A stretch of DNA of 64,000 nt. It comes from Candidatus Atribacteria bacterium (GTDB lineage Bacteria > Atribacterota > Atribacteria > Atribacterales > JASGLU01). This document shows positions 1 through 64,000 of the stretch, piece by piece; within the stretch, counting starts at the first letter, position 1, and each line of letters starts with the position of its first letter. Position numbers and translations under genes: made by a program. The notes under the pieces were generated by a model that saw only the letters and a program-made list of their open reading frames with translations, was not told the DNA's origin and made no database searches. The stretch spans positions 2,556 to 66,555 of the forward strand of contig JASGLU010000001.1 in the NCBI GenBank assembly GCA_030156825.1. Reading direction: 5' to 3'.

Positions 1-497
1 ACCCTGATTTTGGAATTATCAACTACTTGATGTCGCTTCTGGGCTATGATCCCGTAATTTGGTTGGGCGACCCCAATCTTGCCTTACCCGCAGTAATTGT
101 GGTCAATATTTGGAAAATGTACCCTTTTGCTATGTTAATAGTCTTAGCTAGGTTGCAGGCTATACCCTCAAGCATTTATGAAGCTGCAGAGATAGATGGA
201 GGGAATTCACTACAGATTTTTTTGAGGATTACCTTACCGATGATAAGAGGGGTCCTGTCAATCTTAACATTATTATTAACTATTTGGTCCTTTAATGCTT
301 TCACTTTCATTTATGCTATGACTGGGGGAGGACCTGCTAGGAGCTCAGAAATTCTTGGCTTAAGAATATACCGTGATGCCTTAGAGAATATGTTGTTTGG
401 AAAGGCCGCTGCTGAAGCAATATTTTTATTTATAATAATATTGGCGTTTTCCGTTGTATATTTGCACTATACCTATGATTGGGAGGAAGGTGTTTAA
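1..497 (+). CDS. ABC carbohydrate transporter permease (MalF/UgpA type), C-terminal part; 5' end outside window
   Basis: The frame is open from the window edge into ORF 27..497. Multi-TM protein with the EAA-loop-like motif YEAAEIDGGNSLQIFLRITLPM. Confidence 0.8.
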   Translation, partial: PDFGIINYLMSLLGYDPVIWLGDPNLALPAVIVVNIWKMYPFAMLIVLARLQAIPSSIYEAAEIDGGNSLQIFLRITLPMIRGVLSILTLLLTIWSFNAFTFIYAMTGGGPARSSEILGLRIYRDALENMLFGKAAAEAIFLFIIILAFSVVYLHYTYDWEEGV

Positions 498-498
498 G

Positions 499-1332
499 AT
501 GAAATTAATCAAAATAAAACCATCTCAGATTGTTGCGTACCCTTTTTTAGTGGTTTTTGTTTGTTTTAGCGTTTTCCCAATATTTTGGATGGTCAGTAGT
601 GCTATCAAACCATCTACAGAAATATACTCGATACCTCCTAAGATATTTACCTCTTTTACCTTACAGCATTTCCGTTATATGTTGTTTGAAACACATACTA
701 TACGGTATTTCTTGAATAGCCTTATTGTTGCTAGTATAACGACGTTGATCTCTCTTAGTTTTGCGCTACCTGGAGGTTATGGTCTTGCTAGATTTAATTT
801 TAAGATGAAAAATGCGATATCTATTGCTATTCTTTTTAGCCAAATGTTGCCGCTTGCTGTTTTATTGATTCCATTGTATATGGTTTTGGCATTTTTGGGC
901 TTGTTGGACACTTATTTAGGACTAATATTAACCTATCTGGGTTTTGCGATCCCTTTAACGACTTGGCTGTTAAGGGGTTTCTTTGCTGGTATTCCTAAGG
1001 AATTAGAGGAAGCAGCTATGATTGACGGTTGCACTAGATTCCAAGCGCTGATGAGGGTTTTAGTCCCAGTTGCGATGCCAGCAATTATTGCAACTGGCGT
1101 TTATTCTTTTATGGTAGCTTGGGAGGAGTTTTTGTTTGCCCTAAGTTTTACTAGCTCGGATCGAGTTAGAACCCTCCCGATTGGTATTAACAGTTTTATT
1201 GGTGAATATGGAGTTGATTGGGGTGCAGTTATGGCTTCGTCAACCTTAGCTTCTTTGCCGATTATCGTGCTTTTTATGATCTTTTATGAGCAGTTTATTA
1301 GCACTTTTACTGAAGGAATGATAAAAGGATAA
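499..1332 (+). CDS. ABC carbohydrate transporter permease (MalG/UgpE type)
   Basis: ATG 499 lies just after the upstream stop and is preceded by GGGAGGAAGG (481-490). EAA loop ELEEAAMIDGCTRFQALMRVLVP; six predicted TM stretches. Confidence 0.85.
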   Translation: MKLIKIKPSQIVAYPFLVVFVCFSVFPIFWMVSSAIKPSTEIYSIPPKIFTSFTLQHFRYMLFETHTIRYFLNSLIVASITTLISLSFALPGGYGLARFNFKMKNAISIAILFSQMLPLAVLLIPLYMVLAFLGLLDTYLGLILTYLGFAIPLTTWLLRGFFAGIPKELEEAAMIDGCTRFQALMRVLVPVAMPAIIATGVYSFMVAWEEFLFALSFTSSDRVRTLPIGINSFIGEYGVDWGAVMASSTLASLPIIVLFMIFYEQFISTFTEGMIKG

Positions 1333-1361
1333 ATTTATAATGTAAAGAAAGGTGAATATAT

Positions 1362-2423
1362 ATGGGTGATAAGAAAGTAAAAATTGGTATGATTGGTCTT
1401 GGTAGAATCAGCAAAACCCATCTTAAGAGCATTGCTCAACTGAAGGAAGCAGAGTTAACTGCAGTATGTGATGTGAATGAAGGAATCGTTAAGGAATTGA
1501 GTTTAACATATGGGATTGAAGGATTTACCGATTACAGGAAACTCATTGCTTATCCAGAGGTAGAAGCCATAATGGTTTTAACTCCACCAGAAACTCATTT
1601 TGAAATAGTCAATTGTGCCTTGGAAGCCAATAAACACATTTTTTGCGAAAAGCCACTTACTTCTTCGCTAAAAGAGGCTTATAAAATGAAAGAGCAAGTA
1701 GTGAGTAGGGAAATAGTTTTCCAAATTGGGTTTACGGAGAGGTACAATGAAGGATATAGAGTAACTCGGCAGGCGATTAGTGATGGATTGGTTGGTATCC
1801 CTTTCATAATGAGATCTAAGCGTGATATACCAGGGAGTTTTGTAGAAAATATTGATTGGATTAAAGATTCCAATAGGGGCGGTGGACCCTTAGTAGAGTG
1901 TTTAATCCATGATATTGATTTAGCCCATTGGTATTTTGAAAGTAAGGTAGTGACAGTAACAGCCTCTGCCTATAGAGCTCGTTTTAAGCATTTTGACAAT
2001 GTTTCGTTGCTGTTGGAGTTCCAGAGTGGTGCAATCGCCAACCTAAGTAGCTCTTGGTCGTTATCTGATGATTGTCAGTGGTGTGCCTTTTGCGAATTGA
2101 TTGGTTCTGAAGGCAGCATAGAAATTAAAAATCCTCCAGAGAGCTGGGTAAAGTTAAGCTCTAAAAAAGCCATTAATGTATCTTATCCTTTTATAAAGGA
2201 GAAAAATCATGGGAATACAATAGGGCTTAGAAATATCTCGCTTGACTTACCTCATTATTCTCTTACAAGTGGCGCTTATTTAGTTCAGCTTAGAAGTTTT
2301 ATTGATTGCATCCTTTATAACCAAAAGCCGTTAGTTGGTATCGATGAAGGCATAAGTGCTTTTGAAGTAGTGATAGCAGCATTAAAGTCTATTCAAGAAA
2401 ACAAGAAAGTAACGCTTGGGTGA
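1362..2423 (+). CDS. Gfo/Idh/MocA family NAD(P)-dependent oxidoreductase
   Basis: N-terminal Rossmann motif KIGMIGLGRISKTH and the CEKPL motif. Length and C-terminal alpha/beta domain are typical of the family. Confidence 0.85.
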   Translation: MGDKKVKIGMIGLGRISKTHLKSIAQLKEAELTAVCDVNEGIVKELSLTYGIEGFTDYRKLIAYPEVEAIMVLTPPETHFEIVNCALEANKHIFCEKPLTSSLKEAYKMKEQVVSREIVFQIGFTERYNEGYRVTRQAISDGLVGIPFIMRSKRDIPGSFVENIDWIKDSNRGGGPLVECLIHDIDLAHWYFESKVVTVTASAYRARFKHFDNVSLLLEFQSGAIANLSSSWSLSDDCQWCAFCELIGSEGSIEIKNPPESWVKLSSKKAINVSYPFIKEKNHGNTIGLRNISLDLPHYSLTSGAYLVQLRSFIDCILYNQKPLVGIDEGISAFEVVIAALKSIQENKKVTLG

Positions 2424-2496
2424 GAGATTTTTTCGTTAGATGTTTACATGGTGAGGTAAACATCTTAGGGTAATAGTTGTAACTATTAAAATTATT

Positions 2497-3666
2497 GTGG
2501 TTGAAAAGATCAAAACAGAAAAAAGGGTGATGATTATGAAAGTCGGAGTGATTGGTTTAGGTTTAATGGGGCAGACGCATTGTGAAACGCTGAGTAAAAG
2601 TAAATATATTGACAGGATAGTGGGCTGTGATTTATCTATGGAAGCCATGAGTAGACTGCAAGAGAAAGTTGCTATAGGTGGTTTATATACTAATCACAAG
2701 GAAATGCTAGAAAAAGAAAAACTTGATTTAGTTTTAGTTTCCACCAGAGACTCTGAACACTTCAACCCTATTATGGATTCTATAGATGCGGGGATAAAAA
2801 ACATAATATGCGAGAAACCATTAACTACTAACGTTGAGGAAGCTAGAATAATTACTGATTATGTAAAAAAAAGGAATGTGAATCTAATGATGCTTTTTGC
2901 CAGCAGGTTTCTTTCTGCTGAAAAGGCTCTCAAGGCGTGTTTTCAGGAAAACTTAATTGGGAAGATAGTTTACGGAGATGTGAGGTCTGATGACAGCATA
3001 ATAGTTCCTTGTGGATTATGGGGTGACGAGAGTTATAAATGGGTGTCACAAACCTCGCCCGCTCATTTTCTTATGAGTCATACTGCTGATCTTCTAAGAT
3101 GGTATCTCTATCCGACGGAAGTGGAAGCAGTTTATGCTATTTCTCAACGAGAAATTTTGAATACTTCAGTAGATTTATATGATGCTTTTATCTTTTTTAA
3201 TAATGGAATAAAAGTTAGATTAAAGTCAGAATGGATAAAATATATGGATCAGCTAGTAGAATCTTATATTTCTTTTTCGGGACAAGAAGGAAGCATTATT
3301 TACAATAGAACTCCATATAAATGTAATTCTAGTTTATATATAACTTCCTCTCGTAAAGTTAATGATGACAAAATTCGGAAATATTTAGATAGGTTAAAAA
3401 CGCTTCGTTTAGATGTAAACTTAGTTTCAAAAGCAGATGGAGTTGTATCAAAGATTGTTGAAATAGGGCCTGACGGCATTAAAGATGAAGAGTGGAATAA
3501 AGCACTGAATTACTTGATCGATGGGATTGTAGAAAATACGCTAACGCCGAGTTCTTACTCAAGCCTTGGTCCCCTACCAATTGTGGATGATGGATTGGAA
3601 GCTGTAAAGATAGCATGTGCAATTGAAGAATCAGCAAAGAAAGGAGAGAAAGTATATTTAAGATGA
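2497..3666 (+). CDS. Gfo/Idh/MocA family oxidoreductase (second paralog)
   Basis: KVGVIGLGLMGQTH Rossmann motif and CEKPL motif. The true start is probably ATG 2536 (MKVGVIGLG) rather than 2497. Confidence 0.75.
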   Translation: MVEKIKTEKRVMIMKVGVIGLGLMGQTHCETLSKSKYIDRIVGCDLSMEAMSRLQEKVAIGGLYTNHKEMLEKEKLDLVLVSTRDSEHFNPIMDSIDAGIKNIICEKPLTTNVEEARIITDYVKKRNVNLMMLFASRFLSAEKALKACFQENLIGKIVYGDVRSDDSIIVPCGLWGDESYKWVSQTSPAHFLMSHTADLLRWYLYPTEVEAVYAISQREILNTSVDLYDAFIFFNNGIKVRLKSEWIKYMDQLVESYISFSGQEGSIIYNRTPYKCNSSLYITSSRKVNDDKIRKYLDRLKTLRLDVNLVSKADGVVSKIVEIGPDGIKDEEWNKALNYLIDGIVENTLTPSSYSSLGPLPIVDDGLEAVKIACAIEESAKKGEKVYLR

Positions 3667-3694
3667 ATAGTTATGAAGGGAGGGAGAAGAGGAA

Positions 3695-4483
3695 GTGAGG
3701 TACATTGTTCAGGAAATTATACGAGGTTTTCTTTTCCCTGAGGGTCCGCTTATCTATGAAGGTAGGCTATACCTAGTAGATGCTTACAAAGGGTCTGTTT
3801 ACTATGTTGTGGGTGAGAAGGAGGTAGTTGAATTAATTAATACGGGGGGAAACCCCACAGGGCTTGCTGCAAACAATGGTGAATTATATATTGCTGATTC
3901 AGGTCTTGATAGTGTTCTAAAATATAGTTTTAAAGAGAAAAAACTTGATGGATTCGTGACTCAGTATGAAGGAAAAAGCTTGGAAGCTCCGAATGATCTG
4001 GTTTTTGATAGTAACGGAGGATTATATTTTACTGCTCCTCTTGGTTCAGAAAACGAGTCAGTTGGAAAGGTATACTATGTTGATTCTGTTGGGAAAGTTT
4101 CTCTTTTTGCTGAGGGTATGAGATACCCTAATGGCGTTTTATTAGATTTGGAGCAAAACAATCTCTTTGTTGCCGAAACCCGTTTCCAAAGAATACTAAG
4201 ATTTCCATTAGCATCTCCAGGCAACGCCGCAGGTTCTCCTTGTGTTTTTGCTGATCTTCAGGGAAAACCAGATGGTATGTGTTTAGATAAAGATGGAAAT
4301 ATCTATGCGGCTTTATATGGGTCAGGATGTGTAGTTCGAGTTAATCCCCGGGGTCGAGTTGAGGAAATAGTTGAGATTCCTGGATATCAGCCCACGAATA
4401 TAACTATTAATATGGAAGAGGGTTTTTTTTATGTAACTGAGGCAGAAAAAGGCCAGGTAATCAAAATAGAAGAACTACCGTAG
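3695..4483 (+). CDS. SMP-30/gluconolactonase/LRE-like lactonase (six-bladed propeller)
   Basis: Motifs PNDLVFDSNGGLYFT, YPNGVLL and PDGMCLDKDGNIY. GTG start after GGGAGGGAGAAGAGGAA. Confidence 0.75.
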   Translation: MRYIVQEIIRGFLFPEGPLIYEGRLYLVDAYKGSVYYVVGEKEVVELINTGGNPTGLAANNGELYIADSGLDSVLKYSFKEKKLDGFVTQYEGKSLEAPNDLVFDSNGGLYFTAPLGSENESVGKVYYVDSVGKVSLFAEGMRYPNGVLLDLEQNNLFVAETRFQRILRFPLASPGNAAGSPCVFADLQGKPDGMCLDKDGNIYAALYGSGCVVRVNPRGRVEEIVEIPGYQPTNITINMEEGFFYVTEAEKGQVIKIEELP

Positions 4484-4492
4484 TAAATTTGC

Positions 4493-5290
4493 TTGAAAGA
4501 AAATATGTGGGGAGGTGTAAAGAGGTTGATATTAACAGAACAGGCTTGGCAAGAAATTTCTCAAAAAAGGAAAGAGGGTATGGTAGCCTTACTTCCTGTT
4601 GGAAGTGTAGAACAACATGGATACCATGCCCCGTTGGGGACAGACCTTTTTATAGCTGAGTCTCTTGTAGAAAAAGTTTCTAGAGAAAAAGACGTTATTG
4701 CTCTGTCGCCTATTCCGGTTGGAGTGTCCGAGTATCATCGTCATTTTGGTGGAACATTATGGGTCAAACCTGAGACTCTTAAACAATATGTTAAAGAGAT
4801 TTGTGAAAGTTTGTCTTATCATGGTATTAAAAAAATTATTATTGTGAACGGCCATGGTGGTAATAGGGGTCCATTGGGAGAAGTGGCTAGGTATTTGAGA
4901 ATGGAAGGCATAGCTTATGTTGTAGTTTGGACTTGGTTTGAAAGTGCTCAAGAGGAAATAGTAAAGATATTTGGCAATCTTCCTCCCCTGCATGCTGACG
5001 AGGTAGAAACGTCTCTTTTGATGATCATAAAGAAAAACCTAGTAAGGTGTGAATTTCTTAAGAAATCCGCTGAAGGTTCATCTGCTACTTGGGGAGCTTT
5101 TCATAAAGGGACGATGATTTCTCAAGAAGTGATTGATTTCTCAAAAAGTGGAGCTACTGGAAACCCAGAAAGAGCAGATTCTGAAAAAGGAGAAAGGTTA
5201 TTGGAAGAACTTTGTTCTAATCTTATCAGTTTGATTCAATGGTTTCGAGGAGTAAATAGTTTAGATTTGAGTTTTTCTGAACGTGAGTAA
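4493..5290 (+). CDS. Creatininase-family amidohydrolase
   Basis: Family metal-binding motifs GSVEQHGYHAPLGTD and VNGHGGN. Confidence 0.8.
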   Translation: MKENMWGGVKRLILTEQAWQEISQKRKEGMVALLPVGSVEQHGYHAPLGTDLFIAESLVEKVSREKDVIALSPIPVGVSEYHRHFGGTLWVKPETLKQYVKEICESLSYHGIKKIIIVNGHGGNRGPLGEVARYLRMEGIAYVVVWTWFESAQEEIVKIFGNLPPLHADEVETSLLMIIKKNLVRCEFLKKSAEGSSATWGAFHKGTMISQEVIDFSKSGATGNPERADSEKGERLLEELCSNLISLIQWFRGVNSLDLSFSERE

Positions 5291-5332
5291 TGAGAACCAA
5301 TTAGTAGATAGTTCTGAGAGAAGGAGAAAAAT

Positions 5333-5719
5333 ATGATTAAGAGAATTTCCAATCTTGAAAAAGCTCCAAGAGCTAAGGGACCTTATTCCATAGTAGTGGA
5401 GTCAAGCAACTTGGTATTTGTCTCGGGGCAGGGTCCTATGGATCCTAATAAGGAAGACTTTGTGAAGGGATTTGTAGAGGAAGAGGCAAAACAGGCTTTT
5501 AACAATGTAAGGGTCATTTTAGAATCGATAGGTCTGAGTATCGGTAATATTGTAAAGGTAACTTTGTACCTAAGTAATATGGATGACTATGAAGTTGTCA
5601 ACAAAGTGTATGCTGAGTTTTTTGGCCCATTCTATCCAGCTCGAACTTGCGTTGAAGTAAGGCGATTACCTTTTGATACTAAAATTGAGATTGACGTAGT
5701 AGCTTCCAGAGAGAGTTAA
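5333..5719 (+). CDS. ridA: RidA/YjgF family reactive-intermediate (enamine/imine) deaminase
   Basis: 128 aa with motifs APRAKGPYS, VFVSGQ and PARTCVEV typical of RidA/L-PSP. Confidence 0.85.
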   Translation: MIKRISNLEKAPRAKGPYSIVVESSNLVFVSGQGPMDPNKEDFVKGFVEEEAKQAFNNVRVILESIGLSIGNIVKVTLYLSNMDDYEVVNKVYAEFFGPFYPARTCVEVRRLPFDTKIEIDVVASRES

Positions 5720-5752
5720 AAACTGAGTGAGGATGACGGAGGTGCAGATCGA

Positions 5753-6871
5753 GTGAAGATAACTGACATTGAAGTTTATTTTGTGGAGGTTCCGATAAGA
5801 TCTTTAGAAAAAGGAGGAATTGCTCCTTATTTAGGAAGCCAGGATAAGGTAGGTGTAACCAAAGCGAGGAGCGCGTTATTTAAGCTAGTGACGGATGAAG
5901 GGATAGTTGGGTGGGGAGAGATGAATATCTTTATATCTCCTCTGGTAATGATGGCTTTGCTAAATGAATATATTAAACCTCTTATATTAGGAATGAGTCC
6001 TTTTGATATCAGAAGAATTATGCAAAAGTTTGAACTTATTTACGATCCCCAGTTTCATATTAAGTCTTTATTAGCGGGGGTAGAGGTGGCTTGTTGGGAC
6101 ATACTTGGTAAATCCTTAGGTAAGCCTATTTATCAGCTTCTGGGTGGGAAAATTAGAGAATCCATCCCTATTGCTTACTGTTTAGGCATTTTAGGAATAG
6201 AAGAGACAAAGGATAAAGTTTCACAAGTAAAAGAAGAAGGTTTTAGTACTTTAAAAACTAAGGGTGGTAGGGATACCTATTTTGATATTGAGAGAACTAA
6301 GGCTATAAGGAAAATTGGGGGGCCCGATTTTAATATCAGAGTAGACATGAATCAAGGTTACGACATTTTGCAAACCCTTCGTTTTGTCAAGGCTGTAGAG
6401 TGTCTAAATTTGGAATATATTGAGCAGCCGTTGAGGGTAAATGCCCTCGATGAATTGAAATCGGTAAGGCAAAGAACAACTGTCCCAATAGGAATTAATG
6501 AGGATTGTTATGTTCCTGGTAACTTGCTGAGAGCTGTAAAAGGGGAGTGTATAGATGTAGCTATTATAGATTATGAACCACTTGGTGGAATTAGTGAAAT
6601 ATTAAAAATTGCTAGTTTGATAGAAGAGGCTAATATTCCATTAGTACATCATTGTGGGTGGGATTTGGGTGTTAAATTAGCAGCAATTTTACATGTTGTA
6701 AGTGCTCTACCGTCGTTTAATTATCCTATTGACAGTACCTACTTTGTCCATGAAGATGATGTTTTGCTCGAACGTATACCTGTTAAAAACGGATGTTATG
6801 TTCCTCCCGAGGGACCGGGATTAGGCGTAGAGATCGATGAGAAGAAGGTATCCGAGTTATCTTTTGTGTGA
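5753..6871 (+). CDS. Enolase-superfamily (mandelate racemase/muconate lactonizing enzyme) acid-sugar dehydratase-like protein
   Basis: Capping domain plus barrel with KTKGG, RVDMNQGY, YIEQP and NEDC metal-ligand spacing. GTG start 8 nt after GGAGGTG. Confidence 0.85.
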   Translation: MKITDIEVYFVEVPIRSLEKGGIAPYLGSQDKVGVTKARSALFKLVTDEGIVGWGEMNIFISPLVMMALLNEYIKPLILGMSPFDIRRIMQKFELIYDPQFHIKSLLAGVEVACWDILGKSLGKPIYQLLGGKIRESIPIAYCLGILGIEETKDKVSQVKEEGFSTLKTKGGRDTYFDIERTKAIRKIGGPDFNIRVDMNQGYDILQTLRFVKAVECLNLEYIEQPLRVNALDELKSVRQRTTVPIGINEDCYVPGNLLRAVKGECIDVAIIDYEPLGGISEILKIASLIEEANIPLVHHCGWDLGVKLAAILHVVSALPSFNYPIDSTYFVHEDDVLLERIPVKNGCYVPPEGPGLGVEIDEKKVSELSFV

Positions 6872-6897
6872 GCAGAATTTGAGGGGGGAGAGTTATC

Positions 6898-7662
6898 ATG
6901 AGGTTTGAAAACCAGGTGGTTTTAATAACAGGTGGTGCTTCTGGAATTGGAAGAGAAACCTCACGTCGTTTTGCAGAGGAGGGAGCGAATGTTTTGGTTG
7001 TTGACAAGGACGAAAACCTCGGTATCAAAGCTGTGGAAGAAATAATCGGCAGCAAATATTGCTTAAATAACAGACTGACTTTTGTTAGGGCTGATGTGTC
7101 TAAAGACCAAGATGTTTTGTGTCTTGCTCAAAAAGTTAAAGAAAGATATGGTGTAGTTGATGTGCTTGTTAATAATGCTGGTGTTAACCTTAATGAGGAT
7201 GGTATTCTTGAACATTCTATGAAAGAATTTGAGGAAACGTTTCAAATTAATCTTTTTGGTTATATTCGGTGTATTAGAGCGTTTCTCAGCGGCATGATTT
7301 ATAAAAAAAGAGGAGTAATTGTTAATATTGCTTCCACCATGGGGCTGAGGGGAGCTGAACATTCCATAGCATATACCCTAACTAAAGGAAGTGTAATAAC
7401 TTTGACTCAATCTCTAGCTCTTGCCCATGCTAAAGACAATGTTAGGGTAAATGCTGTAGCCCCGGGATTGATAAAGACTCCAGCTACTGAGGGCTGGATA
7501 AGTAAGCAGAAAAACCCGGCTGAAGCTAAAGGTATACCCTTAGGAAGAGTGGGCTTACCAAGGGATGTAGCAGAGGCAATATTGTTTTTGTCCTCGATAG
7601 AATCTGCGTACATTACGGGAGTGGTTCTGCTAGTTGATGGTGGCCTAACATTAGGCGAATAA
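6898..7662 (+). CDS. Short-chain dehydrogenase/reductase (SDR)
   Basis: TGGASGIGR cofactor motif, NNAG, and the catalytic S...YxxxK (YTLTK). Confidence 0.9.
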   Translation: MRFENQVVLITGGASGIGRETSRRFAEEGANVLVVDKDENLGIKAVEEIIGSKYCLNNRLTFVRADVSKDQDVLCLAQKVKERYGVVDVLVNNAGVNLNEDGILEHSMKEFEETFQINLFGYIRCIRAFLSGMIYKKRGVIVNIASTMGLRGAEHSIAYTLTKGSVITLTQSLALAHAKDNVRVNAVAPGLIKTPATEGWISKQKNPAEAKGIPLGRVGLPRDVAEAILFLSSIESAYITGVVLLVDGGLTLGE

Positions 7663-7735
7663 TTATAAAGCTTTTTGTCTATTTTTCAGACTTTAGAGTT
7701 GAATAACAAATAAGGATGAAGGAGAGTGCTGTCGA

Positions 7736-9082
7736 GTGAGAAAATCTAAATACACAGGAACTTGGGCAGTTTTTGACGAGGATTATAAAAGAGGTTTTGA
7801 CGATGTTTTTAGAAGATATGCTGAGAATGGCATTAAAAACGTAATGTATGGAGGTATCGCCTTAATTTTCGACATTCATAAGGAGTACTATATTGACACT
7901 TGTATCGATCCTTATACAGAAATAGAATATTATAAAGAGGTTGGGGATGTATTTGGCACTAAGGAAATATTGATAGAATCGGATTTTAATGAGGTTAATA
8001 GTATTGCTGATAAGTATGGATTGAGCTTACAATTGGTTATTACTCCTGGAGTGAGTGAGCCAATAGTAGCAAAGCATCCCTCAACGGCGGTTGTTGATAT
8101 CTATGGTAATAAAAGTCCTCATTGGATGTGCCCTTCTAATCCAGATGTTCAACAGTACTTTTTTGGAAGAATTGAAGATATTTTACGGCGCTACAAAATA
8201 GGAGAAGTAGAATTGGATGTCATATGTTTGGATTTTTATGATCCTCAGGTGGTGCCTGATTGGGTATTGCCAGAGCTTTATCCTCTTCGTCAATTGGCTA
8301 TTAGAAATTGCTTTTGTAAGCATTGTATAGAAAAAGCTAAGAAAGCGGGACTCAACTTGGCAAAGATTGAATCAGAAATAAAGGTTCTTAATGACGAGGC
8401 TCGTAGTCTAAAGTATGAGCAATTCAAAAAGTGGGATGACACAATAAGAGGGGTATTTGACATTATTAGGTTTGTTTTAAACCATCCAATGTTAATAGAT
8501 TGGTTAAGATTTAGAGCAAGTGTTGTAGAAGATTTTGTTTTCGACATTAAAAATGTTATCAAAAAAATAAACAGCGATATTCTTCTCTCGAGCGATCTAG
8601 TATCTCCAAGTTTTTCTTGGACGCTAGGGCAAATTTATAGTGAACAACCACGTTTGACTGATATTACTAAATTAATGCTTTATCATAAACGGATAGGATC
8701 TTTCGAAGTTAAGCCCTTGCGTCGTATAAAAAGTGCAATACCTCAAATAAAAGATGAGGAGTTAATGAGGCAATATTATAGATTAAAGGGGTTCAGTGGT
8801 CCTTTGACTTTTGACGAATTTGAAAGAGAAGGAATTGATGCGGAAAACATATATTACGAGGTTAAAAAAGCTAAGGTCGAGGTTGGTCCGGATTATCCGA
8901 TTGTTGCTGGTTTAGTAGGAGACCCTCCGGCTACAGCTAAGGATGTGAAAGAAGCAGTGAAGATGGCTTATAAAGGTGGGGCAGATGGATATATGTTACA
9001 TCAGTGGTATGGTAATACTCCTATAGAAAATATTGAAGCATTTGGGGAACAGTTAAGAGAGCTAGGAGAGATAAACGGTTGA
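7736..9082 (+). CDS. Hypothetical protein, possibly a glycoside-hydrolase-like TIM barrel
   Basis: Long ORF in operon context with GTG start after GAAGGAGAG. The weak motif WMCPSNPDVQQYF recalls GHL10/YddW-like proteins. No confident family assignment. Confidence 0.5.
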   Translation: MRKSKYTGTWAVFDEDYKRGFDDVFRRYAENGIKNVMYGGIALIFDIHKEYYIDTCIDPYTEIEYYKEVGDVFGTKEILIESDFNEVNSIADKYGLSLQLVITPGVSEPIVAKHPSTAVVDIYGNKSPHWMCPSNPDVQQYFFGRIEDILRRYKIGEVELDVICLDFYDPQVVPDWVLPELYPLRQLAIRNCFCKHCIEKAKKAGLNLAKIESEIKVLNDEARSLKYEQFKKWDDTIRGVFDIIRFVLNHPMLIDWLRFRASVVEDFVFDIKNVIKKINSDILLSSDLVSPSFSWTLGQIYSEQPRLTDITKLMLYHKRIGSFEVKPLRRIKSAIPQIKDEELMRQYYRLKGFSGPLTFDEFEREGIDAENIYYEVKKAKVEVGPDYPIVAGLVGDPPATAKDVKEAVKMAYKGGADGYMLHQWYGNTPIENIEAFGEQLRELGEING

Positions 9083-9136
9083 ATAATTTTTTGGTATTAT
9101 CCGGCTTGGACTTATTGGCTGAAGGAGTTATGCGAT

Positions 9137-10108
9137 ATGAAGGTTGACGTTTTGAGCTATGGGGAACCTTTGGTTCGCTTAACTCCCGAGCGGTTTAAGA
9201 CTTTTTTGAAAAGCAACTCCTGGGAAGTGGAAATAGGAGGAGCAGAAGCTAATGTTTTGGCTGGTTGTTCCATCCTGGGATTGGAAACTCAGCTATTGGG
9301 GGCTCTTCCGGATAACTTTTTGGGGCGAAGAGTTTTCCAGGAATTAAGGAGGTTTGGTATAGGGGTTGACCGTTTAGAGCTCGCAGAAGAAGGAAGAATG
9401 GGTCTTTATTTCCTGGAGTTTGCTCATCGAAGAGAAGGAGCCGAGGTGCTCTATGATAGGAAAGATTCTACCTTTTCTCATTTTGAGCTGAAAGAGGAGG
9501 ATTTTTCTTTGCTTTCTCAGAGTTCTCTTTTACATCTTACCGGCATCACCCCTCCTCTTGGCCCTATTTGTGATATGAATGTAAGAAATCTACTCAGGTT
9601 TAAACCTGCCACTTTGGCGGTTTCTTTTGATGTTAACTATCGTAGCAAACTTTGGAGTCCTAAGGAATGTCGGCAATTTATGGAAGAGATAATGGGGTCT
9701 GTAGACGTTCTTTTTATCAAAGAAGAAGATTTACAGATTATTTGGGGGTTGGAAAATGAGGATTACCGGGAGAAGTTAGCTTTTCTTCAGTCGCGCTATG
9801 GAGAAGATAAAATATATGTTTTAACTGCCGGAGAAAAAGGATGTTTTGTGTTGAGTGGAGATATCTCTTTACACCAGCCCAGCTTTGCTACGGAAGTGGT
9901 GGATAGAATAGGAGCAGGAGATGCTTTTGTAGCTGGATTTTTGTATGGATATCTGGATAAGAAAAGCCTGGAAGAAGCTGCCTTATGGGGTAACGCTATG
10001 GCTTCTTTAAAAATGAGTGTGGTAGGGGACATGCCTATTTTTGACCGTCATTTTGTGGACTCTCTGATTAATTATTCTCAACCCATCGGGAAAAAAGTGA
10101 GCCGATAA
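9137..10108 (+). CDS. PfkB-family sugar kinase (2-dehydro-3-deoxygluconokinase-like)
   Basis: C-terminal PfkB signature GAGDAFVAGFLYG and N-terminal GGAEANV motif. Confidence 0.8.
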   Translation: MKVDVLSYGEPLVRLTPERFKTFLKSNSWEVEIGGAEANVLAGCSILGLETQLLGALPDNFLGRRVFQELRRFGIGVDRLELAEEGRMGLYFLEFAHRREGAEVLYDRKDSTFSHFELKEEDFSLLSQSSLLHLTGITPPLGPICDMNVRNLLRFKPATLAVSFDVNYRSKLWSPKECRQFMEEIMGSVDVLFIKEEDLQIIWGLENEDYREKLAFLQSRYGEDKIYVLTAGEKGCFVLSGDISLHQPSFATEVVDRIGAGDAFVAGFLYGYLDKKSLEEAALWGNAMASLKMSVVGDMPIFDRHFVDSLINYSQPIGKKVSR

Positions 10109-10109
10109 A

Positions 10110-10889
10110 ATGGTGCCCAAGAGTTCAATTGGCACTTTAGAACAAGCAATAAAGATTCTTGAATTAGTTGTTTTTGGAGAGAAAGGCGGTTTGACCTTAA
10201 AAGAGGTAACTGAAAAAACCGGCCTTCACTCTTCGACGGTTTATCGATATCTTAATACTTTTTTACAGTTTGGTTATCTTAAAAAAGAACCAACCGGTCT
10301 TTATAAGCCGGGAATTAAATTGCTGGAGCTGGGTAACCATGTTTTAAATAGCTTCGATTTAAGAGAAATTGCCCATCCTTACTTGGTAGAGTTGGTAAAC
10401 CGAGTGAACCAAACAGCTCATTTAGCAATTAGAGAGGGGGATGAGGCTCTTTATATCGATAAAGTAGAAGGTCCTAAAACCTTACAAATGCGCTCCCGGG
10501 TGGGGATGAGAGTCCCTCTATATTGCACTGCTTTAGGCAAAATCCTTTTGGCTTATTCTGATAAAGAAGATGTGGATCGATATCTGAGGGAGGTGGAGTT
10601 GAAGCCTCGGGCTCAAAATACTATTACTTCTTCCCTGAAACTTAAAGAAGAACTATCAAGAGTTAAGCAACAAGGCTATGCTATTGACAATCAAGAAAAT
10701 GAACAGGGTATAGTTTGCGTTGGAGCCCCAATTTTTGATTTTACCGGGCAAGTAGTGGCTGCTCTCAGCGTTTCTGGGTTTTTTAAGGATTTTTCGGGGG
10801 GTAAAATCCAGGAAATTATATCTCATTTACGAAAAACAACTGCTTTAATTTCCAAAGGTTTAGGAGGGTCAGTTAGCCAAGGTGCCTAA
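10110..10889 (+). CDS. IclR-family transcriptional regulator
   Basis: N-terminal wHTH LTLKEVTEKTGLHSSTVYRYLNTF plus a C-terminal IclR effector domain. The ATG follows directly after the kinase stop. Confidence 0.9.
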   Translation: MVPKSSIGTLEQAIKILELVVFGEKGGLTLKEVTEKTGLHSSTVYRYLNTFLQFGYLKKEPTGLYKPGIKLLELGNHVLNSFDLREIAHPYLVELVNRVNQTAHLAIREGDEALYIDKVEGPKTLQMRSRVGMRVPLYCTALGKILLAYSDKEDVDRYLREVELKPRAQNTITSSLKLKEELSRVKQQGYAIDNQENEQGIVCVGAPIFDFTGQVVAALSVSGFFKDFSGGKIQEIISHLRKTTALISKGLGGSVSQGA

Positions 10890-11167
10890 AAATGAGTTTA
10901 TACTTTGGTTGTCATTCTTCCGCCGGTGCTTTTGTGGCCAACAGCGGAGGCTGAGTTTGTACTGATTGCTTGCCAGAGATGTTTGTTGTTGTTCTGATTC
11001 AACCGTGGGACTTTAGAGCTGTAAAAGGAAAATGTGATAAAGAAAGACCTGACCCCCAAATTTTTGGTTGAAAAATAAAAAATTTTGTAGGGAACCCATA
11101 AAGTTTTTAAAAAATATTCCGATATATTATAATAGTATTTAGTTGGTTTGATTTTCTATTTTAATCA

Positions 11168-11255
11168 TTTTCAAGGGCAAACTCTCCGAAAGGAGAGGAC
11201 GCAAAGCCACGAGCCTAAAGCAGGTTCTGCTAAGGCAGTCGGGTTGCCGGATCTC
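11168..11255 (+). promoter_or_regulatory. c-di-GMP-I (GEMM-I) riboswitch aptamer
   Basis: AGGGCAAAC, TCTCC-GAAA-GGAGA hairpin, GGACGCAAAGCC, CCTAAAG, AGCAG-GTT-CTGCT hairpin, GGCAGTCGGGTTGCC. This matches the remembered Vibrio cholerae Vc2 aptamer element by element. A TATAAT box lies at 11128-11133 upstream. Confidence 0.85.
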
Positions 11256-11338
11256 AACGGTTGAGATTCGTTAAGCAATAACTTTTGGCGCGTCACTCTC
11301 GATATTCCTTCGGAGAAGCCCTGAAGGAGGTACGAGAG

Positions 11339-12004
11339 ATGAAGCGCTGGTCTTTCTTCCTTACCATCTTCGGGCTTATCCTGATTATTCTGGTTTCCGG
11401 ATGCAGTAATTCTATAAATACTCCGGAAACCGGTTTTGACATTTCCTCTTCTCCCACCGCTGGTGGAACACTGGATAAGTTCATTGAGCTTTCTGATAAC
11501 AAAATCCTTCTTGATGTACCTTTTCTTCCTCAGGTTCCACCTGGTGATTGGGTAAATACCCGTAATTGTGGGCCTACCTGTGCGGTGATGATGCGGGCTT
11601 ACTATTTTGACATTCAACCCTTCCCTGACCATATCATTCAAGCCAATAACTGGCTTAATGCTCGTTTTGGCCTCCCGATTAACGGTTATAATGGTGACTG
11701 GACCAATATTTTTCAGATTCGTGCCTGGCTGGACAGCGAAGATGTGCCAACTAAAGTAGGGATGGGAAATCTGGAACGAGCTCAGGCTATGCTTTCTGAA
11801 GGTAAACCTTTTCTGGTGGCAGTTTATTCTAACATGAACCCCAGTGGCGGTGCTAAGCATGCTATGCTGGTAGTTGGTATCGACTCTAACAATATCTATG
11901 TCAATGACCCGGGTAAAGTTGCAGGAGCCAACAACTCTTATCCCATTTCTCAATTTCTTTCTGCCTGGGGCGCTCAGGGAAATTGGTATTTAGCTTTGGA
12001 CTAA
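11339..12004 (+). CDS. Peptidase C39-like (papain-fold cysteine peptidase) lipoprotein
   Basis: ATG 11339 lies 8 nt after GAAGGAGG. Signal peptide with lipobox LVSGC. Catalytic-type motifs NCGPTCAVMM (Cys), AKHAMLVVG (His) and YVNDP (Asp). Confidence 0.75.
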   Translation: MKRWSFFLTIFGLILIILVSGCSNSINTPETGFDISSSPTAGGTLDKFIELSDNKILLDVPFLPQVPPGDWVNTRNCGPTCAVMMRAYYFDIQPFPDHIIQANNWLNARFGLPINGYNGDWTNIFQIRAWLDSEDVPTKVGMGNLERAQAMLSEGKPFLVAVYSNMNPSGGAKHAMLVVGIDSNNIYVNDPGKVAGANNSYPISQFLSAWGAQGNWYLALD

Positions 12005-12204
12005 AATTAAGCCTCCTCCCGGAAAAGGCAAAGAAGATTGTTAGAGAAAAGGTTATGAGGTCTTCCGCAGATTTGTGAGAGGATGATACTCCTTATTGTT
12101 GAAGCTATTTCATCCTCATGCGTTTCTCTCCCTTTTATTTTTCCTCTGGAGTTTTCCTTCAATGGCGGGGGGAAATGTATAATTTCTTCTCCTATTGTTC
12201 TTTT

Positions 12205-12323
12205 CGTTGTTCCCGAAATTTAGCTGGGAATTCATCCTCTTCTACCATGTCTGTAATCTTTAATTAGGCATCTAGATACTTTTAAAACCATAAGCCCCTA
12301 ATAAAACCATTCAGGGGTGATAG
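12205..12323. repeat. Two members of the dispersed hairpin-repeat family
   Basis: CGTTGTTCCCGAAATTTAGCTGGGAATTC (12205-12237) and GCCCCTAATAAAACCATTCAGGGGTGATAG (12293-12323). Close relatives occur at 15799-15825 and 15676-15707. Confidence 0.7.
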
Positions 12324-12390
12324 AAGAAGAGATAATGGATTATTCTTCCTATAGTGACTGTCTTACAAAATAGGAGTAGTAGCTACCAAA

Positions 12391-12408
12391 ATAGGAATAT
12401 TTACCTAT
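12391..12408. promoter_or_regulatory. Palindromic operator-like site ATAGGAA-N4-TACCTAT upstream of the adhesin gene
   Basis: 7-4-7 inverted repeat ~70 nt before ATG 12480. Extra half-sites TTCCTAT (12346-12352) and ATAGGAG (12370-12376). The same architecture recurs at 18436-18453. Confidence 0.3.
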
Positions 12409-12479
12409 AGGATTCCTCCTTTTTGGGGATTATTCTTGTTACAGAAAAGGGACTTAATCCTTGAAAGGAGGAAATAATA

Positions 12480-15254
12480 ATGAACCACAAAAATCTTTTT
12501 TTACTGGTGGCCATTATAACTTGTTCTTTGGCTTTAATGGCTGGTTGTGTGAGTTCCCCTCAATTTGGTGCTCCAGAAACAACTGGTGCGACAATAACTG
12601 GCCGGGTGGCAACTCCAGAGAGCTGCTTTACTGGTGCCTGTGATAACCCATCTATAACTGATGGTAAACCTCTTCCTTTAGCTACAGCTCTCTTTTATGG
12701 AGGAGATAGCGGGCAGCTAAAAATCCAAGGTGAAACTGAGTGTGACGGATCTTTCGGAGTAAGTGCAGGCGGCGAAGGAAGCTACGTTCTCTATACAGTA
12801 AGAGAATACCCAGAGGGTTCTGGTAAATATGTGGTGGTTAAAAAAGGCATCAACGGCTCCTCTGGTGATGTGGGTGAAGCTAACGCATATACTACTTCTC
12901 AGGTAATTATCTGGGAACGTGCCAACGCTCTTTATGGAGAAGGTTTTACTCCTTTTGATGCTTCCTGGTATGCTCAATATAATTGGGGATGGAGCTTTGA
13001 CCCCGCTAAATTAGTTCTTCCAGTGAGCGATATTCCTAACCTCCAACCCACTGCTCAGCTTTTGGCTGCAGTAGAGAAGGCTCTATCTGAATGCCGTGAC
13101 CCGCAGGGAGATGGAGATGTAATATATTATGCTGAAGCAATTGCTAAAACCCAATTCGGTGCTCCTGGCGGTGGTGGAGGTACTACTGGAGGCGGAGGAA
13201 CTACAATCATTGTTGTCCCAACTCCCACTACAGGTCCCACTTCTGCACCAACAACACTTTACAAAATAACTGGCACAGTATATGTTAAAAGCGAAGAAGG
13301 CGCAGCAGTGCCCTATGATAATTCTAAAGGAGCTATTGGATTACGATTAGTTAAAAAGGCCGATAGTAGTAAAATTGAAGATACTTTTACTGAAAACGAC
13401 GGAACATTTGAATTTTCACCAGTTCCTGCTGGTGAGTATGTAATTAAAATTATTTCTGCCCCCGAAGGCTACGATGTAACTGCTCTTCCTAAGTCTAAAG
13501 CTGTGACTAAAGCGACATCGGATGCTAATATTGAAGTGGTTATTGTTAACGCCGATAGTGTAGGGAACAATTTTCTATTGGAAAAGGCCAGTCCAAAAAC
13601 TCATTTTGTTGATGGCTATGTATTTGAAGATCAGAATAACAACGGGGCTTATAATGATGGCGAGGGAATAGCAGGAATCGAGGTTAAGTTGAACGTTGTC
13701 AGCAACACAAAGGTTTCTATTGAGTGGAACAAGACAACCGATGAAAATGGGTATTACAAATTTGTAGGGCTTGAAGATGGGGTTGAGTATAGAGTTAGGC
13801 CAATAATTGCAAATACTTCGTATGGAGATGCGACCCCAAATAACTATCAATTTACTATTAATGGGTCGAATTTAAGAGATAAAAATTTCCAACTTAAAAG
13901 AGTTCCCGCAGAACAGACCTATTGTATAAGTGGTTATACTTATGAGAATGGGACTACTAGCCCAGTACAAAATGTCACCGTTAAGTTGCTTGATCACACT
14001 ACTGGCTCTTTAATAGCTAATACCACGTCCGATACTAATGGTTTATACCAGTTCTGTAACTTGTCGGATAAGAAAACATATCGAATCAGGGCAGAAATAC
14101 CATCAGGATATACTAATGTCGATCCAAATAGACGAGTTATACTAATCAATGGTGCAAACGTTATTGATGCCTCTTTTTGGTTTGTGAAAGCCTCTGCGCC
14201 AGTTTATACTCTCACCGGTATTGTGTATGCATCAGATGAAACTTGCGATACTCCATGTGGTGATTGCGATCAAGTAATATCCAAATCTCTTCAAACTGTG
14301 GCAGGTGTTAAAGTTGTTCTGAAAAAATACAATACCTCAACTAACAGCTGGGACAAAGTAAATGAAGTGACAACAGATGGGGATGGAGTTTACACTTTTG
14401 TTAACAACAGCGCCGGAAAATATCGAATAGTCGTTCCAGTGCCACAGAGTGATTATCCATATGTCACTCCCGAAAAATATGAAATTGATATTGTCACTCT
14501 GATAGGTAGGAATCTTGATTTTACTCTGAGCTGCTGTCAAGATAATCCCTGCTGTGAGGTGCCTAAAATCAGGAAACTCACTTTACAAGATGGATGTTCT
14601 GATCCAGTTCCATCGTCTTTTAATGGTATAAATATTGACTTTGAAGGACTTCCTGGAATAAGTGGAATGGGAAATTTGAATGGTGTTCTTTGCCCATCTT
14701 GTAGCCGTGACTATTGTTTGTGTTGGATTATGGGTGATTTGGAGATGAAACAAGGAAATAATCTGGAATATAAATTCGAAGCATTTTTCATTCCTGCAAG
14801 TGGACTTCAATTTGGACCATTCACTATTGGTTCAGAAATGAATAAAGATTTCTTATTGAAAAATATACCGATTAAATCTGGAGAAAGTCTTACAGTTATG
14901 ATTAAGGCAACAGCTTCTAATAGTTGCGGAAGCGATTTTACCACTGAACAAATTGTTCTTAATTGCCAAGGAGAAGAGCCGGGAATTGGATGTTTATTAG
15001 TAAAAGTTTCTAACCCACAAGGTGAAGGTTTTGGAGCTGGTTGGGTAAAATTGCATAATGACAGCCATACATTTGGACCATATAATACAGACAGAAATGG
15101 ATATTATACGTTTACAAATATACCTGTAGGAACTTATACACTTGAAGCGGGTGTAAAAGGACATCATAATTGGACAAGGCCCTCAAAAACTGTAGAAATT
15201 ACGGGAGGAGGAACCACTTGCCAAGAAGAATCGTTGCAATACACAAAAAAATAA
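12480..15254 (+). CDS. Large surface lipoprotein/adhesin with SdrD-B/Cna-B-like (carboxypeptidase-regulatory-like) repeats
   Basis: Lipobox LMAGC and RBS GGAGG. Gly/Thr/Pro hinge GAPGGGGGTTGGGGTTIIVVPTPTTGPTSAPTT. At least five ~100-aa repeats ending in DxNGxYxF motifs (e.g. DGYVFEDQNNNGAYNDGEGIAGIEVKL...TDENGYYKF). A Cys-rich module lies near the C-terminus. Confidence 0.8.
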   Translation: MNHKNLFLLVAIITCSLALMAGCVSSPQFGAPETTGATITGRVATPESCFTGACDNPSITDGKPLPLATALFYGGDSGQLKIQGETECDGSFGVSAGGEGSYVLYTVREYPEGSGKYVVVKKGINGSSGDVGEANAYTTSQVIIWERANALYGEGFTPFDASWYAQYNWGWSFDPAKLVLPVSDIPNLQPTAQLLAAVEKALSECRDPQGDGDVIYYAEAIAKTQFGAPGGGGGTTGGGGTTIIVVPTPTTGPTSAPTTLYKITGTVYVKSEEGAAVPYDNSKGAIGLRLVKKADSSKIEDTFTENDGTFEFSPVPAGEYVIKIISAPEGYDVTALPKSKAVTKATSDANIEVVIVNADSVGNNFLLEKASPKTHFVDGYVFEDQNNNGAYNDGEGIAGIEVKLNVVSNTKVSIEWNKTTDENGYYKFVGLEDGVEYRVRPIIANTSYGDATPNNYQFTINGSNLRDKNFQLKRVPAEQTYCISGYTYENGTTSPVQNVTVKLLDHTTGSLIANTTSDTNGLYQFCNLSDKKTYRIRAEIPSGYTNVDPNRRVILINGANVIDASFWFVKASAPVYTLTGIVYASDETCDTPCGDCDQVISKSLQTVAGVKVVLKKYNTSTNSWDKVNEVTTDGDGVYTFVNNSAGKYRIVVPVPQSDYPYVTPEKYEIDIVTLIGRNLDFTLSCCQDNPCCEVPKIRKLTLQDGCSDPVPSSFNGINIDFEGLPGISGMGNLNGVLCPSCSRDYCLCWIMGDLEMKQGNNLEYKFEAFFIPASGLQFGPFTIGSEMNKDFLLKNIPIKSGESLTVMIKATASNSCGSDFTTEQIVLNCQGEEPGIGCLLVKVSNPQGEGFGAGWVKLHNDSHTFGPYNTDRNGYYTFTNIPVGTYTLEAGVKGHHNWTRPSKTVEITGGGTTCQEESLQYTKK

Positions 15255-15296
15255 TTTAATAACACATTTACATCAGTTGTAAGTTTCAAGTAGATT

Positions 15297-15347
15297 AAAA
15301 ACACCTTCCGGCCAATTGGATTTAATAGATTGTCCGGAGGTGTTTTT
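15297..15347 (+). terminator. Rho-independent terminator of the adhesin gene
   Basis: AAAACACCTTCCGG ... CCGGAGGTGTTTTT: stem of ~10 bp with one bulge, followed by a T-run, 43 nt after the stop. Confidence 0.65.
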
Positions 15348-15675
15348 ACAGTAAGAAATCCGCAAATTGGAAAAAAAGTCCGGGTTATGAACCATATATA
15401 TTATTAAAGGAAATTTAAAGGTGTTTGGAACCATTACTAAGTAGTGATTTTTATTATAAAAAACAATAGCTCCAATGGCTTTTTTGGTTTCTCAAGATAA
15501 AATCCATGTTTAAATAGAGTGCTGGATTATTTCCCAAGAGTTAACCTGCGGGCTGGCGGTAATTGATGGTTATTTTATATGAGCTCTTTAGCCACCATTC
15601 CTACTGCCTTGAGTGGCCTTTATCTATTTTTAGGAGGAGTACTTCTAAGGGAAATCTAAAGGCTCTAAATACTGT

Positions 15676-16125
15676 GGACCCCTGATAAATACATTCAGGG
15701 GTGACGGATATAAGGGTGATAGAGACATTCAGGAATGATAGACTCGAGGAGATTTCACCCTAACCCTAATTCTTTTCCCTCAAGGGCTTCCCGCTTCTGT
15801 CGTTCCTAAATTTAGCTGGGAATCCAGACGAGCTTAAATACTTTTGGATCCCGGCTTAAAGATTGCCGGGATGACGGATGAGGAGGGTCGTTGCGATAAC
15901 AAGAAAAAAGGAGTTTATAAGGGGGGAAACGTTCCCCCTTATACTGAGGGACGCTTTTCCCCTCAGTAGTTCTTGTCTTTTATTCTATCTTTAAATTTTT
16001 GTTTTTAGTGCCGTAGGCTGTTCTGTTTTGTTTACGCCGTAGGCACGCTGGAGTGTTGTTCTCCAGCGTAGTTTTGTCCGAATCCTTTTTAATCTAATTT
16101 GCTTTTTGTTTACGCCGTAGGCTGT
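15676..16125. repeat. Cluster of hairpin repeats and CGCCGTAGGC/T-rich modules
   Basis: Hairpins at 15676-15707, 15799-15825, 15846-15877, 15917-15942, 15943-15967 and 16046-16068. (A/T)CGCCGTAGGC motifs near 16010, 16033 and 16110. Homologous modules occur at 23431-23545 and, inverted, at 31650-31665. Confidence 0.75.
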
Positions 16126-16132
16126 TCTTTTC

Positions 16133-16141
16133 TGCTATAAT
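16133..16141 (+). promoter_or_regulatory. Extended -10 promoter element (TGCTATAAT) for the kinase/regulator operon
   Basis: TGnTATAAT match ~45 nt upstream of start codon 16187. No good -35 element. Confidence 0.35.
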
Positions 16142-16186
16142 ATTATAAAAAGTTTTTTATTTCTTCTATGGTGGAGGGGCGGGGGT

Positions 16187-17716
16187 TTGGTAGAGCATAT
16201 CTTTAGCGGGAGTGAGATAAAAACCCTGGAGAGTATCACTGATAATGCCATAAAATTATCTGGTGCTCAAACTGGGTCTTTAGTCTTAGCCCATAGTGAT
16301 GGGAGTTTATTTATTGCTGCTGGCCAGGGATTGCGGGATGAGTATATCGGAGCTCCAATAAAATCGAATGAAGAAAGCGTATCAGAGCATGTTTTTAAAA
16401 CCGGAGAACCCTTAATTATCGAAGACCGCAATTATAGCCAGTTTTCTCGTCGAAGGAAAAGGGAAGATTATTCTATCTCGCTTCCCATTAAAAAATCTGA
16501 TGGAGCGGTGGTTGGTGTTCTTAACCTGAACCGGACTGATTATCCTTTTAGAGAAGAGGACGTTTCCCAACTGGAGATACTCACCGTTAATATCGCCATC
16601 ATCCTGGAAGAAAACAATATGCGCCGGAGTCGGGAACGCATTATTGTTGCTCTATCTGAAATTGTGGGGTTTTTTGCCTCTTTATTTTGCACTGATGCCT
16701 CAAATGACGTCTTTGAGAAAATATTTTATTCGGTGAAGACCTTAACCGGGGCGAGAAAGGCAGCGGTATTCAAACTTTCCAAAAAAAGACCTTATTTGGT
16801 TTTTGAGAAAGATTGGCCGAAACAGCTCCGGTGGCAAGCATTATCAGAAGTTAATGACCAAATCCAGGAGTGTATGGAGCAAAAGAAAATTATAACTATT
16901 GAACATAGTTCTCAGAATCTTTTCCTCTTTATCCCGTTGATATCGGAAAATCACTCTCCCTATCTTTTTGTAGGTGTTTTGAGAGAACCTATTACCATTA
17001 TCGATTATTTGGTGCTTTCCGCTGTGGTAAATATGGGGAATGCCACTCTGGAAAACATTACCCTTTACCAGAAAAGTAGAAGATTAGCTCAAGAAAGGGA
17101 AAGGAATCGATTAGCTCGTGAGCTGCATGATGGGCTAACGCAGATTATGGTTGCTACTCAAATTTATCTCCATCTTCTGGGGAAAAATCTGGAAAACACT
17201 GACCCTAATATTCTTGCGATTTTGCAAAAAGTTCAATCTTTGAATAAATTGGGTTTGGAAGAATCGCGCTTTATTCTTTCTGAGCTAAAAGGAAAACCAA
17301 TCACTCCTTTGCAATTCCGGGAGAGAATTGATGAAGCTATCAATCTCTTTGCTACTCCTGACAAAGAAATCAAGTTTGAATATAAAGTGGATGTTAAAGA
17401 AATTCCCTATCAAGTTTATCAAACGGTACTGAAAATTTTGCAAGAAACTTTATCTAATATTCAAAAACATGCCCAGGCTCAGAAAGTTACAATTTGTATA
17501 ACGAATAGTACACAGCAGATGATTTTCTCTATAGAAGATGATGGAGTAGGTTTTGACCCTCAAATTTTAGAAGAAAAGGAATCTGACCATTTCGGTCTTA
17601 AAAATCTTAAAGAAAGGGTTCGGGTTTTGCGAGGGAAATTTGATATTAACAGTCAACCGGGATGGGGAACAAAAATTATGGTAAAAGTTCCCTTACCGAG
17701 AGAAATAGCGGTTTAA
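16187..17716 (+). CDS. Cytoplasmic GAF-domain sensor histidine kinase (HisKA_3/NarX-DegS type)
   Basis: No TM segments and two GAF-like N-terminal regions. H-box RLARELHDGLTQ; HATPase motifs EDDGVGF, GLKNLKERV, GWGT. TTG start after GGTGGAGGGG. Confidence 0.85.
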   Translation: MVEHIFSGSEIKTLESITDNAIKLSGAQTGSLVLAHSDGSLFIAAGQGLRDEYIGAPIKSNEESVSEHVFKTGEPLIIEDRNYSQFSRRRKREDYSISLPIKKSDGAVVGVLNLNRTDYPFREEDVSQLEILTVNIAIILEENNMRRSRERIIVALSEIVGFFASLFCTDASNDVFEKIFYSVKTLTGARKAAVFKLSKKRPYLVFEKDWPKQLRWQALSEVNDQIQECMEQKKIITIEHSSQNLFLFIPLISENHSPYLFVGVLREPITIIDYLVLSAVVNMGNATLENITLYQKSRRLAQERERNRLARELHDGLTQIMVATQIYLHLLGKNLENTDPNILAILQKVQSLNKLGLEESRFILSELKGKPITPLQFRERIDEAINLFATPDKEIKFEYKVDVKEIPYQVYQTVLKILQETLSNIQKHAQAQKVTICITNSTQQMIFSIEDDGVGFDPQILEEKESDHFGLKNLKERVRVLRGKFDINSQPGWGTKIMVKVPLPREIAV

Positions 17717-17732
17717 CTTTTGGTATAGAGCT

Positions 17733-18380
17733 ATGAGAATGAGAGTTGCTATTGTTGACGACCATCCCATTTTTGCTGCTGGCTTAAAGCAATTGCTGGA
17801 AAGCGATGGCCGCTATGAAGTTAAGGCAGTGGCTCAGAGTGGAGAAGAAGCGCAGAAAGCTATTGATTTTAACGAGGTTGATGTTGCTCTGGTAGATGTC
17901 AATATGCCGGGAGGGGGTGGTATTGAGTTACTGAAAGCCATCAAACGACAGAGTAAAAATTGCCGGGTGATTATGTTGACGGTTGAGGAAGACGAAGAAA
18001 CTATTAATCGGGCAATGAAAGAAGGAGCCCAGGGATATATCCTGAAACAGGAGTCTCCTGAACACCTATTGAGAGCCATTCAGGCTTCTATGGACGGGGA
18101 AATACTCTTGAGTAGCCACGTCTATACTCGAGTGGTAGATAGAATCAGGAAGACTAGCCCTCCAGAAAAAGAGGAGTCAATTATATATAGCAAATTGACC
18201 GAACGAGAAATTGAAATCACCCGGTTGATAGTTCAAGGGAAAAACAATAAGCAGATTGCGCAGGAGTTATATATCAGTGAAAGTACGGTAAAAAATCATA
18301 TCAGTAACATTATGGATAAGTTATCGTTAAAAAATCGAACAGAGTTGGTTACTATGGCGGTGAGAGAGGGAATGCAGTGA
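17733..18380 (+). CDS. NarL/FixJ-family response regulator (REC + LuxR-type HTH)
   Basis: VAIVDDHP, phospho-acceptor context ALVDVNMPGGGG, C-terminal LTEREIEITRLIVQGKNNKQIAQELYISESTVKNHISNIM. The start may be ATG 17739. Confidence 0.9.
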   Translation: MRMRVAIVDDHPIFAAGLKQLLESDGRYEVKAVAQSGEEAQKAIDFNEVDVALVDVNMPGGGGIELLKAIKRQSKNCRVIMLTVEEDEETINRAMKEGAQGYILKQESPEHLLRAIQASMDGEILLSSHVYTRVVDRIRKTSPPEKEESIIYSKLTEREIEITRLIVQGKNNKQIAQELYISESTVKNHISNIMDKLSLKNRTELVTMAVREGMQ

Positions 18381-18435
18381 TAATAGTGCTGGATAGCACT
18401 TTCCATTTCCCAATATAGTACCTGTAGTGCTTGAA

Positions 18436-18453
18436 ATAGGAATTTAGTCCTAT
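18436..18453. promoter_or_regulatory. Palindromic operator-like site ATAGGAA-N4-GTCCTAT upstream of the orphan receiver gene
   Basis: Same 7-4-7 architecture and left half-site as 12391-12408. Lies ~55 nt before the 18509 start. Confidence 0.3.
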
Positions 18454-18508
18454 AGAAAACAGGTTAATTTTTTGGTATATTGATATTCAAGGTTGGAAGC
18501 TGTAGTTC

Positions 18509-18916
18509 TTGGAGGATGATGAGTTGACAACGCAGGTTAAAATCAGGCAGAAAAAAGTCTTTGTGGTGGATGATAACCGTTTTTTTCTGGAAAGCCTGGT
18601 GTTTCTTCTCAACCGGCAAGAAGATATAAAAGTAGTGGGCACCCACCACCGGGCGCGGGGGGTGTTACAAAAAATTAAAGCTGTCCAGCCCGACGTTGTT
18701 ATTCTGGATGTGCAACTTCCTGATGGTGACGGGATTAGTATCCTGCGAGAAATCAAGTCTCAGCTGCATATTCCAGTAATCATGCTTACCATTTATGAGG
18801 AAAACAGAGAACAAGCTATAAAAAACGGGGCCCATGCTTATTTGGTTAAAGGTGGAGAATTAGATACCCTTTATCAAGAGATTCGCCAGGCAGCAGGGGA
18901 AGCAAATAAACCTTAA
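18509..18916 (+). CDS. Stand-alone response-regulator receiver domain (CheY-like)
   Basis: VFVVDDN, VILDVQLPDGDG and AHAYLVKG motifs; no output domain. Start codon uncertain (TTG 18509 or TTG 18524). Confidence 0.8.
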   Translation: MEDDELTTQVKIRQKKVFVVDDNRFFLESLVFLLNRQEDIKVVGTHHRARGVLQKIKAVQPDVVILDVQLPDGDGISILREIKSQLHIPVIMLTIYEENREQAIKNGAHAYLVKGGELDTLYQEIRQAAGEANKP

Positions 18917-18932
18917 AAACTGTTTAAATTGC

Positions 18933-20174
18933 TCAGCTGCCTGGGATTTTTTTAAAAGTCTCTGGGGTCAGAGTTACCCCTTCAATCCCTTTCATTTCGG
19001 GAAACACTTCCAGTGCGCGGGGGAAAACTCCTTGCAGGTAAGCGATGATTACTCCGTAGTTAGTTATTGGAACCCCGGCTTTTTGCGCCTGATGCAGGCG
19101 GTAGCTCATCTCCTTCTGGTTAATCATGCATCCTCCGCATTGGACGATGAGCTGGTAATCCTCTAAGTTTTCCGGGAAGTTTACGCCGGCTACTACTTCA
19201 AACTGCAGGTCTCCTCCCACTCTTTGCCTCAGCCAACGGGGAATTTTTACCCGACCGATGTCGTCGGGCAAAGGGTGATGGGAACAAGCTTCGGCTATCA
19301 AAACCTTATCCCCCGGGTTTAACCTCTCTACGGTTTGTACCCCTTTTACGAAAGAGAAGAGATCTCCTTTGTAGCGGGCAAAGAGAATAGAAAAGCTGGT
19401 GAGGGGAATGGTAGGAGGAACAGCTCCAGCTACTTTGTGAAATACTTGGGAATCGGTGACCACCAGGCGAGGAGGTGTCTTCAACCGCTCCAGGGTTTCG
19501 GTCAGCTCTCTTTCTTTAGCCACCACCGCCACGGCTTCAGCATCTAAAATTTCTCGAATGGTTTGCACCTGGGGGAGTATCAGGCGACCCTTGGGAGCAC
19601 TAAGGTCAATCGGCACCACTAAAAGTACTACCTCTCCCGGGTTGATTAAATCTTTGATCAAAGGTTTTTCCTGATGATATTTTTGTAAAACTTCGACTAT
19701 GGCTTGCTTGAGCTGTAAAATTCCCTCACCGGTAATAGTGCTGGTAGGAAAGATAGGAATGTCAAGTGAGGAGGAGATTTCTTTCCCATCCTGGTCTATT
19801 TTGTTTTTCACCCCTAAGGTGATAACCTGGTTTTCTCGCAAGAGCTGTAAAAGCTCTCGCTCTAAAGATAGGTCGCTATTAACATCCCAGACTAAAAGGG
19901 CTACGTCACAACGACGTAATATCTCCAAAGACTTTTTCTTGCGCATTTCTCCCAGGAAGCCTTCGTCATCCAGTCCGGCAGTATCGATGATCACAACCGG
20001 TCCAAAAGGGAGTAATTCCAGAGATTTATATACCGGGTCAGTGGTGGTCCCCGACACATTAGAAACTATAGCTACTTCTTGATTGGTAAGAGCGTTGATG
20101 AGGGAAGATTTCCCTACATTTCTTCGCCCAAAAATTCCAATATGCGGTCTTAGGCCGCGGGGAGTAGAATTCAT
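18933..20174 (-). CDS. hydF: [FeFe]-hydrogenase H-cluster maturation GTPase HydF
   Basis: N-terminal GTPase motifs GRRNVGKSSLINAL, DTAG, NKID. C-terminal cluster-binding region EACSHH...QCGGC. Confidence 0.8.
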   Translation of the reverse strand: MNSTPRGLRPHIGIFGRRNVGKSSLINALTNQEVAIVSNVSGTTTDPVYKSLELLPFGPVVIIDTAGLDDEGFLGEMRKKKSLEILRRCDVALLVWDVNSDLSLERELLQLLRENQVITLGVKNKIDQDGKEISSSLDIPIFPTSTITGEGILQLKQAIVEVLQKYHQEKPLIKDLINPGEVVLLVVPIDLSAPKGRLILPQVQTIREILDAEAVAVVAKERELTETLERLKTPPRLVVTDSQVFHKVAGAVPPTIPLTSFSILFARYKGDLFSFVKGVQTVERLNPGDKVLIAEACSHHPLPDDIGRVKIPRWLRQRVGGDLQFEVVAGVNFPENLEDYQLIVQCGGCMINQKEMSYRLHQAQKAGVPITNYGVIIAYLQGVFPRALEVFPEMKGIEGVTLTPETFKKIPGS

Positions 20175-20200
20175 TATTTTTTCTCCTTTATTTTAATCTA

Positions 20201-20418
20201 TCTATCTTGTAAACGGCAATAATGGGGGCTTCGCCCCCCTTAAACCCCCCCTAAAACAATAAAAACATTTAAAAAAGCAAAAAACTTAAAAAATAAAAGG
20301 CAAAGACTTAAAAAACGAAAAGCTGAAAGGATAGACCACTATTGTTTCTCTAAGATTATATTGAATTCTGTTTTCATTGTTATCTGGTGCCCCGAAGGGG
20401 CATGGCCGTCTATCCTGG
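20201..20418. repeat. ~190-bp repeat, copy A (inverted relative to copy B at 23173-23359)
   Basis: The reverse complement aligns by eye with 23173-23359, with about 8 substitutions and one ~27-nt indel. Contains hairpins GGGGGCTTCGCCCCC and GGTGCCCCGAAGGGGCA. Lies directly 5' of hydF on the minus strand. Confidence 0.85.
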
Positions 20419-20854
20419 TATTCTTAGTTTAGATAACTCTTGAGAGTATAAAATTATTTCCAATTCTTCCTGCCTAAAGAGCTTTTTCCAGGAGTTCTTC
20501 ACATCTTTTGGGGGTTAGTCTCCATTCTTCGGATATATTTTTCTGCAAAAACAGCATACCCTGCATCGGCTCTTTAACCATGCTTTATTTACTCCTTTCC
20601 ATATCAAGGAGAACCAAACAAGCCTCTTTTTATTTTGAATTAACGGTAAAAATTACCAAGGAGGTTATTTTACAATTGGAGCATGTTTTCCTTGAGGGAC
20701 ACACCACCAATTTCTGCAACTACTAAATCTTACTCAATACCGCAATGAATGTATTTACACAGGCGATATCGCCTGAAATAAGTTTAAAGCCTTCGCTGAT
20801 GTTTTATCGTCTTTAATCATAAGACAACTACGAGCATCAAAAATGTAGAAGCTA

Positions 20855-22444
20855 TCACTCTTTCCTGATCGCCACGGAATAATTCTTGAACCTCTCAATT
20901 GCAAAATAAGGGTTATCAAAAAACTCCTTTTCTGAGTTATGTAAAATGTAAACTTGTCCCGGGAAGTGGTCAGCTTGAACTCCAAACAGGTAACAGTCAA
21001 ACGATTCTACCCACCGAAATGGAGCTTCGGGGTCGGAATACACTACCGATTTACAAAAAAGGTTGGGATCTATTTTTTGGTAAAACAAAATAAAAATGTA
21101 GGGCATATTTATTTTACTGGTGACGTAGATAGGCTCATCGGGTGGCGCTTTTTCGGTAGCATATTGAATAGCTTCATCCAGCGATTCAAAGAAAGCCGGA
21201 CCTGCGCTCTCGGGGTAAACAAAAAAGTAGGTATAAGTAAACAGGCCGAAAAACAGGGCATATAAAATTATTAAATATCGGAAAAAAATTTCAGCGTTCT
21301 TCTTTATATAAGAGATACCAATGGCTATGAAGTATATTACTGGCAGGAAAATTACATTAATTCTGTTGATATTTATGCTGGTTACAAATGCCATGATGGT
21401 AGCGACAAAAAACCAGGCTAAAATAATAAATTGGCGATTGAATTTTTTCCCGCCTCTATTTTCTCTGATTAAATGGAAAATCCCAAAAAACAAAAAGGGA
21501 ACGCTAAATAAAAACATATAACCATATTCAGGGATACAATTCCAAATCAATCCATCATTTTGGGTAACAAACAGTAACCACAAGAAGTTCCCCAAGTTAT
21601 AGATAGAGTTAGTAATGAACTGACTACTGAAAATAGAAGAGACAGCAGAAAATCTTGGAGCAGCAGGAAGTCTGGGTATAGAAAACCAAGGAGTTGAAAT
21701 GGAGTTTAGCTTGAAAATATTGATCGCCAAAAATAATAATATAGGTAGAGCAGCGATTAAAAATATTCCACCGCTTAAAAGAAAATTAGTCGTCCTGATT
21801 TTTTTGTGGAATAATAAGTATGAAGAGACCACGAGCAAAAAGATTGGTACAAAAAAATATGCTGTTCCATAGGAATAAAGAGATACAGCAAACACCAGAA
21901 AAGATAAAGGTAAAAAAGAAGGTTTCTCCAGAGAAAGCACCAAAAGGTAGCTGCCCATTAAAACAAAGAAAGGGAAAATGTTCGATTCCAGACCCCAACG
22001 CGACATCATTATATGCCACGGGCTTATGGTCAAAAGAAACAGAGCTATTATCCCTGTATCTTCATCCCTAATTTTCTTAACCAAGAGGTAAAAGATAACT
22101 AAAGATAAGCATCCTAACAAGGCATTTAAAATTCTCACCGAGAAGGGGTTTAAATCAAACAAGAGAATGAAAGGCATGGATAGGTAAGCGTAAAGTGCGT
22201 TTTGGCCACTTCCCCAGGAAATAAGATGAACAGGGTTATGGAAACCGTTTCGATCGATACCATAATGGAGAAGAGCCCAGGCATCATAACCAATGGAAGC
22301 TTCGTCTTGATTTAAGCCTGGAGGAATAATCCCCAATAGAAATAAACGAACAAATATCCCTCCGACAAATAGCAAAATAATCAGCCATTTTCTCTTATCC
22401 GTGAAAGATCGAAATCCGGATTCAGAGCGAAAAAGGGTAGTCAT
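20855..22444 (-). CDS. Glycosyltransferase family 39 (ArnT/PMT-like) integral membrane protein
   Basis: ~12 TM segments with the first periplasmic loop motif GLNQDEASIGYDAWALL. The C-terminal soluble domain is typical of PMT_2/ArnT-like enzymes. Confidence 0.7.
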   Translation of the reverse strand: MTTLFRSESGFRSFTDKRKWLIILLFVGGIFVRLFLLGIIPPGLNQDEASIGYDAWALLHYGIDRNGFHNPVHLISWGSGQNALYAYLSMPFILLFDLNPFSVRILNALLGCLSLVIFYLLVKKIRDEDTGIIALFLLTISPWHIMMSRWGLESNIFPFFVLMGSYLLVLSLEKPSFLPLSFLVFAVSLYSYGTAYFFVPIFLLVVSSYLLFHKKIRTTNFLLSGGIFLIAALPILLFLAINIFKLNSISTPWFSIPRLPAAPRFSAVSSIFSSQFITNSIYNLGNFLWLLFVTQNDGLIWNCIPEYGYMFLFSVPFLFFGIFHLIRENRGGKKFNRQFIILAWFFVATIMAFVTSININRINVIFLPVIYFIAIGISYIKKNAEIFFRYLIILYALFFGLFTYTYFFVYPESAGPAFFESLDEAIQYATEKAPPDEPIYVTSKINMPYIFILFYQKIDPNLFCKSVVYSDPEAPFRWVESFDCYLFGVQADHFPGQVYILHNSEKEFFDNPYFAIERFKNYSVAIRKE

Positions 22445-22507
22445 TTTTTCCTGTTTCTCTTTTCTGGTTTGGCTACCGGCTTAAAGTAGCTGTGGTTCCT
22501 TTTTGAC

Positions 22508-23059
22508 TTATTCGATGAGAATGAGAGCATAGTAATTAGGCTGGCAGCTTCTTGAGCGAACCACCTCAATTGGAAAACTATACTGTCTTACAGTTGAATA
22601 CACATCAATTCCACAGGCCTCCATGGAAGGACGAGCATACTCGGGGTGTGAGCAAGGATATTCTAAAGGACAGGGATTACACAGCTCACACGGCCCGGAA
22701 GGAATAGCCAACGCTTTATAATATCCAGAAAGAAAGAGAGTTCTCTCTAAATCAGTGGCAATCTTTCGCAGGTTACCATAATTTCCTGGTTTCCAGAGGA
22801 TAGCCGCCCGTCCATATTCTTCGAGCATTTTTTTGGTGCGGGAGGGTTCCGGGGAATATGGCGGACAGGTAAGGCTCTGTGCGTATCCGTCACAACCAAA
22901 CTGGCATTTAAACCGCACCCATTCGGCCACCACTACTGCTTGAGGATTAATAAACTGATAACTTTTGACTTTCCCGGTGAGCGTAGCTTCAAATATTTCA
23001 GTAAGGGTTTTCTCCTTCATGGCTTCCTCCCTCGATAGATTTACCTCATTGTACCTCAA
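22508..23059 (-). CDS. Cys-rich predicted metal-binding protein (DUF2284-like)
   Basis: Motifs CQFGCDGY...LTCPPYSPEP and CELCNPC...C. Assignment from motif memory only. Confidence 0.5.
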   Translation of the reverse strand: MRYNEVNLSREEAMKEKTLTEIFEATLTGKVKSYQFINPQAVVVAEWVRFKCQFGCDGYAQSLTCPPYSPEPSRTKKMLEEYGRAAILWKPGNYGNLRKIATDLERTLFLSGYYKALAIPSGPCELCNPCPLEYPCSHPEYARPSMEACGIDVYSTVRQYSFPIEVVRSRSCQPNYYALILIE

Positions 23060-23172
23060 AATTTAAAAGTTAGCCCAAGTTGCACCATAAGCTCCAGAAA
23101 TCAGCCTATATCAGGTCTTTTCTTTTGGGGATTCTCTTTTTCGGGTAACATAGACTAAAAGACTGATAGATA

Positions 23173-23403
23173 AGGATAGACCCCCATGCTGCTTCGGGGC
23201 ACCAGATAACAATGAAAACAGAATTCAATATAATCTTAGAGAAATAATAGTGGTCTATCCTTTCAGGTTTTCGTTTTTTAAGTCTTTGCCTTTTATTTTT
23301 TAAGTTTTTAGGGGGTTTAAGGGGGGCGAAGCCCCCATTATTGCCGTTTACAGGATAGACCCCCATGCCTCTTCGGGGCACCAGATGACAATGAAAACAG
23401 AAC
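23173..23403. repeat. ~190-bp repeat, copy B plus a partial tandem second unit
   Basis: 23173-23359 is the inverted partner of 20201-20418. 23353-23403 repeats the first ~50 nt (GGATAGACCCCCATGC..GGGGCACCAGAT.ACAATGAAAACAGAA). Confidence 0.85.
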
Positions 23404-23430
23404 CCCCTCCCTCGGAGGGGAAAGCCTTCT

Positions 23431-23636
23431 CATCCGTCATTCCCGAAATCCTTAATCGGGAATCCACTGAGGGAGGCTTTTTCTCCCTCAGTAATCTTTT
23501 GCATTTTCTGTTTTTCTTTTAGTCTTTTACTCTTACGCCGTAGGCTATTTTTCTTTCCTCAGTATGGTCTTTTTACGTTTTTTGATTTTTAAATGTTTTT
23601 AGTTTTTCGGGGGGTTATAGGGGGCGCTCCCCCTAT
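23431..23636. repeat. Hairpin-repeat cluster
   Basis: CATCCGTCATTCCCGAAATCCTTAATCGGGAATCC (23431-23465), ACTGAGGGAGGCTTTTTCTCCCTCAGT (23466-23492), ACGCCGTAGGC (23535-23545), ATAGGGGGCGCTCCCCCTAT (23617-23636). Same modules as 15846-16125. Confidence 0.75.
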
Positions 23637-24276
23637 TGTTTTGTACCAAATTATATCCTCGATAAGGCGCTTGCATCTCAAGGAAGGGAGTGCTTGCCTC
23701 TCCTTTTTCATACTTAAAATAAAGAACTTCGCCGGCTAAGTTGAACTGGATTAAAACCGTTTCTTCATCCTCCTCAATTTTGGTGGCTTTTCCACGCCAG
23801 AGCATGCCTGATATGGGGATAAGAATGGAAAAAATTTCTTCTTCCAGCTTTTCTGGGTCTAAAAAGTTTAAAAGAAAAGGCACTCCTTCGGCATCGAAAG
23901 TAATTTCTTTTAGGGGTACAGTGATTTGTTTTTCTCCTTGCGGGCTCTCGAGCGTAATCAAAGCATAGTCCGGGTAGTAATTTGTTTCCAGATACAGGGT
24001 GCCATTGGGCAGATTAATCCAGCTTTTGGAAGTAATGGGAGTAAAATCTGTTTGATTGATTATCAGCTGGGCACTTTTTTCGGGTTCGCTTTCTTCCCCT
24101 ACTTGAATAAAAGAGGTAATAGTCAGGTGGGAACTGTTTTCCTCCTGAAACAGGTGATATTCTATTTTCCCTACTATTTGCTCACCGGCCACTACTTGAT
24201 AGGTAAAGATTTCTTCTCCTTCGGCCAGCGGAGAAAGGAAAAACAGTATTAATCCGCTAATAGCAATAATTGTCAA
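23599..24276 (-). CDS. Hypothetical secreted protein
   Basis: N-terminal signal-like segment IIAISGLILFFLSPLAEG and 4-nt overlap with the upstream gene. The last ~12 codons are encoded by repeat sequence. Confidence 0.5.
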   Translation of the reverse strand: MTIIAISGLILFFLSPLAEGEEIFTYQVVAGEQIVGKIEYHLFQEENSSHLTITSFIQVGEESEPEKSAQLIINQTDFTPITSKSWINLPNGTLYLETNYYPDYALITLESPQGEKQITVPLKEITFDAEGVPFLLNFLDPEKLEEEIFSILIPISGMLWRGKATKIEEDEETVLIQFNLAGEVLYFKYEKGEASTPFLEMQAPYRGYNLVQNNRGSAPYNPPKN

Positions 24277-25025
24277 GAAGAGCTTTGGTTGTTTGATAAT
24301 AATTGATCACTCCTTTTTTCTCTTTGATATAAAAACCAGAGGATGGCCAATCCTATAATAAGAGTTAAGGGAAGAAGACTAATCAAGTATACTGCACTTA
24401 AAAAGGCAAGACTTGGCACAAACTGAGGGAGAAGTCGGGCTAAGTTTTCGAGTTCCTTTATCCCTAAAGCCAAAAGGAAAAAAATAAATGGGTTTCTTTT
24501 TTGAACTTGGGTCATTCGCAAAAAGGCAATCCCCAGAATGCCGAAAGCGATGGTTTCTATCTGAGCCTGGAGTAGTTTTTGAATTAAAAACGAAGTGGTG
24601 GGAAAATTGGCAAATTGACTGTAACCGTAAAAAGAGGATAGGGGGTGATAGTAGACCAAAAGTATATCCCGTAGCATTTTGCCCAGACCAAACCCCAGCC
24701 CTAAAAGAGGAAAGAGAAAAAAATTGGTGGGGGTAAAATGTTCGAGAGGTAGTCTTTGAGATAGCAACCAGCTTAGAAGAAAAGCCAGAAAAAGCTCGAG
24801 TAAAAGAATTAAGGTAGTGGATAAGAAGGCAGGGCCCAGGCCGGCAAAATAATCTAAAGTTATTTTTTCTATCCAGGGATAAGGAATAACCAGAGGAAGA
24901 ACAAAGGAGATAGAGTAGAAAATTACTATGTTTTTAGTAGAGATCGGGTTCTGACGAATAAAAATAAATTTAAAAGCTAAAGGTAAAAGTAGCAAGATTA
25001 AAATACTGAATAAAATGAAATTCAC
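24273..25025 (-). CDS. Hypothetical polytopic membrane protein
   Basis: ~7 hydrophobic segments, translationally coupled (4-nt overlaps) to nth and the downstream ORF. No recognised motif. Confidence 0.5.
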   Translation of the reverse strand: MNFILFSILILLLLPLAFKFIFIRQNPISTKNIVIFYSISFVLPLVIPYPWIEKITLDYFAGLGPAFLSTTLILLLELFLAFLLSWLLSQRLPLEHFTPTNFFLFPLLGLGFGLGKMLRDILLVYYHPLSSFYGYSQFANFPTTSFLIQKLLQAQIETIAFGILGIAFLRMTQVQKRNPFIFFLLALGIKELENLARLLPQFVPSLAFLSAVYLISLLPLTLIIGLAILWFLYQREKRSDQLLSNNQSSS

Positions 25026-25705
25026 TGAAGTTTTTCCACTCCTTTCTGCTCACAAAATGGTTGGATTTGACAGATAGAACAACGAGGAACACGGGGTAAA
25101 CATATGTTTTGCCCCCAGAGGACTAAAAGATTGTTGATAGGAATCCAATATTTTTGAGGGAGTTCCTTCCGAAGAGCTTCTTCTGTTTTTTCAGGGGTTT
25201 TGGTGTTCACTAAGCCCCATCGGTTGACAATTCGATGAACATGGGTATCCACACAAATACCCGCTTTACCAAAACCTACAGTGACAACCAGGTTAGCCGT
25301 CTTTCTTCCCACTCCCGGTAGCTCTAATAGTTGTTCCAGATTATCCGGGACTTTGCCCTGGTATCTTTCTAAGAGAATTTGGGCAATTTCTCTGAGATTT
25401 TTCGCTTTTTGACGGTAGAATCCAACTGGGTAAATAATTTCCGCCAGCTTCTCTTGCGGAATAGCCAAAATCTCAGCTGGAGTTTTGGCTATTGAGAAAA
25501 GATGGTTAGCAACTTTTTTGGTGATCGAATCCTTAGTACGTAAACTCAGAATACACCCTATTAAAATCCGAAAAGGGTCTTTTTCTCGAGAAGCGAGAGT
25601 TTCGTCTTGCCATTGGCTTTTCATTTCCTGTAAAATACGAAAGACTTGGGGTAAATCTTTTTTGTCCATGGCAATAATAATACTCTGAAGGGGGTAATCT
25701 ATCAA
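25022..25705 (-). CDS. nth: Endonuclease III (DNA glycosylase/AP lyase)
   Basis: HhH-GPD motif LPGVGRKTANLVV, catalytic D in VDTHVHR, C-terminal 4Fe-4S loop CLPRVPRCSICQIQPFC. The start may be the internal MDKKD (25669). Confidence 0.9.
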   Translation of the reverse strand: MIDYPLQSIIIAMDKKDLPQVFRILQEMKSQWQDETLASREKDPFRILIGCILSLRTKDSITKKVANHLFSIAKTPAEILAIPQEKLAEIIYPVGFYRQKAKNLREIAQILLERYQGKVPDNLEQLLELPGVGRKTANLVVTVGFGKAGICVDTHVHRIVNRWGLVNTKTPEKTEEALRKELPQKYWIPINNLLVLWGQNICLPRVPRCSICQIQPFCEQKGVEKLQ

Positions 25706-27163
25706 GTGAAGATATTAGTACTGGCAGCCTATATTGTTTTAATGTTGGGTGTTGGTTTTTATAGTATGAAAAAAACCAAAACAGTAGGCGATTTCTTCTT
25801 AGCTAATCGGAGTTTAGGTCCCTGGGTTTCGGCTTTTGCTTATGGAACTACTTATTTTAGCGCAGTACTTTTTATCGGTTATGCAGGAAGAATTGGCTGG
25901 GGGTTTGGTTTGTCCAGCCTTTGGATTGTAGTAGGTAATACCCTTTTGGGGTCTTTGCTGAGTTGGCTAATTTTGGCCCGCCGTACTCGTTTGCTTACCG
26001 AAGAGCTCCAGGCTATGACTATGCCCGAGTTTCTCTCTGCCCGATATGAAGCTCCGTTTTTAAAGTCCTTATCGGCCTTAATAATTTTTATTTTTTTGGT
26101 TCCTTATTCGGCTTCGGTATATATGGGTCTTAGCTATCTATTTGATGTGGTTATGGGTATCCCCTATGAATGGGCACTCTTGCTGATTGCTGCTTTAACC
26201 GGGATATATTTAGTTATGGGAGGATATTTTGCGGTTAGCATTTCTGATTTGATTCAGGGAAGTGTTATGGTGTTTGGGGTTATTTTTTTAATTTTTTACC
26301 TATTAGTTCAACCAGAGGTAGGAGGTTTTAGCCAGGCTATTACCCGCTTAAGAGAAGTTGATCCTGGCCTGGTTAAGGCGGTGGGGCCACCCGGTTTTTG
26401 GCCTCTTTTTGGTTTGGTGGTTTTGACCAGCCTTGGTCCCTGGGGACTTCCCCAAATGATTCAAAAATTTTACGCTCTAAAAAATGAACGGGTGATACTT
26501 ACCGCCACTATCGTGGCCACTCTTTTTGCTTTAATATGTACTTTTGGAGCTTATTTTACCGGTTCTCTTACCCATCTTTTTTTCGAAGAACCTCCTTTGG
26601 TAAATGGAGTATCAGACCCAGAATTGCTTGTGCCCAACCTTATTGTTCAAGTTATGCCTTCTGCTTTCACTTTGCTTTTTCTGCTTTTGATTTTTTCTGC
26701 TTCTATGTCCACCCTTTCTTCTCTGGTTTTAGTTTCTTCTTCGGCTATTGTGATTGATTTACTTCCTTCCCGCTACCAGAAACATTCTCTTTTACTCATG
26801 AGACTGTTTTGTGTAGTTTTTATCCTTTGTTCTTTGGTTATCGCTTTTTCCCGGAGTACTTTTATTGTGAATTTGATGTCTATTTCCTGGGGAGCTACTG
26901 CCGGGAGTTTTTTGGCCCCCTATTTGTATGGCTTATTCTGGAAAGGGGCCAATCGAGCAGGAGCTACCGTTAGTATGCTGGTTGGACTGGGTATGAGTGT
27001 GATTTTATCCTGGTATTATGGCTTTAATTCGGAAGTGGTGCCTTTAATTGGTTCTTTCTCTATGTTGGTTCCTCTTTTGGTGTTACCGATAGTTTCTGTC
27101 CTGCAAACTATGGCAGTACAGAAACTTAACGTAAGGAAACAGCCTGCGGCACTGAAAGATTAA
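25706..27163 (+). CDS. Sodium:solute symporter family (SSF) transporter
   Basis: 13 predicted TM segments. The N-terminal pattern GDFFLANRSLGPWVSAFAYGTTYFSA is typical of SSF (PanF/PutP-like). Confidence 0.8.
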   Translation: MKILVLAAYIVLMLGVGFYSMKKTKTVGDFFLANRSLGPWVSAFAYGTTYFSAVLFIGYAGRIGWGFGLSSLWIVVGNTLLGSLLSWLILARRTRLLTEELQAMTMPEFLSARYEAPFLKSLSALIIFIFLVPYSASVYMGLSYLFDVVMGIPYEWALLLIAALTGIYLVMGGYFAVSISDLIQGSVMVFGVIFLIFYLLVQPEVGGFSQAITRLREVDPGLVKAVGPPGFWPLFGLVVLTSLGPWGLPQMIQKFYALKNERVILTATIVATLFALICTFGAYFTGSLTHLFFEEPPLVNGVSDPELLVPNLIVQVMPSAFTLLFLLLIFSASMSTLSSLVLVSSSAIVIDLLPSRYQKHSLLLMRLFCVVFILCSLVIAFSRSTFIVNLMSISWGATAGSFLAPYLYGLFWKGANRAGATVSMLVGLGMSVILSWYYGFNSEVVPLIGSFSMLVPLLVLPIVSVLQTMAVQKLNVRKQPAALKD

Positions 27164-27202
27164 AAACGAAGAAAAAAGAAAAAGAGTTGGAGGTAGAAAA
27201 AA

Positions 27203-28216
27203 GTGTTAGTGTGCGTATTTGAAGGAAAAGAGCAGTGGGTAGTAAAGGAAGTTGATCCTCCAGATTTAGGGGAGGACGAAGTACTGATTCAGGTTAAAGC
27301 GGCCGGTATTTGCGGAACTGATATCCATATTCTGCGGGCAGAATATTTTCAGGATTTTCCTATCATCGCCGGCCATGAGTTTTCCGGTCAAGTTGTGGAG
27401 GTAGGGAGAAAGGTCAGTCAATTTAAAGTGGGAGATCGGGTAACGGCTGACCCTAATATTTTTTGCGATCGATGCTATTTTTGCAAAATTAATAAAAATA
27501 ACCACTGTTTAAACGCTCAAGCAGTGGGAGTAACCCGGAGCGGAGCTTTTGCCGAGCTGGTAGCGGTTCCTGAAAAGTGTATTTTTCCCATTCCGGAAAA
27601 TTTGACTTTTGCCGAGGCGGCTTTAGCAGAACCCTTAGCCTGTGTGGTTTATGGGGCAAAGCGAAGCGGTATCCAACCGGGAGAAAAAGTGCTTATTTTT
27701 GGCGCTGGCCCGATTGGGCTTTTACTTTTGGCTCTCTATAAAGTTTATGGTGCTTCCCAAATTGTGGTGGTGGATGTAAGTGAGAAGAAACTGGCAAAGG
27801 CGAAAGAATGGGGAGCAGACCTGGTAGTTTTGGCCGATGGAACAGAAGATAAACTCATTCGGGAAATTTCTCCTTTAGGGTTTGAACTGGTGGTGGATGC
27901 TACCGGCATTCCCCGGGTTCAAGAAAATGAGCTGCAGTTTATCCAGCCGGATGGTACTTATCTTTTGTTTGGAGTAGCGCCGGTAGGGTCGCAGATGACA
28001 ATTGACCCTTATTTTATTTTTCGGAATGATGTTCGAATTTTGGGGTCGTACGCGGTAAAGAAAACGATGCAATATGCTATCAACTTATTAACTCAGGGGA
28101 AAATACCGGTTAAAGAGCTGGTCTCTGCCTCTTACCCCTTGCCTCAATTTGGCCAGGCCTTGCAAGAGGTTTTGCACAACCCCGACCGACTAAAGATTCA
28201 AATTCATTTTGCTTAA
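27203..28216 (+). CDS. Zinc-dependent medium-chain alcohol/polyol dehydrogenase (threonine/sorbitol dehydrogenase-like)
   Basis: GICGTDIHI, GHEFSG, structural-Zn loop CDRCYFCKINKNNHC, Rossmann GAGPIGL. Confidence 0.85.
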   Translation: MLVCVFEGKEQWVVKEVDPPDLGEDEVLIQVKAAGICGTDIHILRAEYFQDFPIIAGHEFSGQVVEVGRKVSQFKVGDRVTADPNIFCDRCYFCKINKNNHCLNAQAVGVTRSGAFAELVAVPEKCIFPIPENLTFAEAALAEPLACVVYGAKRSGIQPGEKVLIFGAGPIGLLLLALYKVYGASQIVVVDVSEKKLAKAKEWGADLVVLADGTEDKLIREISPLGFELVVDATGIPRVQENELQFIQPDGTYLLFGVAPVGSQMTIDPYFIFRNDVRILGSYAVKKTMQYAINLLTQGKIPVKELVSASYPLPQFGQALQEVLHNPDRLKIQIHFA

Positions 28217-28227
28217 ATAGGTTTTAC

Positions 28228-29244
28228 ATGGCGACAGAGAGAAATTGTTTTTTTCAACCCGAAACCTTTTATTTTCAATGGCATCTTACCAACCGCTGTA
28301 ATTTGCGCTGTCGCCATTGCTATCAAAACGATTATCAGGGCCCAGATGACTCTCTCAACTTGCGAGTGGCCCAGAAGCTAATTGATCAGCTTAAAGCCCG
28401 CGGAGGGCAAGCTTCTTTAGATTTAACCGGAGGAGAACCTTTCCTCCTCGGGCAAACTTTGTTTGACCTTTTAGGTTTTTTAAACGATAGTCCTGAGATA
28501 GAAGAGTTGAAAATTATTTCTAACGGACTTCTCTTTTCCTCTTCCATTCAAGAGCGTCTCAGTTGTCTGAATAAACTTTCTACCATTAAAATTTCCTTGG
28601 AGGGGGCTTGTCCCGGGACCAATGATTGGATTAGAGGGAAAAATGAATTTGCCCGGGCGGTTGAAAAAATCGATTTAATCGATAAAAATCGATTTTCGGT
28701 AGTATTGATGTTTACTCTAACCAAGAGGAACCTGGATGAACTGGAGCTCATGTTGCATTTAGCCTATGAGTTGGGGGTAGATGGCTTAATTATAGAGCGA
28801 TTTGTTCCCGAAGGTAGAGGAAAAAAGATGACACCTGACCTTCTCCAGGCTAAGGATTGGAAAAAAGTATTAAATTGGATAACGGAGAAGATAGGGGAAG
28901 AAGATATTTCTCCTCTTTTACCCTATCGGGCGTTTTGGATCCAATTGAGACCTGAATTTCAAATCTTGGGTGCTCCCTGTAATTTGGGAGAATCACTTTG
29001 CCTTATGCCGGATGGTACTTTTTTCCCCTGCCGCCGTTTTGCTTACCCCCTGGGAAATATATTTCAAAATGATTTTGGGGAAATACTGAAAAAATCGCCC
29101 TTTTTGCAGAGAATAAAACAAAAAGAAAATCTGGAAGGTAAATGCAAAAGTTGTCCGATTAAAGAATGTTCAGGTTGTCGAGCTTTGGCCTTTGCCCTTT
29201 TCGGCAATCCTTTGGCAGAGGATGTTCAGTGCCCCTGGGAGTAA
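28228..29244 (+). CDS. Radical SAM enzyme with C-terminal SPASM-like Cys-rich domain
   Basis: CNLRCRHCY radical-SAM cluster motif. C-terminal CRRF...CKSCPIKECSGCRALA auxiliary-cluster motif. Confidence 0.8.
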   Translation: MATERNCFFQPETFYFQWHLTNRCNLRCRHCYQNDYQGPDDSLNLRVAQKLIDQLKARGGQASLDLTGGEPFLLGQTLFDLLGFLNDSPEIEELKIISNGLLFSSSIQERLSCLNKLSTIKISLEGACPGTNDWIRGKNEFARAVEKIDLIDKNRFSVVLMFTLTKRNLDELELMLHLAYELGVDGLIIERFVPEGRGKKMTPDLLQAKDWKKVLNWITEKIGEEDISPLLPYRAFWIQLRPEFQILGAPCNLGESLCLMPDGTFFPCRRFAYPLGNIFQNDFGEILKKSPFLQRIKQKENLEGKCKSCPIKECSGCRALAFALFGNPLAEDVQCPWE

Positions 29245-29251
29245 GCGAAAC

Positions 29252-30244
29252 TCAGGTATGGATTTCCACAATATCTTTGTCTTCGAGCGGGTGATCAACA
29301 GAAACTAACTGTCCATCAAATTTTCCCGATCCCCAAACCCGAGCACCTTTTATTTCCTGGGCTATATCCCGATGAATTTGCTCGGCTAAGTCTTTAACCG
29401 TCTCTCCCTTTTTCAGGATGAAAGGACGGCTAAGGTCAGGCGGTAATCCGGGGGGTTTACTGTATATTCGAATTATACCGGCTAACTGGAAAATTTTTTC
29501 TTTAATCCGCTCTATAGTTTCTTTATTTTTGGTCTTAAGGGAGATTCCTATTACTTCGGTTTTATCTTGCCAAAGCTCCTGGCACAGGGCTAAATTTTCT
29601 TGACTGCTTGGAGTCTCTACTTTGTTTAGCATAATTATTAAGGGTAAAAATGTCCAGCTAAGAGAAGGAAGGGGTCGAGGTAGAAAAGATATTTTAGATT
29701 TTCCTAAGGCTTTTTCCACTATTTCTATATCTTCTAATAATCGCTTACTGGTAGCATCAGCTATCAATAAAATAGCGTCTGCCCTCCGAAGAGCATTTGT
29801 GAAATTTCCTTCGATATTTTCATCAGCGATAGGAGGAAAGTCAATAAGCTGAATTTGAATGTCTTGATATTCCATCATGCCTGGAGTAGGGTAGTAAGTA
29901 GAAAAAGGGAAATCCGCTATTTCAGGTCTGGCTCGGGTTAAGGTAGCTAAAAAGGTAGATTTTCCGCTATTTGGTGGACCAACTATTGCTATCTGGGCCG
30001 CACCGGCTCTCTCGATGAAGTAAGGGTCATGATGGGTTTTGGCTTGAGATTTCTTTTCTCGCGTTGCTTGTTTTCTGAGTTTAGAAATTCGCTGTTTAAT
30101 TTCAGCTTGAAGTTTTTCGGTTCCTTTATGTTTGGGAATAATTGACAACATTTCTTCTAAGGCTTCTAATTTTTCTTGATTAGTGTGAGCCTGCCTGAAT
30201 TTTTTTTCTGCTTCAAGGTATTGAGGAGGAAGATTAGCTGGCAT
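29252..30244 (-). CDS. OBG/DRG-like GTPase with C-terminal TGS domain
   Basis: P-loop GPPNSGKSTFL and a C-terminal TGS-like region. The family's N-terminus usually begins MPANL, hence ATG 30244 rather than 30274. Confidence 0.75.
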   Translation of the reverse strand: MPANLPPQYLEAEKKFRQAHTNQEKLEALEEMLSIIPKHKGTEKLQAEIKQRISKLRKQATREKKSQAKTHHDPYFIERAGAAQIAIVGPPNSGKSTFLATLTRARPEIADFPFSTYYPTPGMMEYQDIQIQLIDFPPIADENIEGNFTNALRRADAILLIADATSKRLLEDIEIVEKALGKSKISFLPRPLPSLSWTFLPLIIMLNKVETPSSQENLALCQELWQDKTEVIGISLKTKNKETIERIKEKIFQLAGIIRIYSKPPGLPPDLSRPFILKKGETVKDLAEQIHRDIAQEIKGARVWGSGKFDGQLVSVDHPLEDKDIVEIHT

Positions 30245-30392
30245 CAACATCACCCTGGTACTTTTTATAGGCAAAACCTCTTATGGTTATCCCTCCCTTA
30301 CGCCTCTTGGGTCAAAGACGAGGAATTATTTTGTTATTTTGTATGAGATTACGGGTTAAGTATATTCAGTATAGATTTTTCTCGTTAAACAA

Positions 30393-30423
30393 CCGGGGGA
30401 GCGTTTTCTGTAATCTCCCCCGG
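30393..30423 (-). terminator. Hairpin terminator downstream of the DUF362 gene
   Basis: Perfect 9-bp stem CCGGGGGAG/CTCCCCCGG with a 13-nt loop, followed on the minus strand by TTGTTT. Confidence 0.5.
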
Positions 30424-30454
30424 AAAAGATTAAAAGTGAAAGGGGATTATTGCT

Positions 30455-31570
30455 TTATTTTAATTCTTCTAACTGATAGTCAGGACTCCCCAAACCGACA
30501 GACTGAGCGTAGTTAATTTGTGTTTGCCAGTCAGCAGTAGGGTGGACGTCTTTAAACTTATCATCTCCCGCTTTAAAAGCCTGTTTCAAGGAAGAACCCT
30601 GAAGCCCGATAGCCTGGTTAATCAGACCAACCGAAGCTGAATCAATGGCTACGATATCGTGGCTTCCTAAAATTCCGAGGTCAGGAACCAAACTCGCATC
30701 ATGCCAGGGGGTACAATCGCAATCGGGGCTGATATCGGTTAAAAAGTTAATAAAAGCCACCTTATCCTCTTTCCCTTTTATTGCTCCAGCCGTATATTCT
30801 ACCATTCGTTCTTGGAGGGTAGCGCTCGAAGACGACCAAGAGGTCTCTATAGCACCAGTGGGGCAGTAGACTACACATTCAGCACAACCAATACAAAGTT
30901 CTTTTCTAACCTCACTTTTTCGATTTTCATTTAAGAACAAAGCATCCGCTGGACAATGAACAATACAACGCCGACAACCGATACAAAGCTCAGCTCGGGG
31001 GTCGGGAACGAAAGTTTCTCCATGTTGTAGTTGTTTTCCCGGGCGAGCAGCGCACCCCATACCCACATTTTTTATAGCTCCGCCCAAGCTGGCTTCTATA
31101 TGCCCTTTTACGTGAGTGACTACCAGCAGAAAATCAGCTTCTGCAATGGCGGAACTAATTTTTACCGACTGAAAGTGTTTGAGGTTAACTTCTATTTCTC
31201 GGTAGTTCTCACCCCTTAGACCATCGGCAATAATTATGGGGGCGGGAACCGAAGCATAACCAAACCCATGAAAAATGGCGGTTTCGGCATGATCTACTGC
31301 ATTGTGGCGAAAGCCGGTATAGAGAGTGTTGGCGTCGGTAAGAAAAGGTTTTCCTCCCGCCTCGCGAATGGCTTCTACTATGTATCGAAGGAATATCGGC
31401 TTTATAAAACCGTGGTTGCCTCTTTCTCCAAAATGTACTTTGACCGCCACCAGGTCATCCTTGTCTATTTTTTCTTCAATCAACCTTCTGGTTAGTCGTT
31501 TTACTTTCTGTAAAACAGCTGTTCTTTCGCTTTCTGCTCTCAAAGAGACTAAATATACCGGGGACTTCAT
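30455..31570 (-). CDS. DUF362-domain protein with two 4Fe-4S ferredoxin motifs
   Basis: CIGCRRCIVHCP and CIGCAECVVYCP. N-terminal DUF362-like region VAVKVHFGERGN...FLTDANTLY. Start ATG 31570 follows GGGAGGTGG. Confidence 0.75.
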   Translation of the reverse strand: MKSPVYLVSLRAESERTAVLQKVKRLTRRLIEEKIDKDDLVAVKVHFGERGNHGFIKPIFLRYIVEAIREAGGKPFLTDANTLYTGFRHNAVDHAETAIFHGFGYASVPAPIIIADGLRGENYREIEVNLKHFQSVKISSAIAEADFLLVVTHVKGHIEASLGGAIKNVGMGCAARPGKQLQHGETFVPDPRAELCIGCRRCIVHCPADALFLNENRKSEVRKELCIGCAECVVYCPTGAIETSWSSSSATLQERMVEYTAGAIKGKEDKVAFINFLTDISPDCDCTPWHDASLVPDLGILGSHDIVAIDSASVGLINQAIGLQGSSLKQAFKAGDDKFKDVHPTADWQTQINYAQSVGLGSPDYQLEELK

Positions 31571-31645
31571 TTGACCACCTCCCAAGCTAAAGTTTTTGGG
31601 TGAGACGTTATCTACCATAGGGGGCATGCCGCCTATTGCCCCCAA

Positions 31646-32211
31646 AAGACAAAAACAGCCTACGGCGCAAGATTAAAAACAAAAGATAAAGGGCAAAGAC
31701 TAACTGACGGGAAAGGTACCCCTCAGCACCCATGGTGTAAATTTAACCACATAAAAGACTTAAAGACAAATAACAACTGAGGGGGAAAAGCACCTTCATC
31801 AATAAAAGGGGAGACCCTCTTTCTTTTTTGTCACCCCGGCAAGCTTTAAAATACCATGGACCCCTGATAGAGACATTCAGGGGTGACAGAGGAGAGTAGA
31901 TTCCCGATAGAAACATTCGGGAATGACGGAGAAGAGGGTTACTTTTGGACAACGCCTGACAAATTCTGCAGAGGGTCGCTGACAGAGACATTCAGGAATA
32001 ACAGAAGCGGCGACAGAAGAGGATCACCCCGGTAATTACCCCCTATTTGTCACCCCGGCAATTGCCCTTCTTCTGTCACCCCGGCAATCTTTAAGCCGGG
32101 GTCCACCATATCTTAAATTTAAGAAAGGACAAAACTACTTGGATGCCTGATTAAAGATTTCAGGCATGACGGGGAGAGTGGATTCCCGATAGAAACATTC
32201 GGGAATGACAG
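31646..32211. repeat. Densest cluster of the hairpin-repeat family
   Basis: Units at 31858-31889, 31898-31929, 31978-32004 (degenerate), 32075-32104, 32141-32172 and 32180-32211. The 29-mer GATTCCCGATAGAAACATTCGGGAATGAC is exactly duplicated. Four GTCACCCCGG(C/T)AA half-sites; inverted CGCCGTAGGCTGTTT at 31650-31665. Confidence 0.85.
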
Positions 32212-32303
32212 AATAGCCCCTCTGAGTTTTTATATTCATATGGCGCCCCACGGATACGAGGATTCCTCCTTTTGCAGGGACTAAATTTAAGGGAAACGAC
32301 TGA

Positions 32304-33797
32304 TTATTTTATTCTTGCTAACAAAAGGAGAAGAAAGAGCAAAATAGGGATTAAAAGTAGCTGGTTGGAAAAAGAGGTAAATACTATTCGGTATATTTTT
32401 TGGGATAAAAGTAAAATTCCCCCTCCCAAGCCCTCCTTAATCCATTTTTCCGAGTCAAGAAGTTGGAAACATCGCCTGCTTATTCGATAACAGCAAGTGT
32501 AGGTCCCCTGGAATAAGAAGTCGAGGGAAGGAGCTTTTTTTGGGCGGACAGATAGCCCCCCTAGCCAAAAGAGAAGCAAGCCTCCAGTTACAAGTGGAAT
32601 TAAATTGGATAGAATTTTTTGGAAAGACCACAGAAAAAGACCGTCTGTTTCTATCCCTAAAAGGGCTGAAAAAGTAGAAGGCCATATTCCTAAAATTAAA
32701 AGGATAAAAGTTGCTATCAGTAACTGAAAGGACAAATTTGACTTTTGAACTTCCTTTTGGAGGGTAAAATTTGACCTATTTTTAAACAATCCCCACCAGA
32801 GGAAACGTAAAGAATAAAGCACGCTTAAAAAACTAATTAGCTGAATTAAAATAAGTAACCACAAATTTCCCTCAGCTTCTAATTTGATTAGATGTTTCCC
32901 AGCGTATCCGGCAAAAGGTGCAATACCGGCTAAAGAGAGAAACCCTATAGTAGTGGCCAGAGCATTTAAGGGATTCTTTCCCCAACTGTTTTGAAATTGA
33001 TAGATATTGCGAGTATGGTGTGCTTTTTCCCAAAGGCCACTTCCTATAAACAGAGTAGACTTAGCTAAACTGTGAGCAACGAGGTGGAGTATACTACCTG
33101 CTCGAGCAAGGGGAGAACCAATCCCTATTCCAAGGGCAATGTATCCTAACTGACTGATAGTGCTATAGGCCAGCAGAACTTTATAATCAGTAGCCAAAAG
33201 GGCCTGGATACCGCCGTAGATAGCCATAATCAGTCCTAAGCCAAGCAGAAAGGCATTTTCTTGAGGAATTATCCGCCAAAGGAGAACAAAACCTATCTTC
33301 ACCGTCAGTCCAGATAAAATAGCACTAACTGGAGGAGAGGCCTGAGAGTGAACCGGGGGCAACCAAAAATGAAGGCCAAAAATAGCGCTTTTGAGTCCCA
33401 CTCCCACAATAAACAGATTTTGAAGCCATACTTCTGAGATAACTCCGACTTTCTGGTATCCGGTTGTCTGAGCTAATATGACCGTATATAGAAAAAGACA
33501 TTCTCCCACAAATTGCAGGAAAAAATATTGTTGACCCAGTTTTCGGTGACTCTGGCTAACCATAAAAGCGGTGGTCAAGGTAATTATTTCCCAACCAATG
33601 ACTAAAAAAAGCCAGCTTTCACTCAAAAAAACAAGCGATATCCCACCAGCAAACCCTAGATATAGAAGAGCGAATGTTTTCTTTTTAAGAGGGGCGAAAA
33701 CTGGCACGGCTAAAAAAGAAAGGCAAGTTAGGAATATTCCCCATAGGGTCAAAAAAATAAACGGTGGCTCTAAAGAAAAGTAGTTACCCACAATCAA
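32304..33797 (-). CDS. mrpD: Proton-conducting membrane transporter, MrpD/NuoM/NuoN-like subunit
   Basis: 497 aa, ~14 TM, with the Proton_antipo_M-type core (WLPPVHSQASPPVSAILSG, LAYSTISQLGY). Confidence 0.8.
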   Translation of the reverse strand: MIVGNYFSLEPPFIFLTLWGIFLTCLSFLAVPVFAPLKKKTFALLYLGFAGGISLVFLSESWLFLVIGWEIITLTTAFMVSQSHRKLGQQYFFLQFVGECLFLYTVILAQTTGYQKVGVISEVWLQNLFIVGVGLKSAIFGLHFWLPPVHSQASPPVSAILSGLTVKIGFVLLWRIIPQENAFLLGLGLIMAIYGGIQALLATDYKVLLAYSTISQLGYIALGIGIGSPLARAGSILHLVAHSLAKSTLFIGSGLWEKAHHTRNIYQFQNSWGKNPLNALATTIGFLSLAGIAPFAGYAGKHLIKLEAEGNLWLLILIQLISFLSVLYSLRFLWWGLFKNRSNFTLQKEVQKSNLSFQLLIATFILLILGIWPSTFSALLGIETDGLFLWSFQKILSNLIPLVTGGLLLFWLGGLSVRPKKAPSLDFLFQGTYTCCYRISRRCFQLLDSEKWIKEGLGGGILLLSQKIYRIVFTSFSNQLLLIPILLFLLLLLARIK

Positions 33798-35305
33798 CTA
33801 CCCCCGGGGAACGGTGGATATATCTGGAGGGGTAAGAGTTCTTGAACTGCACCATCTAAAATTGGGTTTAAACAGAAGTAAAAAATACCAGTTACCACTG
33901 TTAAAACAACCAAAGCTAAAATAGTAAAAATCATAAGAGAAGCCGGAGGAGGGTCTTGGGAGAGAGAGACAACCGGTTTTTCTTCGCAAGGAGAAATACC
34001 ATAAGATATAACTCGGAAATAGTAGGGGATGGCAAGCAAGCTTCCCAATATTACCACTATTCCTCCCAAATGGATTCCTTCTTCTACGAAAGCTAAAAGC
34101 ATATACCACTTACTGAAAAACCCGTTTAAAGGGGGAATGCCAATCATAGCCAAAACCACTATCACAAAACTGGCAAAAAGATAACGATTGTAGTGAAACA
34201 CTCCTTTTAAGTCTTTAATCAGATGGCTTTTAGTAAATTGCAGAAAGTATCCGCTATCCAGGAAAAGGGCAGATTTCATTATCAGGTGGTTGATAATATG
34301 TAACATCCCTCCGTACAATGCCTCTGGAGTGTTTACCAGAAGAACGGCAACTATTATCCCAATGTGACCTACGCTTGAAAAGGCAAGTAGACGCTTCAAG
34401 TCTTCTTCTTGGAAGGCAAATAAGTGCCCCAAAAGGCTTGACCCAAGGGCAAGGTAAAGAACAAAGGATTTTAGCCAGCTTGCCTCCATTAAGGGAAAAT
34501 CTAAAACGACCCAGAAAAGCCGAAGGAAAACACACAAATAAAGTTTGAGCATCACTCCCGAGAGAAGAGCACTGATAGGAGCTGGAGCTGAACTGTGGGC
34601 TTTGGCTAACCAAAAGTGAAAGGGGAAAATACCCAATTTGATAGTTAAACTAATAATGAAAAAAATGAGAACTGTTTCCTGGAAGGGAATAGGAAGAGAA
34701 GAAAAGGAAAGAGCAATTTCAGCTAAACTTAAAGTTCCCAAGGAGAGGTAGATGAGAACTATTCCAATGAAAAAGAACAATCCACCTAAAAGGCCGTAAA
34801 CGATATATTTTATCCCTGCTTCTATTGCTGATGAAGTCCGGTCGAAAGCCACTAAAGGGGTGGAAGCAACGGTTAGAAGCTCGATAAATACATACAGATT
34901 AAAGAGATCATTAGTTAAAACTACCCCTTGCATGGCTCCTAAAACGACAAAAAGAAGCACATAGTACTTTCCTTCATGGTGTTCTATGTATTCCAAAGAG
35001 TAGAGGGTGATTAAAAATAGAGAAACACTGACTAACATAGAAAAAATGAGCCCTAAGTGATTTAAGGACAGGCTTATCCCTAAAGGTGGTTCCCATCCTC
35101 CCAGGTAGTAGGAAATAGGCAACTTTTCTTTACCCAAAGGGGAAAAGTAAAAGAGTAAGGAAAGCGAGAAAACCAATTCTAAAGAGATAGAAATTATGAC
35201 CAGGATTTTACGTAGAGCAATGGCCAAAATATCTATTAGGGGAATAAGAAAAGCGGTAAGAAGGGGAAGCACAATCAGCAATGGCAAGAGAAAGGAAAGT
35301 CTCAT
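33794..35305 (-). CDS. mrpD: Proton-conducting membrane transporter, second MrpD/NuoN-like subunit
   Basis: 503 aa, ~14 TM, core motifs WLAKAHSSAPAPISALLSG and LAFSSVGHIG. 4-nt overlap with the downstream paralog. Confidence 0.8.
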   Translation of the reverse strand: MRLSFLLPLLIVLPLLTAFLIPLIDILAIALRKILVIISISLELVFSLSLLFYFSPLGKEKLPISYYLGGWEPPLGISLSLNHLGLIFSMLVSVSLFLITLYSLEYIEHHEGKYYVLLFVVLGAMQGVVLTNDLFNLYVFIELLTVASTPLVAFDRTSSAIEAGIKYIVYGLLGGLFFFIGIVLIYLSLGTLSLAEIALSFSSLPIPFQETVLIFFIISLTIKLGIFPFHFWLAKAHSSAPAPISALLSGVMLKLYLCVFLRLFWVVLDFPLMEASWLKSFVLYLALGSSLLGHLFAFQEEDLKRLLAFSSVGHIGIIVAVLLVNTPEALYGGMLHIINHLIMKSALFLDSGYFLQFTKSHLIKDLKGVFHYNRYLFASFVIVVLAMIGIPPLNGFFSKWYMLLAFVEEGIHLGGIVVILGSLLAIPYYFRVISYGISPCEEKPVVSLSQDPPPASLMIFTILALVVLTVVTGIFYFCLNPILDGAVQELLPLQIYPPFPGGS

Positions 35306-35313
35306 TGGTTAAC

Positions 35314-35347
35314 TATCCGGTGCTCCGAAGTGGCATGAGGGTTTATC
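35314..35347. repeat. Partial copy of the GGTGCNCCGAAGNGGCATG hairpin end of the ~190-bp repeat
   Basis: TATCCGGTGCTCCGAAGTGGCATGAGGGTTTATC versus TATCTGGTGCCCCGAAGGGGCATGGCCGTCTATC at 20381-20414. Confidence 0.6.
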
Positions 35348-35359
35348 AGAACTATCATT

Positions 35360-35698
35360 TTAGTCTCGCAACCCCTTGATTTTGTCCACATCTGATGCTT
35401 TATGGTATCTGGATAGCTCTATTACCAGGGTTAAAAAAAGAGCAATGTTACTGGCTGCGATTACTATGGCAGTCAGAGCTAAGGCCTGGGGAAGGGGATC
35501 GTTTAAAACCATACCTGGTTTATCAAGTAAATAGATGGGAGGGTTTCCCCCTTGATTAGTGAAAGATATAAACCAAAGCAAGACCGAGGCTTCCATAATC
35601 TCAAACCCTATGATTAATTTTATCAAATTTCGATTGAGTAACATTCCTATAAATCCCAAAAGAAAAAGACTTAGAAAAAAGAGCTGATTCATAATCAC
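35360..35698 (-). CDS. mrpC: Mrp/Mnh antiporter subunit C (NuoK-like)
   Basis: 112 aa, 3 TM, position and size as MnhC. 4-nt overlap with the upstream gene. Confidence 0.75.
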   Translation of the reverse strand: MIMNQLFFLSLFLLGFIGMLLNRNLIKLIIGFEIMEASVLLWFISFTNQGGNPPIYLLDKPGMVLNDPLPQALALTAIVIAASNIALFLTLVIELSRYHKASDVDKIKGLRD

Positions 35699-36399
35699 TT
35701 TCCTTCTATTCTTTTTTGAATAATGCTGTAAAAGATAATTGATAATCCGGCTCCTATTTTTATCCCCACCCCTAAATTGATTCCAAAAATACTTCCGGGG
35801 GTCAATAGTTTTCCCAGTCTTTCTGGTGAAGAGAACCAGTTAGCTAGAAAAAATCCTTCTAAAAAAATCCCTATTATTCCCATTGCCAAAAATAAAAGAG
35901 CCCCACTGACCTCAAGGATAGTTTTACTTTGAGGGCTATAGCGAGTGTAATCAAAAGAGCTACCGTATACTATGCAAAATACAATAGAAATGGTCCCTAA
36001 AATCACCCCTCCTTGGAAACCTCCCCCGGGAGAAAGATGCCCATGTAATATAAGGTAGATACCAGAAACAAACAGAAATGGAGTAAGGATCCCGAAAATT
36101 CTCTTCACTATAATAGAAAGGCCGTGAGAAGATACCGGCAGGGTTTTTCGGGATAGGAGAGAAACAATACCACTAACCGCTGCAAATATCACCGTGCTTT
36201 CCCCTAAAGAGTCAAAGGCCCGAAAATCGTATAATATAGAAGATACTAAATTTAGCGCTCCTGTTTGTTCAAACCCTTGAGTTACATAGTAGTGGGTTGC
36301 CGCTCCGAGTGAAAACCCGGAATTGGAGAGAAAACGTAAATTATCTATGAGTAAGAACCCGATCCCAGAGAACAAAACCAGCAGCAAAAAAATTTTCAT
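35695..36399 (-). CDS. mrpB: Mrp/Mnh antiporter subunit B domain protein
   Basis: MnhB signature HLSPGGGFQGGVILG; multiple TM segments. Confidence 0.75.
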   Translation of the reverse strand: MKIFLLLVLFSGIGFLLIDNLRFLSNSGFSLGAATHYYVTQGFEQTGALNLVSSILYDFRAFDSLGESTVIFAAVSGIVSLLSRKTLPVSSHGLSIIVKRIFGILTPFLFVSGIYLILHGHLSPGGGFQGGVILGTISIVFCIVYGSSFDYTRYSPQSKTILEVSGALLFLAMGIIGIFLEGFFLANWFSSPERLGKLLTPGSIFGINLGVGIKIGAGLSIIFYSIIQKRIEGK

Positions 36400-36662
36400 T
36401 GCAGGGGATCCTCAGGGCGATTTTTTTGTCGATCGGTTCTAATTTGGCTGATAGCAGAGATAAAAATGGCTGTATACAGACCAGCCCCGATTACAATTTG
36501 AGCTAAGGCTACATCTGGTGCTCGATACAGTAAATAAAGGACAGCTGAAATAGTAGAAAATATGGAGAGAGAGATAATAGAAGTCAGGTTTTCTCGCGAA
36601 AAAAGGGCAGAAAGTGCTGCTCCAAAAAGGAAAACTAAAAGAAAATATTCAATCAAAGTCAC
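36396..36662 (-). CDS. MbhD/DUF4040-like small membrane subunit (MrpB N-terminal-like)
   Basis: RAPDVALAQIVIGAG motif. GTG 36662 is preceded by GGAGGA and overlaps the mrpG stop. The longer ORF to 36728 would overlap mrpG by 80 nt. Confidence 0.65.
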   Translation of the reverse strand: MTLIEYFLLVFLFGAALSALFSRENLTSIISLSIFSTISAVLYLLYRAPDVALAQIVIGAGLYTAIFISAISQIRTDRQKNRPEDPLQ

Positions 36663-36984
36663 CTTTTCTTTCCTCCGGAGAATTAGTAGTAGGGAGGGTA
36701 ATTTTCTTTCGGTAAGATGCTCGGGCAATGGCGTGGGTAGCCATTGGGTTAGAGATAAAAAGCAATACTCCTATCAGAATAATTTTACTGCTTAACAGAG
36801 GGTCCCAGAGGTAGATGGCCAATCCAGCTGTAGCGCACAAAGCGCTCATGGTAGAAGATACTGTGCTGGCATGAATGCGAGTGTAAAGATCGGGAAATCG
36901 GAAAAGGCCAATAACGGTTGTCAGAGCAAAGAGAACACCCATAGCCATTAGTAGGTAGGCAATAACGATTTTTATTTCGATCAT
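36649..36984 (-). CDS. mrpG: Mrp/Mnh antiporter subunit G
   Basis: GLFRFPDLYTRIHAS motif characteristic of MnhG; 3 TM. Confidence 0.8.
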   Translation of the reverse strand: MIEIKIVIAYLLMAMGVLFALTTVIGLFRFPDLYTRIHASTVSSTMSALCATAGLAIYLWDPLLSSKIILIGVLLFISNPMATHAIARASYRKKITLPTTNSPEERKGDFD

Positions 36985-37259
36985 CTGTACAACTCCCTAT
37001 GTTCGAAGTATTTAGCAAAAACCAAAAGGTCTACAAAAAGTAAAATTGAATAAATTAATACTAAATCGACCAAATAAAATAGGCGAAAAAAAGCGGCTAG
37101 GTATAACATGGCCATAGCCATTAAAATACCAATAACTTCGGCTACGATTAAGCGGTCGGGAATGGTGGGTACGGTAAGAAATCGAATAAAGCTAACCCCC
37201 GATAGAACGATATAGATAACAGTCAATATTTCCATTTTTGAAAAATCCTCCCTATCCAT
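36981..37259 (-). CDS. mrpF: Mrp/Mnh antiporter subunit F
   Basis: 92 aa, 3 TM, motif PTIPDRLIVAEVIG as in MrpF/PhaF. Confidence 0.75.
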   Translation of the reverse strand: MDREDFSKMEILTVIYIVLSGVSFIRFLTVPTIPDRLIVAEVIGILMAMAMLYLAAFFRLFYLVDLVLIYSILLFVDLLVFAKYFEHRELYR

Positions 37260-37711
37260 CGCTCAAAGCGCCCCATGGTAGTTCGGTGGAGCTCTACTTC
37301 TTGCTCGGTAAATACATCGATACAGTGGACCAAGAAACACCTTTCAGATAGATCAAAATCTAACGTAAGCGTACCGGGGGTGAGAGTAATTAAATTGGCT
37401 AAAATAGCTATTCCGGTTACATTTTTAAGGTGGGTTTTTACTTTGATTATCCCCGGAGAAAAAGTAGGGGAGGGTTGGAAAGTATATCTGGCTATTTTAA
37501 GAGAGGACATAAAAGTTTCGTATACAAAAACTGGGATAAAAAATAAAATTAGAGTTAACCTCAAAAAATACTCTCGCAAGGGGAGATGAATAGAAGAAAC
37601 TCGGAAAAACATGTCATAGAAGAGAAAAGAAGCTAAAGCTGCTACCAAGCTTCCTACTGTTATATTTTCCCAGCTGATACTGCCAGTAAGTATCACCCAA
37701 AATATTAGCAT
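37223..37711 (-). CDS. mrpE: Mrp/Mnh antiporter subunit E
   Basis: 162 aa. The N-terminal WVILTGS...ITVG and size match MnhE. First gene of the cluster. Confidence 0.7.
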   Translation of the reverse strand: MLIFWVILTGSISWENITVGSLVAALASFLFYDMFFRVSSIHLPLREYFLRLTLILFFIPVFVYETFMSSLKIARYTFQPSPTFSPGIIKVKTHLKNVTGIAILANLITLTPGTLTLDFDLSERCFLVHCIDVFTEQEVELHRTTMGRFERWIGRIFQKWKY

Positions 37712-38222
37712 AGCGAGAAAGGTTAAGAACCTCTCTCTTTTCCCTTTCTTGGCTATGTGGACGTCCTCCCTTATCTCAAGATCGGATCATTCTTCATACT
37801 GGGAAAGACATAAAACAAGTTTATAATATCATTTTCTAGCTTTCTGTGCAACTGCAACTTGGATGGGATAGTGTGGCCGTTTTTGCTAAAACCTGGTCTT
37901 GCCTTGCCAAAACCTTGCTTTCGCCAATAAGTCTTGCTGGAGTAGCATCAATTCAACCATATTCCACAGGAGAGGCAACACACATGGCCAGTTTTTTTAA
38001 CTTTAATTAGGCTAAACTGCCAACACAACTCTAAATTGGCACAAATAAATTAAAAGATTTTAACAATGCATTTATAGATTTTTCACCTTATTCTTTTAAA
38101 TTAATTTTGAAAGCTTTAATGATTCAAGGGGAAAGGGGGGAACAATAAACCGTTCAATCCTTGATCTTAAAGCGGTATTTCTTCAGAATTTAAAAATCCT
38201 ATTTTTAGGAAAGGAGAGAAAA

Positions 38223-40421
38223 ATGAAACATTCGAGAACTTTTTCCATCAATTTGATCGTAGCGGTTTGTTTGGCATTTGTTTTAGTCTTTACTTTTGCC
38301 AATGTGTCAGCTTTCGCCCAAAGCTTTCAACGAATTGCTTCCTTTTCTACAGCGTTAAACATTCCCTCATCGATGGATATAAACAGTGAATCATCGGCTG
38401 AAATTATTACGGTTACACCGGATGCTTCCATGCTTATTTATTCTGATAGCCCTCTGGGTGGTATTGGTATGATCGATATCAGTGATCCTAAAAATCCTCA
38501 ACCTGCCGGTTTTATTAAGATGGGTGGTGAACCAACCTCAGTTGCGATGACCGGCAATAATATCCTGGTTGCTGTAAATACTTCAGAAGACTATATTCAT
38601 CCTTCCGGTTATCTTTCTGTTGTTTCAGCTTCGGAAAAAAAGGAAATTGAACGATTCGACTTAAATGGACAACCGGATAGTATTGCAGTTTCTCCAGACG
38701 GTCGTTTTGTGGCTATCGCCATTGAAAATGAACGTGATGAGGATTTCAACGATGGTATCATTCCCCAATTACCTGCTGGTAATCTCACCCTTTTTGCCAT
38801 CGAAAATGATCTTCCAGTGCGCTCTAGTAAAAAAATAGTTGATCTTACTGGTTTAGCTGAAATTGCTCCCACTGACCCAGAACCCGAATTTGTTGATTTT
38901 AATAGCAATAACCAAGTTGTTGTTACCTTACAGGAAAACAACCATATAGCGATTATTGATGCTGAAACTGGTGAGATTACTTCTCATTTCTCCGCCGGTA
39001 GTGTTGATCTAGTTGGCTTAGACAATAGGGAAGAAGGAGCCTTGATCTTTGAGGCTAGTCAAAAAAATAGACGTCGTGAACCGGATGCGGCTAAATGGTT
39101 AGACAATGAACGTTTTGTCACCGCCAACGAAGGTGACTACCAGGGTGGTTCTCGCGGGTTTACTATTTTCAATACCCAAGGGGATGTCCTTTACGAATCC
39201 GGTTTAGCTTTCGAATATGCCTGTGCTCGAGCTGGTCATTATCCGGAAAAACGTTCTGAAGATAAAGGAATTGAACCAGAAGGATTAGAAGTTGCTTCGT
39301 TTAATGGTGAAACCTATATCTTTGTTTTATCTGAGCGAGCTTCCATTATTGGAGTTTACAAAGATACCGGTTTAGCACCGGAGTTCGTTCAGCTATTACC
39401 TTCCGGCATATCTCCGGAATCGGCAGTAAAAATTCCCGGGACCAACCTGTTGGCCAGTGCTAATGAATCTGATTTAGGACCAGAGGGTGGGGTTCGTTCC
39501 CACGTTATGATTTACGAGTTAACCTCTGATGAAGCAACTTACCCCCAGATTGAATCGGCCATGATTGATGGGAAGCCGATCGGTTGGGGGGCTTTATCCG
39601 GTTTAGCTGTCCATCCTTTCCTACCAGGTATGCTTTATGCCGTTAGCGATTCCTTCTACTCCTTACAACCCACCATCTTTCATATCGATGCCAGTTATAC
39701 CCCAGCCCGTATTGTAGATGTAACCCGGGTAAACCGGAGTGGCTATCCTGCCCAAAAATTAGACCTGGAAGGTATCACCAGCGACGGTGAAGACGGATTT
39801 TACCTGGCTTCTGAAGGGAGACCAGATCGTTTAATCCCTCACGCGATTTATCATGTGGATGCCAAGGGAACTATTCAGGAGGAAATACCCTTCCCGCAAG
39901 AGCTACTTGAGGTATCAGAACAATGGGCCGCAGAAGGTATTACCATGATTGATAATACACTTTGGATCGCCATTCAAAGGCAGTGGAAAGATGATCCTGA
40001 AAACACAGTTCGTTTAGTCGCTTATAATTTGGAAACAGGGGAGTGGGGCGCGGTTCGTTATCCCACTGAATCGATCGAAAGCGGTTGGGTTGGACTTTCC
40101 GAAATAACTGCTTTTGGAGATTTTGTCTATATCATTGAACGTGATAATCAAATTGGCGACAAGGCTAAAATCAAACGTTTATACCGTGTGCCTACTACTG
40201 AATTACAGCCTGCCGGATTAAGTGGAGATCTTCCAGTGGTTAATAAAGAGCTCGTCCATGACTTTATTCCCGATTTACTATCAACTCATGGATTTGTTGT
40301 TGATAAAATTGAAGGGTTTGCCGTTGATGCTGCTGGACAGGGTTTTGCAGTTACTGACAATGATGGTGTCGATGATAGTTCTGGTGAAACCTATTTCTTT
40401 ACAGTTGATATTACTCGGTGA
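38223..40421 (+). CDS. Secreted beta-propeller protein (choice-of-anchor-I-like N-terminal half, phytase-like esterase C-terminal half)
   Basis: Signal peptide ending ANVSAFAQS, RBS GGAAAGGAGAG. Repeated propeller-like blades. Family call from remembered sequence patterns only. Confidence 0.5.
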   Translation: MKHSRTFSINLIVAVCLAFVLVFTFANVSAFAQSFQRIASFSTALNIPSSMDINSESSAEIITVTPDASMLIYSDSPLGGIGMIDISDPKNPQPAGFIKMGGEPTSVAMTGNNILVAVNTSEDYIHPSGYLSVVSASEKKEIERFDLNGQPDSIAVSPDGRFVAIAIENERDEDFNDGIIPQLPAGNLTLFAIENDLPVRSSKKIVDLTGLAEIAPTDPEPEFVDFNSNNQVVVTLQENNHIAIIDAETGEITSHFSAGSVDLVGLDNREEGALIFEASQKNRRREPDAAKWLDNERFVTANEGDYQGGSRGFTIFNTQGDVLYESGLAFEYACARAGHYPEKRSEDKGIEPEGLEVASFNGETYIFVLSERASIIGVYKDTGLAPEFVQLLPSGISPESAVKIPGTNLLASANESDLGPEGGVRSHVMIYELTSDEATYPQIESAMIDGKPIGWGALSGLAVHPFLPGMLYAVSDSFYSLQPTIFHIDASYTPARIVDVTRVNRSGYPAQKLDLEGITSDGEDGFYLASEGRPDRLIPHAIYHVDAKGTIQEEIPFPQELLEVSEQWAAEGITMIDNTLWIAIQRQWKDDPENTVRLVAYNLETGEWGAVRYPTESIESGWVGLSEITAFGDFVYIIERDNQIGDKAKIKRLYRVPTTELQPAGLSGDLPVVNKELVHDFIPDLLSTHGFVVDKIEGFAVDAAGQGFAVTDNDGVDDSSGETYFFTVDITR

Positions 40422-40443
40422 TTTAGGCGGGGGAATAACCAGC

Positions 40444-40477
40444 AAAACTGGTGGTAGCGCTCGCTACCACCAGTTTT
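40444..40477 (+). terminator. Strong rho-independent terminator
   Basis: AAAACTGGTGGTAGCG/CGCTACCACCAGTTTT near-perfect 16-nt arms followed by TTTTCT, 23 nt after the stop at 40421. Confidence 0.8.
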
Positions 40478-40556
40478 CTCCACCATCCATTTCTGAATTG
40501 GGAAAATTCTTGGGAAAATTCAAACCGCAAAAAATGGTTCCTTTACTTCTTCTTCC

Positions 40557-40609
40557 GTCACCCCGGGCAATCCCCTTCTGCCACCCTGGCAAACTTCAAG
40601 CCGGGGCCT
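40557..40609. repeat. Hairpin-repeat family members (GTCACCCCGGGCAA half-site and GCCACCCTGGCAAACTTCAAGCCGGGGCC)
   Basis: Variant of GTCACCCCGGCAATCTTTAAGCCGGGGTCC at 32075-32104. Confidence 0.6.
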
Positions 40610-40650
40610 ACCGTCTTTCAAAATCTTACCTCTGCCCTAGGCCAGGCACT

Positions 40651-40845
40651 AATTTTGATCCCCAAGTGGTAGCCAATGAAGACTTGCTTGATTATTGTCA
40701 GGTGCAAGATATGACTCTTTTGGCTTATTCTCCTCTTTTAGGAGGGGCTTATACCCAAGAAACTAAATCTATTCCCGAGGAATACCGGGGGCAAGATGCC
40801 GAGGTTCGTTTATCTACTTTGAAACAATTGGCCAAGAAAAGAGAG
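40651..40845 (+). pseudogene. Aldo/keto reductase gene remnant (internal ~65 codons only)
   Basis: Translation DLLDYCQVQDMTLLAYSPLLGGAYT...LSTLKQLAKK matches the conserved AKR C-terminal third. No N-terminal two-thirds. Homology stops where the IS21-like end begins. Confidence 0.55.
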
Positions 40846-40952
40846 CTATGTCACAGCCGACATATAATTGACCCAGGAAAGCCGGAATAAAAATGACCCA
40901 CCCCTTAAAGGTATAATCCCTCTGATAGGATGAAAAGATCGGAGGGAAATAC

Positions 40953-42035
40953 ATGCTAAGGAGTGAGTCAATTATGATGTTACACCAGATGAGAAAAGAA
41001 GGAAAGAGTATAAGAAGAATAAGTCGAGAAACTGGACTTTCTCGGAATACGGTGAAATCTTATCTCAAGGCTCAAGCTATTCCAGAGAGAAAAGCCAGGA
41101 AAAAGAAGGGTTCAAAACTGGACCCCTTCCAGAAAGAGATTCAAGAGATGATGAAACTGGGGATATTCAACTGTGAGGTGATCTACCCTAGGCTAAAAGA
41201 GCTCGGTTACCAGGGAGGGAAAACTACGGTTAAAGATTATGTTCAACCTTATCGTCCTCCTCGAGGAATAGTGGCTACCCAAAGATATGAGACAGAACCA
41301 GGTAAACAAGTCCAAGTGGATTGGGGGATTGGCTTTTATCAAGACCAGAAAGATGGAAGTTGTCATAAAGTCTATGTGCTGGTGATGGTTTTAGGCTATT
41401 CCCGAGCAATATATGCGGAGTTCAGCAACCACTGCAATATCCATAGTTTCCTACGGGGTCTCACCCAGGGGTTTTCCTACTTCGGAGGGGTAACCGATAT
41501 CGTTCTATCCGATCAGATGAAAACCGTTATCTTGGGTTGGGATGAGAAACGAAAGCCGATTTGGCATCCTTTGTTTTTGGATGTAGCTCTCACTTTGGGT
41601 TTTATCCCCCAGGTTTGTCGAGCCAGGAGACCACAAACCAAAGGAAAAGTTGAACGAGGGGTAGGGTACGTGAAAGCCAATTTTTTACCTGGCAGGAAGT
41701 TTCAAGATCGAGGAGATTTAAATCGGGAAGTCTATCAGTGGTGTGAGGAGAAAAATCAACGCCTTCATGGAACGACTGGCCAAAAACCCAAGGAGCTTTT
41801 GCTTCAAGAAAACTTGAAACCTCTTCCTTCTCCAGAAAGCTATCAAAAGTATCTCACTGAAAAAAGAAAAGTGAGTAAAGATGGGTTTTTAAGTTACCAA
41901 GGAGTGAGGTATGGAGTTCCTTGGATTTATAGTGGTCAAGAGCTTTGGGTCAGAGAAGGAAAAGAAGGGATCGAGATTGTCAAAGATCCGCTGCATATGG
42001 TGAGAATTGATGATGAGAGGAATCATGCTGAATGA
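40953..42035 (+). pseudogene. istA: IS21-family transposase IstA, C-terminally truncated
   Basis: N-terminal HTH SIRRISRETGLSRNTVKSYLK and DDE region with PGKQVQVDWG. The family-like sequence ends near residue ~345 and no IstB follows. Confidence 0.7.
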
Positions 42036-42498
42036 GTTCTCCCGGATAATTGGTCAAAACCTCCCTGTCATGAGCTTTTCTCTTTGCTCTTGGGGAATAG
42101 CAGTTATTCTGTTTGGCCCGGTCAATGATGGTGGGAAGTGACACCTTCTGTCGGTAATCCTGTTCCAAGATGTCTTTGATATAGCTGTAATTGTAATAGC
42201 TGTAATTGTAATGTTTTACTGGTGTATTCGGATTCTCGATTAATGATCTTTCCATTTGTAGTTCCTGGATTATGTTTTCCTCCAGATCTTTTGAGATCTT
42301 CCTGGTTGGCTTGTTACAGGAATAGTAAATAGAAAATCCCTCAGGATCATTCTTGAATTTTTTGACTAATTGAAAGAATCTTCTCTTTTTAATTCCCAGG
42401 ATTTGCTGTAGGTATTTTCTCTCTATCTTTTGCTCTAGATATTGCCTTAATAGATCTTTAACCTGGTCATTATTAAATTTCTTGTGTATCTGAACCAT
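41980..42498 (-). pseudogene. Integrase-core-domain transposase, N-terminal fragment only (ISNCY/IS1202-like guess)
   Basis: HTH-like N-terminus, and the first catalytic-D context GELIQHDSSHH appears just before the ORF ends. Contains a 15-bp tandem duplication (42183-42213). Confidence 0.5.
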
Positions 42499-42865
42499 AA
42501 CCTAAAACCTCTCTTGTTTTTTGTTTTAGATTATAGTTATAGGGTGTGCACTTTTAAACTTTAAATCATGTAAAAAAGTGTGCAGTTTTAATTTTTAATT
42601 CACATTCAGCTTGACAAAGAGAAATTATTTGATAAAACTATAATATAGTTCTTGTTTTAGGCTCATATTTGGATTAGAAAAGACTCATCAGAATTTTGTA
42701 CTTCATGAACATGATGAAACTGTATAGGAGAGACAGACTGCGATTAACTACCTGAAAAGAAAAGAAGCCAAAGCTTAATATATAAGATACATTCTTATTA
42801 CGGTCGTTAGTTATCTACCGGCTGTTTTTATTTTAATAAAAATTAGGAGGGGAGGTTCTTTTATT

Positions 42866-43804
42866 ATGAATAAAATTTGTTTTGTTGTTCTTTCGTTGTT
42901 GATTGTATTTTCTTTAACTGTTACTGTCCAGGCTACAACTCAGTACCAGCCTACTTTAGCTGTGGTATCCTTCGAAAATCACTCACAGGTCAATGTTCCG
43001 GATGTAGAGAATATGGGTATCCAGTTTCTAGAAAGCGCCATTGCCAATTCCGGGATGTTTACTCTAGTAGATCGGCAAACCGTGGATAAAAACTTAGAGG
43101 AATTGGGATTTAACGCAGCCTCTGGATTGGTAGATCCATCTTATTCTATTCAATTAGGCAAAATGCTAGGGGCTCAGTATATTGCTACAGGCAGTGTTGT
43201 TGATATTACTCAGAAAGTAACTGAATTTAAAGGTTACAATATTCACACTAAGCGAGTCGCGATTTCAGTTACCACAGGACTGAGAGTCATAGATGCAGAA
43301 AGAGGTACTGTATTTTTTGTAGATCAGAATGTTGCTGCCCAAGAGAATTTGCCCATTAATACACAGAATGTATACACGAGTGACCAAACCTATAGTATCT
43401 ACCAAACATTGATGAAACAATCAATATTAAAATCTGTAAATAACTTAAATCAAAAGGTTATAAGAACTCGCCCGGAAACACCAACTGTCGCAAGGAAGAT
43501 TCCTATTCCTATTGATTCTGAGCCTGATGGTGCAGATGTAGAGATAATGGGTATATTTTATGGGAATACACCTTGTGAGATACCTTTAGAAGAAGGGAAG
43601 ATTTTAGAAATAAAGGTAAGCTTAGGAGGATATGAGCCCTGGATAAAAAGAGTAAACATACATGAGGGTTTGGAAATCAGGGCAAAATTACATAAAAAAC
43701 CTATTTCAGAATCTTCTGGTTCTAATGTCAAAGTAAATGTAGGAGTCCAAACCGAAAAGTCTGATAAAACTGATGATATGATTCAAATGGAAAAAGTAGA
43801 TTAG
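42866..43804 (+). CDS. CsgG/LpoB-like secreted protein with C-terminal PEGA domain
   Basis: Signal peptide ending VQA-TT with no lipobox. CsgG-family core TLAVVSFEN...FTLVDRQ...QLGKMLGAQYIATGSV. PEGA motif IDSEPDGADVEIMGIFYGNTPCEIPLEEG...GGYEPW. Confidence 0.65.
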   Translation: MNKICFVVLSLLIVFSLTVTVQATTQYQPTLAVVSFENHSQVNVPDVENMGIQFLESAIANSGMFTLVDRQTVDKNLEELGFNAASGLVDPSYSIQLGKMLGAQYIATGSVVDITQKVTEFKGYNIHTKRVAISVTTGLRVIDAERGTVFFVDQNVAAQENLPINTQNVYTSDQTYSIYQTLMKQSILKSVNNLNQKVIRTRPETPTVARKIPIPIDSEPDGADVEIMGIFYGNTPCEIPLEEGKILEIKVSLGGYEPWIKRVNIHEGLEIRAKLHKKPISESSGSNVKVNVGVQTEKSDKTDDMIQMEKVD

Positions 43805-43818
43805 AAAGAGAGGCAAAG

Positions 43819-44775
43819 ATGTTTAATAAAAAAAGTATAATAATTTCTTTTTTGGTGATGTTACTTTTCTTACTTAGTAGCCTTCCCACTTTTTCTCAAG
43901 AACGTCCCAAAGTAGCCGTTGTAGCCATTACTTCCACTGCTCCAGGCTACTCCTGGCGAAGTGATTCCCCCTTATCAATTGCTGCTACTGATTTGATGAT
44001 CAATGCCCTGGTCAATAGTAATCGTTTTCGGTTATTTGAAAGAGCAAAATTAGAGGCAATTATGCAGGAACAAAATTTTCAACATTTTTCAGGTATGGTT
44101 GATCAGTCTACTGCCGTACAGTTAGGCAAAATGATTGGAGTGGGGACAATCGTAACAGGGACTGTTACCAATGTCAGTGTCAGTTCGGGTAGTGGATTTC
44201 AGATTGGCCCTGTAAAGGTACGAAAAAGGTCAGCTAAAGTAAGCATGACTATCAGATTTATTGATGTAACTACCGGAGAGATCCTTTATTCGGCCTCTGA
44301 AAGTTGCAAAGACTCTGCTTCTTCTGTTTCAACTAGATTACCTGTAGCTATTCCCGGAGGAGTCGGATTTTCCGAGGAATCAGCTGCTGATATTTTAACA
44401 GCAATTGAAGAGATCTGTAATAATGTCGTGACATCTTTCATCGAAAAGATGGATGAAAATATTGCCCGAATTGAGGCTGCTCCTCTGGAAGGCTATGTTG
44501 TGCAGGTTAGGTCTACTTCTTCAGGTAATATTACCCAAGTATATATTAATCTGGGAGAGAGCTCAACTATCAAAGTAGGGGACGAGGTCAGGATTTACCG
44601 AGAAGGAGATGTTATCCGAGATCCCAAGACCAATGAAATATTGGATAGGGAGTTAATAGTCATTGCTACGGGGACGGTAAGAGTGGTTAAAGAGAAGTTA
44701 TCAGAGGTCATGATTACCGAAAAGTTTAGCAGTAGGGAAATCAGACAAGAAGATATTGTACAAGTGGTGCGATAA
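43819..44775 (+). CDS. CsgG-like secreted protein, second paralog, with C-terminal beta-rich domain
   Basis: Signal peptide ending TFSQ-E. Core KVAVVAI...RFRLFERAKLEAIMQEQ...QLGKMIGVGTIVTGTV. The C-terminal GYVVQV...VGDEVRIY...ATGTVRVV resembles FlgT-C/OB-like barrels. Confidence 0.6.
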   Translation: MFNKKSIIISFLVMLLFLLSSLPTFSQERPKVAVVAITSTAPGYSWRSDSPLSIAATDLMINALVNSNRFRLFERAKLEAIMQEQNFQHFSGMVDQSTAVQLGKMIGVGTIVTGTVTNVSVSSGSGFQIGPVKVRKRSAKVSMTIRFIDVTTGEILYSASESCKDSASSVSTRLPVAIPGGVGFSEESAADILTAIEEICNNVVTSFIEKMDENIARIEAAPLEGYVVQVRSTSSGNITQVYINLGESSTIKVGDEVRIYREGDVIRDPKTNEILDRELIVIATGTVRVVKEKLSEVMITEKFSSREIRQEDIVQVVR

Positions 44776-44900
44776 GCAATTAATTAAAAAGTTATAGAAA
44801 CAGAATGCATATTTCGGCCGCACCCGGACACTGATTCCGGCAACATCCGGACACCTTGTCGAATGATTAAAAAATCAGGTACCCTTGGTTGTTAACCCTA

Positions 44901-44948
44901 AATTTGGCCTCTAGCACAAGAAAATATACTTATGTTAGAGGCCAAATT
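44901..44948. terminator. Bidirectional hairpin between convergent genes
   Basis: Perfect 13-bp stem AATTTGGCCTCTA/TAGAGGCCAAATT with a 22-nt loop, A/T-rich on both sides. Confidence 0.6.
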
Positions 44949-44994
44949 AAATACGTTTTAAAATTTAACATAATATACATTATGGGAACTAAAA

Positions 44995-46293
44995 CTATTT
45001 GCTTAAAATCCTTTGCAGGTGTTCAACTTTTTCTTTTCTTACCGCACATTCTATTTTAACCCGGCCTTCCTCTTTGGCTTCTAAATCTTTAATGTAACCA
45101 TAACGTGGGATCTCTTTTTCTATTTTTCCTAATTCTGACCAGCTGACTTCGAAGGAAAGTTTTTGAATTTGATTCTGTAATCGATAAGAGATCAAACTCA
45201 AAAGTTTTTCTATTCCTTTTTCTTTTTGAGCCGAGATAAACACGTGATCGTTTTCTCGAATTTCTTTTTCTAATCTTGGTAAATCTGAAAGTAAATCAAC
45301 TTTGTTTAAAACCACGATTTTAGAAAACTGGTCGAGGCCTATTTCGGAAAGAGTTTGGTTTATAGTTTGAAAATGGGAAAAGTAATCAGGGTGCGAAACA
45401 TCCAGTATCTCCAAAATTAAATCGGCCTCTTTGGTTTCTTCTAAAGTAGCCCAAAAAGCTTCTTTAATGGTAGGAGGCATTTCTCGGATGAAGCCTACAG
45501 TATCAGTAAAAACGGTTTCCCCAACTTCCGGGAGAAAAGCTCGACGGGTAACTGGATCTAAGGTGGCAAAAAACTGATCTTTTACGTAAACTTTGGCTCC
45601 GGTTATAGCATTTAACAAAGTTGATTTTCCAGCGTTGGTATAGCCAACGATAGCCACCACCGGAACTTTCCTTGCTTTTCTAAGCGATTTCTGAACTTCT
45701 TTTTGTTTTTGAATGCGTTCAATTTCATGATTTAAGAAGGTAATTCGTTTTTGTACTTTTCGCCGGTCTTTTTCTAATCTTTGCTCTCCTGGGCCTCTGG
45801 TGCCAATTCCCCCACCCGTTCGAGAAAATTGCTTCCCCCTTCCAGTCAATCGGCTCAATTGATATTGAAGCTGAGCTAATTCCACTCGGATTTTTCCTTC
45901 GGCTGTGCAAGCCCTCAAAGCAAAAATTTGATGAATAATAGCATTTTTGGTATAAATTGGCATTTCCCAGTAGTCTTCTAAATTGCGTTGTTGAGAGGGA
46001 GAAACTTCAAAATCTATCAAAATACAGTCAATTTCTGGATGATCGTCAATATAATTTTTAATTTCTTTAACTTTACCTTTTCCTAAAAAATATCGGGAAA
46101 AAGGATTTCGAACCGAATATTCCCAACAAGTTGTTATTTGAAAACCAACGGTTCGAGCAATAGAAATAAACTCTTCTTTTTCAGAGTCAAGCGAAATAAA
46201 GGTTTGAGCACCTTTTTCGGTCTCAAAGTTAACCACCAACCCCAACGCTTTCCGCTTTGCCTGAAAGCTTTTAACCATTCTTTTCTTTATCAA
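44995..46293 (-). CDS. hflX: GTPase HflX
   Basis: HflX N-terminal domain and G-domain motifs GYTNAGKSTLLNAIT, DTVGF, NKVD. Confidence 0.9.
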   Translation of the reverse strand: MIKKRMVKSFQAKRKALGLVVNFETEKGAQTFISLDSEKEEFISIARTVGFQITTCWEYSVRNPFSRYFLGKGKVKEIKNYIDDHPEIDCILIDFEVSPSQQRNLEDYWEMPIYTKNAIIHQIFALRACTAEGKIRVELAQLQYQLSRLTGRGKQFSRTGGGIGTRGPGEQRLEKDRRKVQKRITFLNHEIERIQKQKEVQKSLRKARKVPVVAIVGYTNAGKSTLLNAITGAKVYVKDQFFATLDPVTRRAFLPEVGETVFTDTVGFIREMPPTIKEAFWATLEETKEADLILEILDVSHPDYFSHFQTINQTLSEIGLDQFSKIVVLNKVDLLSDLPRLEKEIRENDHVFISAQKEKGIEKLLSLISYRLQNQIQKLSFEVSWSELGKIEKEIPRYGYIKDLEAKEEGRVKIECAVRKEKVEHLQRILSK

Positions 46294-46936
46294 CCCCCTC
46301 GGCCAAGAGAATTTTTAAAATTTCCCAATACATCTTAACTCGTTCTTTGAGACCTTTGACTATTCCCATTTTTTCTTCTTTCATGAGATGGGTTAAGCCG
46401 GGTAAACTTACTACTTCTACTTTAATCCCCATTTTCTTAACATATTTGTTTATCGCGGTTTCTACTCCAAAGCGAGCCAATTCTATGCTTGATATATTAA
46501 GTAGGATATCAGCCCGGATAGCTCTTTGACCTGAAAGAAAAGGAGCAATTTTCTGAGCAAAATCGGTAGCAAATCTTCCTTTCTCAAAAACTCCAATCGA
46601 CACATCGGCTCTGTTAGAAAGTACCGGTTGAACCAAGCTCACCACATGATTTTCAGTCAAATCTACCAAATCAGCATCAAGTAATAAAACCACGTCAGCC
46701 TGGATGTATTCCATCCCTCGGTAGAGAGCTCCTCCTTTACCAACGTTTTGAGAAAGTTCTACCACGTCTACTCCCCGATTTCGAGCTATTTGAACGGTTT
46801 TATCGGTTGAGCCATCGCTTACTACAATAATTTGATCAATTAAGGGAGTTTTTTTTAAAGTATCTATAATAGGCCCGATGGTTTTTTCCTCATTATAAGC
46901 GGCAATAATCGCGGTTATTTTCTCTTTGTTATTCAT
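46271..46936 (-). CDS. Glycosyltransferase family 2
   Basis: GT-A fold motifs AIIAAYNEE, VVSDGSTD and LLDADL (DXD). Confidence 0.8.
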   Translation of the reverse strand: MNNKEKITAIIAAYNEEKTIGPIIDTLKKTPLIDQIIVVSDGSTDKTVQIARNRGVDVVELSQNVGKGGALYRGMEYIQADVVLLLDADLVDLTENHVVSLVQPVLSNRADVSIGVFEKGRFATDFAQKIAPFLSGQRAIRADILLNISSIELARFGVETAINKYVKKMGIKVEVVSLPGLTHLMKEEKMGIVKGLKERVKMYWEILKILLAEGVDKEKNG

Positions 46937-46938
46937 GA

Positions 46939-48192
46939 CTAAGTTCGAACTAAATTATTTTTAATTTTTTCTAAGGCCGATCCAATAGAGGTTTTCTCAA
47001 CTTCTATTCGTTCACCGTTAGTTCTAATTTTAACCTCCAAGCTATTTCTTTTCAATAGCTTTTCTCCAACAATAATCTGCACGGGAACGCCAATTAGATC
47101 GGCTTCGCTAAACTTGAAGCCCGCCCTTACGTCTCGGTCATCAATAATTAATTCATATCCTTCATCTTTAAGCTGTGAGTATATTTCTTTGGAAGTAGCT
47201 CTAATTTTTTCTTCTTTCGAATTAATAGGAATAATTTCAATTTCGAAAGGAGCAATAGACCAGGGCCAACGTATTCCCTGTTGATCGTGATTAGCCTCAA
47301 TCGCAGCCGCCATTGTTCGGCCGATACCAATACCATAACATCCCATAACCAAAGGCTTTTCGCTACCATCTTGGTCAACAAAATAGGCCCTCATTGGTTC
47401 ACTGTACTTAACCCCCAGTTGGAAGATATGCCCGACTTCGATGCCTCTGGTTTCTTCCAAGGGAGTTTTACAATGTTCGCACTCTTCCCTTCCCTCAGGA
47501 AAAGCTGTTTTACATTCCGGACAAATTAAAATTCTTTCCTCGCCTGTAGGAGCAACAATAATAAATTCGTGGGAAATCTTTCCGCCAATTACCCCACTGT
47601 CAGCCGGAACAGCTAAATATTCCAACCCGCAGCGGTCAAAAACTTTACAGTAAGCTTGGTACATTTTTTGGTAGCTCTTTTCCATATCAGCTTCATCCCG
47701 GTCAAAACTGTATAAATCTTTCATGATAAATTCTCGGGATCTCATGATGCCAAACCGGGGTCTGATTTCGTCTCGAAATTTAGTTTGGATTTGGAAGAGC
47801 ATGAGTGGTAATTGTCGGTAAGATTTTATTTCTCTTCTGGCCAGATCAGTGATAATCTCCTCATGGGTGGGACCCAGGCAAAAATCTCGCTCTCTTCGGT
47901 CTTTAAAGCGGATTAGTTCCGGACCATAAATATCCCAGCGACCGGTTTCTTTCCACAGTTCTCCCGGATGCATAGCCGGCATTAAAATTTCCTGCCCACC
48001 GGCTAAGTTCATTTCTTCTCTGACTATATTGGAGATTTTTTCTATAACCCGCATCCCCAGGGGAAGGAAGGTATAAATTCCTGAGGAAAGTTGCCTAATC
48101 ATTCCTGCTCTAATCATATAACTGTGACTGACTACCTCCGCTTCCTGAGGTGATTCCTTCAGGGTGGGAGCGAACAATTCAGACATTTTCAA
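46939..48192 (-). CDS. proS: Proline--tRNA ligase, bacterial type lacking the INS editing domain
   Basis: Class II motifs and ProRS signatures (FRDEIRPRFGIMRSREF, GIEVGHIFQLGVKYS, GCYGIGIGR) with a C-terminal anticodon-binding domain. Only 417 aa. Confidence 0.9.
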   Translation of the reverse strand: MKMSELFAPTLKESPQEAEVVSHSYMIRAGMIRQLSSGIYTFLPLGMRVIEKISNIVREEMNLAGGQEILMPAMHPGELWKETGRWDIYGPELIRFKDRRERDFCLGPTHEEIITDLARREIKSYRQLPLMLFQIQTKFRDEIRPRFGIMRSREFIMKDLYSFDRDEADMEKSYQKMYQAYCKVFDRCGLEYLAVPADSGVIGGKISHEFIIVAPTGEERILICPECKTAFPEGREECEHCKTPLEETRGIEVGHIFQLGVKYSEPMRAYFVDQDGSEKPLVMGCYGIGIGRTMAAAIEANHDQQGIRWPWSIAPFEIEIIPINSKEEKIRATSKEIYSQLKDEGYELIIDDRDVRAGFKFSEADLIGVPVQIIVGEKLLKRNSLEVKIRTNGERIEVEKTSIGSALEKIKNNLVRT

Positions 48193-49259
48193 GGTTCAGT
48201 TCCTCCTTCTACCTCTTTATCTCTAATCAGTTTTATCAGTTCAATAAACATTTCCTCCGGTCCAACAATTTTTAATATCTCTCCCTGGGAAAAAAGAACT
48301 AATCCCCGAGGGGAAAAGGCAACTCCTAAATCGGCCTCCCGGGCTTCACCCGGCCCATTTACTTCACAACCCATAACTGCTATCTTTAAAGGGGTGCTTG
48401 TCGGGAACCAACTAAAAAACTCTCTTAAGGCTTTGACTAATGATACCACGTTTCCCTTCTTTCGGGCACAAGTGGGACAGGAAATTATCTCTATTCCGCG
48501 TTTTCTCAAGTTTAGAGAGCGGAGAATACTCCAGGCTACCTGAGTCTCTTGCACTGGATTATCGTTCGTAAGGGATATTCTGATGTTATCCCCAATTCCC
48601 TCTCGCAGCAAAGTTCCTACTGCCAGAGATGATTTAACCACACCTTCCCACCCTTCACCCGCCTCGGTAAGCCCCAGATGCAAGGGGTAGGAAAAAGACT
48701 GGTCTAATTTTCGATAAATTTCTATAGTTTCTTCCACTTCAGTAGATTTAGCAGAAAGAATAATTCGATTAAATTTCTTGCTTTCCAGAAAATTAACCAT
48801 TTCTTCCATGCTATCGAATAAGGCCGATACCCGTTCTTTTTCCGAAAATTTTTTAGGAATAGAACCAGTATTTGCTCCCAAGCGAATGGTCGACCCTTTT
48901 TCTTGGGTAAAACTTATTAACCGATCCAGTTTTCCTAAACTTCCTATGGTTCCAGGGTTTATTCGAACTGCATCTACTCCCAACTTGATGCATTTTATAC
49001 CCAACTCCAGGTTGAAATGAATATCGGCAACCAAAGGCATGTTCGACTTTTTTTTCATCTCTGCCAAACCTTCAACAGCTCTCTGGTCAGGAACGGCTAC
49101 CCTAAATATTTCGCAACCTGCTTTTTGAACCTCTATTAGTTCTCGGGCAAAAGCTTGCAGATCTCCTGGATGGTTACGGGCCATAGCTTCCACCCATATA
49201 GGGTTTTCTCCACCGACTTTTAAGTTACCCAAAGGCACCACTTGTTTTATTTTTCTCAT
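48189..49259 (-). CDS. ispG: 4-hydroxy-3-methylbut-2-en-1-yl diphosphate synthase
   Basis: GcpE motifs VAVPD, RINPGT, and cluster cysteines in ISCPTCAR...MGCEVNGPGE. Confidence 0.9.
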   Translation of the reverse strand: MRKIKQVVPLGNLKVGGENPIWVEAMARNHPGDLQAFARELIEVQKAGCEIFRVAVPDQRAVEGLAEMKKKSNMPLVADIHFNLELGIKCIKLGVDAVRINPGTIGSLGKLDRLISFTQEKGSTIRLGANTGSIPKKFSEKERVSALFDSMEEMVNFLESKKFNRIILSAKSTEVEETIEIYRKLDQSFSYPLHLGLTEAGEGWEGVVKSSLAVGTLLREGIGDNIRISLTNDNPVQETQVAWSILRSLNLRKRGIEIISCPTCARKKGNVVSLVKALREFFSWFPTSTPLKIAVMGCEVNGPGEAREADLGVAFSPRGLVLFSQGEILKIVGPEEMFIELIKLIRDKEVEGGTEP

Positions 49260-50308
49260 TTACCACTCACTATCCTTAAAACATCCTGATAGGTAACAAA
49301 AATAGCTACTCCAAAAATAAGCACGATTCCTATGAAGTACATAATGCCAATTTTTTCCGGTTCTAAAGGTTTTTTCCGAATTTTCTCTATCAAAAAGAGT
49401 AAAAGGTGACCTCCGTCCAATAGGGGAATGGGAATTAGATTAAAAATGGCTAAAAAGTTGCTCACCACAGCAGCAAACATTAAAAGGTTTAAAAAGCCAA
49501 AGCTAGCAGCTTGACCGGCCATTTGGGCTATGCCCAGTGGACCGGCTAATTCCAGTGGGAGACGACCGGAAATAGTATAAAGCAGACCGACAATACTCAT
49601 AATGAACCAATTTCCTACAGTCTTAAAACCTTGAACTATAGTACCTCCAAAACCGAGACTTACATTTTCTACTCCAAACATTATTCCAATGAGTGCTCTT
49701 TTTTCTTCTTCATTCCACTGGGGGATTACTGAAATTGTAAGTTGCTCCTCTCCTCGGCGGATAGTCAGCTCTACTGGTTGGTCGGGGCTGGAGGAAATGA
49801 TATTAATTACTCGATCCAGGTTATCTGCTGGATTACCGTTAACTTCCACAATAGTATCCCCTGCCTGGATACCAGCTTGTGCAGCCGGGCTGTCGGGTAC
49901 AACCTCCATCACAGTTAAATTTCCTATTGGGACACCTGAAAAACTGAAAACTATTATTACCAGCACGACAGCCAGTAAAATATTCATTAAAGGACCAGCA
50001 GCGACAATCAAACTTCGTTGCCAAATGGGCTTGGAATCAAACCGTTTTGCCGAAGGTACCTGGGCTTCTTCATAACCTTCAATCGCATTACCTTCCATTC
50101 CAGCTAACCGAACAAAACCGCCTAAGGGTAAAGCCCGCAAATAAAAATCGGTGCCTAACATCTTCCACCCAACCAGTTTAGGTCCATATCCAATAGAAAA
50201 ATCGATTACGTAAACCCCGAAAAAGCGAGCTACAAGAAAGTGACCGAATTCGTGGGTAGTGACCAAAAGCCCTAAAACAAAAATAAAAGCTAAAATACTG
50301 ACTACCAT
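49256..50308 (-). CDS. rseP: RIP metalloprotease RseP (site-2 protease, M50)
   Basis: HEFGHF zinc motif, PDZ domain (PAAQAGIQAGDTIVEVNG), LDGGH motif. Confidence 0.9.
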   Translation of the reverse strand: MVVSILAFIFVLGLLVTTHEFGHFLVARFFGVYVIDFSIGYGPKLVGWKMLGTDFYLRALPLGGFVRLAGMEGNAIEGYEEAQVPSAKRFDSKPIWQRSLIVAAGPLMNILLAVVLVIIVFSFSGVPIGNLTVMEVVPDSPAAQAGIQAGDTIVEVNGNPADNLDRVINIISSSPDQPVELTIRRGEEQLTISVIPQWNEEEKRALIGIMFGVENVSLGFGGTIVQGFKTVGNWFIMSIVGLLYTISGRLPLELAGPLGIAQMAGQAASFGFLNLLMFAAVVSNFLAIFNLIPIPLLDGGHLLLFLIEKIRKKPLEPEKIGIMYFIGIVLIFGVAIFVTYQDVLRIVSGK

Positions 50309-51432
50309 GATATACTCCTTTGTTTGATCAATTGAGAAGCCCGGTTAAATCCTAAATAATAAACTTCTTGTACTTCTTCTATAGTATTGGGAGATGGTAT
50401 TTCTTTTTCCAGGGTTCCTTCTAAAACAGAAGGGATTTCTCCCAAAAAAATTTTTCGCTCCAGAAAAGCTCTTACACAAGCTTCATCGGCCCCACAGAAG
50501 TAAGTCGGATAACCGGCCCTTTTTTTAGCTACCTCTCGAGCCAGGTAAAAGCCGGTAAATTTAGAAGAAACCGGATAATCAAAGTTGAGAGATTTAATCT
50601 GAGAAAAATTAACCGGTTGGGAGAAAATCGGTTTGTTGGAAGGCATAAAGTCACTGATTACCGATCTCATATCGGGCAAAGATAGTAAAGCAGTTAAAGA
50701 TCCATCTTTTAAACCTATCAAAGCATGAATAATACTCTCTTTTTGCACGATTACATCGATCATATCCAGATCCATTCCAAAAATATAGCTGGCTTCTATC
50801 ATTTCCAGCCCTTTGTTGACCAAAGTAGCCGAGTCAACAGTAATTTTAGCCCCCATTTGCCAATTAGGATGGGAAAGAGCCATCTCTGGAGTAATATCGT
50901 TTAAATTTCCCTCCCATTCGTAAAAAGGACCTCCAGAAGCAGTGAGATATAAACAATCTACTGAACTCCGTGGGAGCCAACGAAGCATTTTCCACAAAGC
51001 GTGATGTTCGCTGTCCAGAGGATAAAGGTTTTTGTTTTTCTCCAGAGAAAGATTTTGAACCTCTCCAGCGAGGATTAAGATCTCTTTACTGGCCATCCAA
51101 AGTGGTTTAGAAGTGGCTATTAGCTTAGTAAAAAGAGGAAGAAAATCGACCCCAGCTACTGCAAAAAAAACCCCTTCTACCTCTCCTCCCAGTAAAATTT
51201 CTTCCAGTTGAGAATCGTTAGCAATGATTTGAGTTGAGGGGGGAGAAACGAGAGCCGATGGAAAATAGGCAAATTTAGGTTGGTACCGATTAATTTGCTC
51301 GAGTAGTTTAGTCTGATTGGTAAATCCCGAGAGAAGAACCAACTCGAAATCAGCTTGTTCGCTTATAACTTCCAAAATTTGATTGCCCAAGAATCCGGTA
51401 GAACCTAAAACTGCTACTTTCAATCTATCCAC
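50302..51432 (-). CDS. dxr: 1-deoxy-D-xylulose 5-phosphate reductoisomerase
   Basis: N-terminal VAVLGSTGFLG, central DSEH and HPNWQMG motifs. Confidence 0.9.
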   Translation of the reverse strand: MDRLKVAVLGSTGFLGNQILEVISEQADFELVLLSGFTNQTKLLEQINRYQPKFAYFPSALVSPPSTQIIANDSQLEEILLGGEVEGVFFAVAGVDFLPLFTKLIATSKPLWMASKEILILAGEVQNLSLEKNKNLYPLDSEHHALWKMLRWLPRSSVDCLYLTASGGPFYEWEGNLNDITPEMALSHPNWQMGAKITVDSATLVNKGLEMIEASYIFGMDLDMIDVIVQKESIIHALIGLKDGSLTALLSLPDMRSVISDFMPSNKPIFSQPVNFSQIKSLNFDYPVSSKFTGFYLAREVAKKRAGYPTYFCGADEACVRAFLERKIFLGEIPSVLEGTLEKEIPSPNTIEEVQEVYYLGFNRASQLIKQRSISW

Positions 51433-52234
51433 CCCACATTGTACCTAAGATAAAAACTAATGGACCAACGGTGAAAAAAGAATCAAATCGGTCAAGTACT
51501 CCTCCATGACCAGGAAGAAAATTACCTGAGTCTTTAAGTTTGACTCTCCTTTTTAAAGAGGATTCAAAAATATCCCCTAAGAAACCAACCAATCCCAATA
51601 AAAATCCGCACAGAAAGCCTAAAAATGGACTAAAGGGGATAAGGTTAAAATTGGCAAAAACCCCTCCGAAAAAAGCGGCTATTATCAAACCCCCAAGTAG
51701 TCCTTCCCAACTTTTGCCCGGACTAATATTGGGAACTACTTTGTGCCTTCCCCATTTTTTACCTAAAAAGTAGGCAAAAATATCATTTAACCATACTAAA
51801 AAAGCCAGGAAAATAACTGTTTTACGCCCACTTAAAAAACCGGTCTTGACCCAAAAAAAAGGGAAAATAATGCAAAACCACCATCCCGTAAAAAGGAAAA
51901 CCATCTTTTCTAAAGGTATTTGAGGTTGAGTTATTATCCAAACTATTAATATTAAAAACCCTAAATACCAACCTAAAAAAGGAAAGCTTTGCTCCAGAAA
52001 CCACCAGGAAAAGTAAAACCAACCTAAAAGCGCAAGACTTAAACCTATTGCCACTATTTGCTCTTGTTTTGAGAAATACATACGAGCAAGCTCTATCATT
52101 GACACACCCGAGAGAAAAATAAAAACTGCTATAAAAGAAAGTGGATGAAGCAAAATCAGCAGGAGAAACAAAGGGAGAGCTACCGCTACACTAATTATTC
52201 TTTTTTCTAATTCATTATTTAGTGATGAGGACAA
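51425..52234 (-). CDS. cdsA: Phosphatidate cytidylyltransferase
   Basis: CTP-transferase signature SSLKRRVKLKDSGNFLPGHGGVLDRFDS; 8 TM. Confidence 0.9.
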   Translation of the reverse strand: MSSSLNNELEKRIISVAVALPLFLLLILLHPLSFIAVFIFLSGVSMIELARMYFSKQEQIVAIGLSLALLGWFYFSWWFLEQSFPFLGWYLGFLILIVWIITQPQIPLEKMVFLFTGWWFCIIFPFFWVKTGFLSGRKTVIFLAFLVWLNDIFAYFLGKKWGRHKVVPNISPGKSWEGLLGGLIIAAFFGGVFANFNLIPFSPFLGFLCGFLLGLVGFLGDIFESSLKRRVKLKDSGNFLPGHGGVLDRFDSFFTVGPLVFILGTMWGG

Positions 52235-52237
52235 TCC

Positions 52238-52960
52238 CTAATCGATTCCTCCAAACTTTCTTTTTCTTCGAGAGAAGTCTTCTATAGCCTGATCCAATTC
52301 CTCTTTTCCAAAGTCCGGCCACAGGATATCGGTAAACCAAAGTTCACTATAAGCCGTTTGCCACAATAAAAAATTGCTCAATCTCTTTTCTCCCCCAGTT
52401 CGAATTAAAAGGTCGGGGTCAGGCTCAGTTTTGGTATCTAAGAAATTACGAAAGTTGTTTTCGTCCAAGGAAGAAGCGGTCAGCTTTTTCTCCAATATTT
52501 TTTGGTAAGCTCTTACTATTTCATCTCTTCCTCCATAATTAATGGCTAAATTAAGAGTAAAAATCGGTTCAGGTACGGCTTTTTCCCAGTAGATCATTTT
52601 TTCTACCAGCGCCGAAGGAAGTCCCTCTTTTTTACCTAAGAATTTAATTCGAAATTGCCTTTCTTTTAATTTAGGACCGTATTTATCCAACGATTGGGAA
52701 AAAAGCTGCATTAGTCCTTCTACTTCATTTAAGGGGCGCTTCCAATTTTCGGTAGAAAAAGAATAAAGGGTTAAGAAAGAAACTCCTCTCTGGTGACATT
52801 CTTCCACTATGGTCTCTATTACTTCTGTTCCCTTTTTATGACCTTCCAAGCGGGGCAGCCCTTGCCGGCTGGCCCATCGCCCGTTACCATCCATGATTAT
52901 TGCTATGTGAGTTATTAGGGAGTTCAAACGCTCATAATCTCCTTTTCTTTCTTTTCCCAC
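52238..52960 (-). CDS. uppS: Isoprenyl transferase (undecaprenyl-diphosphate synthase)
   Basis: HIAIIMDGNGRWA, FSTENWKRP, RTGGEKRLSNFLLWQ. Overlaps the frr 3' end by 37 nt if ATG 52960 is used. Confidence 0.9.
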   Translation of the reverse strand: MGKERKGDYERLNSLITHIAIIMDGNGRWASRQGLPRLEGHKKGTEVIETIVEECHQRGVSFLTLYSFSTENWKRPLNEVEGLMQLFSQSLDKYGPKLKERQFRIKFLGKKEGLPSALVEKMIYWEKAVPEPIFTLNLAINYGGRDEIVRAYQKILEKKLTASSLDENNFRNFLDTKTEPDPDLLIRTGGEKRLSNFLLWQTAYSELWFTDILWPDFGKEELDQAIEDFSRRKRKFGGID

Positions 52961-53493
52961 AATCCCTCGATTTGATTAATAAAATCGTCGGTCAATTTTT
53001 GTACTTCTCCTAAATTCCTTTTACTTTCATCTTCGGAAATTAAACTTTCTTTCTCCATTTTTTTAATTTCTTCGTTGGCCTCTCGCCGAATATTTCTGAT
53101 GGCTACTTTCGCTTCTTCAGCCAATTTTTTAACGGTTTTGGCGATTTCTTTTCTTCTTTCTTCGGTGAGAGGAGGAACACTGATTCGAATTACTGCTGAA
53201 TCTATTACCGGGTTAAACCCCAAATCCGATTTCCAAATGGCTTTTTCTATTGCTTGAAGTGCGTTTTTATCCCAGGGCTGGATAAGTAAGGTTCGGGCAT
53301 CGGGGGTGCTGATAGAAGCAATTTGTTTGAGTTCTGTGGAAGAACCATAGTAGTCAATTTCCAGGTTCTCTATCAGAGCAGGTGAGGCTCTACCAGTTTT
53401 AACGTGAGAAAATTCTTCTCGAAGTACCTGAACTGCCTGTTGCATCCTCTTTTCAGTATCTTTTAAGAGTTTTTTTAATTCTCCATCACTCAT
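52924..53493 (-). CDS. frr: Ribosome recycling factor
   Basis: 189 aa with motifs [14 protein letters not shown] and [10 protein letters not shown]. Confidence 0.92.
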
Positions 53494-54223
53494 TTTTTTC
53501 CCTCCCTACTAAGGTTCCTACTTTTTCTCCGGTTAAAATTCTCACCAGATTATCCGCTTGATAAATATTGAAAACCACGATAGGAATGTTATTATCCATA
53601 CACAAAGAAACAGCTGCCGAATCCATCACTTTTAATCCTCGATTAAGTACTTCTAAATAATCCAGGTGATCAAATCTTAAAGCGCTCTGGTTAATAATCG
53701 GGTCTGATTCATAAACCCCATCTACCTTGGTGGCCTTTAAAATCGCCTCGGCCCTGATTTCAGCTGCCCTTAAGGCAGCGGCAGTATCGGTAGTGAAATA
53801 AGGATTGCCAGTACCAGCGGCTAAAACCACCACCCGTCCTTTTTCCAAGTGCCGAATAGCTTTTCTTCGAATATAGGGTTCAGCTATTGCTCGCATTTCT
53901 ATAGCAGTCTGAACCCGGGTGGGAAGACCTTTAATTTCCAGAATATCTTGCAGTGCCAAAGCATTCATAACCGTAGCCAACATCCCCATGTAATCAGCTG
54001 TTATTCGGTTTATGCCTTTTTCACTTGCATCCCGTCCTCTAAAAATATTTCCTCCCCCTACCACTATGGCTATTTCTACTCCCAAGTCCCTTCCTTTTTT
54101 TATTTCTTCGGCTAAATAATTTAGAATTTTACTATCGATTCCCGAAGGGAGAGAACCCATCAGGGCCTCTCCCGATACCTTGATTAAGATTCTTTTAAAC
54201 TGAGCTTTAGCCGAATCAGCCAT
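53486..54223 (-). CDS. pyrH: UMP kinase
   Basis: [26 protein letters not shown]. Start ATG 54223 follows GAGGAGG. Confidence 0.92.
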
Positions 54224-54821
54224 TATCCTCCTCACCCAACTTGAACCTTACAAACCGCTTTACCACAATATTCTCTCCCAATTTAGCGATAGCTTCGAGT
54301 AGCAGATTTTTAACTTTTTTATCCGGCTCTCGAATATAAGCTTGCTCCAGCAGGCAATTTTCTTCGTAAAATTTCCTCATTTTTCCTTCTATAATTTTTT
54401 CTTTTACCGCCTCTGGTTTTCCACTATCTTGCATCTGTTCCTGGAAAATCTTTTTCTCTCTGGCTTTTACCTCTTCTGGTACGTCTTCGGGGGATACCCA
54501 AAGCGGAGCCTGGGCGGCTACCTGGAGTGTAAGTTCTTTAACCAGATTTTTGAAATCTTCTGTTCGGGCTACGAAATCGGTCTCACAATCTACCTCTACT
54601 AAAACTCCGATTTTGCCATCGGTGTGAACGTAGGAGCCGATGAGCCCTTCTCGAGCGGAGCGCCCCTGTTTTTTATTGGCTGTTTCTATGCCTTTTTTCC
54701 TTAAAATTTCCTGAGCTTTTTCTATATCACCCTCAGATTCTTCGAGTGCTTTTTTGCATTCCATTACTCCGGCTCCGGTAAGTTTTCGAAGTTCAAAAAC
54801 CTCTTTGGCTTCGATGCTCAT
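54216..54821 (-). CDS. tsf: Elongation factor Ts (short form)
   Basis: UBA-like N-terminus [21 protein letters not shown] 54821 overlaps the rpsB stop as ATGA. Confidence 0.9.
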
Positions 54822-55699
54822 TCTTTTTCTTCCTCCTCCCACGAGTTGTCTTCTTCTATTTCTTCCAGCTCAGAATCATCTTCCAATTCAGACCCAACCG
54901 ATGCTTGAGTTAAACCCTCTGACTGGGAATCAACTTCTTCTAAGCCGGCAACTTTTTCTAAAATTTCTTCTTCTGGAACAGCTACCCCTTCAGTAGGAAT
55001 CATTTCTTCTCCTTCTTGAGCCAATCGTTTGCCTTCAATTACTGCGTCCGCCATAATGGAAGAAAAAAGTTTGATAGCTCGGATAGCGTCGTCATTCCCA
55101 GGGATTACGTAATCTATCATATCGGGATCACAGTTGGTGTCTACGATAGCTATGATAGGAATACCCATTTTGCGAGCTTCCAATACAGCATTTTCTTCTC
55201 GGTGAGGATCCACGATGAAAACACAGTCCGGCAGTCGTTCCATATTTCTGATTCCACCTAAATATTTTGCCAAACGAGCTTTCCTTTTTAAGATTTGCAT
55301 GACTTCTTTTTTAGGTAATTGGCTTAAGGTTCCTTTTTCTTCCATGGCTTCGATACTTTTTAGTTTTTCAATGCTACGTCTAATAGTAGAAAAATTGGTT
55401 AGCATTCCTCCCAACCATCTTTGATTTACATAAAACATGCCACAGCGAGACGCTTCCTGCTCAATAGACTCTTGGGCCTGCTTCTTAGTACCTACAAATA
55501 AAATTGTCCCACCATTTTGCACTGACTCTTTGACAAAGTGGTAAGCCTTTTCGGTGAGAGTGACTGTTTTTTGCAGGTCGATAATGTAAATGTTGTTTCT
55601 TTCGGTAAAAATGTAGGGTTTCATCTTGGGGTTCCAACGACGAGTTTGGTGACCAAAATGAACCCCTGCTTCTAAAAGTTGCTTCATAGTAACAACCAT
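54818..55699 (-). CDS. rpsB: 30S ribosomal protein S2 with acidic C-terminal extension
   Basis: [19 protein letters not shown] and the conserved core. The last ~55 residues are Glu/Asp-rich. Confidence 0.95.
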
Positions 55700-55808
55700 T
55701 ATTAAATTACTACCTCCTTCCGGTTTTTTTCCTCTGCAGGACTATTTCTTTTAAACTGAATAACCGGAAAATATCCTGCACGCGTAATTGAAAACCAAAA
55801 CCGGGCAA

Positions 55809-55838
55809 AGTATAACATGAACTCTCTAACTTTGGCAA
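55809..55838 (-). promoter_or_regulatory. Sigma-70-type promoter for rpsB-tsf
   Basis: On the minus strand: TTGCCA, 18 nt, TATACT, ~110 nt upstream of the rpsB ATG. Confidence 0.4.
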
Positions 55839-55879
55839 CGGGTTTGGCTAAGAAGAGAGTCAAAACTTAAATCATAATT

Positions 55880-57271
55880 TCACAAAACGTATCGACTAAC
55901 GTCCTCGTCCTTCACGATATCTTTGAGTCGCTCGGTTACATAAGGGGCATCGATAACCATTTTTTGACCTTTTAACTCCGAGGCCCGAAAAGAAATTTCT
56001 TGCAATACTTTTTCCATTACGGTATGCAATCTACGAGCCCCAATATTTTCCAGCTTTTGATTCAGCTGATAAGAAATCTGAGCAATTTCTTTTAGGCCAT
56101 CGGCTGTGAAGTCAAGTTCGACTTCTTCGGTCCTCAAAAGGGCTTGGTATTGTTTCATCAAAGAATTAAAAGGTTCAACCAGTATTCGATAGAGATGATT
56201 TTGAGATAATGAAGATAGCTCAACCCGAATGGGAAACCGACCTTGGAGTTCGGGTAATAGGTCTGAAGGTTTACTATGAGAAAATGCCCCAGCAGCAATG
56301 AATAGAATATGGTTAGTCCGCACCGCACCGTGTTTGGTAAGAACAGTAGTTCCTTCTACAATGGGTAGCAGGTCCCTTTGTACTCCTCCTCGGGAAACAT
56401 CCGGTCCATGAGCCTCTCCTCCAGAAGGGGTGGCAACTTTATCTATCTCATCGATAAACACAATACCGGTTTCTTCTACTCTTCTAATGGCTTCCGTAGT
56501 AATTTCCTCTAAGTCAACCAGTTTTTGGGCTTCCTGGTTAAACAGGATTTCTCGGGCATCTTTCACCTTTACCCTTTTTCTTTTTTGGCGAGGAGGAAAG
56601 AAATTGCCAAAAAGATCTTTGAGGTCTATTCCTAACCCCTCCATCCCTCCGACTGAAGCAACTTCAAGCGGAACTGAACTTTCTTCTACTTCAATCTCTA
56701 TAAACCGATCATCCAGCTCTCCTTTTCTTAGTTTTTCTTTCAACTTTTCTCTGGTTCTTCCTCGGGAAGGTGAAGGCGTGGAAGCCTCAGGCCAAACAAC
56801 ATCCACTTGAGGAGAGGCGGTTTTTTCGTAGTCTCTATCGTTTCTTAGAGCTAAAAGCGCATCGATAACGCGTTCCTCTGCCATTTCCTCTGCCCTTTCC
56901 TTCTGCCCTTTTATCCGCTCTGCCTTTACCATTCGAATCGATAATTCAGTTAAATCTCGGATTATTGATTCCACATCTCTTCCTACGTAACCTACCTCGG
57001 TGAATTTAGTGGCTTCTATTTTGATAAAAGGGGCAGCGGTAAGTTTGGCAATCCGTCGAGCGATTTCGGTTTTACCCACGCCGGTGGGTCCAATCATGAT
57101 GATATTTTTGGGATTTATTTCCTCAGCGATTTCGGGAGGTAATTTTCGACGACGAATACGATCACGAAGGGCTAAAGCCACGCACTTTTTAGCCTCTTCC
57201 TGACCCACAATATATTTATCAAGTTGATTCACAACTTCTTGGGGGGTTAAAGTTTCATCCACCGTTGGCAT
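55880..57271 (-). CDS. hslU: ATP-dependent protease ATPase subunit HslU
   Basis: AAA+ Walker [14 protein letters not shown], Walker B VFIDEIDK, inserted I-domain, C-terminal DVSRYVL. Confidence 0.95.
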
Positions 57272-57283
57272 AAATTTGACCTC

Positions 57284-57811
57284 CTAAATGGTCTCGATAG
57301 AAATACTCTGGTTGGTGTAAATACAGATTTCCGAGGCGATTTGGAGAGATATCCGCACAATTTCTTCTGCCCCCAGATCGGTATAACCCAAAAGAGCTTT
57401 AGCCGAAGATAGGGCAAAGTTGCCTCCGGAACCAATAGCCGCTACCGGTTCGTCCGGTTCAATTACATCTCCCTTGCCGGAAACAATAAATATTTGATTT
57501 TTGTCCATAGTAAGGAGCAAGGCGTCGAGCTGGCGCAATATCTTGTCAGTGCGCCACAGTTTGGCCAATTCAATTGCTGCCCGAGGCAAGTTCCCGCTGT
57601 AGGTATTTAACTTTTCTTCAAATCGATCCAGCAGAGATAAGGAATCGGCCACACTGCCAGCGAACCCGGCTAATACCCGTCCTTGATAAAGCCGACGAAT
57701 TTTTTTGGCTCCCTGCTTTAAAACGGTATCATTAAGGGTCACCTGGCCGTCGGAACCAATTGCCCCCTTCCCTTCTTTTAATACTGCTAACACAGTGGTA
57801 GATCGAACCAT
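57284..57811 (-). CDS. hslV: ATP-dependent protease subunit HslV
   Basis: Ntn-hydrolase N-terminus MVRS-TTVLAV and the GSGG motif. ATG 57811 follows AAGGAG and lies 2 nt after the xerC stop. Confidence 0.9.
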   Translation of the reverse strand: MVRSTTVLAVLKEGKGAIGSDGQVTLNDTVLKQGAKKIRRLYQGRVLAGFAGSVADSLSLLDRFEEKLNTYSGNLPRAAIELAKLWRTDKILRQLDALLLTMDKNQIFIVSGKGDVIEPDEPVAAIGSGGNFALSSAKALLGYTDLGAEEIVRISLQIASEICIYTNQSISIETI

Positions 57812-57812
57812 A

Positions 57813-58742
57813 TCAGTTCTCCTTTCTTCCAGCTCGAGGATGGGTCTGGTCATAAACTGCTTTCATTTTTTTCCAATCAATATGGGTGTAAATTTGAGTG
57901 GTGGAAAGGCTTGAGTGACCTAATGCTTCTTGAACAGTTCGCAAATCGGCCCCACCCATTAAAAAATGAGTAGCGAAACTATGACGGAAAGTATGAGGGG
58001 AAACTTTTTTATGGGTAAAACCCATCCGTTTTAACAGAGTATCTAAAATTTTTCTCACCCCACGTGTCCCTAAAGCTTCGCCCCGGTTATTTAAAAATAG
58101 CTTTGAAGAAGAAGTGAAATTTTCTCGAAAAAGCAAATAATTTTCTAAGTATTCCTGAACTTTAGGAGCAAAAGGGACTACCCTTTCTTTCCCTCCTTTT
58201 CCTTTTACTCGAACCAGTCTCTGGGTTAAGTCTATACTGTCTAACTCCAACTGAGTTATTTCCCCCACCCTCAGCCCACTGGCATAAAGCAGTCCAAATA
58301 AAGCTCGATTACGAGCAGTAAGGAACTTAGGGGAATTTTCCCACTCTTTTTGCAATTTTTCTAAAATAGATTTAATTTCCTCTTCAGTTAAAAAGTCCGG
58401 TAGTTTTTTTTCTATCGAAATAGTTCCTATTTGATCGGTGGGATTTTGGTCAATTATTCCCCTTCGACGGAGGAAGCGAAAAAAAGAACGAAGAGCTGAT
58501 GCCCGGTTAGCCTGAGAAACCCGCTTCAAATTGTGATGAGTTTTCAACCAAGCCATAAAAGAACCGACCTCTTGCGAAGAAATTTGTGTAATAGACAAGT
58601 TTTTCTTTTGTAAAAATTGAGTTAACGCTTCCAGAGTAAAACGATAATTATCAATCGTATGTTGGGAATAACGTTTTTCTTTTTCCAAATAATCTAAAAA
58701 TAGATTTACCAAATTACTATTTTCCCGATAAACTGATTTCAA
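57813..58742 (-). CDS. xerC: Tyrosine recombinase XerC/CodV-like
   Basis: Catalytic residues in ASGLRVGE, HTFRHSFATH, LGHSSLSTTQIYTH. Conserved xerC-hslV-hslU context. Confidence 0.85.
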   Translation of the reverse strand: MKSVYRENSNLVNLFLDYLEKEKRYSQHTIDNYRFTLEALTQFLQKKNLSITQISSQEVGSFMAWLKTHHNLKRVSQANRASALRSFFRFLRRRGIIDQNPTDQIGTISIEKKLPDFLTEEEIKSILEKLQKEWENSPKFLTARNRALFGLLYASGLRVGEITQLELDSIDLTQRLVRVKGKGGKERVVPFAPKVQEYLENYLLFRENFTSSSKLFLNNRGEALGTRGVRKILDTLLKRMGFTHKKVSPHTFRHSFATHFLMGGADLRTVQEALGHSSLSTTQIYTHIDWKKMKAVYDQTHPRAGRKEN

Positions 58743-60051
58743 GCGGTACCCCTTTCCAGTCCATGGTTTCTCTTAAAAATTTTTCTATCCATTTTTTCAG
58801 CATTTCTTCTTTTTTCCCCACTCCCGAAAAATTGGTGTGTAAGATAAATCGGGGTGGAGCTACTTGCTCTTGAAAAATATAGTAAATTTGGAAAAACTTA
58901 CCGGAAGGTAGGGCCCATTTAAATTGATTTAACTCTTCTTTAATAGTTTTGTTCAAGAAACTGGTTTTTAACCGCTGGTAATAACGGGTAGTAATATTAC
59001 CTAACAAAGGGAAAATTTGAGAAGCAATTGTTTCCTCCAAAGCATACCCCATCACCAGCTCGCTATAATAAAGAAAGTTTAAATCTTGCCTGACCCATTC
59101 TTTAATTTCCGACTCTTTAACCTTTGTTTCTCTTACTAAATCCATTTTATTTACAAACACAATACATCCCTTTTTATTCTGAACAATCTGGGCAGCAATC
59201 CTTTTGTCCTGACGGGTAATTCCCTGGATAGGGTCAACTACCAAAAGACAAATTGAGGATTCTTCAATGCTTCCTTCTGTCCGCCGGGAAGCATAAAAGT
59301 CAAGTTTGTCTGCTTTTGCCCCTCGAGAAAGGCCAGCGGTGTCTATCAATCGGAAAGCACCAAAAGGGGTGTGGATGGTAGACCCTACAGCATCCCGCGT
59401 AGTGCCGGGATGAACAGAAACCAGAGAACGATGATAACCTAAAAGACGATTATAGAGGGTAGATTTTCCTACATTGGGTTTACCTACTATGGCCACCGAT
59501 GTTGGTGTTTCTTGCCTGGCGGTCGAGCTTGTCTCTTCTTGTTCTTGAATTTCTTGGGAAATCACCCGTTTGAGATTAGCTATCCCGTCTCCATGTAGAG
59601 CCGAAATTTGAACAACCGGGTCCAGCCCTAAGGTTAAGAACTCGGTTGGTGGTAGCTGGTGAGTTACCCCTTCTCTTTTGTTCACTACTAAAATAATCGG
59701 AATTTGCTCTTTCCTCAGCCGAGCAGCTATTTCCGCTTCCAGGCCGGTAAGGTGGGTTCGGCCATCTACCACGAAAAGAGCTACCCTGGCTTCTTTTAAA
59801 ACTTCCCACACTTTTTGCTCTATTTCTCTCTGAAGAGATTGGGGATGAACCCCCCAGACCTCTAAACCCCCGGTATCAACTATTTTAACCGGTTGTCCTC
59901 CGATTTCCACTAAGTTTTCTAAAAAATCACGGGTTACTCCGGGAGAAGGGTCTACAATAGCTAATCTTTTTTTAGAAAGACGATTAAACAAGGTGGACTT
60001 TCCTACATTAGCCCGACCTACAATCGCTACCAGAGGAAAATCAGCTTTCAA
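58717..60051 (-). CDS. der: Ribosome biogenesis GTPase Der (EngA)
   Basis: Two tandem G domains (GRANVGKSTLFN; GKPNVGKSTLYN) plus a KH-like C-terminus. Confidence 0.92.
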   Translation of the reverse strand: MKADFPLVAIVGRANVGKSTLFNRLSKKRLAIVDPSPGVTRDFLENLVEIGGQPVKIVDTGGLEVWGVHPQSLQREIEQKVWEVLKEARVALFVVDGRTHLTGLEAEIAARLRKEQIPIILVVNKREGVTHQLPPTEFLTLGLDPVVQISALHGDGIANLKRVISQEIQEQEETSSTARQETPTSVAIVGKPNVGKSTLYNRLLGYHRSLVSVHPGTTRDAVGSTIHTPFGAFRLIDTAGLSRGAKADKLDFYASRRTEGSIEESSICLLVVDPIQGITRQDKRIAAQIVQNKKGCIVFVNKMDLVRETKVKESEIKEWVRQDLNFLYYSELVMGYALEETIASQIFPLLGNITTRYYQRLKTSFLNKTIKEELNQFKWALPSGKFFQIYYIFQEQVAPPRFILHTNFSGVGKKEEMLKKWIEKFLRETMDWKGVPLEISLSGK

Positions 60052-60940
60052 TTTTTTCTCCTTGGGAAAATTTCTCGAGTCGTTTTACAACTTCTTCTAC
60101 TATCCAATTAGGGGTAGAAGTTCCACTTGTGACCAAGACCAAACCCTGGTTAACAAGCGAGAGGTCAAGTTCATCCGCCTTTTCAATCCAGATGGTTGGT
60201 ATCCCTTCTTCCTTGGCTACTAAGAAAAGGGCTCTTGTGTTTGAACTCTGTTTTCCTCCGATTACTATCACTCTTTCAATGCCTTCTTTTTGAATTTTTT
60301 CTCTCAACTCTTGCTGCCGGTTTCCGGTTTCTAAGCACAAAGTGGAAAAGAGCTTTGTTTTTTCTTCTAATCCTTTATTTCGTAGCCAGTTTTTGAATTG
60401 GAGAAAACTACGAATGGGGAAAGTGGTTTGCTCTATTATTGCTGGCCTTCCTTTCCAGGCCGGATGGGATAGACTTCTTTCCCATTCTTCCTCTTTTCCT
60501 CCCAGAACCAGTGCTTTCCCATCTATGTAACTTAAAAGAGCTTTAATTTCAGGATGAAACAAATTTCCTAAAATCACCAGTGAGAAGTTATCTTGGTTTA
60601 GCTTCTGAGCTAAAAGTTGAACCTTTTTAACCCGGGGACAGGTAGTATTGACTAAGCGAACCCCTTTTTCTTCTAAAGCAACCAAGGTTTCCTTTTCTAA
60701 GCCATGAGAACGGGAAATCACCCACGAGTCACCTTTTATTTCCGAAACAGCATGAATCAATCTGGCTCCTCTTGTTTGCAGCTCTTCTACCGCTTGTCGG
60801 TTATGAACCAGTTCTCCCAGAAGATATACCGGAGAGGTGCCACTCTGATTTAAAGTTTCAAAAGTTAAATTAAAAGCCCTTTGTACTCCCGGGCAAAAGC
60901 CGATTGATTTTGCTTTCACAACTTTCATATTAGTCTTCAA
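60041..60940 (-). CDS. ispH: 4-hydroxy-3-methylbut-2-enyl diphosphate reductase
   Basis: LytB motifs GFCPGVQRA, TTCPRV, SSNT. Confidence 0.9.
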   Translation of the reverse strand: MKTNMKVVKAKSIGFCPGVQRAFNLTFETLNQSGTSPVYLLGELVHNRQAVEELQTRGARLIHAVSEIKGDSWVISRSHGLEKETLVALEEKGVRLVNTTCPRVKKVQLLAQKLNQDNFSLVILGNLFHPEIKALLSYIDGKALVLGGKEEEWERSLSHPAWKGRPAIIEQTTFPIRSFLQFKNWLRNKGLEEKTKLFSTLCLETGNRQQELREKIQKEGIERVIVIGGKQSSNTRALFLVAKEEGIPTIWIEKADELDLSLVNQGLVLVTSGTSTPNWIVEEVVKRLEKFSQGEKIES

Positions 60941-61592
60941 CCACCATAGATAATAAAGTATTTACCACTTCTTCTATTTTCAGGGAAGAAGTATCTACTA
61001 AAATCGCATCTTCCGCCTGTTTGAGGGGAGAATCTTCTCGATTGGAATCTATGAAGTCCCTTTCCCGAATATTGTCTAAGATTGCGAAATAATCGGTTTC
61101 TAACCCCTTTTGTTTTAGTTCCCACCATCGCCGAAAAGCCCGGATTTCTGGTAAAGCAACGAGGAAAATCTTGAGATCGGCTTCCGGCAGAACCACGGTG
61201 CCGATATCTCTCCCTTCGGTTACCGAATTACTGGATAAAGCCAGCTCTCTTTGTTTTCCTCTTAAATACTGGCGGACTTCGGGAATTTTCGCCACTAAAG
61301 ATACATGTTGATCCACCATTGGTTCCCGAATAGCCTTGGTCACTTCCTGCTGGTTCAGAAAAATTCGGTGACAATTTTGTTCTCTTTCTAACCGAAGGTC
61401 AACCTGTTTTAAAAGCTTTCTTACTTGAGCAAAGTTATCAGCTTGAAAATTATGCTGAAGAAAATACCAGGTAAGAGCCCGGTACATAGCCCCGGTATCC
61501 ACATACAAATACTCTAATCGTTCAGCTAAAATTCGGGCAACCGTACTTTTCCCGGCTCCGGCCGGGCCATCAATAGCAATGTGTTTTTTCAC
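60930..61592 (-). CDS. cmk: Cytidylate kinase
   Basis: IAIDGPAGAGKSTVAR and GRDIGTVVLP. Confidence 0.92.
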   Translation of the reverse strand: MKKHIAIDGPAGAGKSTVARILAERLEYLYVDTGAMYRALTWYFLQHNFQADNFAQVRKLLKQVDLRLEREQNCHRIFLNQQEVTKAIREPMVDQHVSLVAKIPEVRQYLRGKQRELALSSNSVTEGRDIGTVVLPEADLKIFLVALPEIRAFRRWWELKQKGLETDYFAILDNIRERDFIDSNREDSPLKQAEDAILVDTSSLKIEEVVNTLLSMVVED

Positions 61593-61618
61593 CCGCGCAA
61601 ATTCACCTTTCCTTGTTT

Positions 61619-62938
61619 TTATTTTTCAAAATCAACTTTTATGGTAGGACAACCGAACTGTTGCAGATGGTCGAAAAATTGAGGATAGCTTATTTCTATG
61701 CAATCTACTCCCTCTACAGTTACCTCTTTTTGACTTATTAAACCGGCAATTACCAAACTCATAGCTATCCGGTGATCGTTAAAACTTTTAACTCTTCCTC
61801 CTTTTAAAGGGGAACCTCCCTGGATTATTAACCCGTCCTTTTTCTCTTCTACCTGGGCTCCCAACTGAGAAAAACCGCAAGCAATTGCCCTTAGTCTATC
61901 ACTTTCTTTTACTCTCAGCTCCTCCGCTCCCCAGATTGTGGTTTTACCCTCGGCCTGGGTAGCTAAGAGAGATAAAATTGGTATCTCATCGATTATAGCC
62001 GGGATTTTATCTGGACCCAATTCAATTCCTCGCAGCTTAGAATACGAGGCTTCAACTTCTCCCCGGAGTTCACCGAAATCTTCTCTGACTTTTCCAACCG
62101 TTACTTTTGCCCCCATTTCCCGTAGAGCTTCCAAAAACCCGCATCGGGTAGGATTCAATCCCACGTCTTCCACCACCACCCGGGAGCCTTCAACTAAGAT
62201 GGCGGCCGCTAAAAGAAAAGCAGCAGAAGAAATATCTCCTGGCAAATTAAAATCTCGGGCCCTCAGTTCTCTCGGAGGAGTTACCTTAAGTCGTCCCTTG
62301 CTTTTTGTAATTTCTACTCCTAAATAGCGCAACATATTTTCAGTGTGGTCGCGAGAGGGAAATGGCTCTTCAATAAAAGAAGGACCGTTTCCTCGAAGAG
62401 CAGCGAAGATAAGGGAAGATTTTACCTGAGCGCTTGCTACCTTCAACTGGTAAGAAAAGGAATCCAATTGGTTTTTCCCTAAAATGAAAATTGGAGGAAA
62501 GCGGTCTTTTGCCCTACTACCGATGGATGCCCCAGTCAACCTTAAGGGTTCGATAATTCTTCTCATCGGGCGATTTCGCAAACTTTCATCTCCGGTAAGA
62601 ACTGTTAGTCCTTCGATTCCAGCTGCTATTCCACTTAAGAGACGAATAGTAGTACCAGAGTTTCCAGCATCAATCACGTTTTCTGGTTCATGAAGACTGC
62701 CTGAACTTTCTATTATTACTTTTTCTTCTTCCGGAGAAAGAGAAAAAGAAATTCCCATAGCCCTCAGACAGTTTAAAGTAGAGAGACAATCTTGACAAAA
62801 AGAAAAGCCACTTATTTCAGTTCTACCCTGACTTAAAGCTCCAATCATAGCTGCTCGGTGACTGAGTGATTTATCTCGAGCAGCTTTTAAACTTCCTCCA
62901 AGAGGATTAGTAGTCGGGGTTACAGTCGCTTTTTTCAT
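61619..62938 (-). CDS. aroA: 3-phosphoshikimate 1-carboxyvinyltransferase (EPSP synthase)
   Basis: DKSLSHRA, GNSGTTIRLL, RVKESDR, DHRIAMS. Confidence 0.92.
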   Translation of the reverse strand: MKKATVTPTTNPLGGSLKAARDKSLSHRAAMIGALSQGRTEISGFSFCQDCLSTLNCLRAMGISFSLSPEEEKVIIESSGSLHEPENVIDAGNSGTTIRLLSGIAAGIEGLTVLTGDESLRNRPMRRIIEPLRLTGASIGSRAKDRFPPIFILGKNQLDSFSYQLKVASAQVKSSLIFAALRGNGPSFIEEPFPSRDHTENMLRYLGVEITKSKGRLKVTPPRELRARDFNLPGDISSAAFLLAAAILVEGSRVVVEDVGLNPTRCGFLEALREMGAKVTVGKVREDFGELRGEVEASYSKLRGIELGPDKIPAIIDEIPILSLLATQAEGKTTIWGAEELRVKESDRLRAIACGFSQLGAQVEEKKDGLIIQGGSPLKGGRVKSFNDHRIAMSLVIAGLISQKEVTVEGVDCIEISYPQFFDHLQQFGCPTIKVDFEK

Positions 62939-63305
62939 AGTTATCCTCTACTAAATCTTTTCGGAGAGAGCGCGCTTGTCTCAGATAAACCGGCTCGATC
63001 TTTGTTTTTCCTTCTTCTACCTCTACCAGAGCTAACATCCGGATACAACGAGGGAGGGCAGAGTTAACTTCCATTTCCTGGCTGCAGAGAATGGGAAGCC
63101 GTTGAAAAGGCTCTTGTTCTCTAATTGCCCGGGCAGGGAATGCTGAATGGATATCCGGGGTAGCGGTAATAAATAGAGTAACTACCTGAGGTGGAGAAAG
63201 CTGGTTTTTCTCCATCATGGTTTGAAAAAGAATGAGCGAAGCCTCACTTATCTCCGGTTCTATGTCATTTTCCACGGTAATTGCCCCTCGGATTCCTCGT
63301 ATCAT
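62907..63305 (-). CDS. aroH: Chorismate mutase, AroH class
   Basis: MIRGIRGAITVE...TATPDIHSAFPARAIRE is co-linear with remembered Bacillus subtilis AroH. Confidence 0.85.
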   Translation of the reverse strand: MIRGIRGAITVENDIEPEISEASLILFQTMMEKNQLSPPQVVTLFITATPDIHSAFPARAIREQEPFQRLPILCSQEMEVNSALPRCIRMLALVEVEEGKTKIEPVYLRQARSLRKDLVEDNYEKSDCNPDY

Positions 63306-63317
63306 TATTTTTCCTCC

Positions 63318-63851
63318 TTAAAATTCAAACCCTTCTCGAGCTTTAATCCCCTTAGTATAGGGATGTTTGATTTCTCTCATCTCGGTTACCAAATCGGCCA
63401 TATCGATCAGTTGCTCTGGGACTCTTCTACCGGTGATTACTACCTCTACTTGGGGTTTTCTTTCCCGGAGCACCTGCTCAAGTTCTTCCCAATTTAAAAG
63501 ATTAAAAGCAAAAGCATAACTGATTTCATCTAAAATAACCAGTCGGTGAGTTCCCTCGTGGAGAGCACGCTTAGCCAGTTCCCAGCCAGCTCTAAACTCT
63601 TTTTGGTCTTCCGAATTAATTTCTCTCCCGAGTAAAAAATCCCCACTTCCAAACTGATAAAACTCTGCTTGAGGAATGCACTGGAAAGCCGCCATTTCTC
63701 CGGTGAACTGCCTTTTGAAAAACTGGACAAAGAGCACCCGCAAAGAATGACCTAAGGCTCGAAGCGCCACTCCCAAAGAGGCAGTAGTTTTTCCTTTACC
63801 GTTGCCAAAGTAAACTTGAATTAAACCCTGATCATCGGTCATCTTTCTCAA
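63318..63851 (-). CDS. cobO: Cob(I)yrinic acid a,c-diamide adenosyltransferase (CobO/BtuR type)
   Basis: P-loop GNGKGKTTASLG and the LDEI motif; 177 aa. Confidence 0.85.
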   Translation of the reverse strand: MRKMTDDQGLIQVYFGNGKGKTTASLGVALRALGHSLRVLFVQFFKRQFTGEMAAFQCIPQAEFYQFGSGDFLLGREINSEDQKEFRAGWELAKRALHEGTHRLVILDEISYAFAFNLLNWEELEQVLRERKPQVEVVITGRRVPEQLIDMADLVTEMREIKHPYTKGIKAREGFEF

Positions 63852-64000
63852 TCCTTCCTGCCATTTCTCCCTTTTCTTTATTTTTCATCATTTGTTGCAA
63901 ACGAGTTAGTTCTTCTGGGGTTAGGAACCGCCATTCCCCAGGTAAAAGTCCCGGATCCAGCTTTATAGGCCCCATTTGGTTCCTGATTAATCTGAGCACC
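63841..64000 (-). CDS. Probable pseudouridine synthase (RsuA/RluB family), C-terminal end; 5' part outside window
   Basis: Own translation of the minus strand gives ...IRNQMGPIKLDPGLLPGEWRFLTPEELTRLQQMM...DDR*. The GxLxxGEWRxLTxEE tail is typical of the family. The stop overlaps the cobO start. Confidence 0.45.

Follow-up and report, generated by a model that had tools for sequence, protein, structure and literature searches.

The regulated gene lies on the + strand at 11339-12004 of the window, by which we mean the whole 64 kb stretch of Atribacteria DNA that was analyzed, and all other features described here are on the same strand. Its 221-aa product is a lipoprotein with the lipobox VSGC and belongs to the Peptidase_C39_2 family (Pfam PF13529, E 3.9e-12). 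The peptidase residues Cys77, His174 and Asp190 are invariant in an alignment of seven orthologues; the protein matched no NCBIfam family, and no solved-structure relative was found by sequence. ATG 11339 is the conserved start, and an upstream TTG at 11285 was rejected as a start codon because the orthologous reading frames open just a few bases before the conserved ATG, GTG or TTG. The next gene encodes a 924-aa Ig-repeat lipoprotein. This gene pair is conserved across loci, and a protease-substrate relation between the two products is a matter of speculation. A second riboswitch before the 924-aa gene was considered and rejected, the SAM-III match there being at chance level (16.7 bits, with the gathering score at 45; E 0.68). 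Among c-di-GMP enzymes, a motif scan of the window detected no GGDEF and one weak EAL-like motif.

Upstream of the gene, a promoter-like site (TTTAAA, 16-nt spacer, TATAAT; 11106-11133) agrees with the consensus at 10 of 12 positions and, as a consensus match only, would place the transcription start near 11140. In the orthologous leaders, a CCGAUAU/-10-like box precedes the aptamer by a similar distance. For comparative analysis we collected 28 orthologous loci from Atribacterota genomes and metagenomes (at least 51% amino acid identity). The aptamer precedes the orthologous gene in all 28, and in 27 of them RF01051 scores 71-92 bits; the exception, L024, scores best with RF03167, a sister variant model. 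These loci provide 22 distinct leaders with four platform designs (types A-D), and the 13 closest leaders were used for the analysis of hairpin covariation.

Aptamer and ligand pocket

The cmscan search assigned 11166-11251 to RF01051 (c-di-GMP-I / GEMM-I) with 88.0 bits (gathering score 35, E 4.6e-16) over the full length of the model (positions 1-87). This match is far above chance level and is the sole Rfam family match across the 64 kb window. The first-pass annotation had proposed a GEMM-I aptamer from Vc2-like sequence blocks and had named a covariance-model search with RF01051 as the check; at 88 bits versus 35, the score is 2.5 times the gathering score, and the identification holds. 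Every block is also found in the sequence at the place then given: AGGGCAAAC (11174-11182), GGACGCAAAGCC (11197-11208), CCUAAAG (11214-11220), AGCAG-GUU-CUGCU (11219-11231) and GGCAGUCGGGUUGCC (11234-11248).

The P1b hairpin (CUCUCC / GAAA tetraloop / GGAGAG, 11182-11197) is given by both the Rfam structure line and the minimum-free-energy fold, and RNAalifold pairs it in 13/13 sequences. According to the same structure line, the junction pairs G11177-C11202 and C11178-G11201 lie below P1b, and P2 with its tetraloop receptor (CCUAAAG ... CUAAGG) occupies 11205-11245; the P2 pairs are retained in the 13 leaders (RNAalifold). The GAAA loop is at 11188-11191, and the receptor CCUAAAG/CUAAGG in P2 was aligned by cmscan without mismatched pairs. 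The P1b tetraloop and the P2 receptor would thus make up a two-hairpin docking architecture, with docking predicted from the sequence.

All ligand-contact nucleotides are present in the cmscan alignment, namely G11176, A11203, C11247 and the C11200/G11238 pair. The equivalent of A47 is A11203, the first A after GACGC, which we presume to intercalate between the two guanines of the ligand, as in Vc2 structures. C11247 (model position 83) corresponds to C92, the Watson-Crick partner of one ligand guanine, while C11200 and G11238 correspond to the long-range pair C44-G83 (PMC11705072; the Vc2 numbering was mapped via G21-C46 and C22-G45 as given there). The equivalent of G20, the selectivity nucleotide contacting one ligand guanine, is G11176 (model position 11). 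This position is a selectivity factor and not an absolute filter (PMC9262584), and a G at 11176 fits c-di-GMP rather than cGAMP, although it is not decisive. From these positions we infer that c-di-GMP is the ligand of the 11166-11251 aptamer.

Start-site hairpin and alternative helix

Between the aptamer and the ATG (11251-11339), a pattern scan found neither a terminator-like site nor a U tract after any stem. The first stem 3' of the aptamer, hairpin 2 (11248-11270), lacks a U tail, and the eight bases that follow it (UUAAGCAA) include only two U. An intrinsic terminator in the window was therefore rejected, as the first-pass annotation had held for this region, and the terminator before the start codon expected of a Cd1-like, transcription-attenuating switch is absent.

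The region is instead occupied by a 23-bp start-site hairpin (11287-11348). Its segments pair 11287-11291 with 11344-11348, 11293-11295 with 11340-11342 (the TG of the ATG and the next base, A11339 being bulged), 11296-11301 with 11333-11338, and 11305-11313 with 11321-11329. The last of these covers the Shine-Dalgarno (SD) sequence GAAGGAGG, which is read from the sequence at 11323-11330, 8 nt upstream of ATG 11339 as described earlier, and of which positions 11323-11329 are paired. The predicted stability of the hairpin (-33.7 kcal/mol, z -5.3) was equalled by 0/200 shuffles. Across the 13 related leaders, 93.5% of its cells are paired, a figure that falls to 34-46% once the partners are offset by 1-3 columns, and both bases change in 12 pairs. 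For instance, CUCUCG/CGAGAG becomes CUCUCA/UGAGAG, and GCGC/GCGC becomes GUGC/GCAC. RNAalifold recovered the same hairpin independently. The pairing of TCCTTC (11306-11311) with GAAGGA (11323-11328) noticed in the first-pass annotation is real but was understated, since it is the uppermost part of the 23-bp hairpin, in which the ATG is paired as well. The absence of a terminator and the stable, covarying start-site hairpin support the accompanying reading of ribosome-access control rather than attenuation. The hairpin coexists with the aptamer in the minimum-free-energy fold; in the aptamer-compatible fold both the SD and the start codon are thus predicted to be paired, as a translational OFF switch requires.

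The 5' half of this hairpin (11290-11316) serves as a candidate switch strand that pairs either with the aptamer or with the SD/ATG strand. Its GCGUC(A)CUCUC part (11290-11300) is complementary to aptamer positions 11193-11202, and its UCGGAGA part (11310-11316) to 11183-11189. Together they form an alternative helix of 10 + 7 bp between 11290-11316 and 11183-11202, that is, the tetraloop hairpin plus GACGC. An earlier suggestion that a second ACTCTC (11295-11300) competes for the aptamer GGAGAG is borne out, this segment being part of the longer helix, which is kept in the same two-part nested form in 22/22 distinct leaders and across the four platform designs. The calculated energy of the duplex between switch strand and aptamer is -26.3 kcal/mol versus -15.4 +/- 2.8 for shuffles. 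Dinucleotide shuffles are likewise surpassed in types A-C, L006 and L028 (z -2.7 to -5.2), and the helix is weak in only three type D leaders (L022, L024 and L027; z -1.4 to -1.7).

Compensatory changes were observed at five aptamer positions among the 22 distinct leaders; this covariation emerges from comparison across platform types, and the duplex optimiser used, applied to each sequence separately, is biased towards finding pairs. In the numbering of the aptamer segment, the pair types alternate between A-U, G.U and G-C at positions 13 and 18, a switch between G-C and A-U occurs at position 20, and positions 3-4 show a double swap. Within the 13 closest leaders all columns of the helix are invariant, so the covariation test there says nothing either way. 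Folding without constraints gives the alternative fold as the minimum-free-energy structure of L004, and also of L021 when a 25-nt 5' flank is added. An outward extension of the helix (11169-11178 with 11318-11327) was predicted for the window; it is not consistently supported in type B and was treated as weak.

All energies reported here derive from nearest-neighbour models, which ignore tertiary structure and ligand. When window transcripts of increasing length were folded, the aptamer and hairpin 2 formed up to 11290, a GCGUC:GACGC foothold appeared at 11295, and the full alternative helix was the minimum-free-energy fold at 11316-11335, by 7-12 kcal/mol. From 11348 onwards the aptamer with the start-site hairpin was best again (-78.3 vs -74.2). 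In two-state ensembles the two folds of the window lie 2.7 kcal/mol apart. At full length and without ligand, the model slightly favours the aptamer with the start-site hairpin, by 2.7-4 kcal/mol in the window and by as much as 13 in L018, so the ON state might rely on kinetic trapping.

To open the region between -15 and +12 relative to the ATG, 26.1 kcal/mol is needed in the aptamer fold versus 12.5 in the alternative fold, and the cost is higher in the aptamer fold in 19/19 leaders tested (12.6-28.4 vs 3.3-15.3). A fold that excludes the aptamer is thus predicted to ease opening of the ribosome site, which is the second feature of a translational OFF switch. In the alternative fold of the window the SD is not fully free, being weakly paired (A-U, G.U) with the U-rich 5' tail (11164-11173). 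Its mean unpaired probability is 0.22 there vs 0.20 in the aptamer fold; opening is confined to the start codon (0.62 vs 0.34).

Direction of control

We consider it probable, on the basis of sequence comparison and modelled folds, that 11166-11251 is a class I c-di-GMP aptamer that acts as a translational OFF switch in the leader of the lipoprotein cysteine-peptidase gene, through a strand shared by two folds. The first-pass annotation had left the choice between ON and OFF as unreadable; the predicted anatomy indicates OFF. The shared strand (11290-11316) would have two mutually exclusive partners. With c-di-GMP bound, the P1b tetraloop hairpin and the pocket junction would be locked, and the shared strand would pair with 11321-11348 to form the 23-bp hairpin. 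With the SD and the ATG buried in it, the 30S subunit could not load. Without ligand, GCGUC (11290-11294) would first capture the exposed pocket GACGC (11198-11202), and pairing would then spread into P1b to give the 10 + 7 bp helix with 11183-11202. The aptamer would be dismantled and the SD/ATG strand left with no strong partner, so translation would proceed. Hairpin 2, present in either fold, would not be part of the switch. The predicted switching helix thus uses P1b and the GACGC junction in place of a P1/P1a strand and, with hairpin 2 kept in both folds, the window would represent a variant of the Vc2-like mode rather than a copy of it.

Several other explanations of the same leader were weighed. 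The main output could be Rho-dependent termination or mRNA decay, either following the translational block or replacing it, with the distant orthologues using intrinsic termination; we regard this as unlikely. It would account for five leaders (L006, L022, L024, L027 and L028) in which a canonical P1a is immediately followed by a U-run, e.g. UCCCUUUUUUGUU, and it recalls Vc2, which is reported to act on RNA stability too (bioRxiv 10.1101/617340). In the window, by contrast, no stem between 11251 and 11339 is followed by a U tract, and the most conserved and best covarying element of the platform is the helix that pairs the start codon. Rho dependence, for its part, is not readable from sequence.

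A less probable explanation is that the start-site hairpin acts as a translational brake, constitutive or under separate control (for example a thermometer, or a structure opened by a protein or sRNA), and that its complementarity to the aptamer is a by-product of SD-like and anti-SD-like sequences in both. The 3' arm of P1b, GGAGAG, does resemble an SD, so any anti-SD would partly match P1b; moreover, the hairpin is very stable (-33.7 kcal/mol) and, in the full-length RNA, represents the equilibrium fold even when no ligand is present. Against this, the complementarity reaches past the SD-like part into GACGC and covaries there (GACGC/GCGUC, GGCGC/GCGCC, GGCAC/UGCC), and it is retained in four otherwise different platform designs. 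The two folds are also near-equal in predicted energy in many leaders, and the alternative is the best fold in some.

Of slightly lower probability still is a translational ON switch, in which c-di-GMP binding would open the ribosome site. This option was left possible in the first-pass annotation, and the residual pairing of the SD with the U-rich 5' tail means that the modelled ligand-free fold is not obviously wide open. However, once the aptamer is folded the sole partner of the shared strand is the SD/ATG strand, and nothing was found that would keep the start-site hairpin open at the same time. The greater cost of opening the ribosome site in the aptamer fold, seen in all 19 leaders, argues in the same direction, as does the U-run placed directly after P1a in the distant orthologues, which also points to OFF. 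Finally, recognition of another cyclic dinucleotide (3'3'-cGAMP or a variant ligand) is highly improbable: GEMM-I does include cGAMP sensors first annotated as c-di-GMP switches (PMC9262584) and the L024 orthologue prefers the variant model RF03167, but the window has G at G20, C at C92 and A at A47, and it scores 88 bits with RF01051 while the competing clan model scored lower and was dropped.

Closing helix and relation to known systems

The closing helix of this leader may depart from that of Vc2, where P1a, formed from the 5' and 3' ends, is required for stable binding (PMC11705072). The RF01051 model itself is without P1a pairs. In the window, a candidate P1a is limited to U11170-A11251, U11171.G11250 and C11172-G11249, and its 3' nucleotides are the base of hairpin 2, which is paired in 13/13 leaders and covaries. 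Hairpin 2 (CGGAUCUCAA, loop CGG, UUGAGAUUCG) begins at the C93-equivalent nucleotide. It has a predicted energy of -11.3 kcal/mol (z -3.1); across the 13 leaders 94.6% of its cells are paired, and both partners change in 7 of the 10 pairs. It forms at every transcript length and in both folds. A canonical P1a made of the 5' tail and the 3' flank was considered for types A and B and, being absent in type B, was not adopted. In some type A leaders (L002 and L003) the 5' tail repeats the sequence of the 5' arm of hairpin 2, so that pairing with the 3' arm would be possible. A canonical P1a that covaries is present in the type C and type D orthologues (GGGA/UCCC, GGAA/UUCC, GGAGA/UCUCC).

A hypothesis suggested by this arrangement is that hairpin 2 stands in for P1a. 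The pairs at its start, C-G followed by G-C, resemble C93-G14 and G94-C13 of Vc2. Tentatively, the Atribacterota lineage might carry a GEMM-I with a rewired closing helix, in which P1a is supplied by a self-contained hairpin directly 3' of C92 and the switching role has passed to a strand-invasion helix by which P1b and the pocket are taken apart. A hairpin of this kind could not act as a switch, and regulation would therefore have moved to that helix. A GEMM-I of this sort, if real, would be structurally permuted and would switch independently of P1.

Among characterized relatives, Vc2 (the Vibrio cholerae tfoY leader) belongs to the same aptamer family and is the closest in its predicted output. 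It is described as an OFF switch that represses translation by masking a distant ribosome-binding site without reliance on an intrinsic terminator (PMC11705072, citing Inuzuka 2018; PMC9262584), and translational OFF control without such a terminator is also predicted for the window. Vc2 comes from another organism and controls another gene. The P1/P1a strand is the switching element in Vc2, Cd1 and pilM (PMC9262584), whereas the helix predicted here invades P1b and the pocket junction (11183-11202), and no 5' strand for a canonical P1a is evident in the lineage of the window. Cd1, from the flagellar operon of Clostridioides difficile, shares the aptamer family and the OFF direction, the latter being a prediction for the window. 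In Cd1 the OFF structure is compatible with the aptamer fold, and the two jointly compete with a single alternative, which is only transiently stable and relaxes to OFF with time (PMC9262584); the transcript length series of the window shows a similar pattern. In contrast to Cd1, which has a Rho-independent terminator, the window lacks one and is predicted to bury the SD and the ATG. The GEMM-Ib (3'3'-cGAMP) riboswitches of Geobacter, e.g. pilM, have the same fold and belong to the same Rfam clan. They are transcriptional ON switches selective for cGAMP (PMC9262584), while the window has G at the selectivity position and an anatomy pointing to OFF.

With respect to its target, the closest parallel is the C. 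difficile class I switch that controls the secreted protease PPEP-1/ZmpI, whose adhesin substrates are regulated oppositely (PMC11477304). In both systems a class I c-di-GMP riboswitch precedes a secreted or surface protease. However, PPEP-1 is a metalloprotease and the window protein a papain-like C39_2 cysteine peptidase, and an Rfam scan found no riboswitch upstream of the neighbouring large protein in the window. A full-text literature search found no paper combining Atribacter, c-di-GMP and riboswitch.

The window contains an ordinary class I c-di-GMP riboswitch, and translational OFF control by GEMM-I is already known from Vc2; knowledge of the riboswitch class itself is unchanged. Two modest twists are predicted: the switch would act on P1b and the pocket instead of P1a, and a hairpin on the 3' side occupies the place expected for P1a. 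The peptidase leader and its Atribacterota orthologues can be annotated as c-di-GMP-I riboswitches with predicted translational OFF control. The 22 natural leaders, with four platform designs and one shared-strand principle, form a compact data set on the evolution of expression platforms and offer a candidate example in which P1b and the pocket, not P1a, do the switching. For the organism, this arrangement suggests that low c-di-GMP would turn on a surface cysteine peptidase beside a conserved Ig-repeat surface protein, a logic that parallels C. difficile PPEP-1 (PMC11477304) in a largely uncultured phylum.

Aptamer and start-site structure

The aptamer was assigned to GEMM-I by cmscan (Rfam 15) of the whole window, in which RF01051 (c-di-GMP-I) was the sole Rfam family matched, at 11166-11251 (+) with 88.0 bits against a gathering score of 35 (E 4.6e-16). 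This confirms the identity proposed in the first-pass annotation, each of whose sequence blocks was found in place. The match spans the full model, with no non-canonical pairs flagged in the alignment, and places the equivalents of the ligand-contact positions G20, A47 and C92 at G11176, A11203 and C11247, and those of the long-range C44-G83 pair at C11200/G11238, all on the (+) strand (Vc2 numbering derived from the pairs listed in PMC11705072). A promoter-like site close to the consensus (TTTAAA, 16 nt, TATAAT; 11106-11133, +) predicts a transcription start near 11140, and orthologous leaders carry a CCGAUAU/-10-like box at comparable spacing 5' of the aptamer.

The Shine-Dalgarno (SD) sequence GAAGGAGG (11323-11330, +) lies 8 nt 5' of ATG 11339. 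The MFE fold of 11140-11360 comprises three modules on the (+) strand: the aptamer, a 10-bp hairpin 2 (11248-11270) whose first pair uses the C immediately 3' of the C92 equivalent, and an interrupted 23-bp start-site hairpin (11287-11348). In the last of these, the SD segment (11321-11329) pairs with 11305-11313, the six bases 5' of the ATG (11333-11338) with 11296-11301, TG of the start codon and the following base (11340-11342) with 11293-11295, leaving A11339 bulged, and codons 2-3 (11344-11348) with 11287-11291. Folded alone, the hairpin reaches -33.7 kcal/mol (z -5.3), and none of 200 shuffles was as stable. Given this 23-bp structure, the TCCTTC/GAAGGA pairing noticed earlier is correct but merely the tip of a far larger fold. 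A pattern scan of the window found no terminator-like site between aptamer and ATG, in agreement with the reported absence of a U-tailed terminator; with SD and ATG both paired, the interpretation as an SD-sequestering translational platform is supported.

Orthologous loci and covariation

Orthologues of the downstream peptidase were found in six Atribacterota genomes (61-86% identity) and on 22 metagenome contigs (51-85%). Logan assemblies also encode a protein identical to the window's, within the same gene neighbourhood. All 28 loci have a GEMM-I match immediately 5' of the gene, at 71-92 bits by RF01051 except for L024, whose aptamer (315-399) best fits RF03167 (c-di-GMP-I-GGC; 65.5 bits, gathering score 59). 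No upstream GEMM-I match accompanies the more remote C39_2 homologues, none of which exceeds 37% identity. CRISPR arrays of RF01315 repeats (period about 66-68 nt) lie 0.4-3.4 kb 5' of the riboswitch-peptidase locus on two Atribacterota-type contigs, L006 (491-2395, -) and L023 (47-544, -); none was reported in the window.

The 22 distinct leaders were classified into four platform designs. Type A, which includes the window and its closest relatives, consists of aptamer, hairpin 2 and start-site hairpin; type B shares this order but differs in the sequence of hairpin 2 and often starts at UUG; type C has a canonical closing helix P1a (GGGA/UCCC) and no hairpin 2. In type D and L006, a canonical P1a that covaries (GGAA/UUCC, GGAGA/UCUCC, GGGA/UCCC) is directly followed by a U-run, e.g. 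UCCCUUUUUUGUU, and then by a C-rich anti-SD hairpin; P1a and U-run occupy 3924-3945 in L006, 1437-1455 in L022, 400-420 in L024, 1383-1400 in L027 and 1402-1420 in L028. Compensated junction pairs GGU...CAC replace GGC...CGC in L022, L024 and L027.

Hairpin 2 and the start-site hairpin were evaluated in alignment A3 of 13 type A and B leaders, where 93.5% of cells pair, compared with 34-46% after shifting the partners by 1-3 columns. Both sides change in twelve pairs, and the observed covariation score was reached by none of 500 shuffles. Compensatory pairs account for 7/10 in hairpin 2, 4/14 in the lower stem at the start codon (e.g. CUCUCG/CGAGAG to CUCUCA/UGAGAG) and 1/9 in the anti-SD helix, of which type B keeps only the lower six pairs. 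The lower stem also changes from GCGC/GCGC to GUGC/GCAC, accompanied by an Arg-to-His codon change. RNAalifold independently returned the same aptamer, hairpin 2 and start-site hairpin. Family-wide, the most conserved feature is therefore a paired start codon with an enclosed SD; the window additionally has its SD core in pairs.

Competing helix and predicted direction of the switch

A predicted alternative helix joins the 5' half of the start-site hairpin to the aptamer in two segments on the (+) strand: GCGUC(A)CUCUC (11290-11300) pairs with GAGAGGACGC (11193-11202), which is the 3' arm of the tetraloop hairpin P1b plus the junction holding the C44 equivalent and two G-C pairs beneath the pocket, and UCGGAGA (11310-11316) pairs with UCUCCGA (11183-11189) of the P1b 5' arm and loop. 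The second ACTCTC copy, earlier suggested to compete for the aptamer, falls within this helix, whose RNAduplex energy is -26.3 kcal/mol versus -15.4 +/- 2.8 for platform dinucleotide shuffles. The nested two-part helix is the best RNAduplex result in all 22 leaders; types A-C together with L006 and L028 give z of -2.7 to -5.2, and three leaders of type D (L022, L024, L027) reach only -1.4 to -1.7. Within types A and B it is invariant and hence uninformative on covariation. Across types, aptamer GACGC pairs with platform GCGUC, GGCGC with GCGCC (L006, L028) and GGAGAG/GGGGAG with CUCUC/CUCCC/CCCC, L006 showing a double swap; in L024 and L027, GGCAC pairs with UGCC, the aptamer change being compensated internally (GGC to GGU). 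Unconstrained folding yields the alternative helix as the optimum for L004, and also for L021 once a 25-nt 5' flank is added.

When window RNA starting at about 11141 was folded at growing lengths, aptamer plus hairpin 2 was best up to 11290. At 11295, capture of GACGC by GCGUC outscores the intact aptamer by 5 kcal/mol; for ends at 11316-11335 the complete alternative helix leads by 7-12 kcal/mol, and from 11348 the lead returns to aptamer plus start-site hairpin (-78.3 versus -74.2). In constrained ensembles, the gap between the two folds is 2.7 kcal/mol in the window and -5.3 to +13 in other leaders. The cost of opening -15 to +12 around the window start codon is 26.1 kcal/mol for the aptamer fold versus 12.5 for the alternative, and it is higher in the aptamer fold in 19 of 19 leaders tested.

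Because the alternative helix would use up exactly those nucleotides needed for ligand binding, ligand would favour the aptamer fold and with it a closed ribosome site, from which we infer that the window riboswitch is an OFF switch. In the distant orthologues, a ligand-stabilised P1a could double as an intrinsic terminator besides the anti-SD hairpin, and would, if terminating, give an OFF response as well. Since the closed fold is, in the model, the slightly preferred equilibrium state even of ligand-free RNA, the ON state may be kinetically trapped, resembling the C. difficile riboswitch Cd1, whose antiterminator is described as just transiently stable (PMC9262584). In the alternative fold of the window the SD is still weakly paired with the U-rich 5' tail. 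Such weak A-U/G.U pairing between this tail (11141-11175) and the purine-rich SD region is predicted for the ligand-free fold of type A and lengthens the alternative helix outward; it is not retained in type B, and could be an artefact of modelling U-rich against purine-rich sequence.

Putative target gene and comparison with known GEMM-I switches

The 221 aa encoded from ATG 11339 include a lipoprotein signal (VSGC) and a Peptidase_C39_2 domain (E 3.9e-12), and Cys77, His174 and Asp190 are invariant in the orthologue alignment; no NCBIfam name and, by sequence, no solved relative was found. The in-frame upstream TTG 11285 was rejected as start, ATG 11339 being the conserved start across orthologues. 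A 475-nt gap (12005-12479) separates the gene from a 924-aa lipoprotein gene (12480-15254) with SdrD_B, SpaA and CarboxypepD_reg Ig-like repeats. The first 226 residues of this lipoprotein, without Pfam match, are kept directly 3' of the peptidase gene in many loci (L001, L004, L007, L009, L012, L015-L018) and weakly in L022, L027 and L028, which points to a conserved gene pair. Neither cmscan of the window nor a check of the gap found a riboswitch 5' of the lipoprotein gene; the gap has no Rfam family (SAM-III only at chance level, E 0.68) and five terminator-like hairpins versus a shuffle mean of 0.6, including 12151-12191 (+) and 12029-12011 (-). The same-strand genes upstream (7736-10889, +), encoding a GHL10-like (glycosyl-hydrolase-like) protein, a PfkB-family sugar kinase and an IclR-family regulator, make up a sugar-utilisation cluster that shows no obvious connection with the riboswitch unit. 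A predicted c-di-GMP-repressed peptidase beside a surface repeat protein recalls the C. difficile protease PPEP-1 and the adhesins that are its substrates (PMC11477304); that the two proteins here are protease and substrate is speculation.

Vc2, 5' of V. cholerae tfoY, is an OFF switch that masks a distant ribosome site and represses translation (PMC11705072, citing Inuzuka 2018; PMC9262584). Translation-acting GEMM-I riboswitches are already established, and the window riboswitch is ordinary for the field. Vc2, Cd1 and the Geobacter pilM riboswitch switch through the P1/P1a strand (PMC9262584), whereas the conserved alternative helix of the window attacks P1b and the pocket junction. Stable binding by Vc2 requires a sufficiently long P1a (C93-G14, G94-C13, ...) (PMC11705072). 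No P1a 5' strand is evident in the window's lineage, at most three pairs being possible (11170-11172 with 11249-11251), so hairpin 2 may substitute for P1a: it starts exactly at the C93 equivalent, its first two pairs, C-G and G-C, correspond to the top of P1a in Vc2, it forms in both predicted folds and its covariation is strong. The predicted site of switching, at P1b and the pocket, and the hairpin at the P1a position are of modest novelty; new here are the predicted OFF direction and a shared-strand mechanism kept across four platform designs.

Follow-up and report, generated by a model that had tools for sequence, protein, structure and literature searches.

The inverted repeats on either side of the DUF2284 and ArnT genes of a Candidatus Atribacteria bacterium probably arose when a dispersed, clade-specific intergenic repeat of Atribacterota inserted twice, in opposing orientations, and the bracketing of the two genes would be a by-product. 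We analyzed a stretch of 64,000 nucleotides (the window). The repeat family is modular, dispersed, and gained and lost among lineages, and in this it is comparable to elements of the BOX, Correia, and ERIC types; although undescribed, it is otherwise an ordinary bacterial repeat. The literature searched contained no description of Atribacterota intergenic repeats. Little genetic work has been done on Atribacterota, although they occur in abundance in anaerobic digesters and in subsurface sediments, and we know of no genetic tools for the phylum. The features discussed below are collected in Table 1.

Table 1. Repeat units, their modules, and surrounding features, with positions in the window.
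Feature	Position	Strand	Remarks
hydF ([FeFe]-hydrogenase maturation GTPase)	18933-20174	-	directly downstream of copy A
Copy A, full unit	20201-20418	-	M1, T-rich spacer, M2, and trailing 8-nt arm; nhmmer E=9.5e-56
M2 of copy A	20209-20252	-	G-run, TTTAA, GGGGGC-GAA-GCCCCC hairpin, then ATTATTGCCGTTTAC
M1 of copy A	20328-20416	-	CM 119 bits
Sigma-70-like promoter match in copy A M1	20355-20383	-	ATAACA-17-TATAAT (10/12), towards hydF
Non-coding spacer, ArnT stop to copy A	20419-20854	.	436 bp, no convincing ORF
ArnT/PMT_2-type glycosyltransferase	20855-22444	-	between the repeats
DUF2284 Cys-rich metal-binding protein	22508-23020	-	
Copy B, full unit	23173-23359	+	nhmmer E=1.5e-53
M1 of copy B	23173-23261	+	CM 118 bits
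Promoter-like site in copy B M1	23206-23234	+	ATAACA-17-TATAAT (10/12), away from DUF2284
Copy C, M1 5' half only	23352-23402	+	51 nt, CM 44 bits
M2-only copy	23596-23636	+	T-rich, GGGGGG TTATA GGGGG-CGCT-CCCCC, T-rich tail
Degenerate fragment of M1 5' half	35314-35347	-	34 nt (hairpin + ACCGGAT), 23-nt core pattern match

In a global alignment, the reverse complement of copy A agreed with copy B at 179 positions and differed by 8 mismatches and a single 29-nt indel, giving 95.7% identity over 187 aligned nt. The indel is a T-rich stretch that is present in copy A and missing from copy B. A repeat finder returned the pair as two inverted arms, 20269-20416/23173-23320 (148 nt, 93%) and 20201-20264/23296-23359 (64 nt, 88%). 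The sequence-only reading had described near-identical inverted repeats of about 190 bp, and its estimate of their divergence by eye was close to these values. The other elements that it had listed were recovered as well: the 10-bp inverted repeat, the two G/C hairpins, and the TATAAT box inside the unit, the partial tandem unit beside copy B, and the fragment at 35314-35347. The partial unit, copy C, shares 94% identity with the initial 51 nt of copy B and lies head-to-tail with it, the junction being GTTTAC followed directly by AGGATAGAC. The fragment lies in operon sense inside a 54-bp spacer that separates two genes of an Mrp/Mbh-type antiporter operon. A 23-nt core pattern matched four times in the window and never in 100 shuffles. 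In total, the window holds two full copies, one half copy, and one fragment, and the M2-only copy beyond copy C indicates that the modules are also found separately.

The unit is built of three modules, M1, a spacer, and M2, which also occur singly and in head-to-tail arrays. The forms observed are long M1, short M1, the M1 5' half, M2 alone, and arrays such as M1-M2-M1short-M3. M1 is a palindromic structured core of 65-100 nt, in which a 10-bp outer stem surrounds a covarying hairpin and an invariant unpaired stretch. The inverted repeat of the stem (AGGATAGACC/GGTCTATCCT) is perfect and reaches 14 bp in one copy, and the unpaired stretch (GCACCAGAT..ATGAAAA) is unchanged across lineages. Over 12 distinct copies, 96.8% of cells pair in the M1 structure, compared with 39-52% in slid controls; three pairs are changed on both sides, and the hairpin has the variants GCCCC/GGGGC, GCTGC/GCAGC, and GCCGC/GCGGC. 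The M1 CM scores 119 bits on the forward strand and 19.6 bits on the reverse, and short M1 forms have folding z-scores of -3 to -6.9. Long forms of M1 carry an extra insert of ~35 nt with the sigma-70-like site, which short forms lack. In copy A, the arms AGGATAGAC (20416-20408) and GTCTATCCT (20336-20328) enclose a GCCCC-TTC-GGGGC hairpin, the invariant GCACCAGAT..ATGAAAAC stretch, and the TATAAT-bearing insert. The spacer is a T-rich, non-palindromic tract, and M2 is a G/C hairpin that terminates in GTTTAC. A truncated arm, AAGATAGA, directly follows M2 of copy A at 20208-20201. The whole M1-spacer-M2 unit starts with AGGATAGAC and ends with GTTTAC plus AGGATAGA, which makes a direct repeat; the unit as a whole has no terminal inverted repeat. 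Each unit contains three AGGATAGAC sites, the middle one reversed relative to the two forward ones. A hypothetical trans-acting protein probably recognises these arms, and unequal exchange between the 8-nt AGGATAGA junctions would then extend the arrays in tandem. Mini-ORFs in M1 (MPLRGTR followed by a stop, and MKT...) were dismissed as coding sequence because their frame and length vary among copies. A protein search with a spurious 91-aa ORF over copy B, meant to find further copies of the unit, returned no candidates.

The distribution of the unit among relatives supports its dispersed nature. A scan of metagenomes with the 23-nt core found 11 contigs representing five distinct sites. The units in these related bioreactor contigs are 83-85% identical to the window copies, are intergenic, and have unrelated flanks, and diverged copies are present in a Ca. 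Atribacter alterifermentans MAG (locus L025). The unit is therefore found at unrelated intergenic sites in related Atribacterota. Conservation of the units (~84%) exceeds that of the flanking coding DNA (68-70%). Their presence at orthologous sites differs by lineage. In one relative (L093-L102), no unit lies between ArnT and hydF, where the spacer is 320 bp, and only an M2 module lies upstream of DUF2284. Another contig (L007) has three units between the homologues of the window genes 25706-27163 and 27203-28216, an interval that in the window contains no M1 or M2 unit, just a short T-rich M3-like module. Such presence and absence at orthologous sites indicates a repeat family that has been gained and lost. 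A scan of a genome collection with the same core gave no matches; the window MAG and its closest kin stand outside the GTDB representatives in matchable form. The core also had no match among viral contigs, which gives no link to phages. The ends of an IS21 element in one contig (L011) share just an 8-mer with M1, and we judged this to be chance.

Among known repeat classes, the closest counterparts are the BOX elements of Streptococcus pneumoniae, composite boxA-boxB(n)-boxC repeats that can stimulate expression of downstream genes (PMC3049150). Both families are modular and intergenic, have a variable number of modules, form tandem arrays, stay under about 200-600 bp, contain predicted stem-loops, and occupy unrelated dispersed loci. 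The defining BOX trait, sub-modules that vary in number and also stand alone, was found in the Atribacterota unit. However, the two are probably unrelated in sequence, and the Atribacterota unit includes a module with a complete -35/-10-like site and has arrays that close with a directly repeated 8 nt from the arm of their first module. By analogy, the unit may be called BOX-type as a functional class, which does not mean membership by descent, the phyla being unrelated. Correia elements give rise to functional promoters where they insert, and RNase III targets their transcripts (PMC3049150, PMC3184786). Correia (CREE/NEMIS) elements and other bacterial MITEs (RUP, ERIC/IRU) resemble the unit in having ~100-150 bp, intergenic positions, and presence or absence by strain; their closing inverted repeats have a parallel in M1. 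The inverted repeat of M1 is 9-14 bp long, whereas that of Correia is 26 bp. Unlike Correia elements and MITEs, M1 is joined to a non-palindromic spacer and M2, and no TA or other target-site duplication was found.

MITEs are expected to have terminal inverted repeats of at least 10-15 bp (PMC11602168). The multi-copy character of MITEs is present here (five sites in relatives, two in the window, and more in L025), but the interior of the unit is conserved beyond what a MITE would be expected to show. The flanks of seven independent arrays have no target-site duplication of 2-10 bp, and no parent IS or cognate transposase was seen in the 64-kb window or the ~10-kb pieces of relatives; mobility is thus deduced from presence and absence only. 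REP/BIME and REPIN sequences, which RAYT transposases mobilise, are likewise short G/C-rich hairpins in intergenic mosaics. Such a system has REP hairpins in inverted pairs, with a conserved 5' tetranucleotide, on both sides of a RAYT gene. REPs in operon spacers can stabilise the upstream mRNA, and the 35314 fragment is in such a position. M1 differs from them in its asymmetry, since it combines a single inner hairpin with a long 3' part that stays unpaired in place of two equivalent REPs, and nothing in REPs corresponds to its conserved unpaired stretch. The 64-kb window and the ~10-kb pieces of relatives have no RAYT gene. Invertons share with the window the arrangement of a segment between inverted repeats that carry promoter-like sites in the arms. 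Their repeats, however, are usually 10-30 bp with an adjacent invertase, whereas here the arms are 190 bp, occur singly elsewhere, and flank a segment with one orientation across lineages. Pfam and NCBIfam scans detected neither an invertase nor any recombinase or transposase domain in the genes from 16187 to 31645; two neighbor genes in this range (23599-24276 and 24273-25025) had no family match.

The sequence-only reading proposed that the repeats may mediate inversion of the segment between them. In that case they would be substrates of RecA-type or site-specific recombination, and inversion would switch which genes lie behind the unit promoter. The arms, at the length and identity given above, are long enough for RecA-mediated inversion, and the promoter-like sites of both face outward from the segment. 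Short-read unitigs also break inside the repeats, so the orientation is unfixed by independent assemblies. Nevertheless, we consider inversion very unlikely, although RecA could still mediate it at low frequency. DUF2284 followed by ArnT, in the window orientation, recurs in three related lineages (ArnT identity 85%, 84%, and 97%). The 85% lineage (L093-L102) is the only one of the three whose contig reaches hydF; that gene is next and co-directional there, and neither flank has a unit; the same order without the units indicates that the window orientation is ancestral. Every assembly that reaches hydF has this single orientation. A recombinase gene is absent within about 10 kb, and units also stand singly at unrelated loci. 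Further copies in unrelated contexts had been named beforehand as part of what would speak against inversion, and five such sites were found. The breakpoints would moreover fall outside the conserved promoter of DUF2284, and because this gene stays joined to its own promoter, a switch would alter little. A mis-joined MAG contig, or a segment flipped at a repeat during assembly, is hardly credible. Short-read unitigs do end inside the repeats (L001 at 20232; L106 spanning 20388-23122) and do not bridge them. However, the unitig ends bear copy-A-specific variants on both sides, and more than 10 independent contigs from one relative show the order DUF2284, ArnT, hydF again. Identical sequence is carried by the runs SRR23823868 and SRR23823869.

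The repeats could also bound a laterally exchanged DUF2284-ArnT cassette, with dispersed repeats serving as portable homology for recombination in or near them. Between the window and L093, identity is 84% for DUF2284 and 85% for ArnT at the amino acid level (80% in nucleotides), against 68% for hydF, and hydF is about equidistant (67-72%) among all sampled Atribacterota lineages. The high-identity block (23103-20859) falls within the repeat-bracketed interval. Synteny with L093 ends past hydF, and past copy B the genes differ, only intergenic modules being common. The difference in identity is one indirect hint in favor of the earlier idea of a mobilised cassette, but full units are missing at the block borders in the L093 lineage. 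The repeats are inverted, not direct, and lack composite-transposon geometry, and the pair on another contig (L006) has opposite arm polarity. Unequal evolutionary rates or a replacement of hydF could produce the same discontinuity, and the comparator with 61% ArnT identity (L103) lies in another context and may be a paralogue. We therefore regard a cassette as unlikely. Since the units are better conserved than the neighboring genes and a divergence breakpoint falls at copy A, the repeats may still be hot spots at which co-resident lineages recombine or exchange DNA.

It is also rather improbable that the unit encodes a small RNA in multiple copies or is some other structured RNA with a function. 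Such an sRNA would be a U-rich RNA of ~115-145 nt that starts at the internal promoter and ends at the M2 hairpin; alternatively, M1 itself would act in cis as a structured motif on mRNAs, for their stability or processing. In favor of an RNA, the hairpin and outer stem of M1 covary, although this covariation comes from just 12 sequences and three pairs. Five G-U cells compare with about two C-A cells in one orientation, and the M1 CM is strongly strand-specific. The identity of the unpaired stretch across lineages, the order of promoter-like site, U-rich body, and G/C hairpin, and the mRNA-like orientation of the fragment in the Mrp operon spacer are also consistent with an RNA. Against this, the full unit has no folding advantage over shuffles (z about -1 on both strands), short forms have no promoter, the tail of M2 is not a canonical terminator, and the orientation of units relative to genes varies. 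Rfam 15 has no family over the units, either in the whole window at gathering thresholds or in both repeat regions at E<=10. The sole Rfam match of the window is a c-di-GMP-I riboswitch away from the units, and a tRNA/tmRNA scan found nothing. We rejected an extra M1 helix, CCTCAT/ATGAGG, as not conserved because just 60% of its cells pair. U4 and stem II are essential to the hammerhead motif, and a hammerhead-like reading of CAGAUGA...GAAA failed because both are absent.

A broader proposal, which we hold to be doubtful, is that the M1 core (AGGATAGAC/GTCTATCCT stem, covarying hairpin, and GCACCAGAU(G/A)A..AUGAAAA) is more than selfish DNA and represents a functional structured nucleic acid of a new class, shared and exchanged among Atribacterota. 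It could be a cis-acting RNA motif or a multi-copy sRNA. Alternatively, it could be a recombination site that acts as a folded single strand, with a AGGATAGA core that recurs at array ends like an att core, and if so, the units would mark where gene blocks such as DUF2284-ArnT are exchanged. A simple selfish-repeat model does not account for how strongly the M1 unpaired stretch is conserved.

As the sequence-only reading noted, copy A adjoins the 5' end of hydF, and only 27 nt separate its end from the hydF ATG (20174). Judged from the sequence, hydF probably receives from copy A an internal promoter and a U-rich leader, and a role of the unit as hydF promoter and leader is plausible. M2 was rejected as an intrinsic terminator because copies A and B failed the T-tail criterion, so read-through would be possible. 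The TATAAT is retained in the long-form copies of relatives, with one reading TACAAT; in an 800-bp scan, the promoter match was not commoner than in shuffles. At two genes, hydF in the window and an fba-like gene in L006, a unit ends at most 30 nt ahead of an RBS and ATG. The leader proposal is thus backed by the promoter-like site and this second case, but most copies lie elsewhere or in another orientation. Only two of the ~7 independent sites have a unit in sense and directly upstream of a gene, and promoter donation is therefore incidental at best. Of the readings offered beforehand, that of a structured leader or small-RNA unit in several copies came closest to the evidence, its multi-copy part being borne out and its leader part plausible. 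Copy B points away from DUF2284, which would keep its own conserved promoter. This is the promoter-like TTTTGAGGTACAAT at about 23048-23062, between DUF2284 and copy B, which is kept in relatives. For DUF2284 itself, a start at ATG 23020 is likelier than at 23059 and yields 170 aa, as in relatives. In relatives, a 71-aa ORF has been called in the interval from ArnT to hydF; it is not conserved in the window and is probably spurious.

The Atribacterota repeat does not overturn the current understanding of bacterial repeat elements. A catalogue of its modules would explain where MAG and unitig assemblies of the clade break, would flag spurious ORF calls over repeats, and would supply candidate native promoters and leaders for Atribacterota. 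At least three additional hairpin repeat families share the same spacers of the window.

The two full repeat units in the window, copies A and B, bracket DUF2284 and ArnT as inverted repeats. A repeat finder returned two pairs of inverted arms and a direct half copy (copy C), and copy B, when aligned globally with reverse-complemented copy A, showed 179 matches, 8 mismatches, and a single 29-nt indel. A 23-nt core pattern matched the window four times (copies A, B, and C and a fragment), versus no match in 100 shuffles. The 10-bp internal inverted repeat, two G/C hairpins, and TATAAT box were all found in the units. Because these results agree, the inverted-repeat description in the sequence-only reading, including its half copy and fragment, is accurate. 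ORFs of 23-91 aa traverse the units and have the common peptide SVFIVIWCPE.AWGSIL; the protein database searched contains none of them, and we rejected them as genes, regarding them as repeat artefacts.

Positions of the repeat copies and neighboring features (window coordinates unless a contig is named)
Feature	Position	Strand	Detail
Copy A	20201-20418	-	Full unit
Copy B	23173-23359	+	Full unit
Longer inverted arms	20269-20416/23173-23320		148 nt, 93%
Shorter inverted arms	20201-20264/23296-23359		64 nt, 88%
Copy C	23352-23402		Direct half copy, 51 nt
Fragment	35315-35337		Core-pattern match
ORFs over units	23106-23381; 23348-23467; 20361-20432	-; -; +	
hydF	18933-20174	-	
DUF2284 ORF	22508-23059	-	
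Compared blocks	20859-23103 versus 18933-20174; L093 9429-13139		DUF2284-ArnT versus hydF
Unitig L001	18261-20232		
Unitig L106	20388-23122		Inter-repeat segment
L007 array	1526-2021		
L011 array	7786-8137		
L006 inverted pair	5838-6026; 7758-7816	+; -	1.9 kb
Spacer mosaics	15254-16187; 23059-23599; 31645-32304		
Further repeat families	15254-16187; 23403-23560; 31645-32304		
c-di-GMP-I riboswitch	11166-11251	+	RF01051; 88 bits, E=4.6e-16
ORF opposite riboswitch	11171-11953	-	No family match; may be spurious
Surface-protein ORF	12480-15254	+	924 aa
Symporter ORF	25706-27163		Repeat module at 27100-27163

From the alignment of all copies, we defined three modules: M1, a spacer, and M2. M1 comprises, in order, AGGATAGAC, CCTCAT, the hairpin TGCNNN-loop-NNNGCA, the invariant CCAGAT(G/A)A..ATGAAAA(C/T), a variable part, and GTCTATCCT. 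Long M1 forms, including those of copies A and B, carry an insert of ~35 nt with TATAAT, which short forms lack, and solitary M1 5' halves occur as copy C, L006r, L025b, and the fragment at 35314. The spacer is T-rich, its T-runs recurring at intervals of about 10 nt. M2 is GGGGG-TTATAA-GGGGGG-loop-CCCCCC-TTATTGCCGTTTAC with variable loops, and M2-only copies are common. Arrays start with AGGATAGAC and end with GTTTAC and the truncated arm A(G/A)(G/A)ATAG(A/T) at six of six independent sites.

M1 likely folds into an outer stem and hairpin. Across 12 distinct copies, 96.8% of the cells in these helices pair, compared with 39-52% in slid controls, and three pairs are changed on both sides. The hairpin varies as GCCCC/GGGGC, GCTGC/GCAGC, GCCGC/GCGGC, and GCCAT/ATGGC. 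Short forms gave folding z-scores of -3.0, -5.3, and -6.9, and the covariance model was strand-specific (119 bits forward versus 19.6 bits reverse). We grade the structure as only likely because the alignment holds few, mutually related sequences. Whole units folded no better than shuffles, and no Rfam family matched them. An additional helix, CCTCAT/ATGAGG, was rejected since it is not conserved among copies.

The core pattern had no match among GTDB representative genomes and matched 11 bioreactor metagenome contigs, representing five distinct sites, where units share 83-85% identity with those of the window. Profile and covariance-model searches extended the family to Ca. Atribacter alterifermentans (L025), whose copies are diverged, and found none in the hydF neighborhoods of Caldatribacterium or Atrimonadaceae. 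The suggestion that the unit exists in several copies is thus borne out by the window, the metagenome sites, and L025. The contexts at the metagenome sites are mutually unrelated. Units separate toxin-antitoxin-like small ORFs in L011, immediately precede an fba-like gene in L006, lie between genes that converge in L005, and in L007 sit between two co-oriented genes whose window homologues lie 40 bp apart without an M1/M2 unit. Only L007 has syntenic coding DNA (68-70% identical to the window). Head-to-tail arrays in L007 and L011 contain up to three M1 modules, long and short mixed; the L007 array is antisense and occupies a site that corresponds to a tight junction of two genes in the window, and its end lies 8 nt from the downstream gene's RBS. 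A second inverted pair surrounds the fba-like gene and a small ORF in L006. Its arms have the reverse polarity of those in the window, which speaks against a composite element of fixed geometry.

Every gene from 25705 down to 18933 lies on the minus strand, in the order HhH-GPD glycosylase, two ORFs without a family match, DUF2284, ArnT/PMT_2 glycosyltransferase, and hydF. The source is a MAG of Atribacterota; HydF shares 67-74% identity with homologues from Caldatribacterium, Atribacter, and Atrimonadaceae, and NCBI lists a 'Candidatus Atribacteria bacterium' protein with the same sequence as ArnT. Copy B lies ~150 nt upstream of DUF2284, oriented away from it, and a promoter-like TTTTGAGGTACAAT between them is kept in relatives. 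DUF2284 likely starts at the ATG at 23020, giving 170 aa as in relatives. The standalone DUF2284 protein has Cys residues and hits the NCBIfam ArsM/DUF2284 and MbdU selenoprotein models in their C-terminal domain (E about 1e-31, far below model cut-offs). Its pairing with an ArnT-like glycosyltransferase is conserved across lineages.

The repeats had been proposed to mediate inversion of the enclosed segment or to mark a mobilized cassette. In one relative, whose ArnT is 85% identical (contigs L093-L102, >10 assemblies), DUF2284, ArnT, and hydF are co-directional as in the window, the 320-bp ArnT-hydF spacer lacks a unit, and just an M2 module lies upstream of DUF2284. The same DUF2284-ArnT block occurs in two further lineages, L104 (97%) and L105 (79% nt). 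From these comparisons, the window orientation is ancestral and each unit is a lineage-specific gain. This orientation and the lack of a recombinase near the pair speak against inversion. Independent Logan short-read unitigs of the window organism break inside the repeats, with L001 stopping inside copy A and the inter-repeat segment forming its own unitig (L106), so they give no evidence for or against a minority orientation; this repeat family will fragment assemblies of these genomes.

One observation favors lateral exchange of DUF2284-ArnT. DUF2284 and ArnT of the window are 84-85% identical in amino acids (80% nt) to those of L093, and identity drops to 68% in the adjacent hydF; hydF shows about the same distance between all lineages sampled. 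This places a breakpoint of evolutionary history in the spacer holding copy A. Gene synteny stops past hydF on one side and past copy B on the other. The discontinuity may reflect lateral replacement of the DUF2284-ArnT block or of hydF; unequal evolutionary rates are the alternative.

Copies A and B contain ATAACA-17-TATAAT (10/12), directed from M1 to M2; the -10 box is retained in all long forms and the -35 box is variable. In neither copy does M2 pass the scan's T-tail criterion for a terminator. On the minus strand, 27 nt separate the end of copy A from the hydF ATG. In two independent cases, hydF and the L006 fba-like gene, whose upstream neighbor is divergent, a co-oriented RBS and ATG follow ≤30 nt after the unit ends; the remaining sites show no such relation. 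Because of these two cases, donation of a promoter and leader by copy A to hydF is plausible, although one consensus match does not in itself show function.

The unit behaves like BOX, Correia, and ERIC-type dispersed repeats (PMC3049150; PMC3184786): it is modular, predicted to fold, and gained or lost between lineages, and may also supply a promoter, although by sequence it belongs to none of these families. Flanks of the arrays examined have no target-site duplication, unlike those of a MITE, and the hallmarks of REP/RAYT and invertons are absent. No description of such repeats in Atribacterota was found in the literature searched.

Long spacers of the window are mosaics of other short hairpin repeats, up to 930 bp without an ORF. 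At least three further families occur: GTCATTCCCG-N-CGGGAATCC / CACCCCGGC-N-GCCGGGGT hairpins, CTGAGGGA-N-TCCCTCAG hairpins, and a (GTTTA)CGCCGTAGGCTG motif. The last ~30 codons of a sodium:solute symporter ORF enter a T-rich and GTGCCGCAGGCTG repeat module; because homologues align to residues 1-453 only, the C-terminus as annotated probably derives from the repeat. About 1.2 kb downstream of the c-di-GMP-I riboswitch, the next long ORF on the plus strand encodes an SdrD_B/CarboxypepD_reg repeat surface protein.

Follow-up and report, generated by a model that had tools for sequence, protein, structure and literature searches.

Long-loop hairpin repeats akin to CGTC-tagged REPs in intergenic gaps of an Atribacterota genome, with relatives in other phyla and in tailed phages

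Few short repeats of bacteria are as widespread as the CGTC-tagged REPs. They were defined by a CGTC or TGTC (CCTC) head, a stem of 8-9 bp starting from an A-T pair, a CCA tail, an extragenic location and the lack of a flanking transposase (PMC3733652), and were sorted into the families CGTC-1 to CGTC-4, of which CGTC-1 is the dRS3 repeat of Neisseria (Di Nocera, De Gregorio, Rocco 2013, BMC Genomics 14:522). Their loop measures 4-5 nt according to Table 1 of that work, with exceptions in Bradyrhizobium, K. olearia and M. prima (Di Nocera 2013, PMC3733652). Head-to-head dimers predominate among them, tail-to-tail dimers and clusters are rare, and the elements were reported from 5 phyla (PMC3733652). 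In later work by Bertels and colleagues the Neisseria repeat ATTCCCGCGCAGGCGGGAATC, that is dRS3 or CGTC-1, was handled as the REPIN of a Group-2 RAYT (bioRxiv 10.1101/2021.07.10.451892). A REPIN-RAYT system (Bertels & Rainey) joins two REPs, inverted and a short spacer apart, to a cognate single-copy gene for a RAYT, which is a Y1 HUH transposase, and REPs flank this gene too.

The stretch of DNA analysed here, called the window, comprises 64,000 nucleotides from a Candidatus Atribacteria bacterium. A previous sequence-only reading had described in it a dispersed family of hairpins sharing the frame GGA, arm, loop, complementary arm and TGAC, and these units are real. A search for GGA-N23-TGACRG, in which pairing was not demanded, gave 8 matches where 0.49 were expected, with 8 or more reached in none of 100 shuffles; 7 of these form perfect hairpins, the match at 15033, inside a gene, being discarded as chance, and a ninth copy, at 31898, with AGA replacing GGA, was picked up by a hairpin scan. 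The intact unit consists of T-GGA, a 7-nt arm, a 9-nt A-rich loop (9 nt in 8/8 units), the complementary arm and TGAC-R, and its stem is really 8 bp long, the A of GGA and the T of TGAC forming an additional pair. The opposite strand shows a [C/T]GTC head (CGTC in 5/8 units, TGTC in 3/8), an 8-bp stem whose first pair is A-T in 8/8 units and whose second is T-A in 5/8 and C-G in 3/8, the loop, and a CCA tail (TCCA in 7/8, TCTA in 1/8). All 64 stem cells of the 8 copies are paired, both sides change in 4 of the 8 stem pairs, and the covariation score (0.598 versus 0.174 for shuffled data) was equalled in 0 of 500 shuffles, pairing collapsing once the 3' partner is shifted by a column or more. 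From the same 8 copies a covariance model was constructed; run with its filters off, it recovers all of them with E-values of ~1e-13 to 1e-14, together with the degenerate copies whose scores are given below.

Altogether the window holds 8 intact and ~9 degenerate or half units, all of them intergenic and clustered in 5 gaps. There are 18 gaps that reach 60 nt, 7 of them exceeding 500 nt, and these 7 include all 5 that carry units, so that the earlier statement that they fill most intergenic gaps was an exaggeration. The five arm pairs listed in that reading and its loop types were all recovered, and every block of coordinates it named holds family members, in both orientations, because the covariance model adds degenerate copies there. 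The leftmost gap contains a degenerate AAATTTAGC-loop unit at 12205..12237 (minus strand), its 3' arm short by one base, which was read by eye and is missed by the model at E<=10, followed by a weak degenerate unit at 12240..12276 (minus; 10.5 bits, E 0.93) lying tail-to-tail with a further degenerate unit (GCCCCTAATAAAACCATTCAGGGGTGATAG) at 12289..12325 (plus; 20.1 bits, E 9e-4). A c-di-GMP-I riboswitch at 11166-11251 is the sole Rfam match in the window, whose scan gave no match to the units at the gathering score. In the next gap, the intact unit GGA-CCCCTGA-TAAATACAT-TCAGGGG-TGACGG at 15676..15707 (plus; 53.8 bits, DNA fold of -7.5 kcal/mol) has a degenerate direct partner (GGGTGATAGAGACATTCAGGAATGATAG) at 15713..15740 (plus; family D3, 82% identity to the 15683-15704 copy) that has lost its 5' arm. 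A degenerate unit with a AAATTTAGC-type loop at 15795..15828 (minus; 12.5 bits, E 0.22) is there arranged tail-to-tail with the intact unit GGA-TCCCGGC-TTAAAGATT-GCCGGGA-TGACGG at 15846..15877 (plus; 53.4 bits, -9.0 kcal/mol). A single intact unit, GGA-TTCCCGA-TTAAGGATT-TCGGGAA-TGACGG, lies at 23434..23465 (minus; frame and hairpin scans, 54.8 bits).

In the gap 31646-32303, a half unit lies at 31826..31849 (minus; family D2), comprising head, 5' arm and loop (GTCACCCCGGCAAGCTTTAA) without the 3' arm. Then comes a direct pair formed by GGA-CCCCTGA-TAGAGACAT-TCAGGGG-TGACAG at 31858..31889 (plus; frame and hairpin scans, covariance model) and, after a purine-rich spacer, AGA-TTCCCGA-TAGAAACAT-TCGGGAA-TGACGG at 31898..31929 (plus; 52 bits). 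A degenerate unit (GGGTCGCTGACAGAGACATTCAGGAATAACAG) at 31970..32006 (plus; 13 bits, E 0.15; family D1) precedes two reiterated half units at 32024..32075 (minus; family D4), each made of TCACCCCGG[T/C]AAT and a C/T-rich filler with a 26-nt period. These abut the intact unit GGA-CCCCGGC-TTAAAGATT-GCCGGGG-TGACAG at 32073..32104 (minus; -10 kcal/mol), a layout that recurs in a Nitrospirales locus (L029). Across a 36-nt spacer, this last unit is paired tail-to-tail (inverted pair I1) with GGA-TGCCTGA-TTAAAGATT-TCAGGCA-TGACGG at 32141..32172 (plus; frame and hairpin scans, covariance model), itself the first of a second direct pair completed by GGA-TTCCCGA-TAGAAACAT-TCGGGAA-TGACAG at 32180..32211 (plus; 54 bits). 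The window thus displays 2 direct pairs, 1 intact tail-to-tail pair and 2 degenerate ones. The last gap carries a half unit and a degenerate unit at 40557..40612 (minus; 24.9 bits and E 2.7e-5 for 40576-40612) beside a truncated aldo/keto-reductase remnant detected with Pfam; an rve-family transposase gene is located ~340 nt from them.

The companion palindromes and T-rich modules of the sequence-only reading proved equally genuine. On the plus strand, 15917..16134 contains a G5/C5 hairpin (15917-15942), a CTGAGGG..CCCTCAG hairpin (15943-15967) and, in T-rich stretches, GCCGTAGGC boxes at 16010, 16036 and 16114. Modules in the reverse orientation (minus) occupy 31617..31800; their G5/C5 palindrome is at 31617-31643, their GCCTACGGCG box is at 31658, and the CTGAGGG-type hairpins, here imperfect, carry a T-rich tail on the minus strand. 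A third set at 23467..23560 (plus), abutting the 23434 unit, comprises a CTGAGGGAG..CTCCCTCAG hairpin, a T-rich stretch and a CGCCGTAGGC box. The GCCGTAGGC box occurs exactly 5 times, each within repeat-bearing gaps, and the CTGAGGG..CCCTCAG hairpin, the T-rich stretch and a CGCCGTAGGCTGTT box can be aligned as another repeat, ~100 nt long. A handful of gaps in this Atribacterota genome are inflated by the units, which cluster with other modules specific to the lineage.

The family is not confined to the window, a point that the sequence-only reading had left to be checked: the 30-nt frame occurs, judged by record title, in at least ~20 phylum-level groups among the matches listed, and in metagenomes. 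Cultivable hosts rich in units include Colwellia sp. TT2012, Vreelandella venusta NBRC 102221 and Iodobacter sp. BJB302. The same mosaic is present in another Atribacteria MAG (L065), and ~70 kb of other Atribacterota DNA (L243-L247) contained no unit, which indicates a patchy distribution within the phylum. Among 145 distinct copies from other genomes, a T precedes the unit in 97% and a purine follows TGAC in 92%, with a loop consensus of T-W-A-A-A-R-M-N-T. With the same flanks, the fetched loci gave loops of 9 nt in 388 units, mostly chosen by the two search patterns, of 4 nt in 54, 5 nt in 25 and 11 nt in 12, and classical units with 4-5-nt loops and identical flanks share loci with the long-loop ones. 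In these loci 334 of 410 units (81%) fall outside stop-to-stop ORFs, although such ORFs cover 83% of the DNA. Tail-to-tail pairs are the commonest (107, with a modal spacer of 16 nt), ahead of direct (30) and head-to-head pairs (27), and the inverted pairs, common in other genomes, are there usually heterodimers of a TTCCCG[A/C]-arm and a CCCCCGA-arm unit; in the window, where direct pairs prevail, a single intact inverted pair (32073/32141) occurs. Literature searches with sequence strings returned primer matches only, HIP1 (GCGATCGC), which would have pointed to a cyanobacterial origin, is absent, and neither a target-site duplication nor a defined insertion site was seen. In the host lineage, the contig of a 98% relative (L243, SRR28875812) begins 22 nt before the flanking gene and that of an 85% relative (L248) stops ~170 nt before the first unit, so that neither reaches the clusters; other homologues were not syntenic.

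The majority of loci had been chosen by exact match to a perfect hairpin, and a fair test of pairing is therefore restricted to those not selected on their arms. In this subset, frame-only candidates comprised 41 perfect stems, 9 with one mismatch and 1 with two, against a chance background of 0-4 pairs, the pairing count being bimodal. The excess of compensatory over single-arm substitutions, on which the sequence-only reading had made its proposal depend, is found there, with 72 compensated versus 11 one-sided position changes. Complementarity is perfect in all of the 20 arm types recorded. That reading had also concluded that covariation implies selection on the hairpin rather than on its sequence. 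Conservation of the stem over sequence is supported, but selection alone does not follow, since arm-to-arm correction within the palindrome could also yield covariation.

Units were also encountered in contigs of tailed phages, where they lie between genes and face uniformly: in the 7 contigs with at least 4 units, 59 have one orientation and 1 the other, and in annotated phages they occupy the sense strand, often some tens of nucleotides past a stop codon and ahead of the next ribosome-binding site. In three phages (L258, L259 and L266) whose shared genes are 85-94% identical, the same gap holds 0, 4 and 1 canonical units, respectively. At one position with corresponding flanks, related phages show loops of 9, ~104 and ~42 nt, and foreign segments of ~42-165 nt sit within phage loops between intact arms. 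Two indels between phages L260 and L270 were set aside, as they lie in coding sequence and bear no relation to units, and a 35-nt unit query found no match in the deposited phage genomes of INPHARED.

Set against the described systems, the units agree with CGTC-tagged REPs in their head, 8-bp stem with A-T first, CCA tail, extragenic location, multiple copies and complementary arm variation, as well as in the absence of a transposase gene beside them and in sharing loci with short-loop members. They differ in the A-rich loop of 9 nt (11 nt in some) instead of 4-5 nt, in the preference for tail-to-tail pairs in related loci and for direct pairs and clusters in the window, and in a host range that goes beyond the 5 phyla of the CGTC paper to tailed phages, Atribacterota and many candidate phyla. 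Neisseria dRS3 shares with the units its head, its tail and the core of its stem (GTCATTCCCG...CGGGAATCC), and the intergenic mosaics in which units lie among other short repeats, as well as the inverted pairs, recall the Neisseria NIME. The dRS3 repeat has the form ATTCCC-N8-GGGAAT, in agreement with the 21-mer quoted above, whereas the spacing here is ATTCCC-N13-GGGAAT (ATTCCCGA, 9-nt loop, TCGGGAAT); in addition, no cognate RAYT was found in the DNA searched, and the companion modules bear no relation to the RS elements of Neisseria. With E. coli REP/BIME and Pseudomonas REPINs, the resemblance extends to short extragenic hairpins, an unpaired tetranucleotide tag, frequent inverted pairs in other genomes, clusters and a proposed single-strand mechanism, but the tag is CGTC/TGTC and not GTAG, and no RAYT flanked by units was found in the DNA searched. 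E. coli BIMEs are further marked by an alternation of Y and Z REP types and by defined motifs between them. The REP/BIME likeness initially proposed thus stands as far as REP-type dispersed hairpins are concerned, but the nearest relative is the CGTC-tagged REP superfamily rather than the GTAG elements of E. coli type. Finally, the arms, flanked by GGA and TGAC, act like short terminal inverted repeats bracketing 4 to ~165 nt; what sets the units apart from elements bounded by such repeats is that no target-site duplication was seen, that no insertion sequence was found whose matching ends would mark it as the parent, and that the minimal unit is only ~30 nt. Readings as CRISPR, integron attC sites or small genes were rejected.

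To our knowledge, no enzyme that spreads CGTC-tagged REPs is known, save for the proposed RAYT link in Neisseria. Searches with phmmer and E. coli RayT, a two-sequence profile and Pfam scans detected no Y1/RAYT gene in the window, bearing out the sequence-only reading, and none next to any unit in the ~1.9 Mb of fetched DNA, the scope being every ORF of the window and ~1.7 Mb of loci, followed by the phage loci. A single RAYT (L134) was recovered; GTAG REPs flank it, and the CGTC unit is 12 kb away. All-versus-all protein clustering of the ORFs around units brought out common housekeeping families alone (ABC ATPases, kinases and sigma-54 activators); in the ~1.9 Mb, no transposase recurs next to units, nor does any IS110-type or integrase gene recur near them.

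In our view, the units are probably non-coding, long-loop REP hairpins of the CGTC/TGTC type, non-autonomous and strand-specific, and moved in trans by a putative enzyme. As for other REPs, the unit would be processed as a single-stranded hairpin, and a trans-acting enzyme reading its head, tail and stem geometry would cut, copy or reshuffle it. If competence is limited to copies that still fold, the arms would drift only as complementary pairs, and faulty processing might leave half units and tandem arrays. Secondary effects on adjoining transcripts are possible.

A different explanation, rather unlikely in our judgement, is that the hairpins are not mobile but structures selected by the host, serving in 3'-end protection, processing or attenuation of transcripts or as DNA sites of host proteins. 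Placement between genes, the sense-strand position between cistrons in tailed phages and the one-strand conservation of loop composition would suit such a role, and many REPs have been argued to be transcribed (Di Nocera et al., PMC3733652). Against it, units of bacterial and metagenome loci show no orientation bias with respect to co-directional neighbouring genes (78 versus 77), and in the window most units of the minus-strand gap at 31646-32303 lie antisense. Single mismatches lack the strand bias that G-U tolerance in an RNA would leave (12 C.A/A.C versus 9 T.G/G.T), copy number and position vary among close phages, and neither half units nor their tandem arrays have an obvious structural role. 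Moreover, no unit is terminator-like in consensus scans and none is followed by a T-run, the tract after the head being purine-rich, and the reading as intrinsic terminators was rejected.

Quite improbable, in turn, is the notion that the units are chiefly landing sites for other mobile elements, which would keep or exploit their abundance. There are precedents for it in Neisseria dRS3, used by filamentous prophages, and in the REPs targeted by insertion sequences of the IS1111/IS110 family. The dRS3-like (CGTC-1) head, stem and tail, the ~42-165-nt foreign segments in phage loops with intact arms and the rve-family gene near the 40557-40612 units all fit this notion; yet it accounts for use and not for origin or spread, the insertion sequence of the window does not lie within a unit, and neither IS110-type nor integrase genes recur beside units. 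As for an artefact, whether a chance excess of palindromes, low-complexity DNA or short genes for WIP..ND-type peptides, some frames through the units are indeed open and peptides of that type are annotated in databases. The earlier remark that the units translate into WIPA..GMT-like peptides holds for the short-loop classical relatives (TGGATTCCCGCCTTCGCGGGAATGACG giving WIPAFAGMT), but those of the window read WIPDRNIRE followed by a stop, or GFPIETFGNDR. One frame thus hits a stop codon within the unit, the units occur in both orientations, covariation keeps pairing and not codons, and the same frame is found in many phyla with varied loops. The frame enrichment, the covariation and the compensation in the non-ascertained loci effectively refute this last possibility.

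Within the probable reading as REP hairpins moved in trans, a more specific proposal can be advanced only tentatively: the 9-nt-loop units could form a fifth family of CGTC-tagged REPs. It would occur in bacteria as tail-to-tail heterodimers of ~76 nt, in at least ~20 phylum-level groups among the matches listed, and in tailed phages as strictly co-oriented intercistronic arrays whose loops take inserts of 40-165 nt, spreading in a strand-specific, RAYT-independent and possibly phage-borne manner.

The window extends the CGTC class to Atribacterota, which as a candidate phylum is known chiefly from metagenomes, and its follow-up gives testable handles on these repeats, namely a 30-nt frame common to many phyla, a dominant tail-to-tail heterodimer of fixed spacer and one-strand phage units that turn over between close relatives. 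There are practical consequences as well: unit clusters break short-read assemblies, as judged from the contigs of relatives that end near them, and the units yield spurious small ORFs, so that annotation of such MAGs gains from their recognition. If the fifth-family reading is true, finding its mechanism would answer the question posed in 2013 of what moves CGTC-tagged REPs.

A search of the window for the frame GGA-N23-TGACRG, in which pairing was not required, returned eight matches against 0.49 expected, a number reached by none of 100 shuffles, and seven of these eight matches are perfect hairpins. The match at 15033 is intragenic and was discarded as a chance occurrence, and a plain hairpin scan added a ninth copy at 31898, where AGA replaces GGA. 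Pairing between the A of GGA and the T of TGAC gives an 8-bp stem and a 9-nt loop. All 64 stem cells of the eight intact copies are paired, with two-sided changes at four of the eight stem pairs; their covariation score (0.598 versus 0.174 in shuffles) was reached by none of 500 shuffles, and pairing falls to 41-61% when the 3′ partner is slid by one column. Folded as single-stranded DNA, each unit gives exactly the expected hairpin (−6.9 to −10 kcal/mol). The frame count and the covariation exclude an artefact or small genes, and the family described by the sequence-only reading is real, with its five arm pairs and loop types all found exactly as listed.

A covariance model built from the eight intact units and run on the window with filters off recovered all of them (E about 1e-13 to 1e-14), together with degenerate units at 40576-40612 (−), 12289-12325 (+), 31970-32006 (+), 15795-15828 (−) and 12240-12276 (−). 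Half units, reduced to the head, 5′ arm and initial loop bases, occur at 31826-31849 and 40557-40580, and at 32024-32075 as two copies with a 26-nt period; such tandem half units are also present in a Nitrospirales chromosome. Intact, degenerate and half copies are all confined to five intergenic gaps. The window has 18 gaps measuring 60 nt or more; these five are among the 7 that exceed 500 nt, so the idea that they fill most intergenic gaps was too strong.

The repeats are not limited to the window. A search with GGATTCCCGA-N9-TCGGGAATGAC, whose 20 fixed bases should by our own arithmetic give about one chance match in 596 Gb, found at least 119 stretches of species-representative genomes, and a second pattern made of the window's own arm and loop types gave many metagenome matches among those listed. 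Judged by record title, the matches listed include Nitrospirota, Ignavibacteria, Omnitrophota, Elusimicrobiota, Zixibacteria, Calditrichia, Bacteroidota, Dadabacteria, Desulfobulbaceae and other Thermodesulfobacteriota, Nitrospinota, Spirochaetia, Planctomycetales, KSB1, Atribacteria, and Gamma- and Betaproteobacteria, a list that MAG binning errors may have inflated; the isolates among them are three, Colwellia sp. TT2012, Vreelandella venusta and Iodobacter sp. BJB302. Of 145 distinct copies, 97% have a T immediately before GGA and 92% a purine immediately after TGAC, with T-W-A-A-A-R-M-N-T as loop consensus, so that head, tail and loop composition are conserved on one strand. The units are also extragenic, 334 of 410 falling outside stop-to-stop ORFs, which cover 83% of the DNA.

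The compensatory excess on which the earlier claim depended was upheld when candidates were picked by their flanks only and the search arm was excluded: 72 compensated changes against 11 one-sided ones, counts that are not independent events because many copies share ancestry. Paired arm positions were bimodal (41 candidates with 7/7, 9 with 6/7 and one with 5/7, over a background of 0-4), and the 20 arm types found over all loci are every one perfectly complementary. Arm-to-arm correction within the palindrome, with no selection on each change, could yield the same pattern. Transitions make up most of the single mismatches, which show no strand bias (C.A or A.C 12, T.G or G.T 9); this speaks against tolerance of G-U pairs in an RNA transcribed from one strand.

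Read on the opposite strand, the unit becomes (C/T)GTC-A..stem..T-CCA. This recalls the CGTC-tagged REPs (Di Nocera, De Gregorio, Rocco 2013, PMC3733652), recorded in five phyla and including the Neisseria dRS3 repeat as CGTC-1, which have a CGTC, often TGTC, head, an 8-9-bp stem starting with A-T, a 4-5-nt loop and a CCA tail, and form mostly head-to-head dimers. The eight window units share the head (CGTC in five, TGTC in three), the stem, the tail (TCCA in seven) and the extragenic location, but differ in their 9-nt loop and in dimer type. A direct link to the classical families is provided by perfect short-loop units with identical flanks, 54 with 4-nt and 25 with 5-nt loops, in the loci fetched by the long-loop pattern. 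One of them, GGATTCCCGCCTTCGCGGGAATGAC, translates to WIPAFAGMT, so the WIPA..GMT-like peptides predicted earlier belong to this short-loop relative and not to the window's own units, which give WIPDRNIRE* or GFPIETFGNDR. The units are a long-loop variant of this superfamily, known since 2013, from which they differ in preferred pairing; they are no new kind of element. No report of CGTC-type repeats in Atribacterota was found in the literature searched, and they are more widespread, phages included, than the literature accessible to us shows.

Among 464 units, neighbours no more than 150 nt apart form 107 tail-to-tail pairs (modal spacer 16 nt), 30 direct pairs and 27 head-to-head pairs. In its common form the tail-to-tail element joins a TTCCCG(A/C)-arm unit to a CCCCCGA-arm unit across a semi-conserved spacer, a heterodimer similar overall to a REPIN but with non-identical halves. 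The window departs from this preference, with direct pairs at 31858+31898 and 32141+32180 (purine-rich spacers of 8 and 7 nt), another with a decayed partner at 15676+15713, and a sole intact tail-to-tail pair at 32073/32141 besides two decayed ones. In the Nitrospirales chromosome OZ251550.1 (fetched locus L029, 1-1300), a 206-nt unit is repeated six times in tandem, each comprising a tail-to-tail pair (TACCCGA-arm plus TTCCCGA-arm) and two half units, plus a remainder of about 90 nt.

Other modules accompany the units. GCCGTAGGC occurs exactly five times in the window, always within unit-bearing gaps, and is part of a second family of about 100 nt, made of a CTGAGGG..CCCTCAG hairpin, a T-rich stretch and a CTTACGCCGTAGGCTGTT box (window 15943-16134, 23467-23560 and 31646-31745 on the minus strand; 560-650 of the Atribacteria MAG locus L065). 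The hairpin scan gave a third type, G5/C5 hairpins with ATA/TAT feet. All three occur together in L065, so the mosaic is a feature of the lineage and not of the window alone. A further module, unrelated to the hairpin units, is a 51-nt direct repeat at 23173-23223 and 23352-23402 (94% identical, 179 nt apart; AGGATAGACCCCCATGC..TTCGGGGCACCAGAT.ACAATGAAAACAGAA).

The HslU of the window is 73-75% identical to Candidatus Caldatribacterium proteins, the next named matches being Atribacterota, and exact window proteins were found in Logan assemblies only. Gene content is ordinary (an ABC transporter with sugar enzymes, HydF, Mrp/Mbh-type antiporter subunits, an rpsB-tsf-pyrH-frr block). Short-read contigs of close relatives end near the clusters, one (L243, 98%) 22 nt before the flanking gene and another (L248, 85%) about 170 nt before the first unit, which suggests that repeat clusters break assemblies. 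A c-di-GMP-I riboswitch at 11166-11251 (+; 88 bits, gathering score 35) immediately precedes a Peptidase_C39_2-domain gene (11285-12004), which is followed by a 924-aa SdrD/SpaA-repeat surface protein (12480-15254). Downstream of the latter, non-coding 15385-15510 is conserved with L248, the contig of the 85% orthologue, about as strongly as coding DNA; it has no match in Rfam and may represent a leader, small RNA or small gene. The sign of the GC skew switches at about 44000-46000, with the cumulative maximum near 45 kb, and gene orientation is convergent, on the plus strand as far as about 18 kb and on the minus strand from 45 kb onwards. The region resembles a replication terminus, even though the minus-strand block consists of housekeeping genes (rpsB, tsf, pyrH, frr, dxr, ispG, proS). 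A XerC/D-type recombinase gene at 57813-58742 was assigned by synteny with the fetched locus L247.

The long-loop pattern also matched 22 stretches of IMG/VR contigs, several of which are genuine tailed phages and carry genes for the small and large terminase, the portal, major head and tail tube proteins and the tape measure. A 35-nt unit found no match in deposited phage genomes. The unit-rich phage contigs (L258, L259, L266; L257/L264/L254/L270, L260, L271) carry 4-19 CGTC-type units each. Contigs with at least four units keep a single orientation (59 to 1 over seven independent contigs), and in annotated phages this places GGA..TGAC in intercistronic positions on the sense strand, where loops of 4, 5 and 9 nt are intermingled. 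Such a layout would suit RNA or DNA structures selected by the host, a reading that we nonetheless consider unlikely given that unit orientation relative to neighbouring genes is even in bacterial and metagenome loci (78 to 77), that the units have no T-runs and no wobble bias, and that they turn over fast. Direct evidence of this turnover comes from phages L258, L259 and L266, whose shared genes are 85-94% identical and which hold 0, 4 and 1 canonical units, respectively, in the gap after the portal gene. Some phage units have loops expanded to about 42-165 nt, and at the last position of this gap, with corresponding flanks, between the arms lie 9 nt (L259), about 104 nt (L258) or about 42 nt (L266); arms and flanks thus behave like short terminal repeats.

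We consider it probable that the units are non-autonomous hairpin elements of the REP type, which a trans-acting enzyme recognising head, tail and stem would process on one strand. The results establish what the element is and how it behaves; the enzyme and its moving of units in this genome we infer. The absence of a RAYT-like transposase from the window, proposed by the sequence-only reading, was confirmed, as the RAYT search of ORFs and Pfam gave no RAYT or other Y1 gene, the sole transposase being of the rve family (40953-42035). Between this rve/Mu-transposase-C gene and degenerate units lies an aldo/keto-reductase C-terminal remnant (about 40640-40890), and 40222-42035 looks like a rearranged spot. 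That the units serve as landing sites for other mobile DNA seems very improbable as their explanation, since it leaves their origin unaccounted for, and could be an added use of them. As for the enzyme of REP-type elements, clustered ORFs around units contained no recurrent transposase, the 64 ORFs of the phage loci no transposase family, and the viral loci no RAYT. Only one RAYT appeared in 1.7 Mb of unit-bearing loci, sampled as 8-kb pieces that, RAYTs being single-copy, leave room for one elsewhere in these genomes. It lies at 350-901 of locus L134 (E 1e-49 to E. coli RayT), flanked on both sides by GTAG-tagged REPs (GTAGGGTGCGC..GCGCACC; GTAGGGTGCGCTTGCGCACC), 12 kb from a CGTC unit on the same contig, and positions 100-1000 are a textbook REPtron.

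The lack of a recurrent transposase around the units agrees with the 2013 description of CGTC REPs as having no dedicated or associated transposase (PMC3733652). A later study assigns the Neisseria CGTC-1 repeat, as REPIN, to a Group-2 RAYT (bioRxiv 10.1101/2021.07.10.451892), beyond which the literature searched gave no further follow-up. REPs in an Atribacterota genome will not surprise specialists; the phage arrays and the fixed-spacer heterodimer make the question of what moves CGTC REPs somewhat more approachable.
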